The position numbers were made by a program, and so were the translations under genes. Positions 1-38,458 of a stretch of DNA of 38,458 bases are shown piece by piece. The notes under the pieces are model-generated. The model worked only from the letters and a program-made list of their open reading frames with translations. It had not been told where the DNA came from and did not search any database. The stretch comes from an uncultured Desulfobacteraceae bacterium. Its GTDB lineage: Bacteria > Desulfobacterota > DSM-4660 > Desulfatiglandales > B25-G16. The stretch covers positions 1 through 38,458 of the forward strand of contig CAYTDY010000003.1 in NCBI GenBank assembly GCA_964436665.1, given 5' to 3'. The number at the start of each line of letters is the position of its first letter. Within the stretch, counting starts at the first letter, position 1.

Positions 1-13
1 GCACAATATCAGA

Positions 14-544
14 TTACCGGACCTTAATGTAGAACTTGATACCAGCAAATATGGCAGGCCCAATGCCTTCTACCTTTTTGACATCCTCAATTCTTTTATA
101 AGGTCTCTGTTCTCTAAACCTATATATCTTAACAGCTGTAACCGGGCCAATGTTAGGTAGGCTGACTAAATCTTTAAGGCTGGCTGTATTAATGTTGATA
201 GATTCTTTTATTCCCTCTTTTGTCTGATTGAGCTTGAACCTGTAGTAGTGCTCTTCAAGGTGCTTTCTTGCAATCTCTTTGTTTTCAGGCTTTAGCCATT
301 TTTCATTGCTAAAGGTACCCAGACAATAGATTAGCTGGTCAATATCAATATGGCCATCTATATCCTTATATGGAAAGTGTTTTACCTTTTTTCTGTCTTT
401 GTCAATTTCTACCAGGGCAAAAGATGAATCAGGCAAAGATTTTATTTTGGTATCTGGCCATCCCTGACAATTGACTTGATATGGAGAGAAAAATGTAAAA
501 AGGAATATAGAAACAAGAAATACCTTCCCAATATTTTTGATCAT
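14..544 (-). CDS. Secreted ComEA-like helix-hairpin-helix (HhH) DNA-binding protein with an N-terminal domain of unknown function
   Basis: 176-aa ORF. It has a hydrophobic signal-like N-terminus (KVFLVSIFLFTFFSP). The C-terminal ~60 aa (NINTASLKDLVSLPNIGPVTAVKIYRFREQRPYKRIEDVKKVEGIGPAIF) fit the ComEA tandem HhH pattern. Confidence 0.6.
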   Translation of the reverse strand: MIKNIGKVFLVSIFLFTFFSPYQVNCQGWPDTKIKSLPDSSFALVEIDKDRKKVKHFPYKDIDGHIDIDQLIYCLGTFSNEKWLKPENKEIARKHLEEHYYRFKLNQTKEGIKESININTASLKDLVSLPNIGPVTAVKIYRFREQRPYKRIEDVKKVEGIGPAIFAGIKFYIKVR

Positions 545-566
545 AGATACCCCTCAATTAGAAATT

Positions 567-658
567 AGTTCGCTTTGCTCACAATTGGAATGTTGGAATA
601 ATGGGACAATGGAGTAATGGGTTCTAAAATAATGGGATAGTGATTTATTGACAAAATT
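567..658. repeat. Dispersed intergenic repeat, family A, copy 1 (~92 bp)
   Basis: AGTTCGCTTTGCTCACAATTGGAATGTTGGAATAATGGGACAATGGAGTAATGGGTTCT... aligns by eye at roughly 80% identity with 22483-22574. Confidence 0.7.
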
Positions 659-734
659 GGCAAAGTCCTCTTGACCAAGAAATTAATAAACGAGAAGCTT
701 CCTTTTAGAATCATCATCCCATCATTCCACAATT

Positions 735-838
735 CCCTGGCCCAGACCTGATTTGCAGGGTATGGATTCTAAAGACTTCAGTTCCAAAAAACTATAGTGA
801 TAAATGGATTTTCCGATTAAGTCGCACCAGGGCGGGCC
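735..838 (+). repeat. 104-bp repeat, family B, copy 1 (conserved ends, variable interior; MITE-like or structured RNA)
   Basis: The 5' end is CCCTGGCCCAGACCTG and the 3' end is TCGCACCAGGGCGGGCC. The end heptamers CCCTGGC and GCCAGGG are complementary. The ends and the length match 3786-3889 and 38305-38420. Confidence 0.75.
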
Positions 839-923
839 ATTATTCCATATGTGAGGCAAAAGAAAACATCTTTAAAAGGCCCTTTAACTTCAATAAGCTA
901 AAATTCTGATGGATATTAAACGA

Positions 924-1208
924 TTATTCCACAGTGATTCTGTCCTTGTTTAATTTGAAGGTCTTGGGACCTATGCCCTTAACTTTCATGATATCCTCGG
1001 ACAGCTCAAATGGGCCATACTTCTCCCGATACTCTACAATACGTTGAGCTATTTTAGGCCCTACCCGCTTCAGTTGAGTAAGCTCTGCTACTGAAGCTTC
1101 ATTTATATTGATCTTTTTTACCTCCTGGGCTGATAAAAAGGGTACTAAGGATATACTGAGGGCGATTGCCATGGTTAATAACAAAGTTTTTCTACAGTGC
1201 TTCATCAT
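924..1208 (-). CDS. comEA: ComEA family DNA-binding protein (signal peptide plus tandem HhH)
   Basis: 94-aa ORF with the signal-like segment TLLLTMAIALSISLVPFLSA. ININEASVAELTQLKRVGPKIAQRIVEYREKYGPFELSEDIMKVKGIGPKTF is the typical ComEA HhH module. Confidence 0.75.
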   Translation of the reverse strand: MMKHCRKTLLLTMAIALSISLVPFLSAQEVKKININEASVAELTQLKRVGPKIAQRIVEYREKYGPFELSEDIMKVKGIGPKTFKLNKDRITVE

Positions 1209-1249
1209 ATGACTCCTTTTTTTGTTGAGTTTCTCTGAATCTATTTTTC

Positions 1250-1831
1250 CTACTCAAGCATGATGATTTTTTCCGGGGAAATATTTTTCTGCAGAAGCTT
1301 ATTAAATATAGCCTCTTTTGATTCTATAGTAGTTATAATAATCCTATCAAACTCGAGTTTACTTAATTCTGATATAGAGTTAATAGTAAAGCCTAAAAAT
1401 TTTTTCCCTTTTTCTTCATCATCCACCACCCCTATCAGCTTAATATCGGACGTTCTCAAGAAGATAAAGGCGATCTCGGTTAGATCATTTGCACCATAGA
1501 AAATCACCTTTTTTACTCCTGTTTTTTCAAATTCATTCAGTAAATCCTGAAGATTCCTTAGGGCATCTTTGTAAAAATGAAAAGAATACTGGATAAATAT
1601 ATATGTAAGTCGACTTTTTTCAGCAAAACCTTTTGGTGTGAGTATATACTTTACCCGGTTTCTTGGGATATTAGTGATTTTTACATATCCCTTTTTAGCT
1701 AAGCGTTTAATAAAAGAGTTTACCAGTCCAAGGGATATGTTTAGCTTTCTTGCCAGATCCCTCTGGCTTGGGCTTTCCTTATTCCCTATCTCTTCAAGGA
1801 TTTGAAGAGATCTAATGTCTTTGGGGTCCAT
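1250..1831 (-). CDS. Winged-helix (MarR-like) transcriptional regulator with a C-terminal Rossmann-like domain
   Basis: 193-aa ORF. The N-terminal part SQRDLARKLNISLGLVNSFIKRLAKKGYV looks like a wHTH. The C-terminal part KKVIFYGANDLTEIAFIFL...IGVVDDEE resembles a nucleotide- or CoA-binding fold as in Rex-type proteins. Confidence 0.55.
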   Translation of the reverse strand: MDPKDIRSLQILEEIGNKESPSQRDLARKLNISLGLVNSFIKRLAKKGYVKITNIPRNRVKYILTPKGFAEKSRLTYIFIQYSFHFYKDALRNLQDLLNEFEKTGVKKVIFYGANDLTEIAFIFLRTSDIKLIGVVDDEEKGKKFLGFTINSISELSKLEFDRIIITTIESKEAIFNKLLQKNISPEKIIMLE

Positions 1832-2179
1832 CTTAATAATGGGGGGGTTGAAATCAGATATTTATATAAGTTAGTCAGCCAATAGCGGAATTGTTCTTTG
1901 GAGGGTACATGGAAGGCTTATTAAGGCATGGTGCATGGCGCAAAGCGCATGGCGTCTTGAAACCAAAATTTACCATCTTCTCCTGAATTGCTTACGCTAT
2001 GCTCTATGCTCCGTGCTCTCTGCAAGATTGCAGCTCCGCCCCTTAAGTTACACCTAAGAGTGGTTGTAACATGATGATATTAAAGGATTTTTGAACAATT
2101 TTACTGAAATTAAAAAAGCGTTCAAAATATGAACATTTTTTCTGTCTCATGTCAAGTAAAAAATTAATAATGTTCATAA

Positions 2180-2866
2180 TCATGGACAACATCTTTTTAT
2201 TAGGTCCTCCAACCCGATTCCAGCAAGCTCTCTTGCTGTAAGCCATTTACCACCACTCCTCATAAATGTTGAAAGATCAAGCAGGTTCTCTGATAAGGAC
2301 AACTGGGTTTTATCAAAACTGCCTTTCCATAAAATAGCGCCATTATCAGTGCTTACAAGATGAAGGTCAAATGCTACAGAGGCTGATGTCTCGACACCGT
2401 ATTTTGTTCCCATCCTTTCTCTCCAACGGTAAATGTATCCAAATAAAACTGCATCAGAGGAAAATGATTTACCTATCTCTTTTAACATGTCTATTATATC
2501 AATGGTTAAGTTCTGAGAAAGGATAGCTGAATATACGCCTTTTGCCTGCCCGGGTGGGATAAGGTAATATTTTTCAACTTTTCTAAAATAATTAAAGAGA
2601 TCAACGGTCATCTCCTTTGCCACATTATCTGATACAGGCTCTGCCATGAATGTTGCCCCACAGATTGGACATCGAAAGAGACCAGGCTTTTCACCCCCTG
2701 AAAGGGCCACCTTGAATCCTACAACTACAATATTTTCAACCCTCTGGGGAAAAGATTCCCTCCTTTGGGATTGGTATTTAGTTACCTGACAGCTAAAAAG
2801 AAAAATAACAGAAAAAACAAGGAAAAAAAACCTTAATTGGTCTTTAAAAGGTTGAAAAAGATTCAT
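2180..2866 (-). CDS. Putative lipoprotein of unknown function
   Basis: 228-aa ORF. The signal ends in FLFSC, a lipobox-like Cys, and there is a CPICG motif. The start codon overlaps the hisB stop as TAATG. Confidence 0.45.
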   Translation of the reverse strand: MNLFQPFKDQLRFFFLVFSVIFLFSCQVTKYQSQRRESFPQRVENIVVVGFKVALSGGEKPGLFRCPICGATFMAEPVSDNVAKEMTVDLFNYFRKVEKYYLIPPGQAKGVYSAILSQNLTIDIIDMLKEIGKSFSSDAVLFGYIYRWRERMGTKYGVETSASVAFDLHLVSTDNGAILWKGSFDKTQLSLSENLLDLSTFMRSGGKWLTARELAGIGLEDLIKRCCP

Positions 2867-3453
2867 TATAAAAGGCCCTTTGTGGATGGGACATCATTTA
2901 GCCTTTCTTCTCTTTGAGAGGCCTGATCAAGTGCTCTCCCAAAGGCCTTGAAGATCGCCTCAGCAATATGATGAGCATCATCACCAGATAGAAGCTCTAT
3001 ATGCATTGTAATACCTGCATAATTAACAAGGGCTCTGAAGAACTCTTTAAGAAGGCTTACATCAAATTTCCCGGTCAAGGTCTTTTTTAACTGTACCTTG
3101 TACGAAAGATAAGGTCTGTTAGAAATATCAATTACCACATTTGCCAGTGCTTCATCCATAGGGACTATTGCTTGACCATACCTTTTAATCCCTTTTTTAT
3201 CTCCCAGGGCCTTCTTTATGGCCTTACCAAAACAGATGCCCAAATCCTCAACAGTATGGTGATAATCAATCTCTGTATCTCCTTTTGCCCTGACGTTAAG
3301 ATCCATGAAACCATGGGCTGCCATCAAATCAAACATATGCTCAAGGAAAGGTATACCCGTATCAATAGATGATATTCCTGTTCCATCCAAATTTAACTTT
3401 AACTGGATATCTGTCTCTTTTGTCTTTCTTTTAACTTCAGCACTTCTTTTCAA
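2866..3453 (-). CDS. hisB: Imidazoleglycerol-phosphate dehydratase
   Basis: 195 aa. Carries the hallmark motifs RKTKETDI, GIPFLEHM, DYHHTVEDLGI and DDAHHIAEA. Confidence 0.93.
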   Translation of the reverse strand: MKRSAEVKRKTKETDIQLKLNLDGTGISSIDTGIPFLEHMFDLMAAHGFMDLNVRAKGDTEIDYHHTVEDLGICFGKAIKKALGDKKGIKRYGQAIVPMDEALANVVIDISNRPYLSYKVQLKKTLTGKFDVSLLKEFFRALVNYAGITMHIELLSGDDAHHIAEAIFKAFGRALDQASQREERLNDVPSTKGLL

Positions 3454-3487
3454 TTATAACTCCTTATCCTTTAAGATTATAAATTTG

Positions 3488-3563
3488 TGGTGGAGATGAG
3501 GGGAATCGAACCCCTGACCTGTACGTTGCGAACGTACTGCTCTCCCATCTGAGCTACATCCCC
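3488..3563 (-). tRNA. tRNA-Ala (anticodon CGC)
   Basis: The reverse complement reads GGGGATGTAGCTCAGATGGGAGAGCAGTACGTTCGCAACGTACAGGTCAGGGGTTCGATTCCCCTCATCTCCACCA. It has a 7-bp acceptor stem with the G3:U70 Ala identity pair, anticodon loop TTCGCAA, a GGTTCGATTCC T-arm and an encoded CCA. Confidence 0.92.
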
Positions 3564-3785
3564 ACTTTTATGTTAATCTGCCACGTTTTTCTTTTGTATT
3601 CAAGCTAAATATTAGGAAATGTCAGTAGTCCGTTGTATCTTTATTTTAAACAGTTACACCCCTTCTTATCTGACAGGATTTACTGGATCTAAAGGATTTT
3701 CTTTTCTTTTGCCGCCTTTGGCGGCATTGGGTTTTTGTCTTTCCATCCGGGAAGGACAAAAGGGCAACAATAAAAATCTGTCAAT

Positions 3786-3889
3786 CCCTGGCCCAGGCCT
3801 GACTTGCAAAGACTTAGTTTTAGAAATTCAGACTTCGAAATATTGAGAGAACAACATCATGTTCCAAGCAATTCGCGCCAGGGCGGGCC
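3786..3889 (+). repeat. 104-bp repeat, family B, copy 2
   Basis: Reads CCCTGGCCCAGGCCTG...TCGCGCCAGGGCGGGCC, with the same length and termini as copy 1. It lies in the 463-bp non-coding gap between murJ and tRNA-Ala. Confidence 0.75.
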
Positions 3890-4028
3890 TGTTTATCGTG
3901 CTTGCCCCGTTAAATCTGTCTTTCTATTTAACTGGGGTCTAATATATTATGGAAGATAACTTAGAGTTTCTTTCATGAATAACTCTGAAACTAAGCTTCT
4001 GAGTCAGATGCTAAAGGATATCATAATA

Positions 4029-5603
4029 TTAAACTTCTCTTTTAGATACCTTTACTGCCTCCATAAGGGATGATAGTTCCCTGCTTCCTAAAAGCTTTGC
4101 CAAGATAAAATAGATAAAGACCCCCGCTCCTATTATTACCAAAAGCCCTATAGTTAGCCCAAAAAAACTTTGTGTATAATCACCAGCTAAGATCTTAAGG
4201 GTGAGGATATAAATACAGGCACCCATAATAAGAGAGGATCCAAAAGACTTTACCATTGAACTCACTACTACCCTCCCCTCAATGCCCCCAAGCCTCTTTC
4301 TTAATAAAAAAATAAGCATAACAAGTTGCAAGGTGGAAGCAAGGGAGAGGGCCAGGGCCAAACCCCCATGCTCTAAAGGAGTATGCATTAAAACAACAGA
4401 AAAGATGATATTTAAAATCATAGCCACCACTGCCACTTTAACCGGTGTCTTGGTATCTTGTAGAGAGTAAAAGGCTGACACAAAGACCCTAAGGGCAGCA
4501 AATGCCCATAGCCCCAGAGAATAATAAAGAAGGGCGCGGGCAGTCATCGCTGTAGCAAATGAATCAAATGCACCTCTTTGAAATAATACCCTGATAATTG
4601 GCTCTCTAAGAATAATTAATCCCACCATTGCGGGTATAGTGATAAACATGGTTAGTCTCAGGGCATGAGAAAGTGTCTCTTTTAGCCTGACAAGGTCTCC
4701 ATTTGCCGCTTCCCTTGAAAGAGATGGCAAAACGGCTGTGCTTATTGCTATGGCAAAAACACCAAGTGGAAATTGGACAAGCCTGTCAGCATAATAGAGA
4801 TAAGAAACACTGCCCTCCTTGAGAAGGGATGCTAATAGTGTGCCCACTAACTGATTTATTTGATAAATTGCCGAACCAAAGATAATTGGAAGCATTAATA
4901 TACCAATCCTCTTTAAGGCCGGGTGCCCTGGATTCCATTTTGGCGCAAAAGATAGACCTTTAGTCATTAAGAAAGGGATCTGCAGTGTCAACTGTAAAAT
5001 CCCTCCCCCTATTACGCCGATAGCCAGACCCACTGTTGGAATTTTCATGTAGGGGGTTAGGAAAAGAAGGGCAGCAATCATAGAAAGATTTAGAAAGATA
5101 GGGGCCATGGCAGGTGCTGCAAAATGTTTAAGTGAGTTAAGGATGCCCATAAAAAGGGCGAGCACACTAACCAGAAATATATAGGGAAACATGATCCTGG
5201 TTAAAAGAACAGTGAGGGCATATTTTTCACCAATACCTCCAAAGCCCGGGGCGATAATCCTTACAATTAACGGAGAAAAAATAATACCGAGAATAGTGAC
5301 AACTGTTAGAATAAGTAAAAGAGAAGTTAAAACAATCCGTGCCAATAAAAAGGCTTCCTCCTTTGATCTATTCTGTAAGTATTCTGTAAAAACCGGGATA
5401 AAGGATACAGAGAATGAACCCTCTGCAAATAGCCTCCTTAAAAGGTTTGGAATCCGAAAGGCAACAAAAAATGCATCAGCTGACATACCAGAGCCAAAAA
5501 GATTGGCGATAATGATGTCTCTTGCCAATCCCAAGATCCTGCTTAAGAAGGTAAAAACACCAACTATTCCAGCCGCCCTTGTTACAAGCTCATTTTCTCG
5601 CAT
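4029..5603 (-). CDS. murJ: Lipid II flippase MurJ (MviN)
   Basis: 524 aa and polytopic. The N-terminus SRILGLARDIIIANLFGSGMSADAFFVAFRIPNLLRRLFAEGSFSVSFIPVF is the canonical MurJ signature. Confidence 0.92.
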   Translation of the reverse strand: MRENELVTRAAGIVGVFTFLSRILGLARDIIIANLFGSGMSADAFFVAFRIPNLLRRLFAEGSFSVSFIPVFTEYLQNRSKEEAFLLARIVLTSLLLILTVVTILGIIFSPLIVRIIAPGFGGIGEKYALTVLLTRIMFPYIFLVSVLALFMGILNSLKHFAAPAMAPIFLNLSMIAALLFLTPYMKIPTVGLAIGVIGGGILQLTLQIPFLMTKGLSFAPKWNPGHPALKRIGILMLPIIFGSAIYQINQLVGTLLASLLKEGSVSYLYYADRLVQFPLGVFAIAISTAVLPSLSREAANGDLVRLKETLSHALRLTMFITIPAMVGLIILREPIIRVLFQRGAFDSFATAMTARALLYYSLGLWAFAALRVFVSAFYSLQDTKTPVKVAVVAMILNIIFSVVLMHTPLEHGGLALALSLASTLQLVMLIFLLRKRLGGIEGRVVVSSMVKSFGSSLIMGACIYILTLKILAGDYTQSFFGLTIGLLVIIGAGVFIYFILAKLLGSRELSSLMEAVKVSKREV

Positions 5604-5610
5604 AAAAATC

Positions 5611-5639
5611 TTGACACAATTTTAATATTAGTTTACTGT
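5611..5639 (+). promoter_or_regulatory. Candidate sigma70-type promoter for rpsT
   Basis: TTGACA (5611-5616), a 17-nt spacer, then TACTGT (5634-5639). AGGAGG at 5675-5680 lies 6 nt before the GTG start. Confidence 0.3.
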
Positions 5640-5686
5640 TCCACCGGTTAAAAAAATATAGATTTCGAACTATTAGGAGGTAAAAA

Positions 5687-5998
5687 GTGGCAACTCATAA
5701 ATCTGCTATCAAAAGGGACAGACAGAGCAAGGCGCGAAGATTAAGCAATATGGCATACAAAACCAGGGCCAAAAAAGCGATTAAAGATGTGAGACTCGCC
5801 ATAGAAAACAAAAAGATCGAAGATGCAAAGCTATCCCTTAATAAGGCCACCTCTATTCTCCAGAAGGTTCAATCCAAAGGTGCTATACATAAAAATACTG
5901 CGAGCAGGAAGATCTCCAGATTAACCCTCCAGGTAAACAATCTCACTGTTATAAGTTCAGAGGGAAACAAAGACGAAAAATCAGTCCCTCCAAAATAA
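5687..5998 (+). CDS. rpsT: 30S ribosomal protein S20
   Basis: Starts at GTG behind an AGGAGG Shine-Dalgarno (SD) sequence. The N-terminus ATHKSAIKRDRQSKARRLSNMAYKTRAKKAIK is typical of S20. The 3' end overlaps the convergent holA by 50 nt. Confidence 0.9.
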   Translation: MATHKSAIKRDRQSKARRLSNMAYKTRAKKAIKDVRLAIENKKIEDAKLSLNKATSILQKVQSKGAIHKNTASRKISRLTLQVNNLTVISSEGNKDEKSVPPK

Positions 5999-6968
5999 GA
6001 TCGCCCTTTGATCCAGTCTTGATTAATCCATCTGCATCATAAATGTATTTCAAGGCCTCATCGAGTTCTTTTTCCTGCCAGAACCTCTCCTGAGCAATAT
6101 GCTTTTCTATCACAAAATTTGGCAGAGGTTTTAATCTATTTATTACTTCCCTCCTTCCCCCTCCTTTTTTAAGCCCTGACTTGGTCTTCAATATTAATCT
6201 GATCTGCCGGGCCAACATCCCTAAAATTCCTAAGATAGCCTTTGTGTCCCGTCCTTGTGTATCAAAAAGCCTGCTTAAGGCTACTATTGCATGGGAAGCA
6301 TCTTTTTTAGAAACATAATCTACCAGATCGAAAACTGTAAATAGTTTACTAAATACAGCCAATTCCTTTATCTGTTCTACTCCTATACGGTAATTGGGAT
6401 ATCTCAGGGAAACTTTCAATATCTCGCTAAAAAGATCTCTTAAGCTGCTTCCAACCATCTGGTAAAGAAACGCTGATGCATCTTTATCTATACTCAACTT
6501 TAACTCCTTTGACCTCTTTTGTATCCAGCTATATACCTGACGCTCGGATAATTTCTTAAAACTTACTGCCCTACCAAGTTCCTTAAACCTTTTATAAAAA
6601 ACACCTCTCAAATCTGCCTTGCTTGATACCCAAATAATGCAAGTGGAGTCAACTGGGCTGTCCAGATAGGGAAGAAAAAATTCAAGCTCACTTTGACTAA
6701 ATTTCTGAGTTTCCCTAACTATGATCAATCTATGGGGAGACATAAAGGGAAGAGTTCTGGACCTATTCAGTATCTCTTGAGTAGAAACCTCCCCTCCATA
6801 AAGGATCTCTAAATTTAATTCCTTTACTGAATCAGGTATAAAATCCTTCTTGATCCTATCAAGGGTTATTTCAATCCAGAAATCTTCCGGACCATAAAAG
6901 AGATAGAATGGGGCGAGAAGCCCCTTCTTTAAAGAGATTAAGACATTCTCCGGAGTTAAATCTTGCAT
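5949..6968 (-). CDS. holA: DNA polymerase III subunit delta
   Basis: I chose the ATG at 6968 (MQDLTPENVL...APFYLFYGPEDF). It overlaps the lptE stop as TAATG. The longer track ORF to 7115 would run through lptE. The leuS-lptE-holA order is conserved synteny. Confidence 0.8.
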   Translation of the reverse strand: MQDLTPENVLISLKKGLLAPFYLFYGPEDFWIEITLDRIKKDFIPDSVKELNLEILYGGEVSTQEILNRSRTLPFMSPHRLIIVRETQKFSQSELEFFLPYLDSPVDSTCIIWVSSKADLRGVFYKRFKELGRAVSFKKLSERQVYSWIQKRSKELKLSIDKDASAFLYQMVGSSLRDLFSEILKVSLRYPNYRIGVEQIKELAVFSKLFTVFDLVDYVSKKDASHAIVALSRLFDTQGRDTKAILGILGMLARQIRLILKTKSGLKKGGGRREVINRLKPLPNFVIEKHIAQERFWQEKELDEALKYIYDADGLIKTGSKGDLILEGLIFRLCFPLNL

Positions 6969-7552
6969 TAAAACCTTTCCATGGTCTTCGCGTATATTTT
7001 TATTGCAAGGTCGTGTGCAATGGAGATAAGTGCCTGGCGTTGGCTGTGTCGATTTGCTAAGGGATCTGCACTCACTTGAAAGTTGGCCTCCCCAGTAAGG
7101 GTAGAATCCTGCCATATTATCTTTCCCGTTCTCCTGTCTTCCAATTTTACATCCAATCTTATTTTCAGGGTGCGAGATTTAGTTGCCTCATCTATTGAAA
7201 GATAATTATGTATAGTTCGACGAGTTATTGTGTAGGTCAATGGCTCTGTTGTAATAGAAGAAATCCTGCCGCTTAAAACAGCCTGAGCACTATCTTTACC
7301 CTTTATCCTTACTCTGGAATGGCTTATAAATTCCTCTCGGACTATCCTTGTAAATTCACCTTCAAACCCCATGAAAGAAGAAGTGCTGGAAAATAGAGGA
7401 ATGGCTATAGAATTTAGACTCACCCCTATAGGTTCTCCGGCACTTCTGAAATGATAACCACAACCAAAGGTAAGGATGCACGAAATAAATATCAGAAAAA
7501 GAAATAATAGGGTCAGGATTTTACATTGGAAAAAATTTTTCAACTTCGTCAC
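6968..7552 (-). CDS. lptE: LPS-assembly lipoprotein LptE
   Basis: 194 aa with a GTG start. The signal peptide ends FGCGYHFR, matching the LptE-type GCG(F/Y)H(L/F)R N-terminus. It sits between leuS and holA. Confidence 0.7.
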   Translation of the reverse strand: MTKLKNFFQCKILTLLFLFLIFISCILTFGCGYHFRSAGEPIGVSLNSIAIPLFSSTSSFMGFEGEFTRIVREEFISHSRVRIKGKDSAQAVLSGRISSITTEPLTYTITRRTIHNYLSIDEATKSRTLKIRLDVKLEDRRTGKIIWQDSTLTGEANFQVSADPLANRHSQRQALISIAHDLAIKIYAKTMERF

Positions 7553-7637
7553 TAACTGTAAGTATTTTCTTGGATTACAACTCGTTTCTCGTTATTCTAA
7601 CGAGCCTGCCAGCAACAAAGAACGAGCGACGAGTAGA

Positions 7638-10217
7638 TTATACCACCACATTAACCAGTTTTTTTTGAACAACGATTACTTTCTTTATTTTTTTATCACC
7701 TATAAAATGCTGAACTCTTTTATCTTTTAAGGCCTGATCCTGGATCTCCTTTTCAGTCAATGAAACAGGAACCTCTATCCTGCTCCTTACCTTACCGTTT
7801 ACCTGAATAACAACTAAGCGGGTCTCTTTCTCAAGGGCCTCTTCCCTGAATGATGGCCATGAAGCAATTGCAAGGCTGTTATCATAATCCATAGCCCCCC
7901 ACAGCTCCTCTGTGATATGTGGGACTACAGGATGTAAGAGTATTATCATTGTGTCCACAGCCTCTTTTATAACAGACCCAGCGCGCTCAGAAATCTCTTC
8001 ACCTTTATTGAGAAACTGATTTACTGTATTGAAGAGTTCCATAATTGCACTGATAGCAGTATTAAAATGGAACCTATCTTCTATATCTTCTGTGACCTTT
8101 TTTATTGTCTGGTGTGTCTTCCGGTGAATATCTTGTAAATCAGGTGAAAGGGGTAAAATTCCATCATAGGGTTTACCATTACACAAGGACTCTTTGTTTT
8201 CAAAAACCAGACGCCAAACCCTATTTAGAAATCTCCAGGCACCCTCTACACCCTCATCACTCCATTCAAGATCCCTCTCAGGTGGTGATGCAAATAAACA
8301 GAACATCCGAACTGTATCTGCGCCATATCGATCAATAAGTTTCTGGGGATCAATCACATTCTTGGTCGATTTGGACATCTTGACAGAACTCCCAATCTCC
8401 GCCCTTTTCCCACAGTGAATGCATCCGCCTTCTTTTACCTCCTCAGGAAAAAGATAGCCATGTTTAAGGCACTTAAATGTCTCTTTGCATACCATACCCT
8501 GGGTCAGAAGATTGGTAAAGGGCTCATCGATTTTTAGATATCCCATATCCTTAAGGACCTTTGTATAGAACCGGGAATAAAGTAGATGCAATATTGCATG
8601 CTCAATGCCGCCGATATATTGATCCACGGGCATCCAGTAGCCAACCTTTTCCTTATCAAATGGACCGCTCTCATATCTGGGAGATGCAAATCTATCAAAA
8701 TACCATGATGACTCAACAAAGGTATCCATGGTATCTGTCTCTCTCTTTGCCGGTCCATCGCACTGGGGGCATTTTGTTTCATAAAAAGAGGCCTCAAAAG
8801 GAAGTGGTGATCTTCCACCTTCTTTGAGATCGAGATCAAGGGGGAGCAACACCGGAAGTTGATCCTCAGGAACTGGAACCACGCCGCACCGAGGGCAATA
8901 AATAACAGGTATAGGGGCACCCCAGTATCTCTGTCTACTAATTCCCCAATCCTTCAGGCGGTAATTTACTGTTTTATAGCCCATTCCCTTGGATTCCAGA
9001 TAATCAATTATCTTATCCAAGGCCTTCATATTTGGCATCCCGTTAAATGGACCTGAGTTGACTAAAATTCCTTCATCAATATAGGCCTCGGTCATTTCCT
9101 CTTCAGTCAAGTCTGTATCCTCTGGTTTAATGACAACCCTGAGGGACAAACCATACTTTTTGGCAAATTCGAAGTCCCTCTGATCATGGGTAGGCACTGC
9201 CATAATCGCACCAGTTCCATATTCATAGAGGACAAAATTGGCTGCAAAGATGGGTATCTCCTCTCCTGTTGCAGGATTCAGGCAATACCTTCCAGTAAAT
9301 ATTCCTTCTTTGACTGTAAAATCAGCTGTCCTCATAAAAGTATCTACCTTGAGTGTTTTTTCAACAAATTCTTTCACATTTTTTTCTTCAGGTCTGTTTT
9401 TTATTAATTCATTTATAAGGGGGTGCTCTGGGGCAAAACAAAGAAAGGTTGCACCAAAAATAGTGTCCTGCCTGGTTGTAAAGACCTCTATAACATGATC
9501 TGAATCAACTACAGGAAACCGTAAAATAGCTCCATGGCTCTCTCCTATCCAGTTCCTCTGCATGGTAAGAACCTTATCTGGCCAACCAGAGAGTTTATCA
9601 CAGTACTCGAGCAATTCCCTGGCGTAGTCTGTAATTTTAAGAAACCAGCTATCCATCTCCCTTAAGATAACCTCCTGGTCAGGATGTCTCCAGCAACACC
9701 CTTCAACAACCTGCTCATTGGCTAATACTGTCTGACATAGATCACACCAGTTAACATAGGTCTTCTTTTTATAAGCCAGGCCTTTTTTAAGCATCCTCAC
9801 AAAAACAAGTTGCTCCCAGCGATAATATTCAGGCCTACAGGTAGCCAGTTCCCTGTCCCAATCATAGCTAAAGCCCATCCTCTTTAACTGGGCTTTCATG
9901 TAATCTATGTTATCGTATGTCCATTTGGCCGGGTGTGTATTATTCTCGATAGCAGCATTCTCAGCTGGCATACCAAAGGCATCCCAGCCCATTGGATGAA
10001 GGACATTAAATCCTCTCATACGCTTATATCGTGCAACTACATCTCCGATAGCATAATTTCTGACATGCCCCATATGTATCTTGCCAGAGGGATATGGATA
10101 CATCTCAAGCAAGTAGTACTTTTTCTTTCCTTTATCTTCAGTGACCTTAAAGTAACCCTTTTTTTCCCAGAAGGACTGCCATTTGACCTCTATTGCTTGA
10201 GAATCATACTTTTTCAT
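7638..10217 (-). CDS. leuS: Leucine--tRNA ligase
   Basis: 859 aa with the HMGH class I motif (PYPSGKIHMGHVRNY), the KMSKS motif (VKMSKSTKNV) and a CP1 editing domain. Confidence 0.96.
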   Translation of the reverse strand: MKKYDSQAIEVKWQSFWEKKGYFKVTEDKGKKKYYLLEMYPYPSGKIHMGHVRNYAIGDVVARYKRMRGFNVLHPMGWDAFGMPAENAAIENNTHPAKWTYDNIDYMKAQLKRMGFSYDWDRELATCRPEYYRWEQLVFVRMLKKGLAYKKKTYVNWCDLCQTVLANEQVVEGCCWRHPDQEVILREMDSWFLKITDYARELLEYCDKLSGWPDKVLTMQRNWIGESHGAILRFPVVDSDHVIEVFTTRQDTIFGATFLCFAPEHPLINELIKNRPEEKNVKEFVEKTLKVDTFMRTADFTVKEGIFTGRYCLNPATGEEIPIFAANFVLYEYGTGAIMAVPTHDQRDFEFAKKYGLSLRVVIKPEDTDLTEEEMTEAYIDEGILVNSGPFNGMPNMKALDKIIDYLESKGMGYKTVNYRLKDWGISRQRYWGAPIPVIYCPRCGVVPVPEDQLPVLLPLDLDLKEGGRSPLPFEASFYETKCPQCDGPAKRETDTMDTFVESSWYFDRFASPRYESGPFDKEKVGYWMPVDQYIGGIEHAILHLLYSRFYTKVLKDMGYLKIDEPFTNLLTQGMVCKETFKCLKHGYLFPEEVKEGGCIHCGKRAEIGSSVKMSKSTKNVIDPQKLIDRYGADTVRMFCLFASPPERDLEWSDEGVEGAWRFLNRVWRLVFENKESLCNGKPYDGILPLSPDLQDIHRKTHQTIKKVTEDIEDRFHFNTAISAIMELFNTVNQFLNKGEEISERAGSVIKEAVDTMIILLHPVVPHITEELWGAMDYDNSLAIASWPSFREEALEKETRLVVIQVNGKVRSRIEVPVSLTEKEIQDQALKDKRVQHFIGDKKIKKVIVVQKKLVNVVV

Positions 10218-10803
10218 TTACTGAACTCCCACTATTATCAATTACTATAGAGTATTCCGCCGCAAGCGGATCGAAATATATCCTTAATTTCTTCTCTAAA
10301 GATTGTAAGTCAGCAAAAAATCTCCCCTCTATTGAAACTATTACCTTTAAGAAAAAATCAACTTCATCCTTTTTGCTCATAAAATAGTAGTCAGCTAATT
10401 CACATATGATAAATCTTATCAATTCCGCATAATCTATTTCTCTCCCTTCAACCCAGGGCACCATGATCCCAAATTCAGATAATTTAAGTCTCTCAATGGT
10501 TGATGATACATTCCTGATAACATATGGCAAGATTTCGGATGAATAACCGCTGACCGGTCCTAAGCCAACAAATAACAACTTATCAGCTCTAATCATTTCT
10601 TGTGGGGCAATTAAAATAATCTCATCTCTTTTTCCCGTAAGGAAATGCCTTTCTATTAATGGGGCTAAAGTACCGGCTAATTTCTCATTGAGCCTGGAAA
10701 GGTATTCTGTAAGGAGGGATTCATCTTCAAACAGGAAGGCAACTACGGCCTGGCACCATAGTTGATCTAAACTTCTGTGAGTTAGCCTTAAATCCAATTT
10801 CAT
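10204..10803 (-). CDS. Hypothetical protein resembling a stand-alone peptidase M17 (leucyl aminopeptidase) N-terminal domain
   Basis: 199 aa. The pattern CQAVVAFLFED...LNEKLAGTLAPLIERHFLTGKRDEIILIAP...KLLFVGLG recalls the non-catalytic M17 N-domain, and no catalytic domain is present. The ORF overlaps the leuS start by 14 nt. Confidence 0.35.
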   Translation of the reverse strand: MKLDLRLTHRSLDQLWCQAVVAFLFEDESLLTEYLSRLNEKLAGTLAPLIERHFLTGKRDEIILIAPQEMIRADKLLFVGLGPVSGYSSEILPYVIRNVSSTIERLKLSEFGIMVPWVEGREIDYAELIRFIICELADYYFMSKKDEVDFFLKVIVSIEGRFFADLQSLEKKLRIYFDPLAAEYSIVIDNSGSSVNEKV

Positions 10804-10917
10804 ATTGATAATGTCTGTTTATGGTTGTCAGTCGTCCGTTGGTTTCTATCGGCAATTTGTTGTTTTTTTTCAAATGTCTGTATTATCTGTTTAACAACGG
10901 GCAACGGGCAACGGGCA

Positions 10918-11349
10918 TTACCGAATATTTAAGGATTTTTTATTAGTCATTAAGGTATTATAAATTTTATCCAGTATGCCGTTAATAAATGCCCCTGACT
11001 CCTCGCTACCGAATTTCTTTCCTACATCCACTGCCTCATTAATAGAAACCTTCGGTGGAATATCATCCCTGTATAAAAGCTCGAATACAGCTAATCTTAA
11101 AATAGAGCGGTCAACCCTCGCTATCCTTTCAAATCGCCAATTTTTTGATGCACTACCTATCAAACTATCCAACTCTCTTATATGAGCGCAGACCCCATGG
11201 ACAAGTTCCTTAGAAAAGGGCTTAACATCTTCAGAGGCGTCAAAGTTATTGCAGATTAAATCAAAGGCTATAGCAGGATCATCTTTTGAAAATTCAAGAT
11301 GAAAAAGAACCTTTATTGCCAGTTCCCTCGAGCGCCTTCTCTTTCCCAT
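10918..11349 (-). CDS. nusB: Transcription antitermination factor NusB
   Basis: I chose the first ATG (MGKRRRSRELAIKVLF...). The upstream 18 codons of the track ORF start at TTG and simply translate a GTTTCA/GTTTCC stutter array. The gene follows ribH, as in many bacteria. Confidence 0.85.
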   Translation of the reverse strand: MGKRRRSRELAIKVLFHLEFSKDDPAIAFDLICNNFDASEDVKPFSKELVHGVCAHIRELDSLIGSASKNWRFERIARVDRSILRLAVFELLYRDDIPPKVSINEAVDVGKKFGSEESGAFINGILDKIYNTLMTNKKSLNIR

Positions 11350-11566
11350 GTGCTTTTTGAAACTTGAAACTCGAAATTTGAAACTGGAAACATGTTCTGT
11401 CAACCACTAAACCCGCAACACCTGAAATAAATAAGCAGTGGACAGATTTGCTCTATAATTCCTAAATTCGTTGGAAGATTTCAGCGCTTAACAAACTCTT
11501 AAATTTGCAGGATTCAAAATTGAATCAAGTTTCCAGTTTCCAGTTTCAATTTTCCAGCAAGGTTAT

Positions 11567-12034
11567 CTAATCAAAAACCTTAAACAGATTGACCATCTCC
11601 ATTGCCGAGACAGCAGCATCCCAACCTTTGTTTCCACTCTTTGCGCCAGCCCTTTCAATCGCCTGCTCTAATGTATCAGTGGTTATCACTCCAAATGCAA
11701 CAGGAATCCGGCTTTCAAGAGCAACAGAGGCTATTCCTCTTGATACTTGGTTACTGATGTATTCAAAGTGTGGAGTAGCACCCCTTATTACAACCCCCAG
11801 ACAAATTACACAGTCAAATCGATCGCCTGAAGACAATCTCTTTGCCATGGAAGGGATTTCAAAGGCACCAGGCACCTTAACAATGGTTATTTGATCATCA
11901 GACGCCCCATGCCTTTTTAGGGCATCTAAGGCCCCATCTAATAATCTCTGGCCTATAAAATCATTAAAACGGCTAACGACAATTGCAAATTTAATTCCTT
12001 TTGCTGAAACCTCTCCTTCAATAAGTTTTGGCAT
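11567..12034 (-). CDS. ribH: 6,7-dimethyl-8-ribityllumazine synthase
   Basis: 155 aa. [12 protein letters not shown] and VPGAFEIP are typical lumazine synthase motifs. Confidence 0.92.
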
Positions 12035-12053
12035 GAGTACCCTCCTTATGAAT

Positions 12054-13259
12054 CTACTTATTAATTTCCATAATATGTCCGAGCTTTTCGCATTTAGTTA
12101 AAAGATAACGAATATTCTCAGGTCTTGGAGGGATTTCAATAGGCACTCTGTCCGTGACCGTCAAGTCATAACCCTCAAGACCTACTATTTTCTTTGGATT
12201 GTTGGTCATTATTCTCATCCTTTTAATGCCTAAGGCAACAAGAATCTGAGCACCTACACCATAATCTCTCAAGTCAGCCTCAAAGCCTAGCTTTTTATTT
12301 GCCTCCACTGTATCCAGGCCCTTATCCTGCAACGCATAGGCCTTAAGCTTATTTGCAAAACCTATTCCCCTACCTTCCTGCCTTAAATAGATGACAACTC
12401 CCAGCCCCTCCTGTTCAATCATCTTAAGGGCCTTTTTCAATTGATCTCCACAGTCACATCTGTAGGAACCTAAGACATCCCCTGTTAAACATTCAGAATG
12501 AACCCTAACCAAAATATCTTTGTCCGGGTCGATTTCTCCCTTTATTAAAGCCAGATGCTCACTGTTATCAAGTTCATTTCTAAATGCTATTGCCTTGAAT
12601 TCACCAAACGGGGTTGGCAAAATAGTTTCTGCCTCCTTTTGGACAAAGGACTCATTTCTCATGCGGTAGGCAATTATATCTGCAACAGTAACAACTCTAA
12701 GACCATGTTTTTTGCTAAATCGATCAAGATCAGGTCTTCTGGCCATGGTACCATCATCATTCATTATCTCACAGATAACACCTGCCGGCTTTAGGCCGGC
12801 AAGTCTTGCCATATCTACAGAGCCCTCGGTCTGCCCCGTCCTGAAAAGCACCCCCCCTCTCCTTGCCCTAAGGGGAAATAAATGCCCTGGCTGAACCACG
12901 TCATCAGGTGATGCATCATCTGCCACAGCTGTAAGGATAGTATGTGCCCTATCAGCAGCTGATATACCTGTAGTTACCCCATGCTTTGCCTCTATAGAAA
13001 CAGTAAAGGCAGTCTGAAAATGAGACCGATTATCATGAACCATCAAGGGAAGTTTTAACCTTTCAACTATATCTGCATGGAGGGATAGACAAATCAGGCC
13101 TCTTGCATATTTAGCCATAAAGTTAATAGCCTTGGGAGTGACCTTCTCAGCAGCCATGGTCAAATCGCCCTCGTTCTCCCTGTCCTCATCATCAACAAGG
13201 ATAATCATCTTGCCCTGCCGTAAATCTTCGAGTGCATCCTCTATATTAGAACCGCTCAT
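12054..13259 (-). CDS. ribBA: Bifunctional 3,4-dihydroxy-2-butanone-4-phosphate synthase / GTP cyclohydrolase II
   Basis: Both domains are present: [11 protein letters not shown] for the DHBP synthase and [21 protein letters not shown] for GTP cyclohydrolase II. I prefer the ATG at 13259 because GGAGAAGG lies just upstream. An alternative ATG is at 13277. Confidence 0.9.
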
Positions 13260-13923
13260 TACCTTCTCCAAAACCATATCTAATTAACATATCTCTATTA
13301 ATCCTTGATGTTGTTTCTTTAGATATGGGCAATCTGTCATGAAAAAGAAATCTCTCTATATACTTGGAAATCAAATCTGTCTCTATGTTCACCCTGCTAC
13401 GAACCCTTTTCTTTAAAATTGTAGTCATATTTGCAGTCTGAGGTATAATATTTACATCAAAGGAGCCTCCCATACACCTGTTGATCGTTAAACTAATTCC
13501 ATCCACAGCAATTGAACCTTTCTCTATCAGATACCTGCTTAAGGTTTTATCTATACCAATTTGAATAATCCATGAGCTTTGCAATTTTTCAATCCTCTCA
13601 ATTACCCCTGTACCATCTACATGACCGCTAACAAGATGTCCACCTAATCGGTCAGACAATCTCAGCGCCCTTTCAAGGTTTACCATCTCACCCTGTTTTA
13701 ATCTTCCTAATGTGCTTCTCGCAAGAGTCTCGGCTGAAACATCCAGAGTTAACAGATCTCTTTTTACACCGGTTATGGTCAAGCAAACACCATCAACGGC
13801 TATGCTTCCTCCTGGATTACAATCAGAAAAAAACTCAGGGGCTTTAATAATATAGGTAGCCTCTGAACCTATCTTCCGGATGTTTCTTACCTCTCCAATC
13901 CCCTCAACAATACCGGTAAACAT
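13246..13923 (-). CDS. ribE: Riboflavin synthase (alpha chain)
   Basis: 225 aa with the N-terminus MFTGIVEGIGEV and an internal duplicated barrel (GGHLVSGHVDG). Confidence 0.92.
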   Translation of the reverse strand: MFTGIVEGIGEVRNIRKIGSEATYIIKAPEFFSDCNPGGSIAVDGVCLTITGVKRDLLTLDVSAETLARSTLGRLKQGEMVNLERALRLSDRLGGHLVSGHVDGTGVIERIEKLQSSWIIQIGIDKTLSRYLIEKGSIAVDGISLTINRCMGGSFDVNIIPQTANMTTILKKRVRSRVNIETDLISKYIERFLFHDRLPISKETTSRINRDMLIRYGFGEGNERF

Positions 13924-13949
13924 AGTCGCTTCGCTTCATTTTAAAATTT

Positions 13950-15083
13950 TCAATTTTCAATTTTCAATTCGACATTCGCAGAATGTCGCCTCGGATATGC
14001 CTCGACCATAATATCATCATCAAATCTCCTGACCATTGAAACCTTCAATGTCAAGCAATCTTCTATTGCATCACATCCAGGCCCTCTCATGAATGGTATA
14101 CCATTATCGCCACCCAAAATTTTAGGTGCCAGGAATATATAAAATTTATCAACAAGTCCCTCTCTTATAACTGTACCAAATATAGTTGCCCCACCTTCGA
14201 CTAAAACTGAACTTATTGACATTCCTGCTAATTTATCCATTAAATCGGCCAGATCGATGCGCCCATCTCTTATCCGGCAGGTAATAATCCTAGCCCCGAG
14301 CCCTTCTAAATTTTTTTTCTTTACATTATTTATATTACTACCACCAGCTATAATGGTCAAGGCAGATGTTCGTGAATTAAGCACTCTACTGTCTAAGGGA
14401 ATCCTTAAATTTGTATCTACTATAACCCTAACAGGATCTCGAGCTGATCTTCTTGTTAAATAAGGTGTCAATAGAGGTTCATCTGCTATAAGAGTTTCTA
14501 TACCAATCATGATAGCATCCACCCTCTTTCTTAAGGCATGAACAAATTTTCTTGATTTTTCATTTGTGATCCACTTTGAATTACCTGTCTGTGTAGCTAT
14601 CCACCCATCAAGGGTAAGAGCACCCTTCACAATCACAAAAGGTTTACCTTTCGTTACATACTTTAAATAGACCTCGTTCAATCTAATGCACTTATCTTCC
14701 AACACATTGCATTTCACCTCAACACCTTCAGAGCGAAGAAAGTTACATCCACTACCAACAACACTCTTATTCGGATCAGTGATTCCAACAACAACTCTCC
14801 TGACGCCACTTTCTAATATGGCCTTTGTGCATGGGGGGGTTCTACCATAATGGTTGCAGGGCTCCAGATTAACGTATAGGGTGGATCCCCTTGCCCTTTT
14901 ACCTGCCTTAGATAAGGCCTCAATTTCGGCATGTGGAGCCCCTGCCTTTTTATGATATCCTGAGCCAATAATCTGGCCATTTTTCACTACAAGGGCCCCT
15001 ACTGCAGGATTTGGAGAGGTTAAGCCCAGGCCTTTTCTCGCAAGCCGGAGCACCTGTTTCATAAATATTTCATCGCCATCCAT
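13950..15083 (-). CDS. ribD: Bifunctional riboflavin biosynthesis deaminase/reductase RibD
   Basis: 377 aa with the deaminase zinc motifs HAEIEAL and PCNHYGRTPPC, followed by a reductase domain. The last ~10 codons run into a CAATTTT stutter array and a GACATTC-GCA-GAATGTC hairpin. Confidence 0.92.
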   Translation of the reverse strand: MDGDEIFMKQVLRLARKGLGLTSPNPAVGALVVKNGQIIGSGYHKKAGAPHAEIEALSKAGKRARGSTLYVNLEPCNHYGRTPPCTKAILESGVRRVVVGITDPNKSVVGSGCNFLRSEGVEVKCNVLEDKCIRLNEVYLKYVTKGKPFVIVKGALTLDGWIATQTGNSKWITNEKSRKFVHALRKRVDAIMIGIETLIADEPLLTPYLTRRSARDPVRVIVDTNLRIPLDSRVLNSRTSALTIIAGGSNINNVKKKNLEGLGARIITCRIRDGRIDLADLMDKLAGMSISSVLVEGGATIFGTVIREGLVDKFYIFLAPKILGGDNGIPFMRGPGCDAIEDCLTLKVSMVRRFDDDIMVEAYPRRHSANVELKIEN

Positions 15084-15232
15084 TGGTCTATTAATAATGG
15101 AATTTATGTTTTTCTGGTAGAAAATTTTTTGATATGTTTTTTTCGAACACTGACAAGTAAATTTAGGAATTGAGGGATTTAGGTATTAAGGAATTCCTTA
15201 ATTTATAATTCCTGAATCCCGGTTAGGCAGTA

Positions 15233-15706
15233 TTAAGATTTATCTTCCTCTCGTCTCTCATCAAGAAGTTCTTTTAATTCCACCATAAACTCATTTATAT
15301 CCTTAAATTGCCGATAAACAGATGCAAACCTGACATAGGCAACATCATCCCATTCTTTAAGTTTTTCAATCACCCTTTCACCTATATCAGAACCCTTTAT
15401 CTCCCTATGGCCACTTTCCTGAAATAGCTGTCCCAGAGAGTCAACAAAATCATCAATCCTATTAATGCTTATTGGTCTCTTCTGGCAAGCTTTCTGAATG
15501 CCCGCCCTGATCTTTTCATGGCTGAAAGGTTCTCTCCTTCCATCCTTTTTTACCACCATGGGTAAAACAGCCTCAACCTTTTCATAGGTGGTAAAACGCT
15601 TTTGACAATTAAGACACTCCCTTCTTCTCCGTATCATCCCTCCATCTTTACTTAACCTGGAATCAATGACCTTATTCCTTATTTCCCCACAAAATGGACA
15701 CTTCAT
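15233..15706 (-). CDS. nrdR: Transcriptional repressor NrdR
   Basis: 157 aa. Has the MKCPFCG...[12 protein letters not shown] zinc ribbon and an ATP-cone, and lies upstream of ribD as in many bacteria. Confidence 0.95.
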
Positions 15707-16221
15707 AGAGTTAACCTCACTACTTCAATATTTGCCTCGGCCAGCATCTCATCTGCCAGAGAATCTGGATAACCTTCTAAAAAAAAGATTTTTTCTACCC
15801 CTGCATTAATCAGCATCTTTGAACAAATGATACAAGGCATATGGGTAGCGTAAAGGGTTGTTCCTTTAGTAATAACTCCATAATAGGCAGCCTGTATAAT
15901 TACGTTCTGCTCGGCATGAAGACCCCGGCATAGCTCATGCCTTTCACCCGGCTTTACCTTTAAATTTTCCCTCAGGCAGCCAACCTCCTCACAGTGTCTT
16001 ATACCAGTCGGTGCACCATTATAACCTGTAGCCAAGATCCTTTTATCTTTGACCAACACTGCGCCAACTTTCCTCCTCAGGCAGGTTGATCTTGTGGCTA
16101 CCATCTTTGCAATGGAAATAAAATATTCTGGCCATGAAGGTCTTGGCAATGAATCTCCCAAAATTTTTATAGACCAATATAGGTGAAACTGACTCCAAAG
16201 AGAGATCTTTTCATAACTCAT
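15703..16221 (-). CDS. dCMP / deoxycytidylate deaminase (ComEB type)
   Basis: 172 aa with [27 protein letters not shown] and [13 protein letters not shown]. It overlaps the nrdR start by 4 nt. Confidence 0.85.
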
Positions 16222-16429
16222 ATCTTCTTAACGAGTATGGCCTTTTCTTCAGTTCCGAGGCTCCCGGGCTGGTCTTTTCAGCCTCGATAATATTAGTAAT
16301 TTAAGGATCAATCTTATTCAGACTAATCTATTACCTTCGTTTAATACTTGAAATTGTAAACTTGAAACTGGATAAATGCAATAAATTCACCCAGAAACCA
16401 GAAGTTCCGACAATAAGGAACAACAAATT

Positions 16430-16861
16430 TCAAGTTTCAATCTCCTCCAACCTCCTTTGATGTCGGCCCCCCTCAAAATCGGTACGTAAAAAAAGATCTA
16501 CCATCTCTAAGGCCAGGCCAAAACCAAGAACCCTTCCTCCGAGGACAAGTATGTTGGCATCGTTGTGCTTTCTGCTAAGCTTAACTGTATAGAGATTGTG
16601 GCAAAGGGCAGCCCTGACATTTTTATATCGGTTAGCAGCTATTGACATGCCAATCCCTGAACCACATATTAATATCCCCCTACTATACTTCTTTTCAGCA
16701 ATATTTTTAGCTACCTCATGGGCAATGATTGGGTAATCAATTGACTCATGACTGAATGCCCCTGCATCCTTAACACTATAGTCGCCTTTTTGGGACAAAA
16801 ATCTCTTTATTTCCTCTTTTAAATCAAATCCGGCGTGATCAGATCCAATAATTATATCCAT
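16430..16861 (-). CDS. rpiB: Ribose-5-phosphate isomerase B
   Basis: 143 aa with the RpiB/LacAB motifs IIIGSDHAGFDLKEEI and ILICGSGIGMSIAANR. Confidence 0.9.
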   Translation of the reverse strand: MDIIIGSDHAGFDLKEEIKRFLSQKGDYSVKDAGAFSHESIDYPIIAHEVAKNIAEKKYSRGILICGSGIGMSIAANRYKNVRAALCHNLYTVKLSRKHNDANILVLGGRVLGFGLALEMVDLFLRTDFEGGRHQRRLEEIET

Positions 16862-16940
16862 TTTTCGTTACTCGTTACTTGTTACCCGTTACTTGTTTTC
16901 TTATCCAGCAACCATCAACGAGGAACCAGCAACTAATCCT

Positions 16941-18182
16941 TTAGGGTACATATTCTCTGAAAATCAATGAACTATTAGTGCCGCCAAACCCAAAAGAATT
17001 GGATAGCACAGTTCTTACCTTTGCCTTTCTGGCCTTGTTCGGGACATAGTCAAGATCGCATTCAGGATCTGGAAATTCATAATTGATGGTTGGGGGAATA
17101 AGGCTATTTTTTATGGTTAAAATAGAATATATCGCCTCTGCCACACCAGCACCACCTAAAATATGTCCTGTCATCGATTTGGTAGAACTTATAGGAACCT
17201 TGAATGCATACTCCCCGAAAACGGATTTTATTCCCTTTGTCTCCGAGATATCATTTAATTTTGTACTCGTTCCATGCGCATTTATGTAATCAATATCGGC
17301 AGGATTTAATCCTGCATCTTTAAGTGCTGCCTCCATACAAAGGCCTGCCCCTATTCCTTCAGGGTCAGGGGCCACTATATGATAAGCATCTGATGACATG
17401 CCATAGCCAATTATTTCAGCATATATATCTGCACCCCTATCAAGTGCATAATTTAATTCTTCTAAAACAATGATACCACCACCCTCTGACATTATGAAAC
17501 CATCCCTTTCTATATCAAAAGGCCTTGATGCCTTCTCAGGTTCATCATTTCTTGTTGAAAGGGATTTCATAGAGGTAAATCCTCCTAATGCCAAGGGGGT
17601 TATGACATTCTCTGTTCCACCGGTTATCATCACTTCAGCTGCCCCCCGCTGAATTATTTTAAATGACTCACCAATGGCATGGGAACTGGCAGCACATGCT
17701 GTTACTATGCAGGTGTTTGGACCTCTGGCCCCGAACTCAATAGCTATCTGGCTTGGGGCCATATTGGCAATTATGCCAGGGATAAAAAAGGGGCTTATCC
17801 TCCTTGGCCCCTTTTCCAAAAGAACCTTATGATAAACCTCAATGTTGCGCAATCCACCTATACCAGAACCTGTCACACACCCTACCCGATTATTGTTTTC
17901 TGGTGTTATCTTGAGCTTTGAATCTTCAATGGCCATTCGAGCTGAGGCTATGGCATAGTGAATGAAGATATCAAAATGCTTGGCATCCTTCGGTGTAAGA
18001 AAATCCTCAGACTTAAAACCCTTGACTTCACCAGCAATCTGGCAAGGAAATAAAGAGGCATCAAATTTGGTAATTGGCCCTATCCCAGATTTGCCCTTTG
18101 AGATAGCCTCCCAATTTTCTTTTACTCCAATCCCAAGGGGTGTAACCATTCCTAATCCTGTAATGACAACTCTCCTTGTCAT
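16941..18182 (-). CDS. fabF: Beta-ketoacyl-ACP synthase II
   Basis: The ATG at 18182 has AAGGAG 7-8 nt upstream ([17 protein letters not shown]). The active-site Cys context is [10 protein letters not shown], and the His motifs HGTST and GHILGGAG are present. Confidence 0.92.
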
Positions 18183-18214
18183 CCAGTTTTCTCCTTGATT
18201 ATTCAAATGGTAGC

Positions 18215-18448
18215 TTACCCTTCACTTTTTCCAACATATTCAATAGCATCCCGGACAGTGGCAATCTTTTCAGCATCTTCGTCAGAGATAGAGATACCAA
18301 ATTCCTCTTCCATGGCCATAATCAATTCTACTTGATCGAGGGAGTCTGCACCCAAATCATCCACGAATGATGCCTCTGGAACCACATCTTCTTCACTAAC
18401 CTCCAACTGCTCACAAATAATCTTTTTTATTTTCTCCTCAACAGACAT
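18215..18448 (-). CDS. acpP: Acyl carrier protein
   Basis: The ATG at 18448 is preceded by [26 protein letters not shown] contains the phosphopantetheine-attachment Ser. Confidence 0.93.
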
Positions 18449-18480
18449 GTACACCTCCATAAATTGTTTTTTAAGTAACC

Positions 18481-19227
18481 TTACATATAAAGACCACCAT
18501 TTACATGAATAACCTGTCCTGTTATATAATTTGAACTAGCAGAAGCCAACCAATAAACCGTTTCGGCCACCTCATCAGGTTCTCCAATCCTGCCCATAGG
18601 AATCTGGGCAAAAAAGGCCTTCTTTGCCTTATCAGGAAGGTTTTCTGTCATCTCTGTCTTGATAAAACCTGGTGCTACTGCATTAACTGTAATACCTCTG
18701 GTAGCCAATTCCCGTGCAATACTCTTTGTGAAACCCATTATGCCTGCCTTGGAGGCCGCATAATTTGACTGGCCAATATTTCCAATCTGTCCAACGACAG
18801 ATGAAATATTTACAATCTTTCCACTTCTCTCTTTTATCATTGATCGCATCACTGCCTTAGTACAATTAAAGACTCCTTTAAGGTTAACCAGGAGGGCCTG
18901 GTCCCATTGATTTTCAGACATTCTTATCAGAAATGCGTCTCTTGCCACCCCGGCATTATTAACCAATACATCTACCCTTTGAAACTCCCTTAATACTTCC
19001 TGAAAAAATTCTTCAACAGCGCCAAATGAAGAGACGTCGAGCCTCTTTGATTTCGCCTCCACATCCATTTCATCAAGAAGTTCTAATGTCTCATTTGCTT
19101 TAAGGTCATCAGGGTCATAGTGAACAAATATAATCCTCGCCCCCTCTCTGGCAAATCTGAGACAAATTGCCCTGCCAATTCCCTTAGAACCCCCAGTCAC
19201 AACCACTATCCTTCTTTGTTTAGACAA
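18481..19227 (-). CDS. fabG: 3-oxoacyl-ACP reductase
   Basis: 248 aa short-chain dehydrogenase/reductase with [12 protein letters not shown] and YAASKAG, located in the fab cluster. Confidence 0.9.
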
Positions 19228-19281
19228 TTTTTTCCCTCTGTCATTGAAATGGCATCAATTTCGTTAAAGGCCTTTCTCTTG

Positions 19282-19414
19282 GAGACCTTTGAAAAATTAT
19301 CTTACATGTCATTGCGAGGAGCGAAGCGACGTGGCAATCTTTTATATTTTCAATGAGTTAGAGATTGCTTCACATTCGTTCGCAATGACAGAGCGGCCAT
19401 TTTTCAAAGGTCTC
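19282..19414 (+). mobile_element. 133-bp MITE, family C, copy 1
   Basis: Perfect 16-bp terminal inverted repeats GAGACCTTTGAAAAAT / ATTTTTCAAAGGTCTC. An internal imperfect hairpin pairs GTCATTGCGAGGAGCGAAGCGACGTGGCAATC with GATTGCTTCACATTCGTTCGCAATGAC. It differs at 4 of 133 positions from 29291-29423. The flanks are TCTTG and TCTTA. Confidence 0.8.
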
Positions 19415-19416
19415 TC

Positions 19417-19611
19417 TTAAAATTTAGCCATCCATTGTTCCAGCCTCTCTTGAATATGATTATTGACAAAATCTGTAGCTATTCTAATTGCATTCTTTAT
19501 AGCCTTAGAGGAAAAACCGCCATGACATATAATCCCAACCCCTTTAACCCCTAAAAGAAGAGTTCCTTGAACGATAACTCCGGGGGCATGGTCTCCTCCC
19601 ATTGCATCCAC
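19417..19611 (-). pseudogene. plsX: plsX remnant: in-frame fusion of the PlsX N-terminal and C-terminal motifs with ~240 internal codons missing
   Basis: The 64-codon ORF reads (NLNIAV)DAMGGDHAPGVIVQG, the PlsX N-terminus, joined directly to LLLGVKGVGIICHGGFSSKAIKNAIRIA, the PlsX C-terminal LLG..G..I..HG......NAI..A motif. It sits in the canonical position after yceD-rpmF. Confidence 0.6.
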
Positions 19612-19624
19612 AGCTATGTTCAGA

Positions 19625-19807
19625 TTAACCCTCTTCTTTTTTGATTACTGTTTTCCCCTTATAGGTACCACAGTTCATGCAAACATGATGGGGCAGGATG
19701 GGTTCGTGACATTGAGGGCAAAATGAGATATTTGGCATTTTTATATGATGATGGGATCTCCCCATATCCCTTCTTGATTTTGATTTTTTCCTCTTAGGTA
19801 CAGGCAT
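19625..19807 (-). CDS. rpmF: 50S ribosomal protein L32
   Basis: 60 aa. Has the N-terminus [14 protein letters not shown] and the CPQC...CMNCG zinc ribbon. Confidence 0.92.
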
Positions 19808-19879
19808 AATGAAATTTCCTTAATTTGGTCATTTGTTATTGGTTATTATTCACAATTCCTTCCAATGGACAACTGACAA

Positions 19880-20386
19880 TTATCCATTGACATTACCAAA
19901 TGTTTCATATCTTGATGAACATGAACAGCTTGTCATATTCAAATTACAGCCACATATGGGGCAGAGCCCCTTACAGTCTTTAGTGCATAGAATCTTCATA
20001 GGCAAATTAAGGATAAGCTGCTCTTTTATTATCTGATCAGAGTCCAAAAACTTACCATCAATGAAATCGAAATTAAGATCATCTTCTGATAGTTCAACAT
20101 CTAATTCTTCCTTAAATTGAAACATTGATAAATATATCCTAAAATCTGTTGATAAATCCCAGGTATAGGGTTCAAGGCATCTATCACATGTCAAAAGCAA
20201 TCTGGCAGATAAAAAACCTTCTAATACAATCTTTTTGCCAGCTGGGTATATCTTCATCCATGCAGAAAGGGGGCTTTCAAGCCCCATGATCCGATCCTCA
20301 TCAAAATCCGGTCTCCACCAATCGGGTGTAAATCTAAAATTTATTTTTTTACCCTCTGGAGGGATGTTTGTCAAATCGATTTTCAT
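19880..20386 (-). CDS. yceD: YceD/DUF177 family protein (large-subunit ribosomal RNA accumulation protein)
   Basis: 168 aa. The C-terminus has the Cys cluster CTKDCKGLCPICGCNLN typical of DUF177, and the gene lies immediately upstream of rpmF. Confidence 0.8.
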   Translation of the reverse strand: MKIDLTNIPPEGKKINFRFTPDWWRPDFDEDRIMGLESPLSAWMKIYPAGKKIVLEGFLSARLLLTCDRCLEPYTWDLSTDFRIYLSMFQFKEELDVELSEDDLNFDFIDGKFLDSDQIIKEQLILNLPMKILCTKDCKGLCPICGCNLNMTSCSCSSRYETFGNVNG

Positions 20387-20535
20387 TTAGAACTCAAAAT
20401 TATTAACCAGGGAATATAAATATCTTTAAATAACTAAGGTTTGCTTTTATAGCCAGTGCTTCTTTTTGTCAAGAAAATTTCCTCCCCTTACTCCACTTGA
20501 ATTGCTGAATAGAAAGTAGTAAGATACAAGGCAAA

Positions 20536-21126
20536 ATGAAAACAAAACAAATATTTGAGGTCTATAATAGGTTAAAGAATAGGCCAATTGATATAGATAA
20601 GTATTGTCCCAGATGTGGTGCAATATGTGATCTAATATCCTCTGATAGGCATAGCAGGGTGAGGTGCTCAAGGTGCGGCTTTATTTTATATAAAAATCCA
20701 TACCCAGGGGTAGTGGTTTTAATTGTTGATGATGATATGATATTATTAGGGAAAAGGGCCAAAAAGGTCTTTATGGGAGAAAAATGGAGTCTCCCTGGCG
20801 GATTTATCGAGTTTGATGAAAATTTCTTATCCGCAGCCCATAGAGAAATAATGGAGGAAACTAATCTTTCAATAAAAATCATCTCCATTATCAGTGTTGT
20901 CTCTAATTTTCTCTCACCTGAATTACATACCTTAGTCATTGTGCTGCTGGCAAAAAAAATCAGCGGCATGTTAAGACCAGGCGATGATATGGAGAAATTA
21001 GAATGGTTCCCGCTTTCTGGACGTTTTCCTGATATGGCATTCGAAGCAGATAAACATATAATTAACAGATATTATAAAACAAAAATAGCCGGCACACCAA
21101 TAGACCCTCGGTTTGCTTCCCTCTGA
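20536..21126 (+). CDS. NUDIX hydrolase with N-terminal zinc ribbon (NudC-like architecture)
   Basis: 196 aa. Has the CPRCG...CSRCG ribbon and the Nudix box GGFIEFDENFLSAAHREIMEETNL. Confidence 0.8.
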   Translation: MKTKQIFEVYNRLKNRPIDIDKYCPRCGAICDLISSDRHSRVRCSRCGFILYKNPYPGVVVLIVDDDMILLGKRAKKVFMGEKWSLPGGFIEFDENFLSAAHREIMEETNLSIKIISIISVVSNFLSPELHTLVIVLLAKKISGMLRPGDDMEKLEWFPLSGRFPDMAFEADKHIINRYYKTKIAGTPIDPRFASL

Positions 21127-21251
21127 AAGAAAGGTAAGCATACAGCAGTGTTTGTCGGGATAGGGCCAATTCCATCAAGGCGATATCTTAAGAAACAGTT
21201 CCAGCCCCTATTTGGGATGAATGCATAAAAGAAAAATAAGAGAATATCACT

Positions 21252-22472
21252 ATGGATTGCGAAATAGTAACTATCGGTAGTGAACTTTTACTTGGCCGCA
21301 TAATAGATACTAATGCATCTTATCTCTCCCGCAAGCTAAATCTTATCGGACTTAACATAGCCTTTCACACTACCGTAGGAGACAATTATACTCAAATAAA
21401 AGATATTCTCTCTCATGCATTGGAGAGAACCAGTCTCGTTATTACTACAGGTGGCCTTGGGCCCACAGAAGATGACCTGACAAGAGAGGTGATAGCTGAT
21501 CTTGTAGGTTCTCCACTTATATTCAAAGAAGAATTGATGGAACAGATCGAATCTATTTTTAAACATTTCAGTTACAAAATGTCAGAAAACAATAAAAAAC
21601 AGGCCTTTATACCTGATGGGTCCATCCCAATTCCCAATGAAGTAGGAACAGCTCCCGGATTTATTATTGAGAGGGAATCAAAGTTAATTATTGCACTTCC
21701 TGGCGTACCAAAAGAGCTAAAACACCTCCTAAACAAGGAGGTAGTCCCTTACCTGAAGAAACATTTTAACCTTAATAAGGAATTGATTACCTCCAGTGTC
21801 CTAAAGGTAACTGGTATAGGTGAAAGTAAGGTAGATAGCCAGATAAAAGATCTTATTGACGCTAACAACAATCCAACTGTTGGTCTTCTGGCATCACCAG
21901 GTGATATATCTATCAGTATAACGGCCAATGCAAAAAATGCAAAGGAGGCTGAGAAGCTTATCCGACCAATCGAGCAAGAGATCAGATCACGTCTGGGAAT
22001 TAATATATATGGCGTTGATGAAGATACCCTCGATGGGGTTGTTGCCTCCCTTCTAAATAAAAGAGGAGACACCTTGAGTGTTATAGAGACCTTTTCAGGG
22101 GGAACGCTAACGGCGAGACTTCAAAGGTCACCATCATCCCCTCTTAAGGAAAGTATTATATTAGGAAAAAGAGAACAGATTATCTCTTTTTTAAATAAAA
22201 AAAGTTCTACTATTGAGATCACCAAAGAGACAGCTGAGGCGCTTGCCAAAAAAATAAAAAATGTAGGAAATAGTTCAATTGGTTTAGCTGTTTTAGGAAC
22301 ATTAAACAAAACTCAAAAGGCTTACGAGGTTGATGCTCACGTGGTAGTTTCCGGTAAAGATGTCAATGGGAACTATGCCTGGAAAATGGGTGGCGATATT
22401 CCTACCCTTCAGAGCAGGGGGGCAATAATAGCTTTGAATACTCTGAGGTTAGCCCTAATTTCAGCACCATAG
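21252..22472 (+). CDS. cinA: CinA family protein (MoCF-type N-domain plus PncC-like C-domain)
   Basis: 406 aa. The N-terminal motifs EIVTIGSELLLGRIIDTNASYLSRKL and TTGGLGPTEDDLT are typical of CinA. Confidence 0.85.
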   Translation: MDCEIVTIGSELLLGRIIDTNASYLSRKLNLIGLNIAFHTTVGDNYTQIKDILSHALERTSLVITTGGLGPTEDDLTREVIADLVGSPLIFKEELMEQIESIFKHFSYKMSENNKKQAFIPDGSIPIPNEVGTAPGFIIERESKLIIALPGVPKELKHLLNKEVVPYLKKHFNLNKELITSSVLKVTGIGESKVDSQIKDLIDANNNPTVGLLASPGDISISITANAKNAKEAEKLIRPIEQEIRSRLGINIYGVDEDTLDGVVASLLNKRGDTLSVIETFSGGTLTARLQRSPSSPLKESIILGKREQIISFLNKKSSTIEITKETAEALAKKIKNVGNSSIGLAVLGTLNKTQKAYEVDAHVVVSGKDVNGNYAWKMGGDIPTLQSRGAIIALNTLRLALISAP

Positions 22473-22482
22473 TTCTCAAGTC

Positions 22483-22574
22483 AGTTCGCTCTGCTCACAA
22501 TTAGAATGTTTGAATACTGGAATCATGGAATGATGGGTTCTGGAAAAATGGGGTGTTGGTATATTGCAAAAATT
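22483..22574. repeat. Dispersed intergenic repeat, family A, copy 2
   Basis: AGTTCGCTCTGCTCACAATTAGAATGTTTGAATACTGGAATCATGGAATGATGGGTTCT... is in the same orientation as 567-658 and similar to it. Confidence 0.7.
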
Positions 22575-22643
22575 TATCATAATATGTAAACAAATAATAT
22601 TAATGGATGAGAAATTTCCTATAGAGTTTCAAGAATTAAATTG

Positions 22644-22750
22644 GGACGCAGATTTTCGCCGATATCCGCAGATAATTATTATATTAGCTCTTTTTATTTA
22701 TGCGCCTCAGGCGCATTAAAAATCTTTACAATCTGCGTTTATCTGCGTCC
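22644..22750. repeat. 107-bp imperfect palindromic element
   Basis: The outer inverted repeat is GGACGCAGAT (22644-22653) / ATCTGCGTCC (22741-22750). Inner CGCAGAT words are repeated, and the central palindrome ATGCGCCTCAGGCGCAT lies at 22700-22716. Confidence 0.6.
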
Positions 22751-22847
22751 AAAAAAATAAATTCCTATACTATCAAGCTTCAAACTCAGGAGTTAATAAC
22801 TATTAACGAGTAACTAATAACAAATAACTAATAACGAGGTGATCAAA

Positions 22848-23651
22848 ATGATACGTCAACCAGCAGTAGCAAGTCAATTTTATCCAGGAATTGAATCGGA
22901 TCTTAAAAAAGACGTTTCCGGCAGGATTAAAGAAGGACAAAAAAAGGAAAAGGTACTGGCCTTAGTATCTCCCCATGCCGGTTTCATTTACTCAGGAAAT
23001 GTTGCCGGGGCAGTCTATTCTCAGGCCGAGATTACCAAGGATGTAATAGTTATGGGCCCGAATCACCATGGCCTTGGAGCACCATTCGCTGTTATGGCAC
23101 AAGGTATTTGGAAGATGCCAGGGGGTGATATTACCATAAATGAAAAACTGGCCAATCTTCTGATCGAAGAATCCAATTTGTTAAGCGCTGATAATCAGGC
23201 CCATATCCAGGAGCACTCCGTTGAAGTGCAATTACCATTTATTCAATACATCAAGCCTGACGTTGAATTTATTCCTGTTGTTCTTGACAGAGCTGACTTT
23301 AAAACATGTGAAGAAATAGGTATGGCCATGGCCAGGGCTATAAAGAGGTATGGCAAGCCTGTTGTCATTATAGCCAGTACTGACATGACCCACTATGAAT
23401 CTCAAGAAAGCGCCAAGAAAAAGGACCAATTAGCAATAGATCAGATTCTCTCTCTTGATCCAGCCGGCCTCTTAGATACAGTTAACAAGAATAATATATC
23501 TATGTGCGGTGTAGTCCCAACGACAATAACCCTTGTGGCAGCTAAGGAACTTGGTGCAACTAAGGCAAGCTTAATAGCCTATGCCACATCAGGAGATGTA
23601 AGTGGGGATTATAGCTACGTTGTAGGCTATGCTGGATTTATCATCCAGTAA
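22848..23651 (+). CDS. AmmeMemoRadiSam system protein B (Memo-like)
   Basis: The ATG at 22848 is preceded by GAGGTGAT. MIRQPAVASQFYPG...SPHAGFIYSG...TDMTHYE are the Memo family hallmarks. No AMMECR1 partner or dedicated radical-SAM partner is adjacent. Confidence 0.85.
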   Translation: MIRQPAVASQFYPGIESDLKKDVSGRIKEGQKKEKVLALVSPHAGFIYSGNVAGAVYSQAEITKDVIVMGPNHHGLGAPFAVMAQGIWKMPGGDITINEKLANLLIEESNLLSADNQAHIQEHSVEVQLPFIQYIKPDVEFIPVVLDRADFKTCEEIGMAMARAIKRYGKPVVIIASTDMTHYESQESAKKKDQLAIDQILSLDPAGLLDTVNKNNISMCGVVPTTITLVAAKELGATKASLIAYATSGDVSGDYSYVVGYAGFIIQ

Positions 23652-23672
23652 TTACTATCGTACAAACTTTAG

Positions 23673-24584
23673 TCAAAGCATTGCTGCTTGATAGAGTTCT
23701 CTTGCATGATAAGAGCTCCGCACAAACGGTCCGCTGGCAACTTTAGAAAAACCCATTTTAAGAGCATTCTCCCTCCAGCTATCAAACTCTTCGGGATGTA
23801 TAAAGCGTTCAACCTGTAAGTATTTACGTGTGGGCTGAAGATATTGACCAAGTGTCAGGATGCTGCAGCCTACGTCAAGAAGGTCCTCCAGCGTTTTTTC
23901 AACTTCTTCGGGAAATTCTCCTAATCCGAGCATAAGACCTGACTTTGTGGGAATAGTGGGGTCAAAATTTTTTGCCTTCTTTAGTAATTCAAGTGAGCGA
24001 CTGTACACAGCCTCTGGCCGAACCGAATTATAAAGACGGGGGACGGTTTCAAGATTATGGTTCAAAACATCTGGATGAGCATTTATAACTGCATGAAGAG
24101 CATCTATATTCCCCTGAAAATCCGGTATCAAAATCTCCACAAGGGCTTTGGGCATCCTTTTGCGAATCTCTTTAATTGTTTCTGCAAAAAAACTTGCTCC
24201 TCCATCAGGGAGATCGTCCCGTGTGACAGAGGTGATGACTACATAGCACAACCCCATGCTTTGTGCAGCTTCGGCTACCCTGGCCGGTTCTCCAGGATCT
24301 GGCGAGCCTGGCTGTCTGTGTTCCACTGCGCAGAAACGGCAATTGCGGGTGCAATAAGGCCCCATAATCAGGAATGTTGAAGTCTGATGGGAAAAACACT
24401 CCCAGATGTTGGGACATTTGGCTTCCTCGCACACTGTGTGAAGCCGGCTTTTTTTTAGCAGATTCCTGACTTTTTCATATGTGGTCCCCGTTGGAAAACG
24501 CCGCTTTAGCCAGTGTGGCTTACCGCCCCGCGTTTTCTGTTGGAGGTTATGATTCATGTAGGCGTTCACAGGTTCAGATTTCAC
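23673..24584 (-). CDS. lipA: Lipoyl synthase
   Basis: 303 aa. Has the auxiliary cluster CEEAKCPNIWEC and the radical-SAM cluster CTRNCRFCAV, plus the C-terminal motif RSSY. Confidence 0.95.
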   Translation of the reverse strand: MKSEPVNAYMNHNLQQKTRGGKPHWLKRRFPTGTTYEKVRNLLKKSRLHTVCEEAKCPNIWECFSHQTSTFLIMGPYCTRNCRFCAVEHRQPGSPDPGEPARVAEAAQSMGLCYVVITSVTRDDLPDGGASFFAETIKEIRKRMPKALVEILIPDFQGNIDALHAVINAHPDVLNHNLETVPRLYNSVRPEAVYSRSLELLKKAKNFDPTIPTKSGLMLGLGEFPEEVEKTLEDLLDVGCSILTLGQYLQPTRKYLQVERFIHPEEFDSWRENALKMGFSKVASGPFVRSSYHARELYQAAML

Positions 24585-24703
24585 CGTTCAGGGTTACCTT
24601 TCAAAACTCACGAATTAGCGGTTCAGACCTGCCCGCCGGATGGCAGGCGGGTTTTCGGTGAACCCTGAACCTCTGAACCCGTGAACGGTTGTTGATTCAT
24701 CAA

Positions 24704-25474
24704 TTAAAAATCTTCAATCTTCAATTCCTTCAGGTCTATCATAACAAGCTCAACCCCAAAAATCGCTTTGATGTGATGCTTTACAGTCTCGCGGACTTTG
24801 CTCATGGATACTTTATGTGAGAGTTCCCGCTCAATGGAGGTCATCCCTATATCTTGAAGACCGCAGGGTTTTATCCATCCAAAAGGTTTCAGTGAAAGAC
24901 TGACATTAAATGCAATGCCATGGAAACAAATTCCATGGCGAATCGCTATCCCGATGCTCCCCAGTTTATTGTTGCCGACCCAGACTCCCCTGTTTATGGG
25001 ATTTCGTTCAGCCATTATTCCCTGGTCCGCAGCCGTCCTTATCATAACTTCTTCCAAATTGTCGACATAATCCGTTACCCCTAACCTGGATGTTCTCATG
25101 TCAATGATAGGGTAAACAACAAGCTGTCCTGGTCCGTGAAAGGTAATGTTGCCTCCCCTTTCTACTTGAATCACTGGAATTCCTGCTTTTTCCAGAAAAT
25201 CCTCAGACACAGTTAAATTATTCAACCCGCCCCTGCGGCCAAGAGTGAAAACAGGTAGGTGTTCCAAGAATAAAACAATATCCGTATCAATAATTCGATC
25301 TTTTCTTGCAGCTACAAGACTACATTGCAAATCCCATGCTTTAGCATATTCGATCGTTGATAGTTCTATATAAAGCCATTTTCTATTTCTATGGATAGAT
25401 TTATTATTACAGTACTTCAATGCGGAGTCTTTGTAATTGAATGGTGGAATCCTTCTTTTGTTCTTATGGGACAC
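24704..25474 (-). CDS. lipB: Octanoyl/lipoyl-(ACP):protein transferase
   Basis: 256 aa with EHLPVFTLGRRG, RGGNITFHGPGQLVVYPI and KLGSIGI. The GTG start lies 3 nt after the fdhA-like stop. The ~30-aa N-terminal extension is uncertain. Confidence 0.85.
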   Translation of the reverse strand: MSHKNKRRIPPFNYKDSALKYCNNKSIHRNRKWLYIELSTIEYAKAWDLQCSLVAARKDRIIDTDIVLFLEHLPVFTLGRRGGLNNLTVSEDFLEKAGIPVIQVERGGNITFHGPGQLVVYPIIDMRTSRLGVTDYVDNLEEVMIRTAADQGIMAERNPINRGVWVGNNKLGSIGIAIRHGICFHGIAFNVSLSLKPFGWIKPCGLQDIGMTSIERELSHKVSMSKVRETVKHHIKAIFGVELVMIDLKELKIEDF

Positions 25475-25477
25475 TAA

Positions 25478-27520
25478 TTATGGCTCTACACGCACTGCGC
25501 AAATTTTAAGCTCTGGAATCCCGGATTTAGTATCAAGCTCTTGCATAGTCAAGACGTTTGCCGAGGCCTCTGCAAAATGGATAGGGATGAAGAGTATATT
25601 TCGAGGAATAGTCTCCTTTATATGAGCTTTTACGTTTATGAAACCCCGTCTGGACTGTACCTTGATGATTTGCCCTTCTTGCACCCCAAGAAGAGACGCA
25701 TCTCGAGGGTTGATTTCAATATAGGCTTCATCCAACAGTGCTTGAAGGGTAGGAGACCGCCTCGTCATAGTACCAGTATGGAAGTGAAACAGAGTCCGAC
25801 CTGTTATCAAAACCATGGGATAATGTTTATCAGGTACCTCTGGTGGTGGATTATAATGTACAGGCACTAAAAGTCCTTTTCCGCGCGAAAACTGCTTCTC
25901 ATGAAGAAACTGTGTACCAGGATGACCCACCTCAGGACAAGGCCATTGAATTCCATTATCTCCCAAACAATTGTAGGACATTCCCCTGTAAATGGGTGTA
26001 ACTTGTGAAATTTCGCGGAAAACCTCCTCTGATGTTCTCCAATTCATCCCGTTGTAGCCCATACGACGGGATAGTTCCCCTATGGCTTGCCACTCTTGCT
26101 TGGCTCTTCCCAAAGGCTTAATGGCTTTATGAACCATTTGTACGCGCCGCTCTGTCGAAGTGAAGGTTCCATCTTTTTCGGCAAAGCTAACCCCAGGGAG
26201 GACTACATGAGCAAATGAAGCAGTTTCATTTAGAAAAATATCATGAACAACAAGTAAATCCAGCTGTTCTAACGCCTGAGAAATCTGTAGTGAATTTGGC
26301 ATTGAAAGAGCAGGGTTTTCTCCCATAATATACATCCAATGGATCTTCCCATTTAGAATCCCATTAAACATTTCGCACATGGTAACCCCAACTTCTCGTG
26401 GTAGCTGAGTTGTTGACCAAGTTTTCTGGAAAAACTTGTGAATAGAGGGATCGCTCACCCCCTGGTATCCAGGGAATACATCAGGAAGACACCCCACATC
26501 GCAAGTGCCCTGAACATTGTTTTGTCCTCTCAGAGGGTTCACACCAGTAGATCGCCGCCCGACGTTTCCCGTGATTAGCGCCAGATTAGTCAAGGCCAAC
26601 ACCGTGTCCGTTCCGGTAGCATGCTGAGTGACTCCCATGCCATACACTATGGATACCCTTTTGGCGTGGCCAAGAAGGCGAGCGGCCTTGACAATTTCTT
26701 TAGGCGGGACCCCAGTAATCTTTGATACACTTTCAGGAGTATAATCGATAATACTTTTTGCCAAGTCATCAAATCCCTCTACACGCTTTATGATGAAGTC
26801 CCGGTCTTCCATCCGCTCCTTTAGAATTATATGAATGAAGCCATTGATCAAAGCAATGTCGCTACCAGGATAAGGCTGGAGATACATATGACTGCATCCC
26901 GCTAAATCAATCCGGCGAGGATCAATTAAGATCAAAGTGCGATCCTTGTCCAGAATAGCCCTCAAAATTCTCCGACTGATGAGAGGATGCTGTTCAGTAG
27001 TGTTGGAGCCTATAATTAATAACACGTCCGCATCTTCCAGCTCCTCTATGCTATTAGTCATAGCCCCGCTGCCGAACGCAGTTGTCAGGCCGGTCATTGT
27101 GGAAGCGTGGCAAAGCCGGGCACAATTATCGATGTTAGACGTCTTCGCTACAGCTCTCCCAAACTTTTGAAGTGCGTAGTTATCCTCATTCGAGCACTTG
27201 GCTGATCCTATAAGACTTACGGCATGCGGACCATGCTTTTCCAAGACATGCAATAAACTCCTTCTAATCCAGTTTAAGGCTTCGTCCCAGCTGACAGTTC
27301 GGAAGGGCTGGGATCGGTCCTCTCTCAATAATGGTTGCTTCAACCTGTCATTATGTTCAATGAACTCATGAGCGCTCCATCCCTTGATGCAAAGCTTTCC
27401 CTGATTGACCCCTTTATCGCTGGGGTATACTCCTTCAATATGATGTTGATCATTCACTCTAAGAACTATGCGGCAGCCTACACCACAGAATGGGCAAATT
27501 GTTTCCACATCTTTGAACAT
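25478..27520 (-). CDS. fdhA: Formate dehydrogenase catalytic (alpha) subunit, FdhF/FdhH-like, cytoplasmic, Cys-type molybdo/tungstopterin enzyme
   Basis: 680 aa, colinear with E. coli FdhF as I recall it. It has the N-terminal CPFCGVGCRI...C 4Fe-4S motif, CARLCHAS (Cys-His where Sec-His sits in FdhF CARVUHGP) and the conserved VNPLRGQNNVQG Arg. There is no twin-arginine signal and no in-frame TGA. AAGGAA lies 7 nt upstream of the ATG. Confidence 0.85.
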   Translation of the reverse strand: MFKDVETICPFCGVGCRIVLRVNDQHHIEGVYPSDKGVNQGKLCIKGWSAHEFIEHNDRLKQPLLREDRSQPFRTVSWDEALNWIRRSLLHVLEKHGPHAVSLIGSAKCSNEDNYALQKFGRAVAKTSNIDNCARLCHASTMTGLTTAFGSGAMTNSIEELEDADVLLIIGSNTTEQHPLISRRILRAILDKDRTLILIDPRRIDLAGCSHMYLQPYPGSDIALINGFIHIILKERMEDRDFIIKRVEGFDDLAKSIIDYTPESVSKITGVPPKEIVKAARLLGHAKRVSIVYGMGVTQHATGTDTVLALTNLALITGNVGRRSTGVNPLRGQNNVQGTCDVGCLPDVFPGYQGVSDPSIHKFFQKTWSTTQLPREVGVTMCEMFNGILNGKIHWMYIMGENPALSMPNSLQISQALEQLDLLVVHDIFLNETASFAHVVLPGVSFAEKDGTFTSTERRVQMVHKAIKPLGRAKQEWQAIGELSRRMGYNGMNWRTSEEVFREISQVTPIYRGMSYNCLGDNGIQWPCPEVGHPGTQFLHEKQFSRGKGLLVPVHYNPPPEVPDKHYPMVLITGRTLFHFHTGTMTRRSPTLQALLDEAYIEINPRDASLLGVQEGQIIKVQSRRGFINVKAHIKETIPRNILFIPIHFAEASANVLTMQELDTKSGIPELKICAVRVEP

Positions 27521-27530
27521 TTCAAGTTCC

Positions 27531-28424
27531 TTATCGAAATTTTGAGGCTAAAGTTTTTTGACCTTCTTTGATCTTGTGCTTCTTGAAGCCAATGTCATCT
27601 AAACTCCATCCCATAGCAAGAGCCAGGAGTTCCAGAAAGTGAAATACAGGAAGCTGAACGTCGGTAATGCGCTTCCGAAAGGCCATCACCTGCCCAATCT
27701 CGAATTGTTGAAAGCAAAATGCACATGCTACAGACAATGCCTCAGCACCATATCGCTTCATATCTTCAACTTTTTTCTTCACCACAGTCAGAGAATCATC
27801 TAATGCTCCGGCTAAAGTCAGTGGAGCTCCACAACATATAGACTTTTCCCGGTAATCAACAACGCAGGCCCCCATTGCATCGAGAATCTTATCCGCCTTA
27901 ACAGGGCTAAAAGGATTGTCAAACTGCAAGATGGCTTTGGGGCTGCTTTCGTGGCATCCACTATGACAAGCAATTTTCAATTCGGCGAGCGGCCGCCTAA
28001 CTTCATCGCTGAGCCTCTTTAGGCCCACATCCTCATAGATCACCCTCAAAAAGTGCTTTACTGTAACCGGCCCATTGATATTATGGCCAACCTCTTCAAG
28101 CACCTGGTTTACTTTTCGGGCTAACATAGGCCGTTCCTGTAATTCCTGATTTGCCGTGGAAAGGGTAAATGTACAAGTGGGGCACAAAGTCAAGATAGGT
28201 AAACCAAGCCTCTGAGCGATAGATAAATTCCTGGCAGCGAGAGCTAACCACGTAAAGCGGTCCGCGGCCCCGAAACGCACAGGGTCTGGGCAGCAAGTAA
28301 AGCCTTCTGCATCTACTAACTCGATTCCTAATTGTGCTAGCGTCTTGCGAGCCAAGTATTCAAATTGGGGAAAACGGGTGGGAATCAAACATCCTAAAAA
28401 AAGCACGTATCTGATTGGTATCAT
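27531..28424 (-). CDS. hdrB: Heterodisulfide reductase subunit B-like protein (two CCG domains)
   Basis: The ATG at 28424 is preceded by AGGAGAGG, whereas the track ORF starts 20 codons earlier. FLGC...TCCPDP...CPTC and CHSGCH...ICCGAP...CAFC form two CCG domains, colinear with methanogen HdrB (TW.A.AARN, V.V.HF, DVGL, PV.H...LL.LAMG). Confidence 0.82.
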   Translation of the reverse strand: MIPIRYVLFLGCLIPTRFPQFEYLARKTLAQLGIELVDAEGFTCCPDPVRFGAADRFTWLALAARNLSIAQRLGLPILTLCPTCTFTLSTANQELQERPMLARKVNQVLEEVGHNINGPVTVKHFLRVIYEDVGLKRLSDEVRRPLAELKIACHSGCHESSPKAILQFDNPFSPVKADKILDAMGACVVDYREKSICCGAPLTLAGALDDSLTVVKKKVEDMKRYGAEALSVACAFCFQQFEIGQVMAFRKRITDVQLPVFHFLELLALAMGWSLDDIGFKKHKIKEGQKTLASKFR

Positions 28425-28509
28425 CTCTACCTCTCCTGAGTAACTTAATATGTAAAAGAGCATGAAGATATCTTTTTTTACCATGCCCTCACAATGACAA
28501 GTCGGTAGG

Positions 28510-28585
28510 CCGCTTCAAACCAGCGCACACGGACAAAGGCCCTAGAAGACAATGACGAGTTGCTTGTGCGCAGGGTTTGAAGCGG
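28510..28585. repeat. Long hairpin in the hdrC-hdrB spacer
   Basis: CCGCTTCAAACC (28510-28521) pairs perfectly with GGTTTGAAGCGG (28574-28585). GCGCAC/GTGCGC extends the stem to about 18 bp, with a 37-nt loop. Confidence 0.6.
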
Positions 28586-28737
28586 CACGCTGAGGCCCCC
28601 TATTAGAGGGCATGATGTGAAAAAAGACACCTCCATGCTCAATTTAACGTTTCTTTCATGAATAACCCGGAAGCGAAGCGCCGAGGTCATTTTCTGAGTA
28701 ATTATTTAGTTTTGTTCATGGCACTACTGGTGCTCTC

Positions 28738-29244
28738 TTATAGATACCGAATAACTGTAGAACTGGATCGGAGATTTTCTAACTTCTCTAGTAGTCCCGT
28801 GCGTTTTGCAATGCGCTGGATGTCCTCAACAGCCTCAAACTTGAATGCTGATAACCCTAGATTTTCACGTTCTTTGATAGCCTTTTGTGTTACTGGAAAA
28901 GACATCCCAGTTGAAAGCACCATCTCCACGAGTTTGTAAACAAAACTAGGCGCGTATCCTTCTTCTAATGAACGTTCTTGGAAGCTAGCAACCACACGGG
29001 CGAGATCTACATCTTGCGGGCATGATTCAGAGCATTTGTGGCATGCAGAGCAACACCATAGAGATAACTGTGCTTGAGGTTTATCTGATCGCAAAAGCTC
29101 ATAAAAAAAGGTTCGAGAATTGTCATATGCTTTTAAATGTTGAACCACGCAATGTAAGCTGCAAACACTGCATTCAAAGCAAAGATGTTGCAAAGTCAAA
29201 AATCCGTAATTCCGGTCCCGACCTATGTAATCAATCTGGATCAT
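28738..29244 (-). CDS. hdrC: Heterodisulfide reductase subunit C-like ferredoxin (2x[4Fe-4S])
   Basis: 168 aa. It has CFECSVCSLHC(V) and CCSACHKCSESCP motifs at HdrC-like spacing, and the C-terminal half is colinear with methanogen HdrC (TG...P......E.R...GL). Confidence 0.72.
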   Translation of the reverse strand: MIQIDYIGRDRNYGFLTLQHLCFECSVCSLHCVVQHLKAYDNSRTFFYELLRSDKPQAQLSLWCCSACHKCSESCPQDVDLARVVASFQERSLEEGYAPSFVYKLVEMVLSTGMSFPVTQKAIKERENLGLSAFKFEAVEDIQRIAKRTGLLEKLENLRSSSTVIRYL

Positions 29245-29290
29245 AGAAATAATTTTTTAGGGCATTAACCCAAAGCTTAGGATATATTTC

Positions 29291-29423
29291 GAGACCTTTG
29301 AAAAATTATCTTACAAGTCATTGCGAGGAACGAAGCGACGTGGCAATCTTTTATATTTTCAATGAGTTAGAGATTGCTTCACATTCATTCGCAATGACAG
29401 AGCGGCCATTTTTCAACGGTCTC
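29291..29423 (+). mobile_element. 133-bp MITE, family C, copy 2
   Basis: 129 of 133 positions are identical to 19282-19414. The terminal inverted repeats are GAGACCTTTGAAAAAT / ATTTTTCAACGGTCTC, flanked by a direct 5-bp duplication ATTTC | ATTTC. Confidence 0.85.
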
Positions 29424-29583
29424 ATTTCATATTCCTATCTTCTTAAGGAGATATTTATGTTGATTATCGTTCATATTATCAACTTTTCCATCAAGCAAAG
29501 TATCTTTTTTGTAACTTCACTCCGCATAGAGCATGGCGCATAGCAAATAACTCTCCGCGCTTTGCCCTTTGTGCTTTGCGCTT

Positions 29584-31041
29584 TCAGCCTGCAAGACATG
29601 GTTTCCGAGCCGCTGTTGTCTCATCCAGCCTTTTTACCTTGCAGATTTTTGGTGCTTCATGCAGCAGGTCCGGCTCTTCCATTGCCTCTTTTACAATGGC
29701 TTTGAATGCTTCAATGTATTGATCGAGGTCATCTTTTGACTCTGTCTCAGTTGGTTCGAACATGATCGCACCCTGTACTACCAACGGAAAATAAACGGTG
29801 GGCGGATGAAATCCGTAATCCATAAGTCGTTTTACCATTTCCAGGGTTGTAACCTTATAGGCCATTTGATATTTATCGGAAAAAACGCATTCATGCATAC
29901 ACGGTCTGTCATAGGCAAGATGTAATGTATCCTTTAACATTTCCTTGACATAATTTGCATTCAAGACAGCAAGCTGGCTGGCCTTTTTCAGATTTTTTGG
30001 CCCCATGCTACGAAGATAACTGTAAGCCTTTATCATGACCCCAAAATTTCCATGAAATGCTGAAATCTTGCCTATGGATTCAGGATAATTTTCAGCAAGA
30101 ATAAATCTGCCATTCTCCTGGATCACGCGCGGAACAGGCAGAAATGGCTCAAGATGCCTTTTGACACATACAGGACCTGAACCGGGACCTCCTCCCCCGT
30201 GGGGAGTCGAAAAGGTCTTATGGAGGTTAAGATGCATGATGTCAACCCCGATTTTGCCCATTTGTACAATACCCATAGCTGCATTCATGTTTGCACCGTC
30301 ACAATACACCAGCCCTCCTTTGGAGTGGACGATTTCGGCTATTTTTTGGATGTTTTCTTCAAAAAGACCAAGTGTGTTGGGGTTGGTTACCATAATTCCG
30401 GCTGTATCATCGTCCATGACATCAGCAATGGCCTCCGCAGAAAGTATCCCCTGTTCGTTGGATCTTACAGACACCGGACTGTAACCGCAGAGGGCCGCAC
30501 TGGCAGGGTTTGTCCCGTGAGCAGTATCCGGAATAATTATTTTTGAACGCCGCACCCCTTTGCTTTTATTAAAGGCATAAATAAGAAGCATTCCGGTAAG
30601 CTCTCCATGGGCCCCTGCTGCAGGCTGAAGGGTGGTTGCGTCCATACCCGTGATTTCAGCAAGATATTGCTCAAATTCAAACATAATCTTGAGAGCTCCC
30701 TGAGATAGATTGGCCGGAAGCAGGGGATGGGCCCAGCTAAATCCCGGAAGGCCTGCCTGCTTTTCATTTGTCTTCGGACTGTACTTCATGGTGCATGAAC
30801 CTAACGGGTACATACCAGAATCCACTCCGAAATTCCACTGGGACAGCCTGGTGTAATGACGTACCACATCAACCTCACTCAGATCCGGAAAGTCAGGGCC
30901 TTCGAATGTAAGGTCCTCATCCAAGGGGCAGGATTCAACGTCACGCCGGGGAATGGAAAATCCGCATCTTCCCTTTTTCCCCTTTTCCCAAAGTAGCGGT
31001 TCATTTAATATAAGGCCTGTAGTACCTAAAGATTCTTTCAT
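29584..31041 (-). CDS. gcvPB: Glycine dehydrogenase (aminomethyl-transferring) subunit 2
   Basis: 485 aa. HLNLHKTFSTPHGGGGPG carries the PLP-lysine motif. Confidence 0.95.
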   Translation of the reverse strand: MKESLGTTGLILNEPLLWEKGKKGRCGFSIPRRDVESCPLDEDLTFEGPDFPDLSEVDVVRHYTRLSQWNFGVDSGMYPLGSCTMKYSPKTNEKQAGLPGFSWAHPLLPANLSQGALKIMFEFEQYLAEITGMDATTLQPAAGAHGELTGMLLIYAFNKSKGVRRSKIIIPDTAHGTNPASAALCGYSPVSVRSNEQGILSAEAIADVMDDDTAGIMVTNPNTLGLFEENIQKIAEIVHSKGGLVYCDGANMNAAMGIVQMGKIGVDIMHLNLHKTFSTPHGGGGPGSGPVCVKRHLEPFLPVPRVIQENGRFILAENYPESIGKISAFHGNFGVMIKAYSYLRSMGPKNLKKASQLAVLNANYVKEMLKDTLHLAYDRPCMHECVFSDKYQMAYKVTTLEMVKRLMDYGFHPPTVYFPLVVQGAIMFEPTETESKDDLDQYIEAFKAIVKEAMEEPDLLHEAPKICKVKRLDETTAARKPCLAG

Positions 31042-31088
31042 GATTTAACCTCTCTATTAATTTGGTAATTTGGGAATTCCCCAATCCC

Positions 31089-32420
31089 TCAATTCCTCAA
31101 TTTGCTTACTAATTCATCCATTTCCTCCATGGACTTGGTTTCCGTTACACACAAAAGATAATGGTTGGCAAGTTCAGGATAATAGGGAGCCAGAGAAAGG
31201 CCTGCTATTATCTTTGTCTCCAGAAGGCGCTTGTAGTTGACCTCAAAGTCTGGAGGGAATTCCACCACGAATTCATTGAATGTGGGCCTGTCAAAGCTTA
31301 TTTTAAATCCCGCCTTTTTTAGTTCTTTTTTAAGATACTCGGCCTTATCATGGTTAAGACGGGCAAGTTCCCGTATCCCGGTACCTCCTACAGAGGCCAT
31401 ATACATTGCAGCCGCCAGAGCACAGAGGCTATTGTTGGTGCAAATGTTTGAAGTCGCCTTTTCCCTGCGAATATGCTGCTCCCTGGTAGCAAGCGTAAGA
31501 ACAAAGCCTCTTTTTCCATCCAGATCTTTTGTTTGGCCAATCAAGCGACCAGGTAAGTTGCGCATATATTCCTTTCTGCTTGCGAGGATCCCAAGTGCCG
31601 GTCCACCAAAGGTCTGGGGAATACCCAGACTCTGACCTTCTCCGCACACAATGTCAGCGCCTTGACTCCCGGGATTTTTAAGGAGCCCGTAAGCAAGTGC
31701 TTCTGTAAAGGAAGAGATGAAAAGGGCCTTTTTAGCATGAGCCTTTTCCCCAATGGCCTGTAGTTCTTCAATGCATCCTAAAAAATTTGGCGACTGAACC
31801 GCAACTGCTGCAAGGTCATCCATTTCATCAAGCCCTGTAAAATCGGTCATACCATTTTTAAGATAGTTAAGTTCCAAAACTTCATAACCGGTGGGATTAA
31901 AATAGGTTTGAACCACTCGACGATATAGAGGATGAATCAGACTTGAAATGGCGACTTTTCGCCTCTTTGTTACACGAACGGCCATAAGCAGTGATTCGGC
32001 CAGGGCTGTGGCACCATCATAATGCGATGCGGTTGCTATTTCCATACCCAGTAGCCTGGCAACAAGCGTCTGATACTCATAAATCGCCTGGAGTGTTCCC
32101 TGGCTCATTTCCGGCTGGTAGGGAGTATACGATGTTACAAACTCGGAGCGACCTAAAAGGTACGATACCGACGCAGGAATAAAATGTTCATAACTACCTG
32201 CTCCCATGAACACTTTATAATCCGGGGAGACGGCCATGCTACTGGAAATAGAGGCCATATGGTCATTCAATTCCCACTCGCTCAATGCCTCAGGCAGATT
32301 GAGATTGTCCCTTAAACGGCAATTCTCAGGGACGGTTGAGAAAAGACCGTCAAGGTCATCAACCCCCACAACCTTAAGCATTGAAGCAATTTCTTCACTG
32401 GTATGAGGCAAGTAAAGCAT
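31089..32420 (-). CDS. gcvPA: Glycine dehydrogenase (aminomethyl-transferring) subunit 1
   Basis: 443 aa with TSYTPYQPEMSQGTLQAIYEYQT. The start abuts the gcvH stop as TAAATG. Confidence 0.95.
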   Translation of the reverse strand: MLYLPHTSEEIASMLKVVGVDDLDGLFSTVPENCRLRDNLNLPEALSEWELNDHMASISSSMAVSPDYKVFMGAGSYEHFIPASVSYLLGRSEFVTSYTPYQPEMSQGTLQAIYEYQTLVARLLGMEIATASHYDGATALAESLLMAVRVTKRRKVAISSLIHPLYRRVVQTYFNPTGYEVLELNYLKNGMTDFTGLDEMDDLAAVAVQSPNFLGCIEELQAIGEKAHAKKALFISSFTEALAYGLLKNPGSQGADIVCGEGQSLGIPQTFGGPALGILASRKEYMRNLPGRLIGQTKDLDGKRGFVLTLATREQHIRREKATSNICTNNSLCALAAAMYMASVGGTGIRELARLNHDKAEYLKKELKKAGFKISFDRPTFNEFVVEFPPDFEVNYKRLLETKIIAGLSLAPYYPELANHYLLCVTETKSMEEMDELVSKLRN

Positions 32421-32825
32421 TTAATCTGCTCCTTTCAGTTTTTCAAGACACTCGGCATTGGTCATCAGGTCGTCCATCTCAGATGGATCGCTGGGATTGA
32501 CATCAACAAACCATCCATCGTTGTATGGATTTTTGTTCACAAGTTCAGGCGATTCTTCAAGGGCGGTGTTTACAGCAATAATTTCTCCGCCGACCGGCAA
32601 GTAACATTCCACAACCGCTTTTACTGATTCCACAGTTGCGAATTCTTTCCCCTTTTCAAAGGTATCACCTATCTGGGGCAGCTCCACGAAAACAATGTCT
32701 CCAAGCTGATCCTGGGCATAGTCATCAAGGCCGACCCTGATCCTATCGCCCTCAAGCCTGGCCCATTCATGATCTTCTGCATAGCGAATATCACCGGGTA
32801 AATTTAATTCATTGATTTCTTTCAT
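32421..32825 (-). CDS. gcvH: Glycine cleavage system H protein (lipoyl carrier)
   Basis: 134 aa. Has the lipoyl-lysine motif VESVKAV and an ATGA overlap with gcvT. Confidence 0.95.
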   Translation of the reverse strand: MKEINELNLPGDIRYAEDHEWARLEGDRIRVGLDDYAQDQLGDIVFVELPQIGDTFEKGKEFATVESVKAVVECYLPVGGEIIAVNTALEESPELVNKNPYNDGWFVDVNPSDPSEMDDLMTNAECLEKLKGAD

Positions 32826-34117
32826 AATCTCTTCTCCTTTTGCTCTATTATCTCCTCAATGGGACATAGTGCTGTACGATCAGGACGAATGTCACTCACA
32901 ATCATGACCTTTATTTTTCGCCTTTCATCTTTGAGTTCCACTACTTGCCCGGGATCCAGCTTGGACTTCACCTTTACAAAGCCGCAGCTCAATCCATGGG
33001 GTTTGAAATTTTCCGGTTTATCGGGGCTTGAAATGCTGTAAATCCGGTCTCCATGACGCCCAATTCCTATATCACAAACACAGGTAAGAACCAAACCTAT
33101 TTTATTGCCCTCAGAATCCAATACAATAGTCTGATCACAGACGGAAACCTTACGGAGGTCATAGCCTGTGAAGGCATAGGTGTATTCTGGTTTGTCTATA
33201 TCCTTAAGGGCTTCGTTTCCTATAAACTTTTTGGTAAAGTCTGTTCCGTCAGGATTGAAAGGCAGGGCAAAAGGCCACGGGTGATTGATGAATGGCCATG
33301 GACCGATATCCTGATGGGACAGGGGAAGGACCGCACTGGCCCTGAGAGAATCCCTGACCGCTAAGCCGCAGGGCAAAAGACCAAAATCTTGCCCTGCGTC
33401 AAAAATCATTTCCCAGACCTTGACGAGATGAAACTGGTCTACGAAAATTTCAAAGCCAAATTCCCCGGTATAGCCCGTTCGTGAAAGCAGAAGCGGCGTA
33501 CCGTCAATCAATCGTACCTTATCGGCAAGTGGAGATGCTTCATCAAAATGGCCCTTGAACGTAAAGTATAGCATGTCTTTAAAAACTTCTTCGTGATCTA
33601 CCAGAATTTTCATAAGGATCCTGGCGGCCATTGGACCCTGGATGTCCATTTTACCTATTTTATCCGTAAGGTCGTTAATTTCAACATTTCGCCTATCCCT
33701 GTAAGCCATCAGATGCCGTGCTACTTCACCGCCTAAGCCGGCGTTTACGACAGTCATGTAAGTGTTATGCTCCAACTGGTACAAGATTGCGTCATCAATG
33801 ACTTTGCCTGATTCATTAAGAAAGGCACCATAAACACATCTGCCAGGTACCAAAGGTGATTTGTCTTTCCCCACGCAGGCATACAGGTCTTTGGTAAGGC
33901 AGAGCTGGAGCAGTTCAAAAGCGTCAGGGCCTATAACCATGACCAGAGCCATATGGCTTGTATCGAAAATGCCAGCCTTTGTAAGAACCGCCAGATGTTC
34001 CTTTTTTGCACCTGCAGGATACCAGAGCGGCATTTCGTATTCTCCGAAACTGACCATATTGGCCCCATGGGCCACATGCCAATCATATAAAGGAGTCTTC
34101 TTCGTTTCCTTTTGCAT
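32822..34117 (-). CDS. gcvT: Glycine cleavage system T protein (aminomethyltransferase), long form
   Basis: 431 aa with TPLYDWHVAHGANMVSFGEYEMPLWYP and GIFDTSHM. The C-terminus is about 60 aa longer than in typical GcvT. Confidence 0.9.
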   Translation of the reverse strand: MQKETKKTPLYDWHVAHGANMVSFGEYEMPLWYPAGAKKEHLAVLTKAGIFDTSHMALVMVIGPDAFELLQLCLTKDLYACVGKDKSPLVPGRCVYGAFLNESGKVIDDAILYQLEHNTYMTVVNAGLGGEVARHLMAYRDRRNVEINDLTDKIGKMDIQGPMAARILMKILVDHEEVFKDMLYFTFKGHFDEASPLADKVRLIDGTPLLLSRTGYTGEFGFEIFVDQFHLVKVWEMIFDAGQDFGLLPCGLAVRDSLRASAVLPLSHQDIGPWPFINHPWPFALPFNPDGTDFTKKFIGNEALKDIDKPEYTYAFTGYDLRKVSVCDQTIVLDSEGNKIGLVLTCVCDIGIGRHGDRIYSISSPDKPENFKPHGLSCGFVKVKSKLDPGQVVELKDERRKIKVMIVSDIRPDRTALCPIEEIIEQKEKRL

Positions 34118-34248
34118 GGTTTATTCCTTCAATTAATGCCACTTCTCTGCAATTGCGAATTTCAGAATTCAGGAATTGCGAATGGAAATAAAGGATTTTA
34201 TCTTTTTTTAATCAATAATATTCCTAAATCCCGCGATTCCTCAATTCC

Positions 34249-34692
34249 TTAAAGTATATAAGGGACCTTCAAGTTGTAGCCCTTGTAAATCACGAAGCTC
34301 TCCACGGACCGAATGTCCTTTAACCGATACACCTCCTCTGTGTAAAATTCCAACAAGTTAAACCCTTCCTTTAAAAGGACCACCAGCATTAGATCATATC
34401 GGCCTGTTACAACGCTTGCAGACACCACCCCCTTTAACTTGCTGAATTCCTCAGCTTTTTTGACCAGATTCAAGGTATTTAATTTAACGCCGACCATGAC
34501 CACCCTGTGCCCAGAAATGGCTTCCGGGTCCACGAGTCCAGAGATCTCCAGAATTCCTTTGTTTAATAATTTGTTGACCCGCGCTCTCACCGTGTTTTCG
34601 GAAATACCCAGTTCATCGGCAATCATTTTGAAGGATTTTCTTCCATCTCTAAGGTGCCTAATAATTGTGATGGTGGTTTCGTCTATGTTCAT
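34249..34692 (-). CDS. Lrp/AsnC family transcriptional regulator
   Basis: MNIDETTITIIRHLRDGRKSFKMIADELGISENTVRARVNKLLNKGIL is the HTH, followed by a RAM-type C-domain. I chose the start at 34692 from typical family length. An alternative ATG is at 34725. Confidence 0.85.
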   Translation of the reverse strand: MNIDETTITIIRHLRDGRKSFKMIADELGISENTVRARVNKLLNKGILEISGLVDPEAISGHRVVMVGVKLNTLNLVKKAEEFSKLKGVVSASVVTGRYDLMLVVLLKEGFNLLEFYTEEVYRLKDIRSVESFVIYKGYNLKVPYIL

Positions 34693-34858
34693 ATTAAATA
34701 TACCCCCGCTTAATATTGGCGACATCAATAATCGAATCAGTCAGGATATCAAGATGCCTCAACTTTTGGACGATACCTAAATATTATTAAATTATATTTT
34801 TTAATTATGCTTTTCATTCCTCAACTTTTTTCCAACGATAGTAGACAATAAGATAATA

Positions 34859-34887
34859 TTGATGCTTCTGTCAAGATAATTTATAAT
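34859..34887 (+). promoter_or_regulatory. Near-consensus sigma70-type promoter facing the gcvT-SHMT fusion gene
   Basis: TTGATG (34859-34864), a 17-nt spacer, then TATAAT (34882-34887), in an AT-rich spacer. Confidence 0.35.
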
Positions 34888-35373
34888 TTTTTGTGATATC
34901 TTCAAAATAATCGATATATTTCATGAATTAATCAATTTTAGCGGTAAGACAAAAAGGAAATGATACATGAAACAGGAAAATGAATAATGGAGTTTTAAGG
35001 GTTATGGAGAACGGCGTGTTTCTCACCTGTCAGCATAGCTGGCCATTTTACACAGGCCACACCACCAACCTCCCCAGCGATCTGTTAGCGTTAATCATGC
35101 ACTCGATAACAGTGGCCATGATCTTATGGCTAAATGCTTCCCCATAATGAAAAGATTGTCACACTGTCAAGGCCGGTGACCCCTCCCGTGGTATTGCTGG
35201 CTAGCCACTTCGATACAGTCCATTACTGGGCTGCACTGGCTGCATACGGGCTTTGTCCCTCGACCAACAATTTCTGTACGGGCACGGCCCCGCAAAGGTA
35301 GGATTAGAGAATCTCTTTCTTGAGTTGACGAAATGCCTTAAGGCTGATATTATCGATGTCGTTTATAATCAAA

Positions 35374-35432
35374 CCTCCTGTTAAATTAACTTTAGCTTAT
35401 TCGCTTGGTTATTAACAGGAGGGCTCTTTTTT
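35374..35432 (+). terminator. Intrinsic terminator / candidate attenuator ending 22 nt upstream of the fusion-gene ATG
   Basis: CCTCCTGTTAA (35374-35384) pairs with TTAACAGGAGG (35412-35422). TAAC/GTTA extends the stem across a bulge, and CTCTTTTTT (to 35432) follows. AAGGAG lies at 35442-35447 and the ATG at 35455. Confidence 0.55.
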
Positions 35433-35454
35433 GGAGAAGGAAAGGAGATGATTG

Positions 35455-38106
35455 ATGAGCGACCTTCAAAAAACTATTTTCTATGACCGGCATGTGGCCT
35501 TGGGCGCCAAGATAGTGGAATTTGCCGGTTGGGAGATGCCTATTTTCTACCCCACCGGTATCGTGGAGGAGCATCTGGCCACCCGCAAGGGAGCTGGGTT
35601 TTTTGACGTTTCCCACATGGGACGATTCATCGTCCGAGGTCCTGGTGCGGTGAAATTTCTTCAGCACGTCTTGAGCAATAATGTTGAAGCTCTTGATGTC
35701 AGAGGGATGGGTGCTCAGTACACGCTCATCGCCACCAAAACAGGTGGGGCTGTAGACGATGCATATCTCTATCGCTTTGTCGAGGAGGAGTATCTCTTGG
35801 TGGTAAATGCAGCTAACTACGAGAAGGATTGGAATCACTTCCAGATGTTTTTAAAGGATTTCCACGATGTTGAGCTTATAGACCGCACCGGAGAGATTAT
35901 CATGCTTGCGCTGCAAGGGCCGATGTCACGGCAAATCTTAGAAGAGATTATACAATCAGGTCCTCTCCCGGAACCAATGCGAAACGCCGTGAGTATCGTG
36001 ACGATCTCCGGTTCCAATGTGAAGGTAGCCCGCACCGGCTACACAGGCGAGCCGTTGTGTTTTGAGCTCTTCGCCAGCCAACACGACGGCCCGATGCTGT
36101 GGGACCTGATCGTGGCTAATGGAGCGACTCCCGTCGGTCTTGGTGCGCGGGATACGCTCCGCTTAGAAGCGGGCATGCCACTTTATGGCCATGAATTGGG
36201 TGAAGACCCTGACGGCAAGGAAATCCCCATAATGGCCTGTCCTTTGTCTAAGTTCGCTGTGAGCTTTTCACCATTGAAAGGGGAATTTATAGGCCGTGAG
36301 GAGCTATCTAAGCAACATAAAGCGTTCGAGAAAATCATCTCGCGCGATTACTCGCTCATCAATGACCTGCCGCGCATGATCAAGCCGATCGCTGTTGCAG
36401 GGCGAGGAATTGCCCGTGAGGGATCTAAGGTGTTTAAAGGTGACAGGCACGTCGGCCATGTCACCAGTGGCACGATGATCCCGATGTGGTCCGTCGAGGG
36501 TGAAGGACTGGAATCTGCGCAGACTGACCAACATAAGTTGCGGTCAATCTGCCTGGGATACATTGACAGTGACATCATTGAGGACGAGAGGATCATCTTA
36601 GAGATTCGCGGTAAGTTAGTTGATGCTGTAGTGGTTCCATTCCACATGCGAACTGATGCCCCGTCATACGCCCGCCCGATCGTCTTCGATCACCAATTGC
36701 CGACAAAGGAATTGCCAACCCGTGATGCACCGGCCAAGGCCCGCATTCTTCTCGAAAAAACCGTGGAGAATACTCTCTGGCGACAGCGAGAATGCATTAA
36801 CCTCATCCCCTCTGAGATGACGATCTCGCCGATGGCCAGGCTTCTTTCGGTTATGGATCCGGCCTTTCGCTACGCTGAGCATAAAAAATCCAAGGCATTC
36901 TATGACGCTGACATCTTCTACTACCAAGGAACCGATTTCATCGGTGAGGTAGAGCGGATGCTGGAAGAGGAAATTCGAAAATTCCTTGGCTGCCAGAATG
37001 TTGAGACGCGGCTCATCAGCGGGCAGATGGCTAACATCGCTGTTTTCAGTGCAATTCTCGACTACATCAATCGCGCTGATCGGAAACGTGAGCCTCGACG
37101 AATTCGCCAGGTGATGAGCAACCATATCAGCAAAGGTGGCCACCTCAGCGCCCAGCCTATGGGTGCGCTAAAGGACTACGTGGCCCGGGACCCACATACG
37201 GAGCGCCCGGCCGTGGTGAATTTCCCGGTGCTAGCCGACAATCCTTACAAGACTGATGTGCCAGCCATGTTGAAATTGATCGATGAGTATCGTCCAGAGC
37301 TGATAATTTTTGGCAAGAGCATGGTTTTGCATAAAGAGCCAGTCTTCGAGATCCGCCAGTTCCTCGACGTTCAGGATATTAATGCAGTGGTTATGTACGA
37401 CATGGCTCACGTGCTCGGACTCATCGGTCCATACTTCCAGCAGCCCTTTTCAGAAGGAGCCGATCTTGTCACCGGATCAACACACAAGACATACTTTGGC
37501 ACACAGCGAGGCATCGTCGGGAGCCGTTTTCATGAGCACGAGGAACTTTACGAACTTTGGGAGGCTCTCCTTCGAAGAACTTTCCCCGGTTCGGTGTCCA
37601 ACCATCACCTTGGCACATTGCTGGGTCTGCTGATGGCTGCTTACGAGATGAATCATTTCAAGGACGAATATCAGGCCAAGGTCATTGCTAATTCAAAGGC
37701 ATTTGCCAGGGCGCTAAAGGATTCTGGTCTAAATGTGGCTGGAGACCCCTATATCGACTTCACTGAAACCCACCAGGTGGTGGTGAACGTAGGCTACAGC
37801 CGCGGGCCGGAAATCGCCAAACAACTTGAAGTCAACAACATTATCTGCAACTATCAGGCGAGTCCCGATGAAGAGAGCTTTACTGTCGCCGGCGCTCTGC
37901 GTATGGGCGTATCTGAGATGACTCGCTTTGGTATGGAAGAAGACGACTTCCGCGCCTTAGCTCTGCTGATCCATGACGTGGTGATAAAGGATATTAATGT
38001 CACTGATCAGGTGAAAGCACTCCGGGAACGATTCCGAGAACTTCAGTTCTGCTTCCGTGATGATAAATACGCTGATATATTGCAGAAGCTACATGACCTT
38101 CTGTAA
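35455..38106 (+). CDS. Fusion protein: complete GcvT-type aminomethyltransferase (N, ~400 aa) plus a divergent serine hydroxymethyltransferase-like PLP domain (C, ~450 aa)
   Basis: The N-terminal part has IFYDRHVALGAKIVEFAGWEMPIFYP, FFDVSHMGRF, ARTGYTGE and GLGARDTLRLEAGMPLYGHEL. The C-terminal part has INLIPSEMTISP, GGHLS, DMAHVLGLIG, GSTHKTYFGTQRGIV (PLP Lys context), FPGSVSNHH and LRMGVSEMTRFGM. It is one uninterrupted frame, and the linker lies at about 36655-36745. Confidence 0.85.
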   Translation: MSDLQKTIFYDRHVALGAKIVEFAGWEMPIFYPTGIVEEHLATRKGAGFFDVSHMGRFIVRGPGAVKFLQHVLSNNVEALDVRGMGAQYTLIATKTGGAVDDAYLYRFVEEEYLLVVNAANYEKDWNHFQMFLKDFHDVELIDRTGEIIMLALQGPMSRQILEEIIQSGPLPEPMRNAVSIVTISGSNVKVARTGYTGEPLCFELFASQHDGPMLWDLIVANGATPVGLGARDTLRLEAGMPLYGHELGEDPDGKEIPIMACPLSKFAVSFSPLKGEFIGREELSKQHKAFEKIISRDYSLINDLPRMIKPIAVAGRGIAREGSKVFKGDRHVGHVTSGTMIPMWSVEGEGLESAQTDQHKLRSICLGYIDSDIIEDERIILEIRGKLVDAVVVPFHMRTDAPSYARPIVFDHQLPTKELPTRDAPAKARILLEKTVENTLWRQRECINLIPSEMTISPMARLLSVMDPAFRYAEHKKSKAFYDADIFYYQGTDFIGEVERMLEEEIRKFLGCQNVETRLISGQMANIAVFSAILDYINRADRKREPRRIRQVMSNHISKGGHLSAQPMGALKDYVARDPHTERPAVVNFPVLADNPYKTDVPAMLKLIDEYRPELIIFGKSMVLHKEPVFEIRQFLDVQDINAVVMYDMAHVLGLIGPYFQQPFSEGADLVTGSTHKTYFGTQRGIVGSRFHEHEELYELWEALLRRTFPGSVSNHHLGTLLGLLMAAYEMNHFKDEYQAKVIANSKAFARALKDSGLNVAGDPYIDFTETHQVVVNVGYSRGPEIAKQLEVNNIICNYQASPDEESFTVAGALRMGVSEMTRFGMEEDDFRALALLIHDVVIKDINVTDQVKALRERFRELQFCFRDDKYADILQKLHDLL

Positions 38107-38277
38107 GCAGCGCAATCAACAAGTCAATGCCTCGAGAAGATCCGTTTGCCGTAAATAAAGTCATACCAGCGTGCATATCTGCCAAGCAATCTCTGCTCGA
38201 GAAGGGATAATACATCAATGGAATTATCAAAGATAAGATTAATACCAAGTTGCATTCAAACGGCTACTATTTATAGA

Positions 38278-38458
38278 GGTCATTGCGAACGAATGTGAAG
38301 CAATCCCTGGCCCAGACCCCTGGCCCAGACCTGGCATGCAAGGGCTGAGTTCTATGGATTATACACCCGAAGTATTACAGTTTCTCTACAGTATTCCAGC
38401 AAAGTCGCGCCAGGGCGGGCTCAATAGGATAGATTGCCACGTCGCTTCCCGCCACGTT
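38278..38458 (-). mobile_element. Divergent family C core hairpin (opposite orientation), split by a nested family B element and truncated by the window end
   Basis: GTCATTGCGAACGAATGTGAAGCAATC (38278-38304) and GATTGCCACGTCGCTTC (38432-38448) are the reverse complements of the two core arms of the 19282 and 29291 copies. The outer terminal inverted repeats are not recognisable. Confidence 0.6.
38305..38420 (+). repeat. Family B repeat, copy 3 (116 bp, about 104 bp plus a 13-bp tandem duplication of its 5' end)
   Basis: Reads CCCTGGCCCAGAC CCCTGGCCCAGACCTG...GTCGCGCCAGGGCGGGC. It is inserted in the loop of the family C core hairpin. CAAT precedes the element, and TCAAT follows it. Confidence 0.75.

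Follow-up and report, generated by a model that had tools for sequence, protein, structure and literature searches.

A conserved hdrC-hdrB-fdhA gene trio within a glycine cleavage and lipoic acid synthesis operon of an uncultured Desulfobacteraceae bacterium: a candidate formate:disulfide oxidoreductase

The CCG domains of HdrB carry non-cubane Fe-S clusters that reduce a disulfide, which in methanogens is CoM-S-S-CoB. In the methanogen thiol:fumarate reductase TfrAB, a non-bifurcating thiol/disulfide oxidoreductase, the HdrBC-type subunit TfrB is coupled straight to one catalytic subunit and HdrA is missing. The FdhAB-MvhD-HdrABC complexes of methanogens (PDB 7BKB, 9T1S) use formate as the reductant for HdrB-catalysed disulfide reduction. 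In bacteria, the sHdr-LbpA sulfur-oxidising system is found in Hyphomicrobium denitrificans and others (PMC6067878, PMC10332631), and it has been speculated for the Ehe hydrogenase-HdrBC-GcvH cluster of Culexarchaeia that GcvH bears the disulfide handled by HdrB in a non-methanogen (PMC9723716). The locus described here contains hdrC, hdrB and fdhA (hereafter the trio) as a three-gene unit within an operon for glycine cleavage and lipoic acid synthesis. To the first-pass annotation, no account of such an arrangement was known, and we likewise found no published description of it.

The window analysed is an entire contig of 38,458 bp (Table 1), in which ORF coordinates and Pfam/NCBIfam assignments bear out the ten minus-strand genes first annotated, in the order lrp, gcvT-like, gcvH, gcvPA, gcvPB, hdrC, hdrB, fdhA, lipB and lipA; the remaining long gene-like ORFs are housekeeping. 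The tight junctions are also as first described, with a 4-nt overlap of gcvT and gcvH, abutting gcvH and gcvPA genes, and gaps of 47 nt between gcvPA and gcvPB, 10 nt between hdrB and fdhA (where inspection of the sequence places TAAGGA over the hdrB stop codon) and 3 nt between fdhA and lipB. The two large spacers, gcvPB-hdrC (339 nt) and hdrC-hdrB, are recent repeat or MITE insertions: the 146-nt repeat in the former has partial inverted copies at 38279-38456, and the MITE-like insertion in the latter is bordered by TTACTCAG direct repeats and has a 39-nt repeat in common with 3958-3996. These two insertions, which now split gcvPB, hdrC and hdrB, could break co-transcription in the window.

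Table 1. Features of the glycine cleavage, hdrC-hdrB-fdhA and lipoate gene block and its surroundings
Feature	Coordinates	Strand	Basis or remarks
LipA lipoyl synthase	23673..24584	-	TIGR00510 409 bits (cut-off 310)
LipB octanoyl/lipoyl transferase	24704..25474	-	TIGR00214 157 bits (cut-off 84)
FdhA, cytoplasmic Mo/W formate dehydrogenase catalytic subunit, Cys type	25478..27520	-	TIGR01591 796 bits (cut-off 666)
HdrB, two CCG domains, all cluster cysteines	27531..28424	-	Pfam CCG x2; TIGR03288 E 1e-77
MITE-like insertion, ~260 nt, hdrC-hdrB spacer	28435..28701		Missing from 93%-identical relative L016 (alignment)
HdrC-like, two CX2CX2CX3C motifs	28738..29244	-	TIGR03290 E 2e-16, below cut-off (60 vs 160)
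146-nt dispersed repeat, gcvPB-hdrC spacer	29288..29433		94% identical to 19279-19424
GcvPB	29584..31041	-	NF003346 692 bits (cut-off 441)
GcvPA	31089..32420	-	NF001696 598 bits (cut-off 364)
GcvH, canonical lipoyl-carrier H-protein	32421..32825	-	NF002270 162 bits (cut-off 117); TIGR00527 148 bits (cut-off 116)
GcvT-like aminomethyltransferase, 431-aa variant	32822..34117	-	Pfam GCV_T 198 bits
Lrp/AsnC-family regulator, upstream of block	34249..34728	-	Pfam AsnC_trans_reg and HTH_AsnC-type
GcvT-SHMT fusion, divergent from lrp	35452..38106	+	Pfam GCV_T, GCV_T_C, SHMT

The H-protein scores merely 71 bits against the 'not_gcvH' model (cut-off 144), and the P-protein is present in split form, with both PA and PB above their cut-offs. 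With 221 against 300, the GcvT-like protein stays below the cut-offs of all the NCBIfam GcvT models, and a GCV_T_C domain was not found in it; a GcvT-like variant of about 425 aa is common in Desulfobacterota and adjoins gcvH/P in Syntrophus gentianae and in a Syntrophales MAG. The GcvT-SHMT fusion passes the NCBIfam GcvT cut-off (309 vs 300 bits), with an SHMT score below cut-off (239 vs 335 bits); there are over 100 clusters of relatives at about 80% identity, and where a source is named it is a Desulfobacterales-type MAG. The fusion probably belongs to the same glycine/serine C1 node as the block. Of the components of the reductive glycine pathway, the 38,458-bp contig carries the glycine cleavage core, an SHMT-domain fusion and FdhA; Fhs and FolD are absent from it.

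The catalytic motifs of FdhA, CARL[C/U]HAST and NPLRGQNNVQG, are conserved and supply the Sec/Cys-His pair and the Arg; where the window has TGC as the catalytic codon, the orthologue from the Desulfarculaceae genome JdFR-97 (locus L001) carries TGA (Sec). The Molybdop_Fe4S4 domain occupies residues 4-55, a position so close to the N-terminus that there is no signal peptide, and the top PDB match is 9t1s_L (E 1e-207). None of the electron partners FdhB, HycB/HydN or NuoEF-like proteins is encoded in the window or the trio operons; the place beside FdhA is taken by HdrC. The PDB matches of the HdrC-like protein are solely HdrC chains (E about 1e-11), and both Cys motifs, for two [4Fe-4S] clusters, are present in its translation. 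HdrA-like genes are absent from the window and from every trio operon examined.

HdrB matches methanogen HdrB structures over its full length (E 1e-66, ~40% identity), and its start codon is supported by the relative L016 and by a database gene call. Ten cluster cysteines, for two non-cubane clusters, are retained and are invariant in the clade alignment. An NCBIfam search also gives matches to SdhE (E 1e-34), GlpC, GlcF, LdhH and TfrB; the similarity to true HdrB is far greater than that to SdhE or GlpC. Since CCG domains occur in enzymes that have no disulfide substrate (type-E succinate dehydrogenase, GlpC, GlcF, LutA), HdrCB might be just an Fe-S wiring or docking module that hands electrons from formate to an acceptor other than a disulfide, or provides the radical-SAM enzyme LipA with low-potential electrons. 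The matches to SdhE, GlpC, GlcF and LdhH would fit this, as would lipA, the one gene that all four type-A loci (see below) have linked to the trio. The similarity to true HdrB and the retained cysteines argue the other way, as does the occurrence of the trio with gcvH and lpdA as well; a 1,100-residue Mo/W enzyme complex would also be oversized for servicing a cofactor synthase, and we regard this explanation as very improbable.

In methanogen HdrB (5ODR), CoM and CoB are contacted by Gly46, Gly198, Arg201, Arg14, Arg240 and Phe233 (PMC13261682), of which Arg14 is the sole residue kept across the trio clade. Gly46 is replaced by Val, Gly198 by a gap or Leu, Arg201 by Thr or Ser, and Arg240 by Ile or Thr; Phe233 is mostly Ser, although the window HdrB retains Phe. 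The losses specific to the clade are Arg201 and, for most members, Phe233. Most of the contact losses are common to other non-methanogen HdrBs and so do not point to a lipoyl substrate specifically.

The trio is a discrete, rare and conserved module. Wherever an HdrB is at least 44% identical to that of the window, this FdhA follows it (about 18 loci on contigs long enough, in Desulfobacterota and Atribacterota); at 41% identity or less it does not. In four deep lineages (type A), which are basal branches of the trio clade, the trio is found with lipA, lipB, gcvH or gcvTHP, and the gene order takes three forms: gcvTHPAPB-trio-lipB-lipA in the window, gcvTHPAPB-lipA-trio in L014, lpdA-trio-tauE-gcvH-x-lipB-lipA in L001, and trio-lipB-lipA in L004. 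They may share one ancestral arrangement. None of 13 generic hdrCB loci used as a control has gcvH, lipA, lipB or lpd. The association of HdrCB-FdhA with the lipoyl/GcvH machinery that was first proposed for the window alone therefore recurs, but not throughout: no lipoate genes lie near the trio in the derived clade (type B), where the order is thrC-like, DUF3795, ABC-type ATPase and then the trio, or at the Atribacterota locus, and these make up the majority of sampled trio loci. The trio could thus act on some other thiol/disulfide couple (a small thiol, DsrC or thioredoxin), its adjacency to gcv and lip genes reflecting formate/C1/glycine co-regulation or a single ancestral arrangement. 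Its self-contained nature and mobility between contexts are compatible with this, as are the HdrB contact changes. Its retention beside lipA, lipB or gcvH across three gene orders, which generic hdrCB loci do not share, speaks against it. So does L001, in which lpdA, gcvH, lipB and lipA surround the trio and gcvT and gcvP are absent, so that the common denominator is lipoate and not glycine. On this evidence, we think another disulfide rather unlikely.

It was also suggested that the trio replaces the NAD-dependent L-protein. A tblastn search with the bona fide Lpd of L001 finds no dihydrolipoyl dehydrogenase in the 38 kb, as first noted, but since the window is the entire contig this is uninformative about the genome. 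L001 argues against simple replacement, since its cluster has lpdA (TIGR01350 526 bits, cut-off 409) only 22 nt upstream of hdrC. To our knowledge, dihydrolipoyl dehydrogenase has no substrates other than protein-bound lipoyl groups. With the same HdrB chemistry and an L-protein kept, GcvH could be a lipoyl shuttle between FdhA-HdrCB and an Lpd encoded elsewhere, giving either a formate:NAD+ link or two alternative redox partners for the H-protein. Besides the tight lpdA-hdrC-hdrB-fdhA operon with gcvH in JdFR-97, this would be in keeping with the cultured relative S. gentianae, in which the trio is absent and lpd adjoins a gcvT-H-PA-PB-lipB-lipA operon, so that Lpd is normally used in the lineage, and with archaeal sHdr clusters, which are also bordered by dihydrolipoamide dehydrogenase genes (PMC4175335). 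However, this contig has no lpd, nor is there one at a distance of up to 10 kb from the trio in L004 and L014, and a formate-to-NADH route that needs three proteins plus a carrier looks needlessly long beside the existing NAD-linked formate dehydrogenases; we judge such a shuttle unlikely.

Judging from gene context, we consider the chances about even that the trio encodes a soluble, non-bifurcating formate:disulfide oxidoreductase that acts physiologically on the lipoyl disulfide of GcvH. The gene identities, the cofactor motifs, the conserved trio and its recurrent linkage to lipoate and GcvH genes are observed; from them we infer complex formation, the substrate, the direction of electron flow and any substitution for the L-protein. 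Because neither HdrA nor FdhB is encoded beside the trio, the simple wire from FdhA through HdrC to HdrB that was first proposed is plausible; the JdFR-97 lpdA argues against the part of that proposal in which it stands in for the L-protein. Formate would be oxidised at the Mo/W centre of FdhA, and electrons would pass from its [4Fe-4S] cluster through the two of HdrC to HdrB's pair of non-cubane clusters, and HdrB would reduce lipoyl-GcvH to dihydrolipoyl-GcvH. On this contig the latter would supply the P- and T-proteins acting as a glycine synthase, with formate + NH3 + CH2-THF giving glycine + THF as the net reaction, and the neighbouring GcvT-SHMT fusion could carry glycine on to serine. 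The potentials of CO2/formate (about -0.43 V) and lipoamide (about -0.29 V) yield roughly -26 kJ/mol, and at very low formate reverse running could shed glycine-derived electrons as formate. Lipoamide is ~150 mV more negative than CoM-S-S-CoB, so a lower working potential would be required of the HdrB clusters. If this is correct, the trio would represent a so far undescribed enzyme for electron transfer linking formate with the lipoic acid arm of the H-protein.

Compared with the canonical, NAD-dependent L-protein system of S. gentianae, the window has T-like, H, PA, PB, LipB and LipA orthologues (57-73% identity) in the same order; it is an operon of this type in which gcvPB and lipB have the trio between them, lpd is absent, and lrp and the GcvT-SHMT fusion lie on the upstream side. 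The sHdr-LbpA system, like the trio, has an Hdr-type CCG/Fe-S enzyme with a genetic tie to lipoate-maturation genes and a lipoate-binding protein of the GcvH family; in some archaea a gene for dihydrolipoamide dehydrogenase is part of the association too (PMC4175335). It differs in that the window has a single hdrC-hdrB pair, with hdrA, hyp, hdrC2B2, DsrE and TusA absent; the carrier is canonical GcvH and not LbpA, maturation is by ordinary LipB/LipA and not sLpl(AB)/LipS1/S2 (LipS2 score 22, cut-off 270), and the partner is a formate dehydrogenase in a glycine/C1 context and not in sulfur oxidation.

The methanogen FdhAB-MvhD-HdrABC complexes use the same FdhA, HdrB and HdrC families, and formate, the reductant there, would also be that of the trio. 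The trio has no HdrA, MvhD or FdhB, and hence no flavin-based bifurcation and no F420; its FdhA would need to dock directly on HdrC, its hosts are bacterial, most CoM/CoB contact residues are not conserved, and it is proposed to act on a cyclic disulfide that is bound to a protein. TfrAB is a precedent for an HdrBC-type module joined to one catalytic subunit without HdrA, although it has a fumarate-reductase flavoprotein as the partner, handles CoM and CoB as thiols, and combines HdrB and HdrC in a fusion. In the Ehe cluster GcvH is likewise a candidate disulfide carrier for HdrB, but the Ehe system belongs to archaea, sits in the membrane and is built around a [NiFe] hydrogenase, without a formate dehydrogenase or linkage to gcvT/P and lipBA. 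The trio is thus a variation on the sHdr-LbpA and methanogen Fdh-Hdr themes.

Ten co-directional open reading frames lie on the minus strand of the window between 23673 and 34728 (ORF calls with Pfam and NCBIfam searches), and their coordinates and family assignments bear out the order from lrp to lipA given in the first-pass annotation. The junctions that it described are also those of the coordinates, namely a 4-nt overlap, an abutting stop and start, and gaps of 47, 10 and 3 nt, and the Shine-Dalgarno sequence of fdhA does lie over the hdrB stop, as TAAGGA at the 10-nt junction. No glycine riboswitch or other known RNA is found upstream of gcv, and one tRNA only is detected; scans of the block for promoter and terminator consensus sequences give no more hits than shuffled sequence. 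The other gene-like long ORFs are housekeeping genes (the riboflavin operon, leuS, nusB, murJ, holA, lptE, hisB, fabF/G, rpiB and nrdR).

Genes of the block and repeated elements in the window
Feature	Position	Strand	Evidence or remark
Lrp/AsnC regulator	34249-34728	-	Pfam AsnC domains
GCV_T-domain protein, 431 aa	32822-34117	-	Pfam GCV_T 198 bits
GcvH	32421-32825	-	above equivalog cut-off
GcvPA	31089-32420	-	above equivalog cut-off
GcvPB	29584-31041	-	above equivalog cut-off
HdrC-like	28738-29244	-	two CX2CX2CX3C motifs
HdrB	27531-28424	-	two CCG domains
FdhA	25478-27520	-	TIGR01591 796 bits, cut-off 666
LipB	24704-25474	-	above equivalog cut-off
LipA	23673-24584	-	above equivalog cut-off
GcvT-SHMT fusion, 883/884 aa	35452-38106	+	divergent from lrp
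146-nt element	29288-29433		gcvPB-hdrC spacer
146-nt element, direct copy	19279-19424		94% identical to 29288-29433
146-nt element, partial inverted copies	~38279-38456		contig end
Extra segment, ~260 nt	28435-28701		hdrC-hdrB spacer
39-nt piece of the extra segment	3958-3996		recurrence
Short AT-rich repeat	31068-31102		gcvPA-gcvPB spacer
Short AT-rich repeat	34220-34254		lrp-gcvT spacer
Short AT-rich repeat, inverted copy	15155-15207		between ribD and nrdR

The product in the gcvT position falls under every NCBIfam GcvT cut-off and its GCV_T_C domain is undetectable. GcvT-like forms of about 425 aa are widespread in Desulfobacterota, and that of Desulfonema magnum lies alone beside a Peptidase_M49 gene, without gcvH or gcvP. 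The GcvT part of the GcvT-SHMT fusion is full and passes the NCBIfam cut-offs, and its SHMT domain is divergent (239 bits, cut-off 335). This fusion is common to more than 100 protein clusters (78-91% identity), those with a named source being mostly from Desulfobacterales MAGs and annotated as plain GcvT, and it may channel CH2-THF between glycine cleavage or synthesis and serine formation.

The three genes between gcvPB and lipB, hdrC-hdrB-fdhA (the trio), encode proteins with clear relatives of known structure. HdrB aligns over its full length with HdrB of the solved methanogen complexes (~40% identity, E-value 1e-66), and all its cluster cysteines are invariant in the clade of HdrBs at least 44% identical to it (the trio clade); the PDB matches of HdrC are HdrC chains only. 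The best match of FdhA is the formate dehydrogenase alpha subunit of a methanogen Fdh-Hdr structure (9t1s_L, E-value 1e-207), with HDCR FdhF and 7bkb_D also among the best, and FdhA has the motifs of the catalytic [Sec/Cys]-His pair and Arg; its Fe4S4 domain begins at residue 4, which leaves no room for an export signal. The catalytic codon is TGC in the window and TGA in the orthologue of Desulfarculaceae JdFR-97, and such interchange of selenocysteine and cysteine is typical of genuine formate dehydrogenases. We note that the JdFR-97 gene (L001, 10920-12959), with this in-frame TGA (selenocysteine) at the catalytic position, had been split by the gene caller into products of 135 and 539 aa, and that the other 16 of 16 trio loci have TGC or TGT. 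Since HdrA, MvhD and FdhB are all absent from the window, the trio is not a bifurcating enzyme of the methanogen type.

Among 5.8 billion protein clusters only about 25 HdrB clusters reach 44% identity, those with a named source coming from Deltaproteobacteria/Thermodesulfobacteriota MAGs and one Atribacterota MAG, and below this group identity falls to at most 42% (generic HdrB). Wherever a locus of the close group extends far enough to reveal gene order (~18 distinct loci), the order is hdrC-hdrB-fdhA, with the genes overlapping or near-abutting, whereas all 13 loci with an HdrB at most 41% identical carry hdrC-hdrB but no FdhA, gcvH, lipA, lipB or lpd. The trio is a discrete, conserved module.

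The trio is linked to lipoyl genes in four lineages, whose HdrBs share 58-67% identity among themselves, and three gene orders occur. The window has gcvT-H-PA-PB, trio, lipB-lipA; MAG AB_3033_Bin_88 (L014) has nadB, gcvT-H-PA-PB, lipA, trio; JdFR-97 (L001, identical with L011 and L022) has DUF169, lpdA, the trio with Sec-FdhA, tauE, gcvH, a membrane protein, lipB, lipA and a ThiO/SoxB-like FAD oxidoreductase; and locus L004 has trio, lipB, lipA and the same oxidoreductase. The lpdA of JdFR-97, whose product scores 526 bits against the TIGR01350 cut-off of 409 and is a bona fide dihydrolipoyl dehydrogenase, ends 22 nt before hdrC. With lipA present in all four loci, lipB and gcvH in three each, and gcvT and gcvP in two, the common element is lipoate and not glycine cleavage itself. 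In a neighbour-joining tree of HdrB and FdhA rooted on Atribacterota, a simple distance tree to be read with caution, the four linked lineages are basal and all loci that lack lipoate genes fall into a single derived clade. The central idea of the first-pass annotation, that HdrCB-FdhA is tied to lipoyl-GcvH, has survived, in four lineages, a comparison able to fail it; the linkage holds in these four and does not extend to the derived clade or to Atribacterota.

Syntrophus gentianae, a cultured relative, has an lpd (59% identity to the JdFR-97 Lpd) divergent from gcvT-H-PA-PB-lipB-lipA, whose products are 57-73% identical to those of the window; the block therefore equals this operon plus hdrC-hdrB-fdhA, inserted between gcvPB and lipB, and Lrp and the GcvT-SHMT fusion occupy the place of lpd. 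Several neighbouring genes deserve mention. The ThiO/SoxB/MTOX-like oxidoreductase that follows lipA (387 aa; L001 17019-18182, L004 14680-15843; 66% identity between the two) may be a glycine- or sarcosine-type dehydrogenase of the same node. A Syntrophales MAG (L042, 1-2402) encodes, directly upstream of gcvT-H-PA-PB, a fusion of a GlcD-like FAD oxidase with an Fe-S and CCG (HdrD/TfrB-like) module, another CCG-domain protein adjoining a gcv operon. The gene upstream of gcvT in L014, considered as a TfrA-like flavoprotein coupled to HdrCB, is instead NadB (755 bits, cut-off 629), and a 313-aa ORF after fdhA in the same locus has no family hit and an odd composition and is thus probably not a gene.

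The two large spacers of the block, gcvPB-hdrC and hdrC-hdrB, are recent insertions. The first holds a copy of a dispersed, intergenic element of about 146 nt with an internal 'GTCATTGCGAA...GAAGCAATC' motif. The second is only ~55 nt long in L016, a metagenomic relative with proteins 93-95% identical, and the ~260 nt that L016 lacks are flanked in the window by TTACTCAG direct repeats resembling target sites, the signature of a MITE-type insertion; a 39-nt piece recurs elsewhere in the window. The ancestral block was therefore compact, as L014 still is. The short AT-rich repeat of the Table (ATTCC..AATCCC..ATTCCTCAATT) might represent a regulator site or else one more small repeat.

The derived clade is often sampled, but its genomes are closely syntenic. 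Its loci (L007, L009, L037 and L045) have a thrC-like PLP enzyme, DUF3795, a PF09818 ABC-type ATPase ending ~20 nt before hdrC, the trio, and a conserved 3-TM protein of ~90 aa; the small ORFs after fdhA, considered as hidden lipoyl carriers, are these membrane proteins. We note that purU, for formyl-THF deformylase, a formate source, lies ~6 kb downstream of the trio. The Atribacterota locus consists of a hydrolase, the trio and an FMN reductase, and neither context gives a hint of the substrate. The trio is evidently a stand-alone working unit, whose partner in these two contexts may be encoded elsewhere or be different.

In the methanogen HdrB structure 5ODR, CoM and CoB are held by the backbone NH of Gly46 and Gly198 and by Arg201, Arg14, Arg240 and Phe233 (PMC13261682, 2026). 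We mapped these contacts on 26 trio-clade sequences and 91 other non-methanogen HdrBs. Arg14 is kept in both sets (22/26 and 83/91), and three contacts are lost in both: Gly46 (Val in the trio clade, mostly Phe in the others), Gly198 (deleted or Leu, depending on the alignment; an alignment gap in the others) and Arg240 (Ile/Thr; mostly Met/Leu). Arg201 is Thr/Ser in the trio clade and Arg/Lys in 79 of the 91 others, and Phe233, kept in the window, is mostly Ser in the trio clade and Phe in 72 of the 91. The pocket is not built for CoM-S-S-CoB, as expected for bacteria, and the loss of one more anion-binding arginine specific to the trio clade fits an uncharged aliphatic arm without proving it. 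As most losses are common to other non-methanogen HdrBs, these contacts discriminate weakly and were set aside as a substrate indicator.

In the mechanism that we propose, the Mo/W centre of FdhA would oxidize formate and electrons would pass from its [4Fe-4S] cluster through the two [4Fe-4S] clusters of HdrC to both non-cubane clusters of HdrB, which would reduce lipoyl-GcvH to dihydrolipoyl-GcvH. Coupling to the P- and T-proteins would give, overall, formate + NH3 + CH2-THF -> glycine + THF, the P-protein consuming the CO2 that FdhA releases, and serine could be made from glycine by the neighbouring GcvT-SHMT fusion. Textbook potentials are about -0.43 V for CO2/formate, -0.29 V for lipoamide and -0.32 V for NADH, so that reduction of lipoamide by formate would be exergonic by ~26 kJ/mol, and by NADH only by ~6 kJ/mol. 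Micromolar formate lifts the CO2/formate couple towards -0.3 V, which makes the reverse conceivable, glycine electrons leaving a syntroph as formate; on purely thermodynamic grounds we lean slightly towards formate oxidation. The complex, its substrate, the direction and any replacement of Lpd are all inferred, and we give lipoyl-GcvH an even chance of being the HdrB substrate.

The first-pass annotation had suggested that the trio replaces the L-protein. The gene is indeed absent from the 38 kb, tblastn with a bona fide Lpd giving no match, but this applies to the 38,458-bp contig only (a whole contig of the NCBI assembly) and carries no information on the genome. The lpdA beside the trio in JdFR-97 argues for lipoyl as the substrate and against simple replacement, which it partly contradicts, and we regard it as rather doubtful that the module takes over the function of Lpd in this organism. 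The fuller proposal, that FdhA-HdrCB is a previously undescribed, NAD-independent L-protein substitute through which the glycine system exchanges electrons directly with the formate/CO2 couple, is likewise tentative. If it is true, the net reaction is formate + NH3 + CH2-THF <-> glycine + THF, glycine synthesis gains ~20-25 kJ/mol of driving force over NADH or syntrophs vent glycine electrons as formate, and for the first time an HdrB would have been shown to use a protein-bound lipoyl disulfide in carbon metabolism.

Among designs for the synthetic assimilation of formate and CO2, the reductive glycine pathway is in the lead. With NADH its glycine-synthase step runs close to equilibrium, and the step requires high CO2. 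A natural enzyme that charges the H-protein straight from formate (~-0.43 V) would be a new and stronger driver and an engineering part. It would also tell what one of the many orphan Hdr-like proteins of bacteria acts on and carry into carbon metabolism an Hdr-lipoate connection that, to our knowledge, has been seen only in sulfur oxidation. The proposal lends itself to testing, with only four soluble proteins plus LipB and LipA.

A full-text literature search, not exhaustive, found neither an HdrCB-FdhA module nor formate-linked reduction of lipoyl-GcvH described. A recent survey of Desulfobacterota for the reductive glycine pathway leaves Hdr unmentioned and has the L-protein only as a standard cleavage-system component, and for Culexarchaeia it has been speculated that the disulfide for the HdrB of a hydrogenase cluster might be carried by GcvH (PMC9723716). 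The nearest analogues of the block are the sulfur-oxidizing sHdr-LbpA systems and the methanogen Fdh-Hdr complexes. The former combine an Hdr-type enzyme with a GcvH-family lipoyl carrier and lipoate maturation genes (PMC6067878, PMC10332631), but the block lacks their second hdrCB pair and sulfur transferases, its carrier is a canonical GcvH and its maturation proteins are LipB and LipA, so that gene content and carrier type rule out membership. Unlike the methanogen complexes it has no HdrA, and the CoM/CoB contacts are not conserved. An HdrBC-type module that does not bifurcate and is wired to a single catalytic subunit has a precedent in TfrAB.

Follow-up and report, generated by a model that had tools for sequence, protein, structure and literature searches.

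A conserved HdrC-HdrB-formate dehydrogenase gene trio within a glycine cleavage and lipoate operon as a candidate formate:lipoyl-H-protein oxidoreductase

In the 38,458-nt stretch of DNA from an uncultured Desulfobacteraceae bacterium analyzed here (hereafter the window), three genes encoding HdrC-like, HdrB-like, and formate dehydrogenase (FdhA) subunits lie between gcvPB and lipB, within the co-oriented series gcvT-gcvH-gcvPA-gcvPB-hdrC-hdrB-fdhA-lipB-lipA (Table 1). We propose, with confidence about evenly balanced, that their products constitute a non-bifurcating formate:lipoyl-H-protein oxidoreductase acting in the role of the L-protein, with formate/CO2 replacing NAD(H). The initial annotation had left the disulfide substrate unknown and thereby overlooked the flanking gcvPB and lipB genes; this location implicates the lipoyl disulfide of GcvH, which is predicted, from the gene neighborhood alone, to be the most likely substrate.

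Table 1 Features of the module and its surroundings.
Feature	Position	Strand	Description
lipA	23673-24584	-	lipoyl synthase; Pfam Radical_SAM and LIAS_N
lipB	24704-25474	-	octanoyltransferase; Pfam LplA-B_cat 8e-42
fdhA	25478-27520	-	680 aa, cytoplasmic Mo/W-bisPGD formate dehydrogenase catalytic subunit, one N-terminal [4Fe-4S]
hdrB-like	27531-28424	-	297 aa, catalytic disulfide-reductase subunit, two CCG domains; Pfam CCG twice
MITE-like palindromic insertion	28430-28690 (approximate borders)		261 bp between hdrC and hdrB
hdrC-like	28738-29244	-	168 aa, ferredoxin-like subunit, two [4Fe-4S] motifs; Pfam Fer4 families
dispersed repeat	29288-29433		146 nt, gcvPB-hdrC gap; 94% identical to 19279-19424
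gcvPB	29584-31041	-	glycine dehydrogenase subunit 2; Pfam GcvP2_C and GDC-P
gcvPA	31089-32420	-	glycine dehydrogenase subunit 1; 70% identical to L014 gene with Pfam GDC-P
gcvH	32421-32825	-	lipoyl-carrying H-protein, proposed HdrB substrate; Pfam GCV_H 1e-39
gcvT	32822-34117	-	aminomethyltransferase; 65% identical to L014 gene with Pfam GCV_T
AsnC/Lrp-family regulator	34249-34728	-	upstream of gcvT; Pfam

The three module genes are found where the initial annotation had placed them, except that the start of hdrB is corrected to M21 (position 28424), giving a protein of 297 rather than 317 residues, because the 20-codon extension falls within a 261-bp insertion that has no counterpart in a relative with 92-95% identity (L023). 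This insertion is bordered by a duplication of TTACTCAG, also contains a 70-aa ORF (28478-28690), and belongs to a 313-nt hdrC-hdrB gap (28425-28737) with a folding z of -5.3. The insertion does not belong to the enzyme and accounts for the odd hdrC-hdrB spacing and the spurious ORFs; repeat insertions likewise explain the two larger gaps that flank hdrC. The module genes show dN/dS values of 0.19-0.30 in comparison with L023 and, as hdrC-hdrB-fdhA is also kept in every readable locus of the clade, the three genes have not come together by chance.

FdhA contains the Pfam domains Fe4S4, Molybdopterin, and Molydop_binding, exceeds the NCBIfam equivalog cut-off of TIGR01591 (796.5 bits versus 666.25), and matches the solved structures of the F420-Fdh alpha subunit (1e-207), the FdhF of HDCR (2e-193), and E. 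coli FdhH (3e-162). Its catalytic site reads CARLCHAS, in which Cys137, aligned to Sec, is followed by His138, and the conserved Arg is located within NPLRGQNNVQG. No Tat signal is present, as the N-terminus opens directly with the [4Fe-4S] motif CPFCGVGC. The orthologue in L006 carries an in-frame TGA (Sec) at the position of Cys137, as do those in L134 and L138; this Sec/Cys interchange and the dN/dS values indicate that the enzyme is active and under selection.

HdrC possesses two CxxCxxCxxxC motifs, the first ending in C32-V33 and the second in C75-P76, all 8 Cys of which are invariant across 8 orthologues. Its top matches among solved structures are methanogen HdrC proteins (8rvv_C, 3e-11), and it scores 60 bits with TIGR03290, under the equivalog cut-off of 160. 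In HdrB, Pfam CCG is found twice (8.5e-28) and the CX31-39CCX35-36CXXC motif occurs as C32, C64C65, C101xxC104 and again as C177, C217C218, C254xxC257 (317-aa numbering), all ten CCG Cys being invariant in 17 sequences. Methanogen HdrB proteins are its top solved-structure matches (9e-66), and a profile built from the clade retrieves only HdrB chains among solved structures. The score with the CoB-CoM HdrB model TIGR03288 is 261 bits, under the cut-off of 345, so the protein belongs to the HdrB family without being a CoB-CoM equivalog. Scores with other CCG models are 121 for SdhE, 49 for TfrB, 28 for GlpC, and 23 for GlcF, with no LutA match; the TIGR03288 score is far above those for TfrB, GlpC, and GlcF, and the protein is closer to HdrB than to these non-disulfide CCG enzymes. 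These scores and matches agree with the initial annotation in its description of bona fide HdrCB homologues colinear with the methanogen subunits (with both CCG domains in HdrB and the CV variant in the first HdrC motif) and of an FdhF-like subunit with Cys in place of Sec, the conserved Arg, and no Tat signal; a GlcF/LutA-type placement of HdrB, which it had named as evidence against its reading, was not obtained.

Using tblastn (E ≤ 0.1), we found no HdrA-like, FlpD/MvhD, FrhB-like, Lpd, or CoADR-like sequence in the window, and no HdrA, MvhD, or FdhB gene is immediately adjacent to the trio in about 37 loci. The absence of these partners and of a membrane anchor, noted in the initial annotation, therefore extends from the window to the relatives, where an adjacent hdrA or mvhD would have marked the locus as a fragment. 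Because all of these components are missing both here and in relatives, a soluble, non-bifurcating formate:disulfide oxidoreductase, as proposed in the initial annotation, is the natural reading, though an incomplete one in that the flanking genes were left out of account.

Those flanking genes include components of the glycine cleavage system. With 148 bits, GcvH exceeds the equivalog cut-off of the NCBIfam gcvH model (116), the trio lies both in a gcvT/gcvH/gcvP operon and in the position of a redox partner of the H-protein, and the listed distance from the fdhA stop to the start of the lipB ORF is 3 nt. Synteny also shows that the AsnC/Lrp-family regulator keeps its position upstream of gcvT in relatives. 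The closest relative, a Desulfobacteraceae MAG (L044; GcvPB 93%, GcvH 98%, GcvT 95%, LipB and LipA 78% identical), is fully syntenic, but its slot for the trio holds a 522-aa flavoprotein disulfide reductase of the CoADR/Nox class, so that the two are in-situ displacements at one slot. Of 64 informative relatives, 10 have this reductase after gcvPB; in some relatives the slot is occupied by an alpha/beta hydrolase or is empty. A classical lpd occurs within 10 kb of related gcv operons in just 6 of 80 cases; in the source genome, of which the window covers 38 kb, an lpd may lie elsewhere.

Among relatives of HdrB with at least 55% identity, the hdrC-hdrB-fdhA order is always kept, with Sec instead of the Cys in one of them. 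In four deep-branching lineages of the clade, the trio is tied to gcvH, lipA/lipB, or lpd, and the arrangement differs in each: that of the window, gcvTHPAPB-lipA-trio (L014), lpd-trio-tauE-gcvH-x-lipB-lipA (L006), and trio-lipB-lipA with no gcvH within 10 kb (L008). The lipoyl linkage is independent of gene order, and an HdrB+FdhA tree places the linked loci as the clade's basal grade. The Lpd of L006 is genuine (TIGR01350, 526 bits versus a cut-off of 409) and adjoins the trio, which is therefore no simple replacement for Lpd in that organism. Roughly half of the trio loci in Desulfobacterota lie in a thrC-DUF3795-ABC_ATPase context, with neither gcv nor lip genes inside 10 kb, and the same holds for most loci of a distantly related form of the trio, usually lacking HdrA, in Atribacterota, Promethearchaeota, and Bathyarchaeia. 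Rather than a one-off, the trio is a conserved module spread over several bacterial and archaeal phyla, and given the many loci without such neighbors, lipoyl-GcvH cannot be claimed as its universal substrate.

From this architecture we infer a physical complex, its substrate, and its direction. FdhA, HdrC, and HdrB would form a soluble, flavin-free, non-bifurcating heterotrimer in which formate would be oxidized at the Mo/W-bisPGD site of FdhA (Cys137/His138/Arg), with electrons leaving through its single [4Fe-4S] cluster, crossing the [4Fe-4S] pair in HdrC, and arriving at the two non-cubane clusters in HdrB, the subunit that would reduce a disulfide, here most likely the lipoyl group on GcvH. 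The trio would thus stand in for the L-protein (dihydrolipoyl dehydrogenase), using formate/CO2 instead of NAD(H) as the redox partner; since it fills exactly the slot of a flavoprotein disulfide reductase in the closest relative, electrons probably move by way of the trio between formate/CO2 and the H-protein's lipoyl group. The potentials are about -430 mV for CO2/formate and about -290 mV for lipoamide. From these textbook values, electron flow would be favored from formate to the lipoyl group (standard free-energy change about -27 kJ/mol), and this flow would drive the glycine cleavage system in the reductive glycine direction, toward glycine synthesis; the opposite flow, in which electrons from glycine cleavage are discarded as formate, would be possible at very low formate only. 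The revised potential of CoM-S-S-CoB, quoted as -281 mV (PMC12054007), is close to that of lipoamide. Precedents for CCG/Hdr enzymes acting with a protein-bound lipoyl group or disulfide exist in sHdr with LbpA (PMC6067878), and GcvH has been suggested as an HdrB partner or disulfide carrier in Culexarchaeia (PMC9723716).

The substrate could instead be a pool of low-molecular-weight thiols/disulfides (or persulfides) reduced by a generic HdrA-independent formate:disulfide oxidoreductase, the gcv-lip position being incidental or indirect, as the initial annotation would imply. Beyond the four lipoyl-linked lineages, a gcv or lip neighbor is indeed lacking at most loci, those of Atribacterota, Promethearchaeota, and Bathyarchaeia among them, and the alternative occupant of the slot belongs to the CoA-disulfide/persulfide reductase class, for which small-molecule disulfides are the usual substrates. 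We nevertheless consider this unlikely, as it leaves unexplained both the linkage to gcvH, lipA/lipB, and lpd in four deep-branching lineages with four gene orders and the tight fdhA-lipB junction, and the surroundings show no genes for making a special thiol. That the trio is merely the visible part of a bifurcating FdhAB-MvhD-HdrABC-type complex, with HdrA, MvhD, and FdhB encoded elsewhere in the genome, appears quite improbable: all characterized formate-dependent Hdr complexes do carry these subunits (7bkb, 9t1s), and separate HdrA/FlpD clusters occur within 10 kb of the trio in L006, L008, L137, L140, and L146, but these clusters are divergent, with their own hdrB/hdrC in L008 and L146. 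Moreover, no co-oriented hdrA, mvhD, or fdhB adjoins the trio in the window or in the roughly 37 loci, 22 of 25 distant trio loci have none of the three within 10 kb, and the HdrB homologues that do adjoin hdrA/flpD make up the lower-identity remainder of the survey.

It is very improbable that the trio serves assembly of the lipoyl cofactor, for instance as a source of formate-derived electrons for the radical-SAM enzyme LipA or as a means of preserving the dithiol once it is formed. Such a role would fit the fact that lipA is the sole gene common to all four lipoyl contexts (4 of 4, versus 3 of 4 for gcvH) and the L008 locus, with lipB and lipA and no gcvH within 10 kb. LipA, however, requires a low-potential one-electron donor rather than a disulfide reductase, its product is already a dithiol, and the slot alternative is a disulfide reductase; furthermore, gcvPB-lipB-lipA are linked regardless of the trio in relatives (directly adjacent in 26 of 64 loci), so the linkage to lipA follows from that to the gcv operon. 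An sHdr-like sulfur oxidation, with a lipoate-binding protein carrying sulfur or electrons and the molybdoenzyme acting on a sulfur compound, is scarcely credible. A link to lipoate-binding proteins and lipoate-assembly genes is a constant feature of sHdr systems (PMC6067878), and L006 has a TauE-family exporter between fdhA and gcvH, but the window encodes no sHdrA, no second HdrBC set (HdrB1C1/HdrB2C2), no dedicated LbpA, and no DsrE or TusA neighbor. The molybdoenzyme is above the FdhA equivalog cut-off with Sec/Cys-His and Arg kept, and the H-protein is above that of gcvH and sits with gcvT and gcvP.

The subunits of the proposed formate:lipoyl-H-protein oxidoreductase are homologous to and colinear with those of the methanogen FdhAB-MvhD-HdrABC complex (7bkb, 9t1s/9sfi; FdhA 1e-207, HdrB about 1e-62, HdrC about 1e-10) and share its Sec/Cys-His-Arg site, two CCG non-cubane cluster motifs, and two HdrC clusters; unlike that complex, however, the trio has no HdrA (bifurcating FAD), MvhD, or FdhB encoded with hdrBC and fdhA, here or beside relatives, its HdrB and HdrC are under the CoB-CoM equivalog cut-offs, and it occurs in a bacterial host in a gcv/lip rather than a methanogenesis context. 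With the L-protein (Lpd, TIGR01350) it would share the redox cycling of the GcvH lipoyl/dihydrolipoyl group and the place of the H-protein redox partner in the gcv operon, yet Lpd is a FAD/NAD flavoprotein whereas the trio consists of unrelated Fe-S and Mo/W enzymes with formate/CO2, not NAD(H), as the proposed couple, and the two coexist in L006; neither the trio nor the window shows homology to Lpd, and the comparison is therefore one of functional analogy only. The sHdr-LbpA system of Hyphomicrobium denitrificans and others (PMC6067878) also ties Hdr-type CCG subunits to a GcvH-family lipoyl protein and lipoate-assembly genes, but includes an HdrA-like flavoprotein, a second HdrBC set, a dedicated LbpA, and a ligase/LipS machinery of its own, and is without a formate dehydrogenase, whereas the trio locus has a single hdrCB pair, a canonical GcvH, LipB, and LipA, plus FdhA. 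In HDCR (FdhF-HycB-HydA2; 7qv7), a closely related FdhF-type subunit (2e-193) connects straight to small poly-ferredoxin-like subunits, again without flavin, providing a reversible, non-bifurcating model for the docking of FdhA to Fe-S subunits, although its partner module is a hydrogenase rather than a disulfide reductase. DsrK/DsrC and the archaeal HdrBC-hydrogenases (Ehd/Ehe/Drh; PMC9723716) use a CCG-type catalytic subunit without HdrA on a protein-bound disulfide/trisulfide, but are membrane-bound, receive electrons from quinol or hydrogenase, and lack FdhA.

We found no description in the searchable literature of a coupling between formate/CO2 and glycine cleavage through such a trio. 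If the proposed function is true, glycine cleavage/synthesis would be tied to formate/CO2 instead of NAD(H).

By sequence, the products of the hdrC-hdrB-fdhA trio are members of the HdrC, HdrB and FdhA families, as the initial annotation had claimed for a genuine HdrCB pair followed by an FdhF-like subunit. The hdrC-like product (168 aa) has Pfam matches only to Fer4-type families and a solved-structure match to methanogen HdrC (3e-11); its two CxxCxxCxxxC motifs are followed by Val and Pro, respectively, the first ending having already been read as CV rather than CP, and all eight Cys are invariant among eight orthologues. HdrB contains the Pfam CCG domain twice, with both full motifs conserved, and is ~40% identical to HdrB of solved methanogen complexes (9e-66). 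In the HMM check that the initial annotation had proposed, HdrB and HdrC scored under the NCBIfam CoB-CoM equivalog cut-offs and FdhA passed the curated TIGR01591 cut-off (796 bits vs 666). FdhA is an FdhF/FdhA-type formate dehydrogenase (Pfam Fe4S4, Molybdopterin, and Molydop_binding) matching the solved F420-Fdh alpha subunit (1e-207), HDCR FdhF (2e-193), and E. coli FdhH (3e-162). The reported Cys in place of selenocysteine (Cys137), the conserved Arg (in NPLRGQNNVQG), and the missing Tat signal were all recovered; the protein also has His138 and lacks a signal peptide. Cofactor motifs indicate that FdhA binds one Mo/W-bisPGD and one [4Fe-4S], HdrC two [4Fe-4S], and HdrB two non-cubane clusters, and the trio has neither a flavin subunit nor a membrane anchor. 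Tblastn of the window with HdrA-like, MvhD/FlpD, FrhB-like, Lpd, and CoADR-like queries returned zero matches, in line with the early statement that it holds no HdrA, MvhD, or FdhB-type gene. Compared with a metagenomic relative carrying the same trio (L023), dN/dS is 0.19 for hdrB, 0.19 for fdhA, and 0.30 for hdrC.

The trio lies within a co-oriented run, AsnC-type regulator-gcvT-gcvH-gcvPA-gcvPB-hdrC-hdrB-fdhA-lipB-lipA, in which hdrB and fdhA are 10 nt apart and the fdhA stop is 3 nt from the listed lipB start. Long gaps occur solely on either side of hdrC, and both contain repeat elements. GcvH scores above the gcvH equivalog cut-off; no dihydrolipoyl dehydrogenase (L-protein) gene was found within the window. 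An Rfam scan of the window, whose sole match was a tRNA gene, detected no glycine riboswitch upstream of gcvT. Promoter and terminator scans performed no better than on shuffled sequence and yielded no operon boundaries. Divergent from the operon is a gene fusing a GcvT-type aminomethyltransferase domain to serine hydroxymethyltransferase (884 aa); in related Desulfobacterales, versions 59-85% identical to it adjoin the gcv operon at 25 loci or more.

The 313-nt hdrC-hdrB gap, which folds with z = -5.3, contains a MITE-like 261-bp palindromic insertion with arms of ~90 bp; a TTACTCAG duplication borders the insertion, which is missing in L023 (92-95% identical). A 70-aa ORF and a 317-aa form of HdrB (20 extra upstream codons) were both rejected as artefacts of this insertion, the one spurious and the other a false 5' extension of hdrB; the corrected protein has 297 aa. 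The hairpin was likewise rejected as a known RNA, since the Rfam scan gave no match in the gap and the hairpin is the insertion that L023 lacks. A 146-nt dispersed intergenic repeat (two copies, 94% identical) has one copy in the gcvPB-hdrC gap.

Positions of features in the window and in related loci
Sequence	Feature	Position	Strand
Window	hdrC-hdrB-fdhA trio	25478-29244	-
Window	Co-oriented run, asnC-type gene to lipA	34728 to 23673	-
Window	Corrected hdrB start	28424	-
Window	261-bp insertion	about 28430-28690	
Window	Rejected 70-aa ORF	28478-28690	
Window	146-nt repeat, gcvPB-hdrC gap	29288-29433	
Window	146-nt repeat, second copy	19279-19424	
Window	146-nt repeat, partial inverted copies	38279-38456	
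Window	Further short repeat families	562-838, 3786-3889, 22478-22574, 38318-38421	
Window	tRNA gene	3491-3563	-
Window	GcvT-SHMT fusion	35452-38106	+
L044	Flavoprotein disulfide reductase	8866-10434	
L006	fdhA with in-frame TGA	10920-12959	
L006	Amine oxidase region	13015-18182	
L008	Amine oxidase region	14680-15843	
L137	GcvH-like gene cluster	25-6242	-

With GcvPB as anchor, we fetched 80 related gcv loci, 64 of which had sufficient sequence downstream, and surveyed the position directly after gcvPB. The usual operon is (asnC)-(gcvT)-gcvH-gcvPA-gcvPB-[slot]-lipB-lipA. Directly after gcvPB came lipB or lipA in 26 of the 64 loci, a CoADR/Nox-class flavoprotein disulfide reductase (522 aa, active-site Cys in FSPCGLP) in 10, an alpha/beta hydrolase in 6, and something else in 6; a downstream lip gene was absent in 15, and the trio itself occupied the slot once (L105, which denotes the L014 locus). 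Only 6 of the 80 loci have a classical lpd within 10 kb. Most closely related to the window is a Desulfobacteraceae MAG (L044; GcvPB 93%, GcvH 98%, GcvT 95%, and GcvPA 96% identity), which is perfectly syntenic, including the divergent GcvT-SHMT gene; its sole difference is the flavoprotein disulfide reductase in place of hdrC-hdrB-fdhA. The slot reductases (L044, L054, L055, L059, L065, L067, L069, L071, L093, and L115), with a single active-site Cys and scores below the CoADR equivalog cut-off, may be non-canonical L-proteins; where such a locus has lipB, the reductase gene precedes it. The strongest case for a thiol/disulfide role of the trio within the gcv-lip system comes from the alternation of two unrelated disulfide reductases at a single place in the operon, and the obvious such role is redox cycling of lipoyl-GcvH.

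HdrB homologues form a tight clade of 55-92% identity, followed by a drop to 46% or less. The clade comprises Deltaproteobacteria/Thermodesulfobacteriota MAGs, is rare (5 species among GTDB representatives), and keeps hdrC-hdrB-fdhA intact in all readable loci; alignment-based scans were required, as a single-protein genome scan with HdrB returned only 35-40% relatives without fdhA. Four lineages tie the trio to lipoyl genes in four different arrangements: gcvTHP-trio-lipBA in the window, gcvTHP-lipA-trio in L014, lpd-trio-tauE-gcvH-x-lipB-lipA-DAO in L006, and trio-lipB-lipA-DAO in L008. The Lpd of L006 is genuine (TIGR01350, 526 bits vs a cut-off of 409). The remaining lineages, about half of the clade, share a thrC-DUF3795-ABC_ATPase context in which no functional clue was found. 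A neighbour-joining tree of HdrB and FdhA, with an Atribacterota trio as root, groups the thrC-context loci in a single nested clade (89% bootstrap) and leaves the lipoyl-linked loci as a basal grade; lipoyl linkage would therefore most simply be ancestral and retained through rearrangements. In L006, an in-frame TGA (selenocysteine) stands at the Cys137 position of FdhA, and gene callers split this fdhA into 135-aa and 539-aa pieces. Between its fdhA and lipB, L006 also encodes a TauE-family exporter and an unannotated 197-aa protein, and after lipA both L006 and L008 carry a ThiO/SoxB/MTOX-like FAD amine oxidase (66% mutual identity).

A wider scan of 80 loci, seeded with the 45% HdrB group, recovered the hdrC-hdrB-fdhA order in 25 (L126-L143, L145-L147, L149, L153, L156, and L161), from Atribacterota (L126-128), Promethearchaeota (Asgard; L129-133), other Thermodesulfobacteriota (L134 and L138), and many Bathyarchaeia. 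The 45% group does not consist of trios throughout, since L022 has a restriction-modification methylase after hdrB instead of fdhA. All 25 trios keep the catalytic Cys-His or Sec-His (23 Cys and 2 TGA, the latter in L134 and L138). An HdrA/FlpD gene occurs within 10 kb in 3 of these loci and no hdrA/mvhD is adjacent to the trio in any, whereas lower-identity HdrB genes of this survey mostly sit directly beside hdrA and flpD; by its gene neighbourhoods, the HdrA-less trio is thus a distinct, widespread module. Lipoyl linkage is rare outside Desulfobacterota, with a GcvH-like gene ~3.3 kb off in two Bathyarchaeia loci, so lipoyl-GcvH cannot be claimed as a universal substrate. In one of them (L137, and similarly in L140), a 197-aa GcvH-like protein is clustered, divergently from the trio, with a GltD/NfnB-like flavoprotein, an FlpD(MvhD)-HTH protein, and a 1010-aa HdrA-like protein. 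A single FdhA has been reported for the cultured Asgard archaeon MK-D1 (PMC7015854).

We infer that FdhA, HdrC, and HdrB would form one complex, for which HDCR, whose FdhF docks on small Fe-S subunits, is the nearest structural analogy. Electrons would pass from formate to the HdrB site and reduce the lipoyl disulfide of GcvH. The potentials are about -430 mV for CO2/formate, -290 mV for lipoamide, and -320 mV for NADH. From these textbook values, lipoyl reduction by formate would be exergonic by ~27 kJ/mol, so the enzyme would work preferentially towards glycine synthesis and would run in reverse only at very low formate. A lipoyl substrate is chemically plausible because the CoB arm (7-mercaptoheptanoyl) is similar to the lipoyl arm, and also because the potentials of the two disulfides are close. 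The revised value for CoM-S-S-CoB is -281 mV (quoted in PMC12054007). In L006, the trio, GcvH, and Lpd would together constitute a formate:NAD+ oxidoreductase with the lipoyl protein as mediator.

The trio itself is a real feature, with lipoyl-GcvH as its presumed substrate, and other roles can be weighed against this one. The disulfide could be a small molecule, which we consider unlikely. It is distinctly improbable that the trio belongs to a bifurcating complex with HdrA encoded elsewhere: the defining partners of such FdhA-Hdr complexes are absent, and the adjacent hdrA or mvhD that the initial annotation had said would mark the locus as a fragment is lacking in ~37 trio loci. A role in supporting LipA or lipoyl assembly, whose genes adjoin the trio, appears marginally less probable still. 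Sulfur oxidation of the sHdr type is very improbable here, as the equivalog score of FdhA speaks against it and so does the canonical nature of GcvH. The trio would work similarly to L-protein, yet is unrelated to it. Known precedents are the sHdr-LbpA system (PMC6067878), DsrK-DsrC, and the suggestion that GcvH may be a disulfide carrier for HdrB in Culexarchaeia (PMC9723716). In full-text searches of papers available without subscription, neither an HdrA-less FdhA-HdrBC nor the presence of Hdr genes in gcv operons turned up.

Taken together, it is possible, if somewhat short of an even chance, that FdhA-HdrBC is a third, NAD-independent kind of H-protein oxidoreductase that runs glycine synthase on formate, with lipoyl as a disulfide of many non-methanogen HdrBC modules and the trio as a valve of anaerobes. 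For bacterial HdrBC-type modules, whose physiological disulfide has long been a puzzle, lipoyl-GcvH is a concrete, testable candidate because substrate, enzyme, and cofactor-assembly genes share one operon. The gene content further suggests that a direct connection between Hdr catalytic cores and a formate dehydrogenase is possible without a bifurcating flavoprotein, in a minimal module also present in Asgard archaea, Bathyarchaeia, and Atribacterota. If correct, the proposal would add a redox partner to those known for the glycine cleavage/synthase system, and coupling to formate rather than NADH would give a much stronger thermodynamic push to glycine synthesis, a point that matters for reductive glycine pathways, both natural and engineered. 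Some anaerobes would then run this pathway with formate as both carbon source and reductant, protein-bound lipoyl would be a physiological disulfide for many non-methanogen HdrBC modules, and the HdrA-less trio of these other phyla would be a general thiol/disulfide-to-formate valve.

What the first reader, a model, noticed from the sequence alone, without database searches (positions are those of the whole stretch)
35455..38106. In-frame fusion of a complete GcvT aminomethyltransferase to a divergent SHMT-like domain
Seen in the sequence:
- A single 883-codon frame has all GcvT hallmarks in the first ~400 aa and a full SHMT-fold PLP domain after a Pro/Ala/Lys-rich linker at about nt 36655-36745.
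- The SHMT part is atypical. It has SEM instead of SEN, FYYQG instead of YYGG, THKTYFGTQRG instead of THKTLRGPRGG, and THQVVV instead of DNHL.
- A second, unfused gcvT lies 1.3 kb away in the canonical operon, so this is a paralogue.

Established knowledge: GcvT releases 5,10-methylene-THF from aminomethyl-H-protein, and SHMT consumes methylene-THF plus glycine to make serine. In mitochondria the two activities are metabolically coupled, but as separate proteins.

Inference: the fusion could channel labile methylene-THF (2 Gly <-> Ser + CO2 + NH3). Next to the gcv/fdh/hdr block, it would complete a glycine-serine branch of a reductive glycine route. Alternatively, the divergent SHMT domain acts on a different hydroxy-amino acid or a different pterin.
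Basis: partly seen in the sequence, partly recalled or inferred. Interest (0 to 1): 0.7.

Follow-up and report, generated by a model that had tools for sequence, protein, structure and literature searches.

The report
Widespread uncharacterised GcvT–SHMT fusion enzyme
One gene joins the T protein of the glycine cleavage system to an archaeal-type serine hydroxymethyltransferase; this fusion occurs in hundreds of anaerobe genomes, is annotated only as "GcvT", and in this genome the ordinary glyA gene has been deleted.

Summary
Window 35455..38106 (+) is one 883-codon ORF with a GcvT module (aa 1-395), a 20-residue linker and a full SHMT-fold PLP domain (aa 430-883).

- **Not an assembly artefact.** The same colinear protein occurs in several hundred species-level genomes from many bacterial phyla and in Woesearchaeota.
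- **The "atypical" SHMT motifs are not idiosyncratic.** They are the signature of the archaeal-type SHMT clade (best solved relative: Methanocaldococcus jannaschii SHMT). All PLP, substrate and folate-reaction residues are kept.
- **The fusion is the locus's T protein.** In most relatives it is the only gcvT-like gene beside gcvH-gcvPA-gcvPB, or it sits in the gcvT slot of the operon.
- **The unfused gcvT 1.3 kb away is the rarer extra.** It belongs to a different family.
- **New here: glyA is deleted.** The bacterial glyA is missing from its conserved rpiB-glyA-dCMP-deaminase site (relic at 16165..16327). The closest relative keeps both genes.

Best reading: a bifunctional aminomethyltransferase/SHMT that links glycine cleavage or synthesis to glycine-serine interconversion. 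Channelling is untested. I found no paper describing the fusion.

The parts
35455..38106 (+). Fusion gene: 883 codons plus stop (GcvT module, linker, SHMT-fold domain)
   Evidence: ORF; Pfam GCV_T + GCV_T_C + SHMT; full-length homologues
35455..36639 (+). GcvT (aminomethyltransferase) module, aa 1-395
   Evidence: NCBIfam NF001567 scores 308.9 (cut-off 300) and TIGR00528 scores 253.9 (cut-off 235.85). Best PDB match is the T. maritima T protein 1WOO, E 4e-59. D101, D102, N118, G195, Y196, G198, E204 and R232 are invariant in 53 diverse fusions.
36640..36681 (+). Conserved tail after the T-module barrel (aa 396-409, ...APSYARPI)
   Evidence: The consensus APPYARPI is kept across diverse fusions; mean identity 54%
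36682..36741 (+). Inter-domain linker, aa 410-429 (VFDHQLPTKELPTRDAPAKA): variable sequence, fixed length
   Evidence: Mean identity 25%, but length 18-23 residues in 52 of 53 sequences
36742..38103 (+). Archaeal-type SHMT-fold PLP domain, aa 430-883
   Evidence: Pfam SHMT 121.6 bits. Best PDB match is M. jannaschii SHMT 4UQV/4BHD, E 4e-48, against 1e-15 to 1e-23 for bacterial and eukaryotic SHMTs. S453, Y473, E475, Y490, G561-G562-H563, D649, H652, H677, K678 and R816 are invariant in 53 fusions. Mean identity is 62%, higher than the T module at 56%.
37486..37488 (+). Codon of Lys678, the predicted PLP Schiff-base lysine (S-T-H-K-T)
   Evidence: Aligns with the THK motif of MjSHMT and of bacterial GlyA
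35325..35353 (+). Promoter-like site TTGACG-17-TATTAT with a TG extension
   Evidence: Consensus scan. It lies in a stretch also conserved upstream of the fusion gene in L017, L026, L030, L032 and L112. Function not shown.
34249..34728 (-). Divergently transcribed AsnC/Lrp-type regulator
   Evidence: Pfam AsnC_trans_reg + HTH_AsnC-type. The same family is found beside the fusion in 10 loci of the first set and in others of the second.
32822..34117 (-). Unfused gcvT-like gene (gcvT'), 431 aa, of the 'aminomethyltransferase family protein' group
   Evidence: GCV_T 198 bits, but below the GcvT cut-offs (221 < 300; 170 < 235.85). 34% identical to the fused T module. The family occupies the gcvT slot in Syntrophus gentianae. 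Found beside the fusion only in the window and L070.
32421..32825 (-). gcvH (lipoyl carrier H protein)
   Evidence: Pfam GCV_H 135 bits
31089..32420 (-). gcvPA (glycine dehydrogenase subunit 1)
   Evidence: Pfam GDC-P 425 bits
29584..31041 (-). gcvPB (glycine dehydrogenase subunit 2)
   Evidence: Pfam GcvP2_C and GDC-P
23673..25474 (-). Lipoate-protein ligase (LplA/B type) and lipoyl synthase, needed to lipoylate GcvH
   Evidence: Pfam LplA-B_cat; Radical_SAM + LIAS_N. Conserved at the end of the gcv cluster in relatives.
16165..16327 (-). Relic of the deleted bacterial-type glyA between rpiB and the dCMP deaminase gene
   Evidence: Synteny fabF-rpiB-glyA-dCMP deaminase-nrdR-ribD in relatives. 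blastn shows window 16861->16276 = L162 4911-5505 and window 16164->15715 = L162 6686-7135, with about 1.18 kb of glyA missing. In the relic the start codon reads ATT and the ninth codon is TAA. tblastn of L162 GlyA finds no other copy in the window.

Best explanation
The gene encodes a bifunctional enzyme.

**T module (inferred).** The N-terminal module is the T protein of the glycine cleavage/synthase system encoded next door (gcvH, gcvPA, gcvPB, plus lipoylation genes). It would move the aminomethyl group between lipoyl-GcvH and tetrahydrofolate, releasing or taking up ammonia.

**SHMT domain (inferred).** The C-terminal domain is an archaeal-type, PLP-dependent serine hydroxymethyltransferase that interconverts glycine plus 5,10-methylene-THF and serine.

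**Assembly (inferred).** SHMTs are obligate dimers, so the protein is expected to be a dimer carrying two T modules on about 20-residue tethers of fixed length.

**Physiology (inferred).** The two activities share one folate pool and are made in 1:1 stoichiometry. In these anaerobes the pair can run towards serine (CO2 + NH3 + 2 methylene-THF -> glycine -> serine) or towards C1 units (serine -> glycine -> CO2 + NH3 + 2 methylene-THF). Direct hand-over of methylene-THF from one site to the other applies only to 2 Gly -> Ser.

**This genome.** The ordinary glyA has been deleted from its conserved site, so the fused domain is probably the working SHMT.

**Shown:** domain identity, residue conservation, gene context, wide distribution and the glyA deletion.
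**Inferred:** both activities, THF as cofactor, dimer state and direction of flux.
For: - T module identity: it passes NCBI's GcvT cut-offs and aligns over its whole length with the T. maritima, B. subtilis and E. coli T proteins.
- SHMT identity: the closest solved relative is the characterised M. jannaschii SHMT. That enzyme has an active site and mechanism like other SHMTs (PMC3697235).
- Residue conservation: the PLP lysine, the Asp of Y-D-x-A-H, the G-G-H histidine, the Ser of S-E, Tyr and Glu of Y-A-E, Tyr of Y-Y-Q-G and the Arg of R-x-G are invariant in 53 fusions spanning 31-87% identity in this domain.
- Selection: the SHMT half is more conserved than the T half (62% against 56%).
- First locus set: the fusion lies beside gcvH/gcvPA/gcvPB in 37-39 of 80 loci, and a separate gcvT is present only in the window and L070. 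Independent gene calls on CP070668.1 confirm this layout.
- Second, more distant set: the fusion occupies the gcvT slot. Examples are fusion-gcvH-gcvPA-gcvPB in Pirellulales, Lachnospiraceae and a deltaproteobacterium, and gcvH-gcvPA-gcvPB-fusion in Christensenellaceae.
- Serine link: in one sub-clade the fusion sits in an lpd-fusion-SerK-like-SerB-like-aminotransferase cluster.
- glyA: it is deleted at its syntenic site in the window, while the closest relative (MAG CSMAG_2745) keeps both glyA and the fusion.
Against: - No activity has been measured.
- The SHMT half is below NCBI's SHMT subfamily cut-off (238.9 < 335).
- The nearest characterised relative uses tetrahydromethanopterin, not THF.
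- The clade has four conserved insertions near the YYQG and GGH motifs whose role is unknown.
- The window also encodes an unfused gcvT', which could be the T protein actually used.
- One window cannot show that no other glyA exists elsewhere in the genome.
- glyA loss might be tolerated without any SHMT, if glycine comes from the reversed cleavage system and serine from 3-phosphoglycerate.
- One fusion lineage (P0134) has lost the PLP lysine, so the SHMT half is not always catalytic.
- Structure prediction failed (pLDDT 46), so nothing is known about domain geometry.
Confidence: 0.7

Rival explanations
1. The C-terminal domain is not an SHMT. It is another PLP aldolase or transaldolase of the SHMT fold (threonine aldolase or transaldolase, alpha-methylserine type, or acting on another hydroxy-amino acid). 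The fused T module would then capture the released one-carbon fragment.
For: - Below the NCBIfam SHMT cut-off.
- The second-best PDB match is the L-threonine transaldolase entry 7K34 (E 5.5e-29).
- The clade has conserved insertions near the folate-site motifs.
Against: - The fluorothreonine transaldolase model scores 121 against a cut-off of 650.
- Residues needed for the folate-dependent SHMT reaction (Glu of Y-A-E, Tyr of Y-Y-Q-G, Asn799) are invariant or nearly so.
- The best match by a wide margin is a demonstrated SHMT.
- The gene sits in gcv operons and, in one sub-clade, beside serine-metabolism genes.
- glyA has been lost in the window.
Confidence: 0.1
2. The T module does not work with H protein here. 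It acts as the folate-binding acceptor for the fused PLP domain, as GcvT-like domains do in dimethylglycine oxidase, sarcosine oxidase and TMAO demethylase. The unfused gcvT' or another gene would be the real T protein.
For: - GcvT-like domains are known as fused C1-capturing modules. The PDB hits 9Q5A, 1PJ5 and 1VRQ are such proteins.
- The window has a separate gcvT' in the operon, and that family fills the gcvT slot in Syntrophus gentianae.
- The nearest SHMT relative uses a pterin that these bacteria presumably lack.
Against: - The fused N-half passes the GcvT equivalog cut-offs, whereas gcvT' does not.
- In about 150 loci the fusion is the only gcvT-like gene beside gcvH/gcvP.
- The SHMT half keeps its own folate-reaction residues.
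Confidence: 0.12
3. The SHMT-fold half is a non-catalytic sensor or scaffold (for example binding glycine or serine) that regulates or oligomerises the T protein.
For: - One deep lineage (P0134) has SAHHT in place of STHKT and lacks the GGH histidine.
- The linker has a fixed length.
Against: - All catalytic residues are invariant in the other 52 aligned members.
- The domain is more conserved than the T module.
Confidence: 0.05
4. The fusion is an artefact: a frameshift, a chimeric assembly or a read-through of two adjacent genes.
For: None found. One locus (L135) shows separate T and SHMT ORFs side by side, which may be a split gene or a sequencing frameshift.
Against: Hundreds of independent assemblies, including closed chromosomes (CP070668.1, CP070673.1, OZ244909.1, NZ_CP017634.1), carry the same uninterrupted frame with a linker of constant length.
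Confidence: 0.01

Closest known systems
Glycine cleavage system T protein (aminomethyltransferase GcvT; PDB 1WOO Thermotoga maritima, 3A8I E. coli T-H complex)
   Same: - The N-terminal 395 residues align end to end and pass NCBI's GcvT thresholds.
- They sit beside gcvH and gcvP.
   Different: - About 35 residues longer than standalone T proteins, with insertions around aa 285-310 and 345-362.
- Covalently joined to an SHMT domain.
Methanocaldococcus jannaschii SHMT (PDB 4UQV/4BHD), archaeal-type SHMT
   Same: - Best solved relative of the C-terminal half.
   Different: - MjSHMT is standalone and uses tetrahydromethanopterin.
- The fused clade is mostly bacterial and has four conserved insertions.
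- In a rough NJ tree the fused clade forms its own branch next to the MjSHMT group (no support values).
Bacterial GlyA (e.g. the glyA of MAG CSMAG_2745, L162 5454-6686)
   Same: Same fold, PLP lysine, and substrate and folate-reaction residues.
   Different: - Only about 25-29% identical.
- Different motif variants.
- GlyA lies in the fabF-rpiB-glyA-nrdR-rib neighbourhood, from which it has been deleted in this window.
GcvT-domain fusions: dimethylglycine oxidase/dehydrogenase, sarcosine oxidase alpha subunit, TMAO demethylase
   Same: A GcvT-type folate domain is fused to a second catalytic domain that handles the same one-carbon unit (PDB hits).
   Different: - In those enzymes the folate domain is C-terminal, fails the GcvT thresholds and needs no H protein.
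- Here the T module is N-terminal, passes the GcvT thresholds and is encoded with gcvH/gcvP.
Functional coupling of glycine decarboxylase and SHMT in plant mitochondria (2 Gly -> Ser + CO2 + NH3)
   Same: The same two activities are linked through methylene-THF (established knowledge).
   Different: There they are separate proteins sharing a soluble folate pool; here they are one polypeptide.

Membership tests
GcvT aminomethyltransferase (EC 2.1.2.10) | Sequence reaches the curated family thresholds | tested here: met
   NF001567 308.9 (cut-off 300); TIGR00528 253.9 (cut-off 235.85); Pfam GCV_T 245 bits and GCV_T_C 33.5 bits
GcvT aminomethyltransferase (EC 2.1.2.10) | Conserved folate-binding and catalytic residues (the Asp-Asp of V-D-D-A, Asn of V-V-N-A, R-T-G-Y-T-G-E, G-L-G-A-R-D) | tested here: met
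   D101, D102, N118, G195, Y196, G198, E204 and R232 are invariant in 53 fusions. The roles assigned to these residues come from my knowledge of the T-protein structures, not from a test here.
GcvT aminomethyltransferase (EC 2.1.2.10) | Encoded with gcvH and gcvP | tested here: met
   Beside gcvH/PA/PB in 37-39 of 80 close loci and about 29 of 78 distant loci, usually as the only gcvT-like gene
GcvT aminomethyltransferase (EC 2.1.2.10) | Transfers the aminomethyl group from lipoyl-H protein to THF | not testable with these tools
   Needs an enzyme assay
Serine hydroxymethyltransferase (EC 2.1.2.1) | SHMT-fold domain above the Pfam gathering score | tested here: met
   PF00464 121.6 bits (cut-off 27), covering profile positions 11-397 of 399
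Serine hydroxymethyltransferase (EC 2.1.2.1) | Reaches the NCBIfam SHMT subfamily cut-off (NF000586) | tested here: not met
   238.9 bits against 335. The best PDB match is archaeal, so I infer, without having tested it, that the model fits archaeal-type SHMTs poorly.
Serine hydroxymethyltransferase (EC 2.1.2.1) | PLP lysine, pyridine-N Asp, stacking His, carboxylate-binding Arg; Glu and Tyr needed for the folate-dependent step | tested here: met
   K678, D649, H563, R816, E475, Y473, Y490 and S453 are invariant, and N799 nearly so, in 53 fusions. The correspondence to E. coli residues rests on an E. coli sequence recalled from memory plus the L162 GlyA.
Serine hydroxymethyltransferase (EC 2.1.2.1) | Catalyses Ser + THF <-> Gly + methylene-THF | not testable with these tools
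   Indirect support only: glyA is deleted in this genome
Archaeal-type (H4MPT-dependent) SHMT clade | Closest to MjSHMT and shares its motif variants | tested here: met
   E 4e-48 against 1e-15 to 1e-23 for bacterial and eukaryotic SHMTs; motif table; NJ tree (rough)
Archaeal-type (H4MPT-dependent) SHMT clade | Uses tetrahydromethanopterin rather than THF | not testable with these tools
   Hosts are mostly bacteria not known (to my knowledge) to make H4MPT, and the fused partner is a THF-type T protein, so THF is the parsimonious inference
L-threonine / fluorothreonine transaldolase | Reaches the family threshold | tested here: not met
   TIGR04506 121.2 bits against 650

The most novel reading that the evidence does not exclude
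The fusion is a self-contained glycine-serine module in which the fixed-length tether holds the T-protein and SHMT folate sites close enough to pass methylene-THF (perhaps a bound polyglutamyl folate) directly between them. It would be the native SHMT of many anaerobes that run a reductive-glycine or serine route, and would be able to replace glyA, as in this genome. An archaeal, methanopterin-type SHMT would thus have been recruited to folate chemistry by fusion to a folate-binding T protein.
Probability: 0.2. Interest if true: 0.75.

Novelty: new variant of a known kind. Interest (0 to 1): 0.55.

Why it matters
- **Annotation gap.** Pipelines label these proteins only as GcvT / K00605. Metabolic reconstructions of hundreds of anaerobes, including sulfate reducers, syntrophs, gut Clostridia, Planctomycetota and Woesearchaeota, can therefore miss an SHMT. 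The genome sampled here would look glyA-negative.
- **A test case for channelling.** A natural covalent T-protein/SHMT pair would let one test whether methylene-THF is handed directly between glycine cleavage and SHMT. To my knowledge that question has been discussed for the mitochondrial pair without a physical complex to study.
- **Pathway engineering.** It offers a ready-made part for engineering the reductive glycine pathway.

Tried and rejected
- **AlphaFold2, first run.** The full-length protein with 24 homologues at 78-91% identity gave an unusable model (pLDDT 46, pTM 0.34). No fold search was run.
- **Third homologue search.** Using the diverse profile returned the same close Desulfobacterales set and added no diversity or names.
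- **Broad alignment as a locus query.** It failed for lack of conserved stretches.
- **glyA co-occurrence scan.** I queried with the L162 GlyA to ask whether fusion-bearing genomes usually also have a bacterial glyA.
- **Source record.** Looking up the window's own protein found no record.
- **RNA elements.** Rfam found no riboswitch or other RNA upstream of the gene, at either the gathering threshold or E <= 1.
- **Upstream region.** The 670-nt stretch is not a decayed lpd or other neighbouring gene by blastx, and shows no coding periodicity.
- **Literature.** Nine searches for any description of a GcvT-SHMT or GcvT-GlyA fusion found none. Subscription-only papers were not searchable.
- **Rejected: artefact.** Excluded by the many independent assemblies.
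- **Rejected: "uniquely divergent SHMT".** The motifs are shared with MjSHMT.
- **Rejected: transaldolase.** The family score is far below the cut-off.
Full report
**1.

- The window has a single ORF at 35452..38106 (+).
- From the ATG at 35455, preceded by AAGGAG at 35442-35447, it encodes 883 residues.
- Pfam finds GCV_T (aa 9-251, 245 bits), GCV_T_C (33.5 bits) and SHMT (aa 436-837, 121.6 bits, nearly the whole profile).
- The unfused gcvT-like gene, gcvH, gcvPA and gcvPB lie at 29584..34117 (-). An AsnC/Lrp-type regulator at 34249..34728 (-) is divergent from the fusion gene.

**2. The fusion is not an artefact, and it is common**

- More than 120 database clusters at 78-91% identity are full length (nearly all 883 aa). 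They are labelled, where labelled at all, 'glycine cleavage system aminomethyltransferase GcvT' or 'aminomethyltransferase'.
- In one-genome-per-species contigs, 248 genomes carry a close relative. Nearly all of the best 80 cover the whole protein at 64-85% identity. Their labels include Desulfobacterales, Syntrophobacteria, Desulfatiglandales, Thermoleophilia, Planctomycetota, Anaerolineales, Abyssobacteria and Acidobacteriota.
- A search of 1.84 billion cluster representatives with the C-terminal half found fusion-length proteins (873-961 aa) down to 34% identity. Ten of them were scanned with Pfam. All ten show GCV_T, and nine also reach the SHMT threshold; P0194, the exception, still matched the SHMT-half query over residues 486-945.
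- Two of these are from Candidatus Woesearchaeota and one is from Tara Oceans plankton.
It returned full-length fusions labelled as Hyphomicrobiales, Chloroflexota, several Gammaproteobacteria, Pirellulales, Actinomycetota, gut Clostridia (Oscillospiraceae, Christensenellaceae, Lachnospiraceae), Spirochaetaceae, Armatimonadetes, Woesearchaeota and the enrichment organism 'Candidatus Formimonas warabiya' DCMF. Bin labels are as deposited.

**3. What the two halves are**

*T module.*
- The N-terminal 395 residues pass both NCBI GcvT thresholds (308.9 against 300; 253.9 against 235.85).
- They align over their length with the solved T proteins of T. maritima (E 4e-59), B. subtilis and E. coli.

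*SHMT domain.*
- It is below NCBI's SHMT subfamily cut-off (238.9 against 335).
- Its best solved relative is clearly the M. jannaschii SHMT (4UQV/4BHD, E 4e-48). Bacterial and eukaryotic SHMTs score 1e-15 to 1e-23.
- The 'atypical' motifs are shared with that enzyme: YQG for YGG, STHKTFFGxQxG for TTHKTLRGPRGG, FPGxVSNHH for FPGxQGGP, and TE[ST]HQV for GGTDNH.
- According to a review, MjSHMT has an active site and mechanism like other SHMTs but uses tetrahydromethanopterin (PMC3697235).
- In a rough neighbour-joining tree (no support values) the fused domains and a few standalone proteins form one branch next to the MjSHMT group, far from E. coli GlyA.
- No PDB chain shows the fused architecture.

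**4. Both halves look catalytically intact and are under selection**

I aligned 53 fusions whose identity to the window protein ranges from 84% down to 33%.

- Invariant in the T module: D101, D102, N118, G195, Y196, G198, E204, R232.
- Invariant in the SHMT half: S453 (S-E), Y473 and E475 (Y-A-E), Y490 (Y-Y-Q-G), G561-G562-H563, D649 and H652 (Y-D-x-A-H), H677-K678 (T-H-K) and R816. N799 is nearly invariant.
- The roles I attach to these residues (PLP lysine, pyridine-nitrogen Asp, stacking His, carboxylate Arg, Glu/Tyr of the folate-dependent step) come from established SHMT literature. The mapping uses an alignment with the bacterial GlyA of L162 and an E. coli sequence recalled from memory.
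- The SHMT half is more conserved than the T half (mean 62% against 56%).
- The linker (aa 410-429) is poorly conserved in sequence (25%), but its length is 18-23 residues in 52 of 53 sequences. That points to a geometric constraint between the domains.
- One lineage (P0134) has lost the lysine and the GGH histidine.

**5. Gene context: the fusion is the T protein of the locus**

I called ORFs in the fetched loci and clustered them.

- The usual layout among close relatives is lipA < lplA < (oxidoreductase or hydrolase) < gcvPB < gcvPA < gcvH < | fusion >, with no separate gcvT.
- gcvPA, gcvH and gcvPB are present in 39, 38 and 37 of the clustered sequences (80 loci plus the window).
- Independent gene calls with Pfam on the closed contig CP070668.1 show the same arrangement.
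- Among distant members the fusion sits in the gcvT slot of ordinary operons. Examples: fusion-gcvH-gcvPA-gcvPB in Pirellulales, Lachnospiraceae and a deltaproteobacterium; gcvH-gcvPA-gcvPB-fusion in Christensenellaceae. lpd is often close by.
- Only the window and its nearest relative L070 carry the extra 431-aa gcvT'. It is 34% identical to the fused T module and fails the GcvT cut-offs.
- gcvT' belongs to a family NCBI calls 'aminomethyltransferase family protein'. In Syntrophus gentianae that family occupies the gcvT slot (gcvT'-gcvH-gcvPA-gcvPB-lplA-lipA beside lpd). In Desulfonema magnum it lies elsewhere.
- So the window has two candidate T proteins, and the fused one is the widely conserved partner of this gcv cluster.

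**6. The ordinary glyA has been deleted in this genome**

- Elsewhere in the window lies fabG-fabF-rpiB-[gap]-dCMP deaminase-nrdR-ribD-ribE-ribBA-ribH-nusB on the minus strand.
- In relatives retrieved with RpiB, a bacterial-type glyA (409-427 aa) sits between rpiB and the deaminase gene in every locus that shares this neighbourhood. These are L162-L167, L170, L178, L181 and others.
- L162 comes from MAG CSMAG_2745, the same assembly as fusion locus L070.
- blastn shows the following:
  - Window 16861->16276 matches L162 4911-5505, which is rpiB, the spacer and the first 52 nt of glyA.
  - About 1.18 kb of glyA is then missing.
  - Window 16164->15715 matches L162 6686-7135, which is the deaminase gene.
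- In the relic the start codon reads ATT and the ninth codon is TAA. The last ~100 nt faintly resemble the glyA 3' end.
- tblastn of the L162 GlyA against the whole window finds only the fusion's C-domain, at 25% identity.
- Hence the closest relative has both genes, and this genome has lost glyA from its conserved site while keeping the fusion. Whether another glyA exists elsewhere in the genome cannot be told from one window.

**7. How it most likely works**

*Shown:* domain identities, conserved residues, gcv context, wide distribution and glyA loss.

*Inferred:*
- The T module exchanges the aminomethyl group between lipoyl-GcvH and THF.
- The SHMT half interconverts glycine plus methylene-THF and serine.
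- The protein is a dimer through the SHMT half, as all SHMTs are, with two tethered T modules.
- THF rather than methanopterin is the cofactor. The partner domain is a THF-type T protein, and most hosts are bacteria not known, to my knowledge, to make methanopterin.

*Direction.* In the reductive direction both sites consume methylene-THF, and in serine or glycine breakdown both produce it. Only 2 Gly -> Ser passes it from one site to the other. Channelling is therefore possible but is neither required nor shown. Co-expression at fixed stoichiometry is the minimal benefit.

*Further context.* In one sub-clade an lpd-fusion-SerK-like-SerB-like-class-V aminotransferase cluster adds a link to serine metabolism.

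**8. Rivals**

- *A different PLP aldolase or transaldolase.* This is disfavoured by the conserved folate-reaction residues, the transaldolase model score (121 against 650) and the context.
- *The T module as a mere folate acceptor for the PLP domain,* as in dimethylglycine oxidase or TMAO demethylase. This is disfavoured because the module passes the GcvT thresholds and is usually the only gcvT beside gcvH/gcvP. It is not excluded in this window, which also has gcvT'.
- *A non-catalytic SHMT half.* This is disfavoured by conservation, apart from the P0134 lineage.
- *An artefact.* Excluded.

**9. Novelty**

- Both domains are known families, and fusions of consecutive enzymes are a familiar theme.
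- Nine full-text searches found no description of this architecture. Databases name it only after its first half, and no structure exists.
- I rate it a new variant of a known kind: widespread, apparently uncharacterised, and practically relevant because it hides an SHMT from automated annotation.
- Subscription-only literature could not be searched, so prior description cannot be ruled out.

Noticed in passing
window 25478..29244 (-): HdrC-like (28738..29244), HdrB-like CCG protein (27531..28484) and a formate dehydrogenase alpha subunit (25478..27520; TIGR01591 796 bits) lie inside the gcv cluster, between gcvPB and lplA. At the same slot relatives, including the nearest one (L070), carry a pyridine nucleotide-disulfide oxidoreductase or an alpha/beta hydrolase. 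This might be a formate-linked, Hdr-type redox partner for lipoyl-GcvH in place of an NAD-dependent L protein.
   Followed up: partly
L056, L059, L064, L065, L067, L068, L069, L080, L008 (genes just downstream of the fusion): In one sub-clade the fusion lies in a cluster with these genes. Upstream (in L064, L065, L067, L068 and L080) is lpd. Downstream are a 293-aa protein distantly related to the free-serine kinases SerK/SbnI (69 bits, far below cut-off), an ACT-ACT-HAD SerB-like phosphatase in most of these loci, and a class-V aminotransferase in three (L064, L065, L067). An AsnC-type regulator is divergent in most. This suggests a serine/phosphoserine branch attached to the glycine system.
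   Followed up: partly
window 32822..34117 (-): The unfused gcvT' belongs to a large Desulfobacterales/Syntrophales family that NCBI names only 'aminomethyltransferase family protein'. It fills the gcvT slot in Syntrophus gentianae but sits next to a peptidase M49 gene in Desulfonema magnum. Its substrate is therefore uncertain.
   Followed up: partly
window 35160..35340 (+), upstream of the fusion gene: A roughly 180-nt block is almost identical to L070 (5 mismatches), while the flanks diverge much more. It shows no coding periodicity, its indels are not multiples of three, and it has no Rfam match. It ends at a promoter-like TTGACG-17-TATTAT (35325..35353) that is also conserved in several more distant loci. 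It may be a regulator binding region or an unknown RNA.
   Followed up: partly
protein P0134 (889-aa fusion representative): This lineage has SAHHT instead of STHKT and lacks the GGH histidine. Its SHMT half has probably lost PLP catalysis while the fusion persists.
   Followed up: no
L135 1..2526: Separate ORFs for a T protein (326 aa) and an archaeal-type SHMT (495 aa) lie side by side. This is either a genuinely split version of the fusion or a sequencing frameshift.
   Followed up: no
window 38151..38234 (-); L004 7423..8331 and many other loci: A conserved ~300-aa protein with no Pfam or NCBIfam match, and a ~113-aa one, often follow the fusion gene in close relatives. The window keeps only a weak blastx relic of the former (E 0.001).
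   Followed up: no
L156; proteins P0155/P0278 and P0214: The fusion also occurs in Candidatus Woesearchaeota (DPANN archaea), where it is annotated 'hypothetical protein'. A standalone relative (P0173) comes from the same group.
   Followed up: partly
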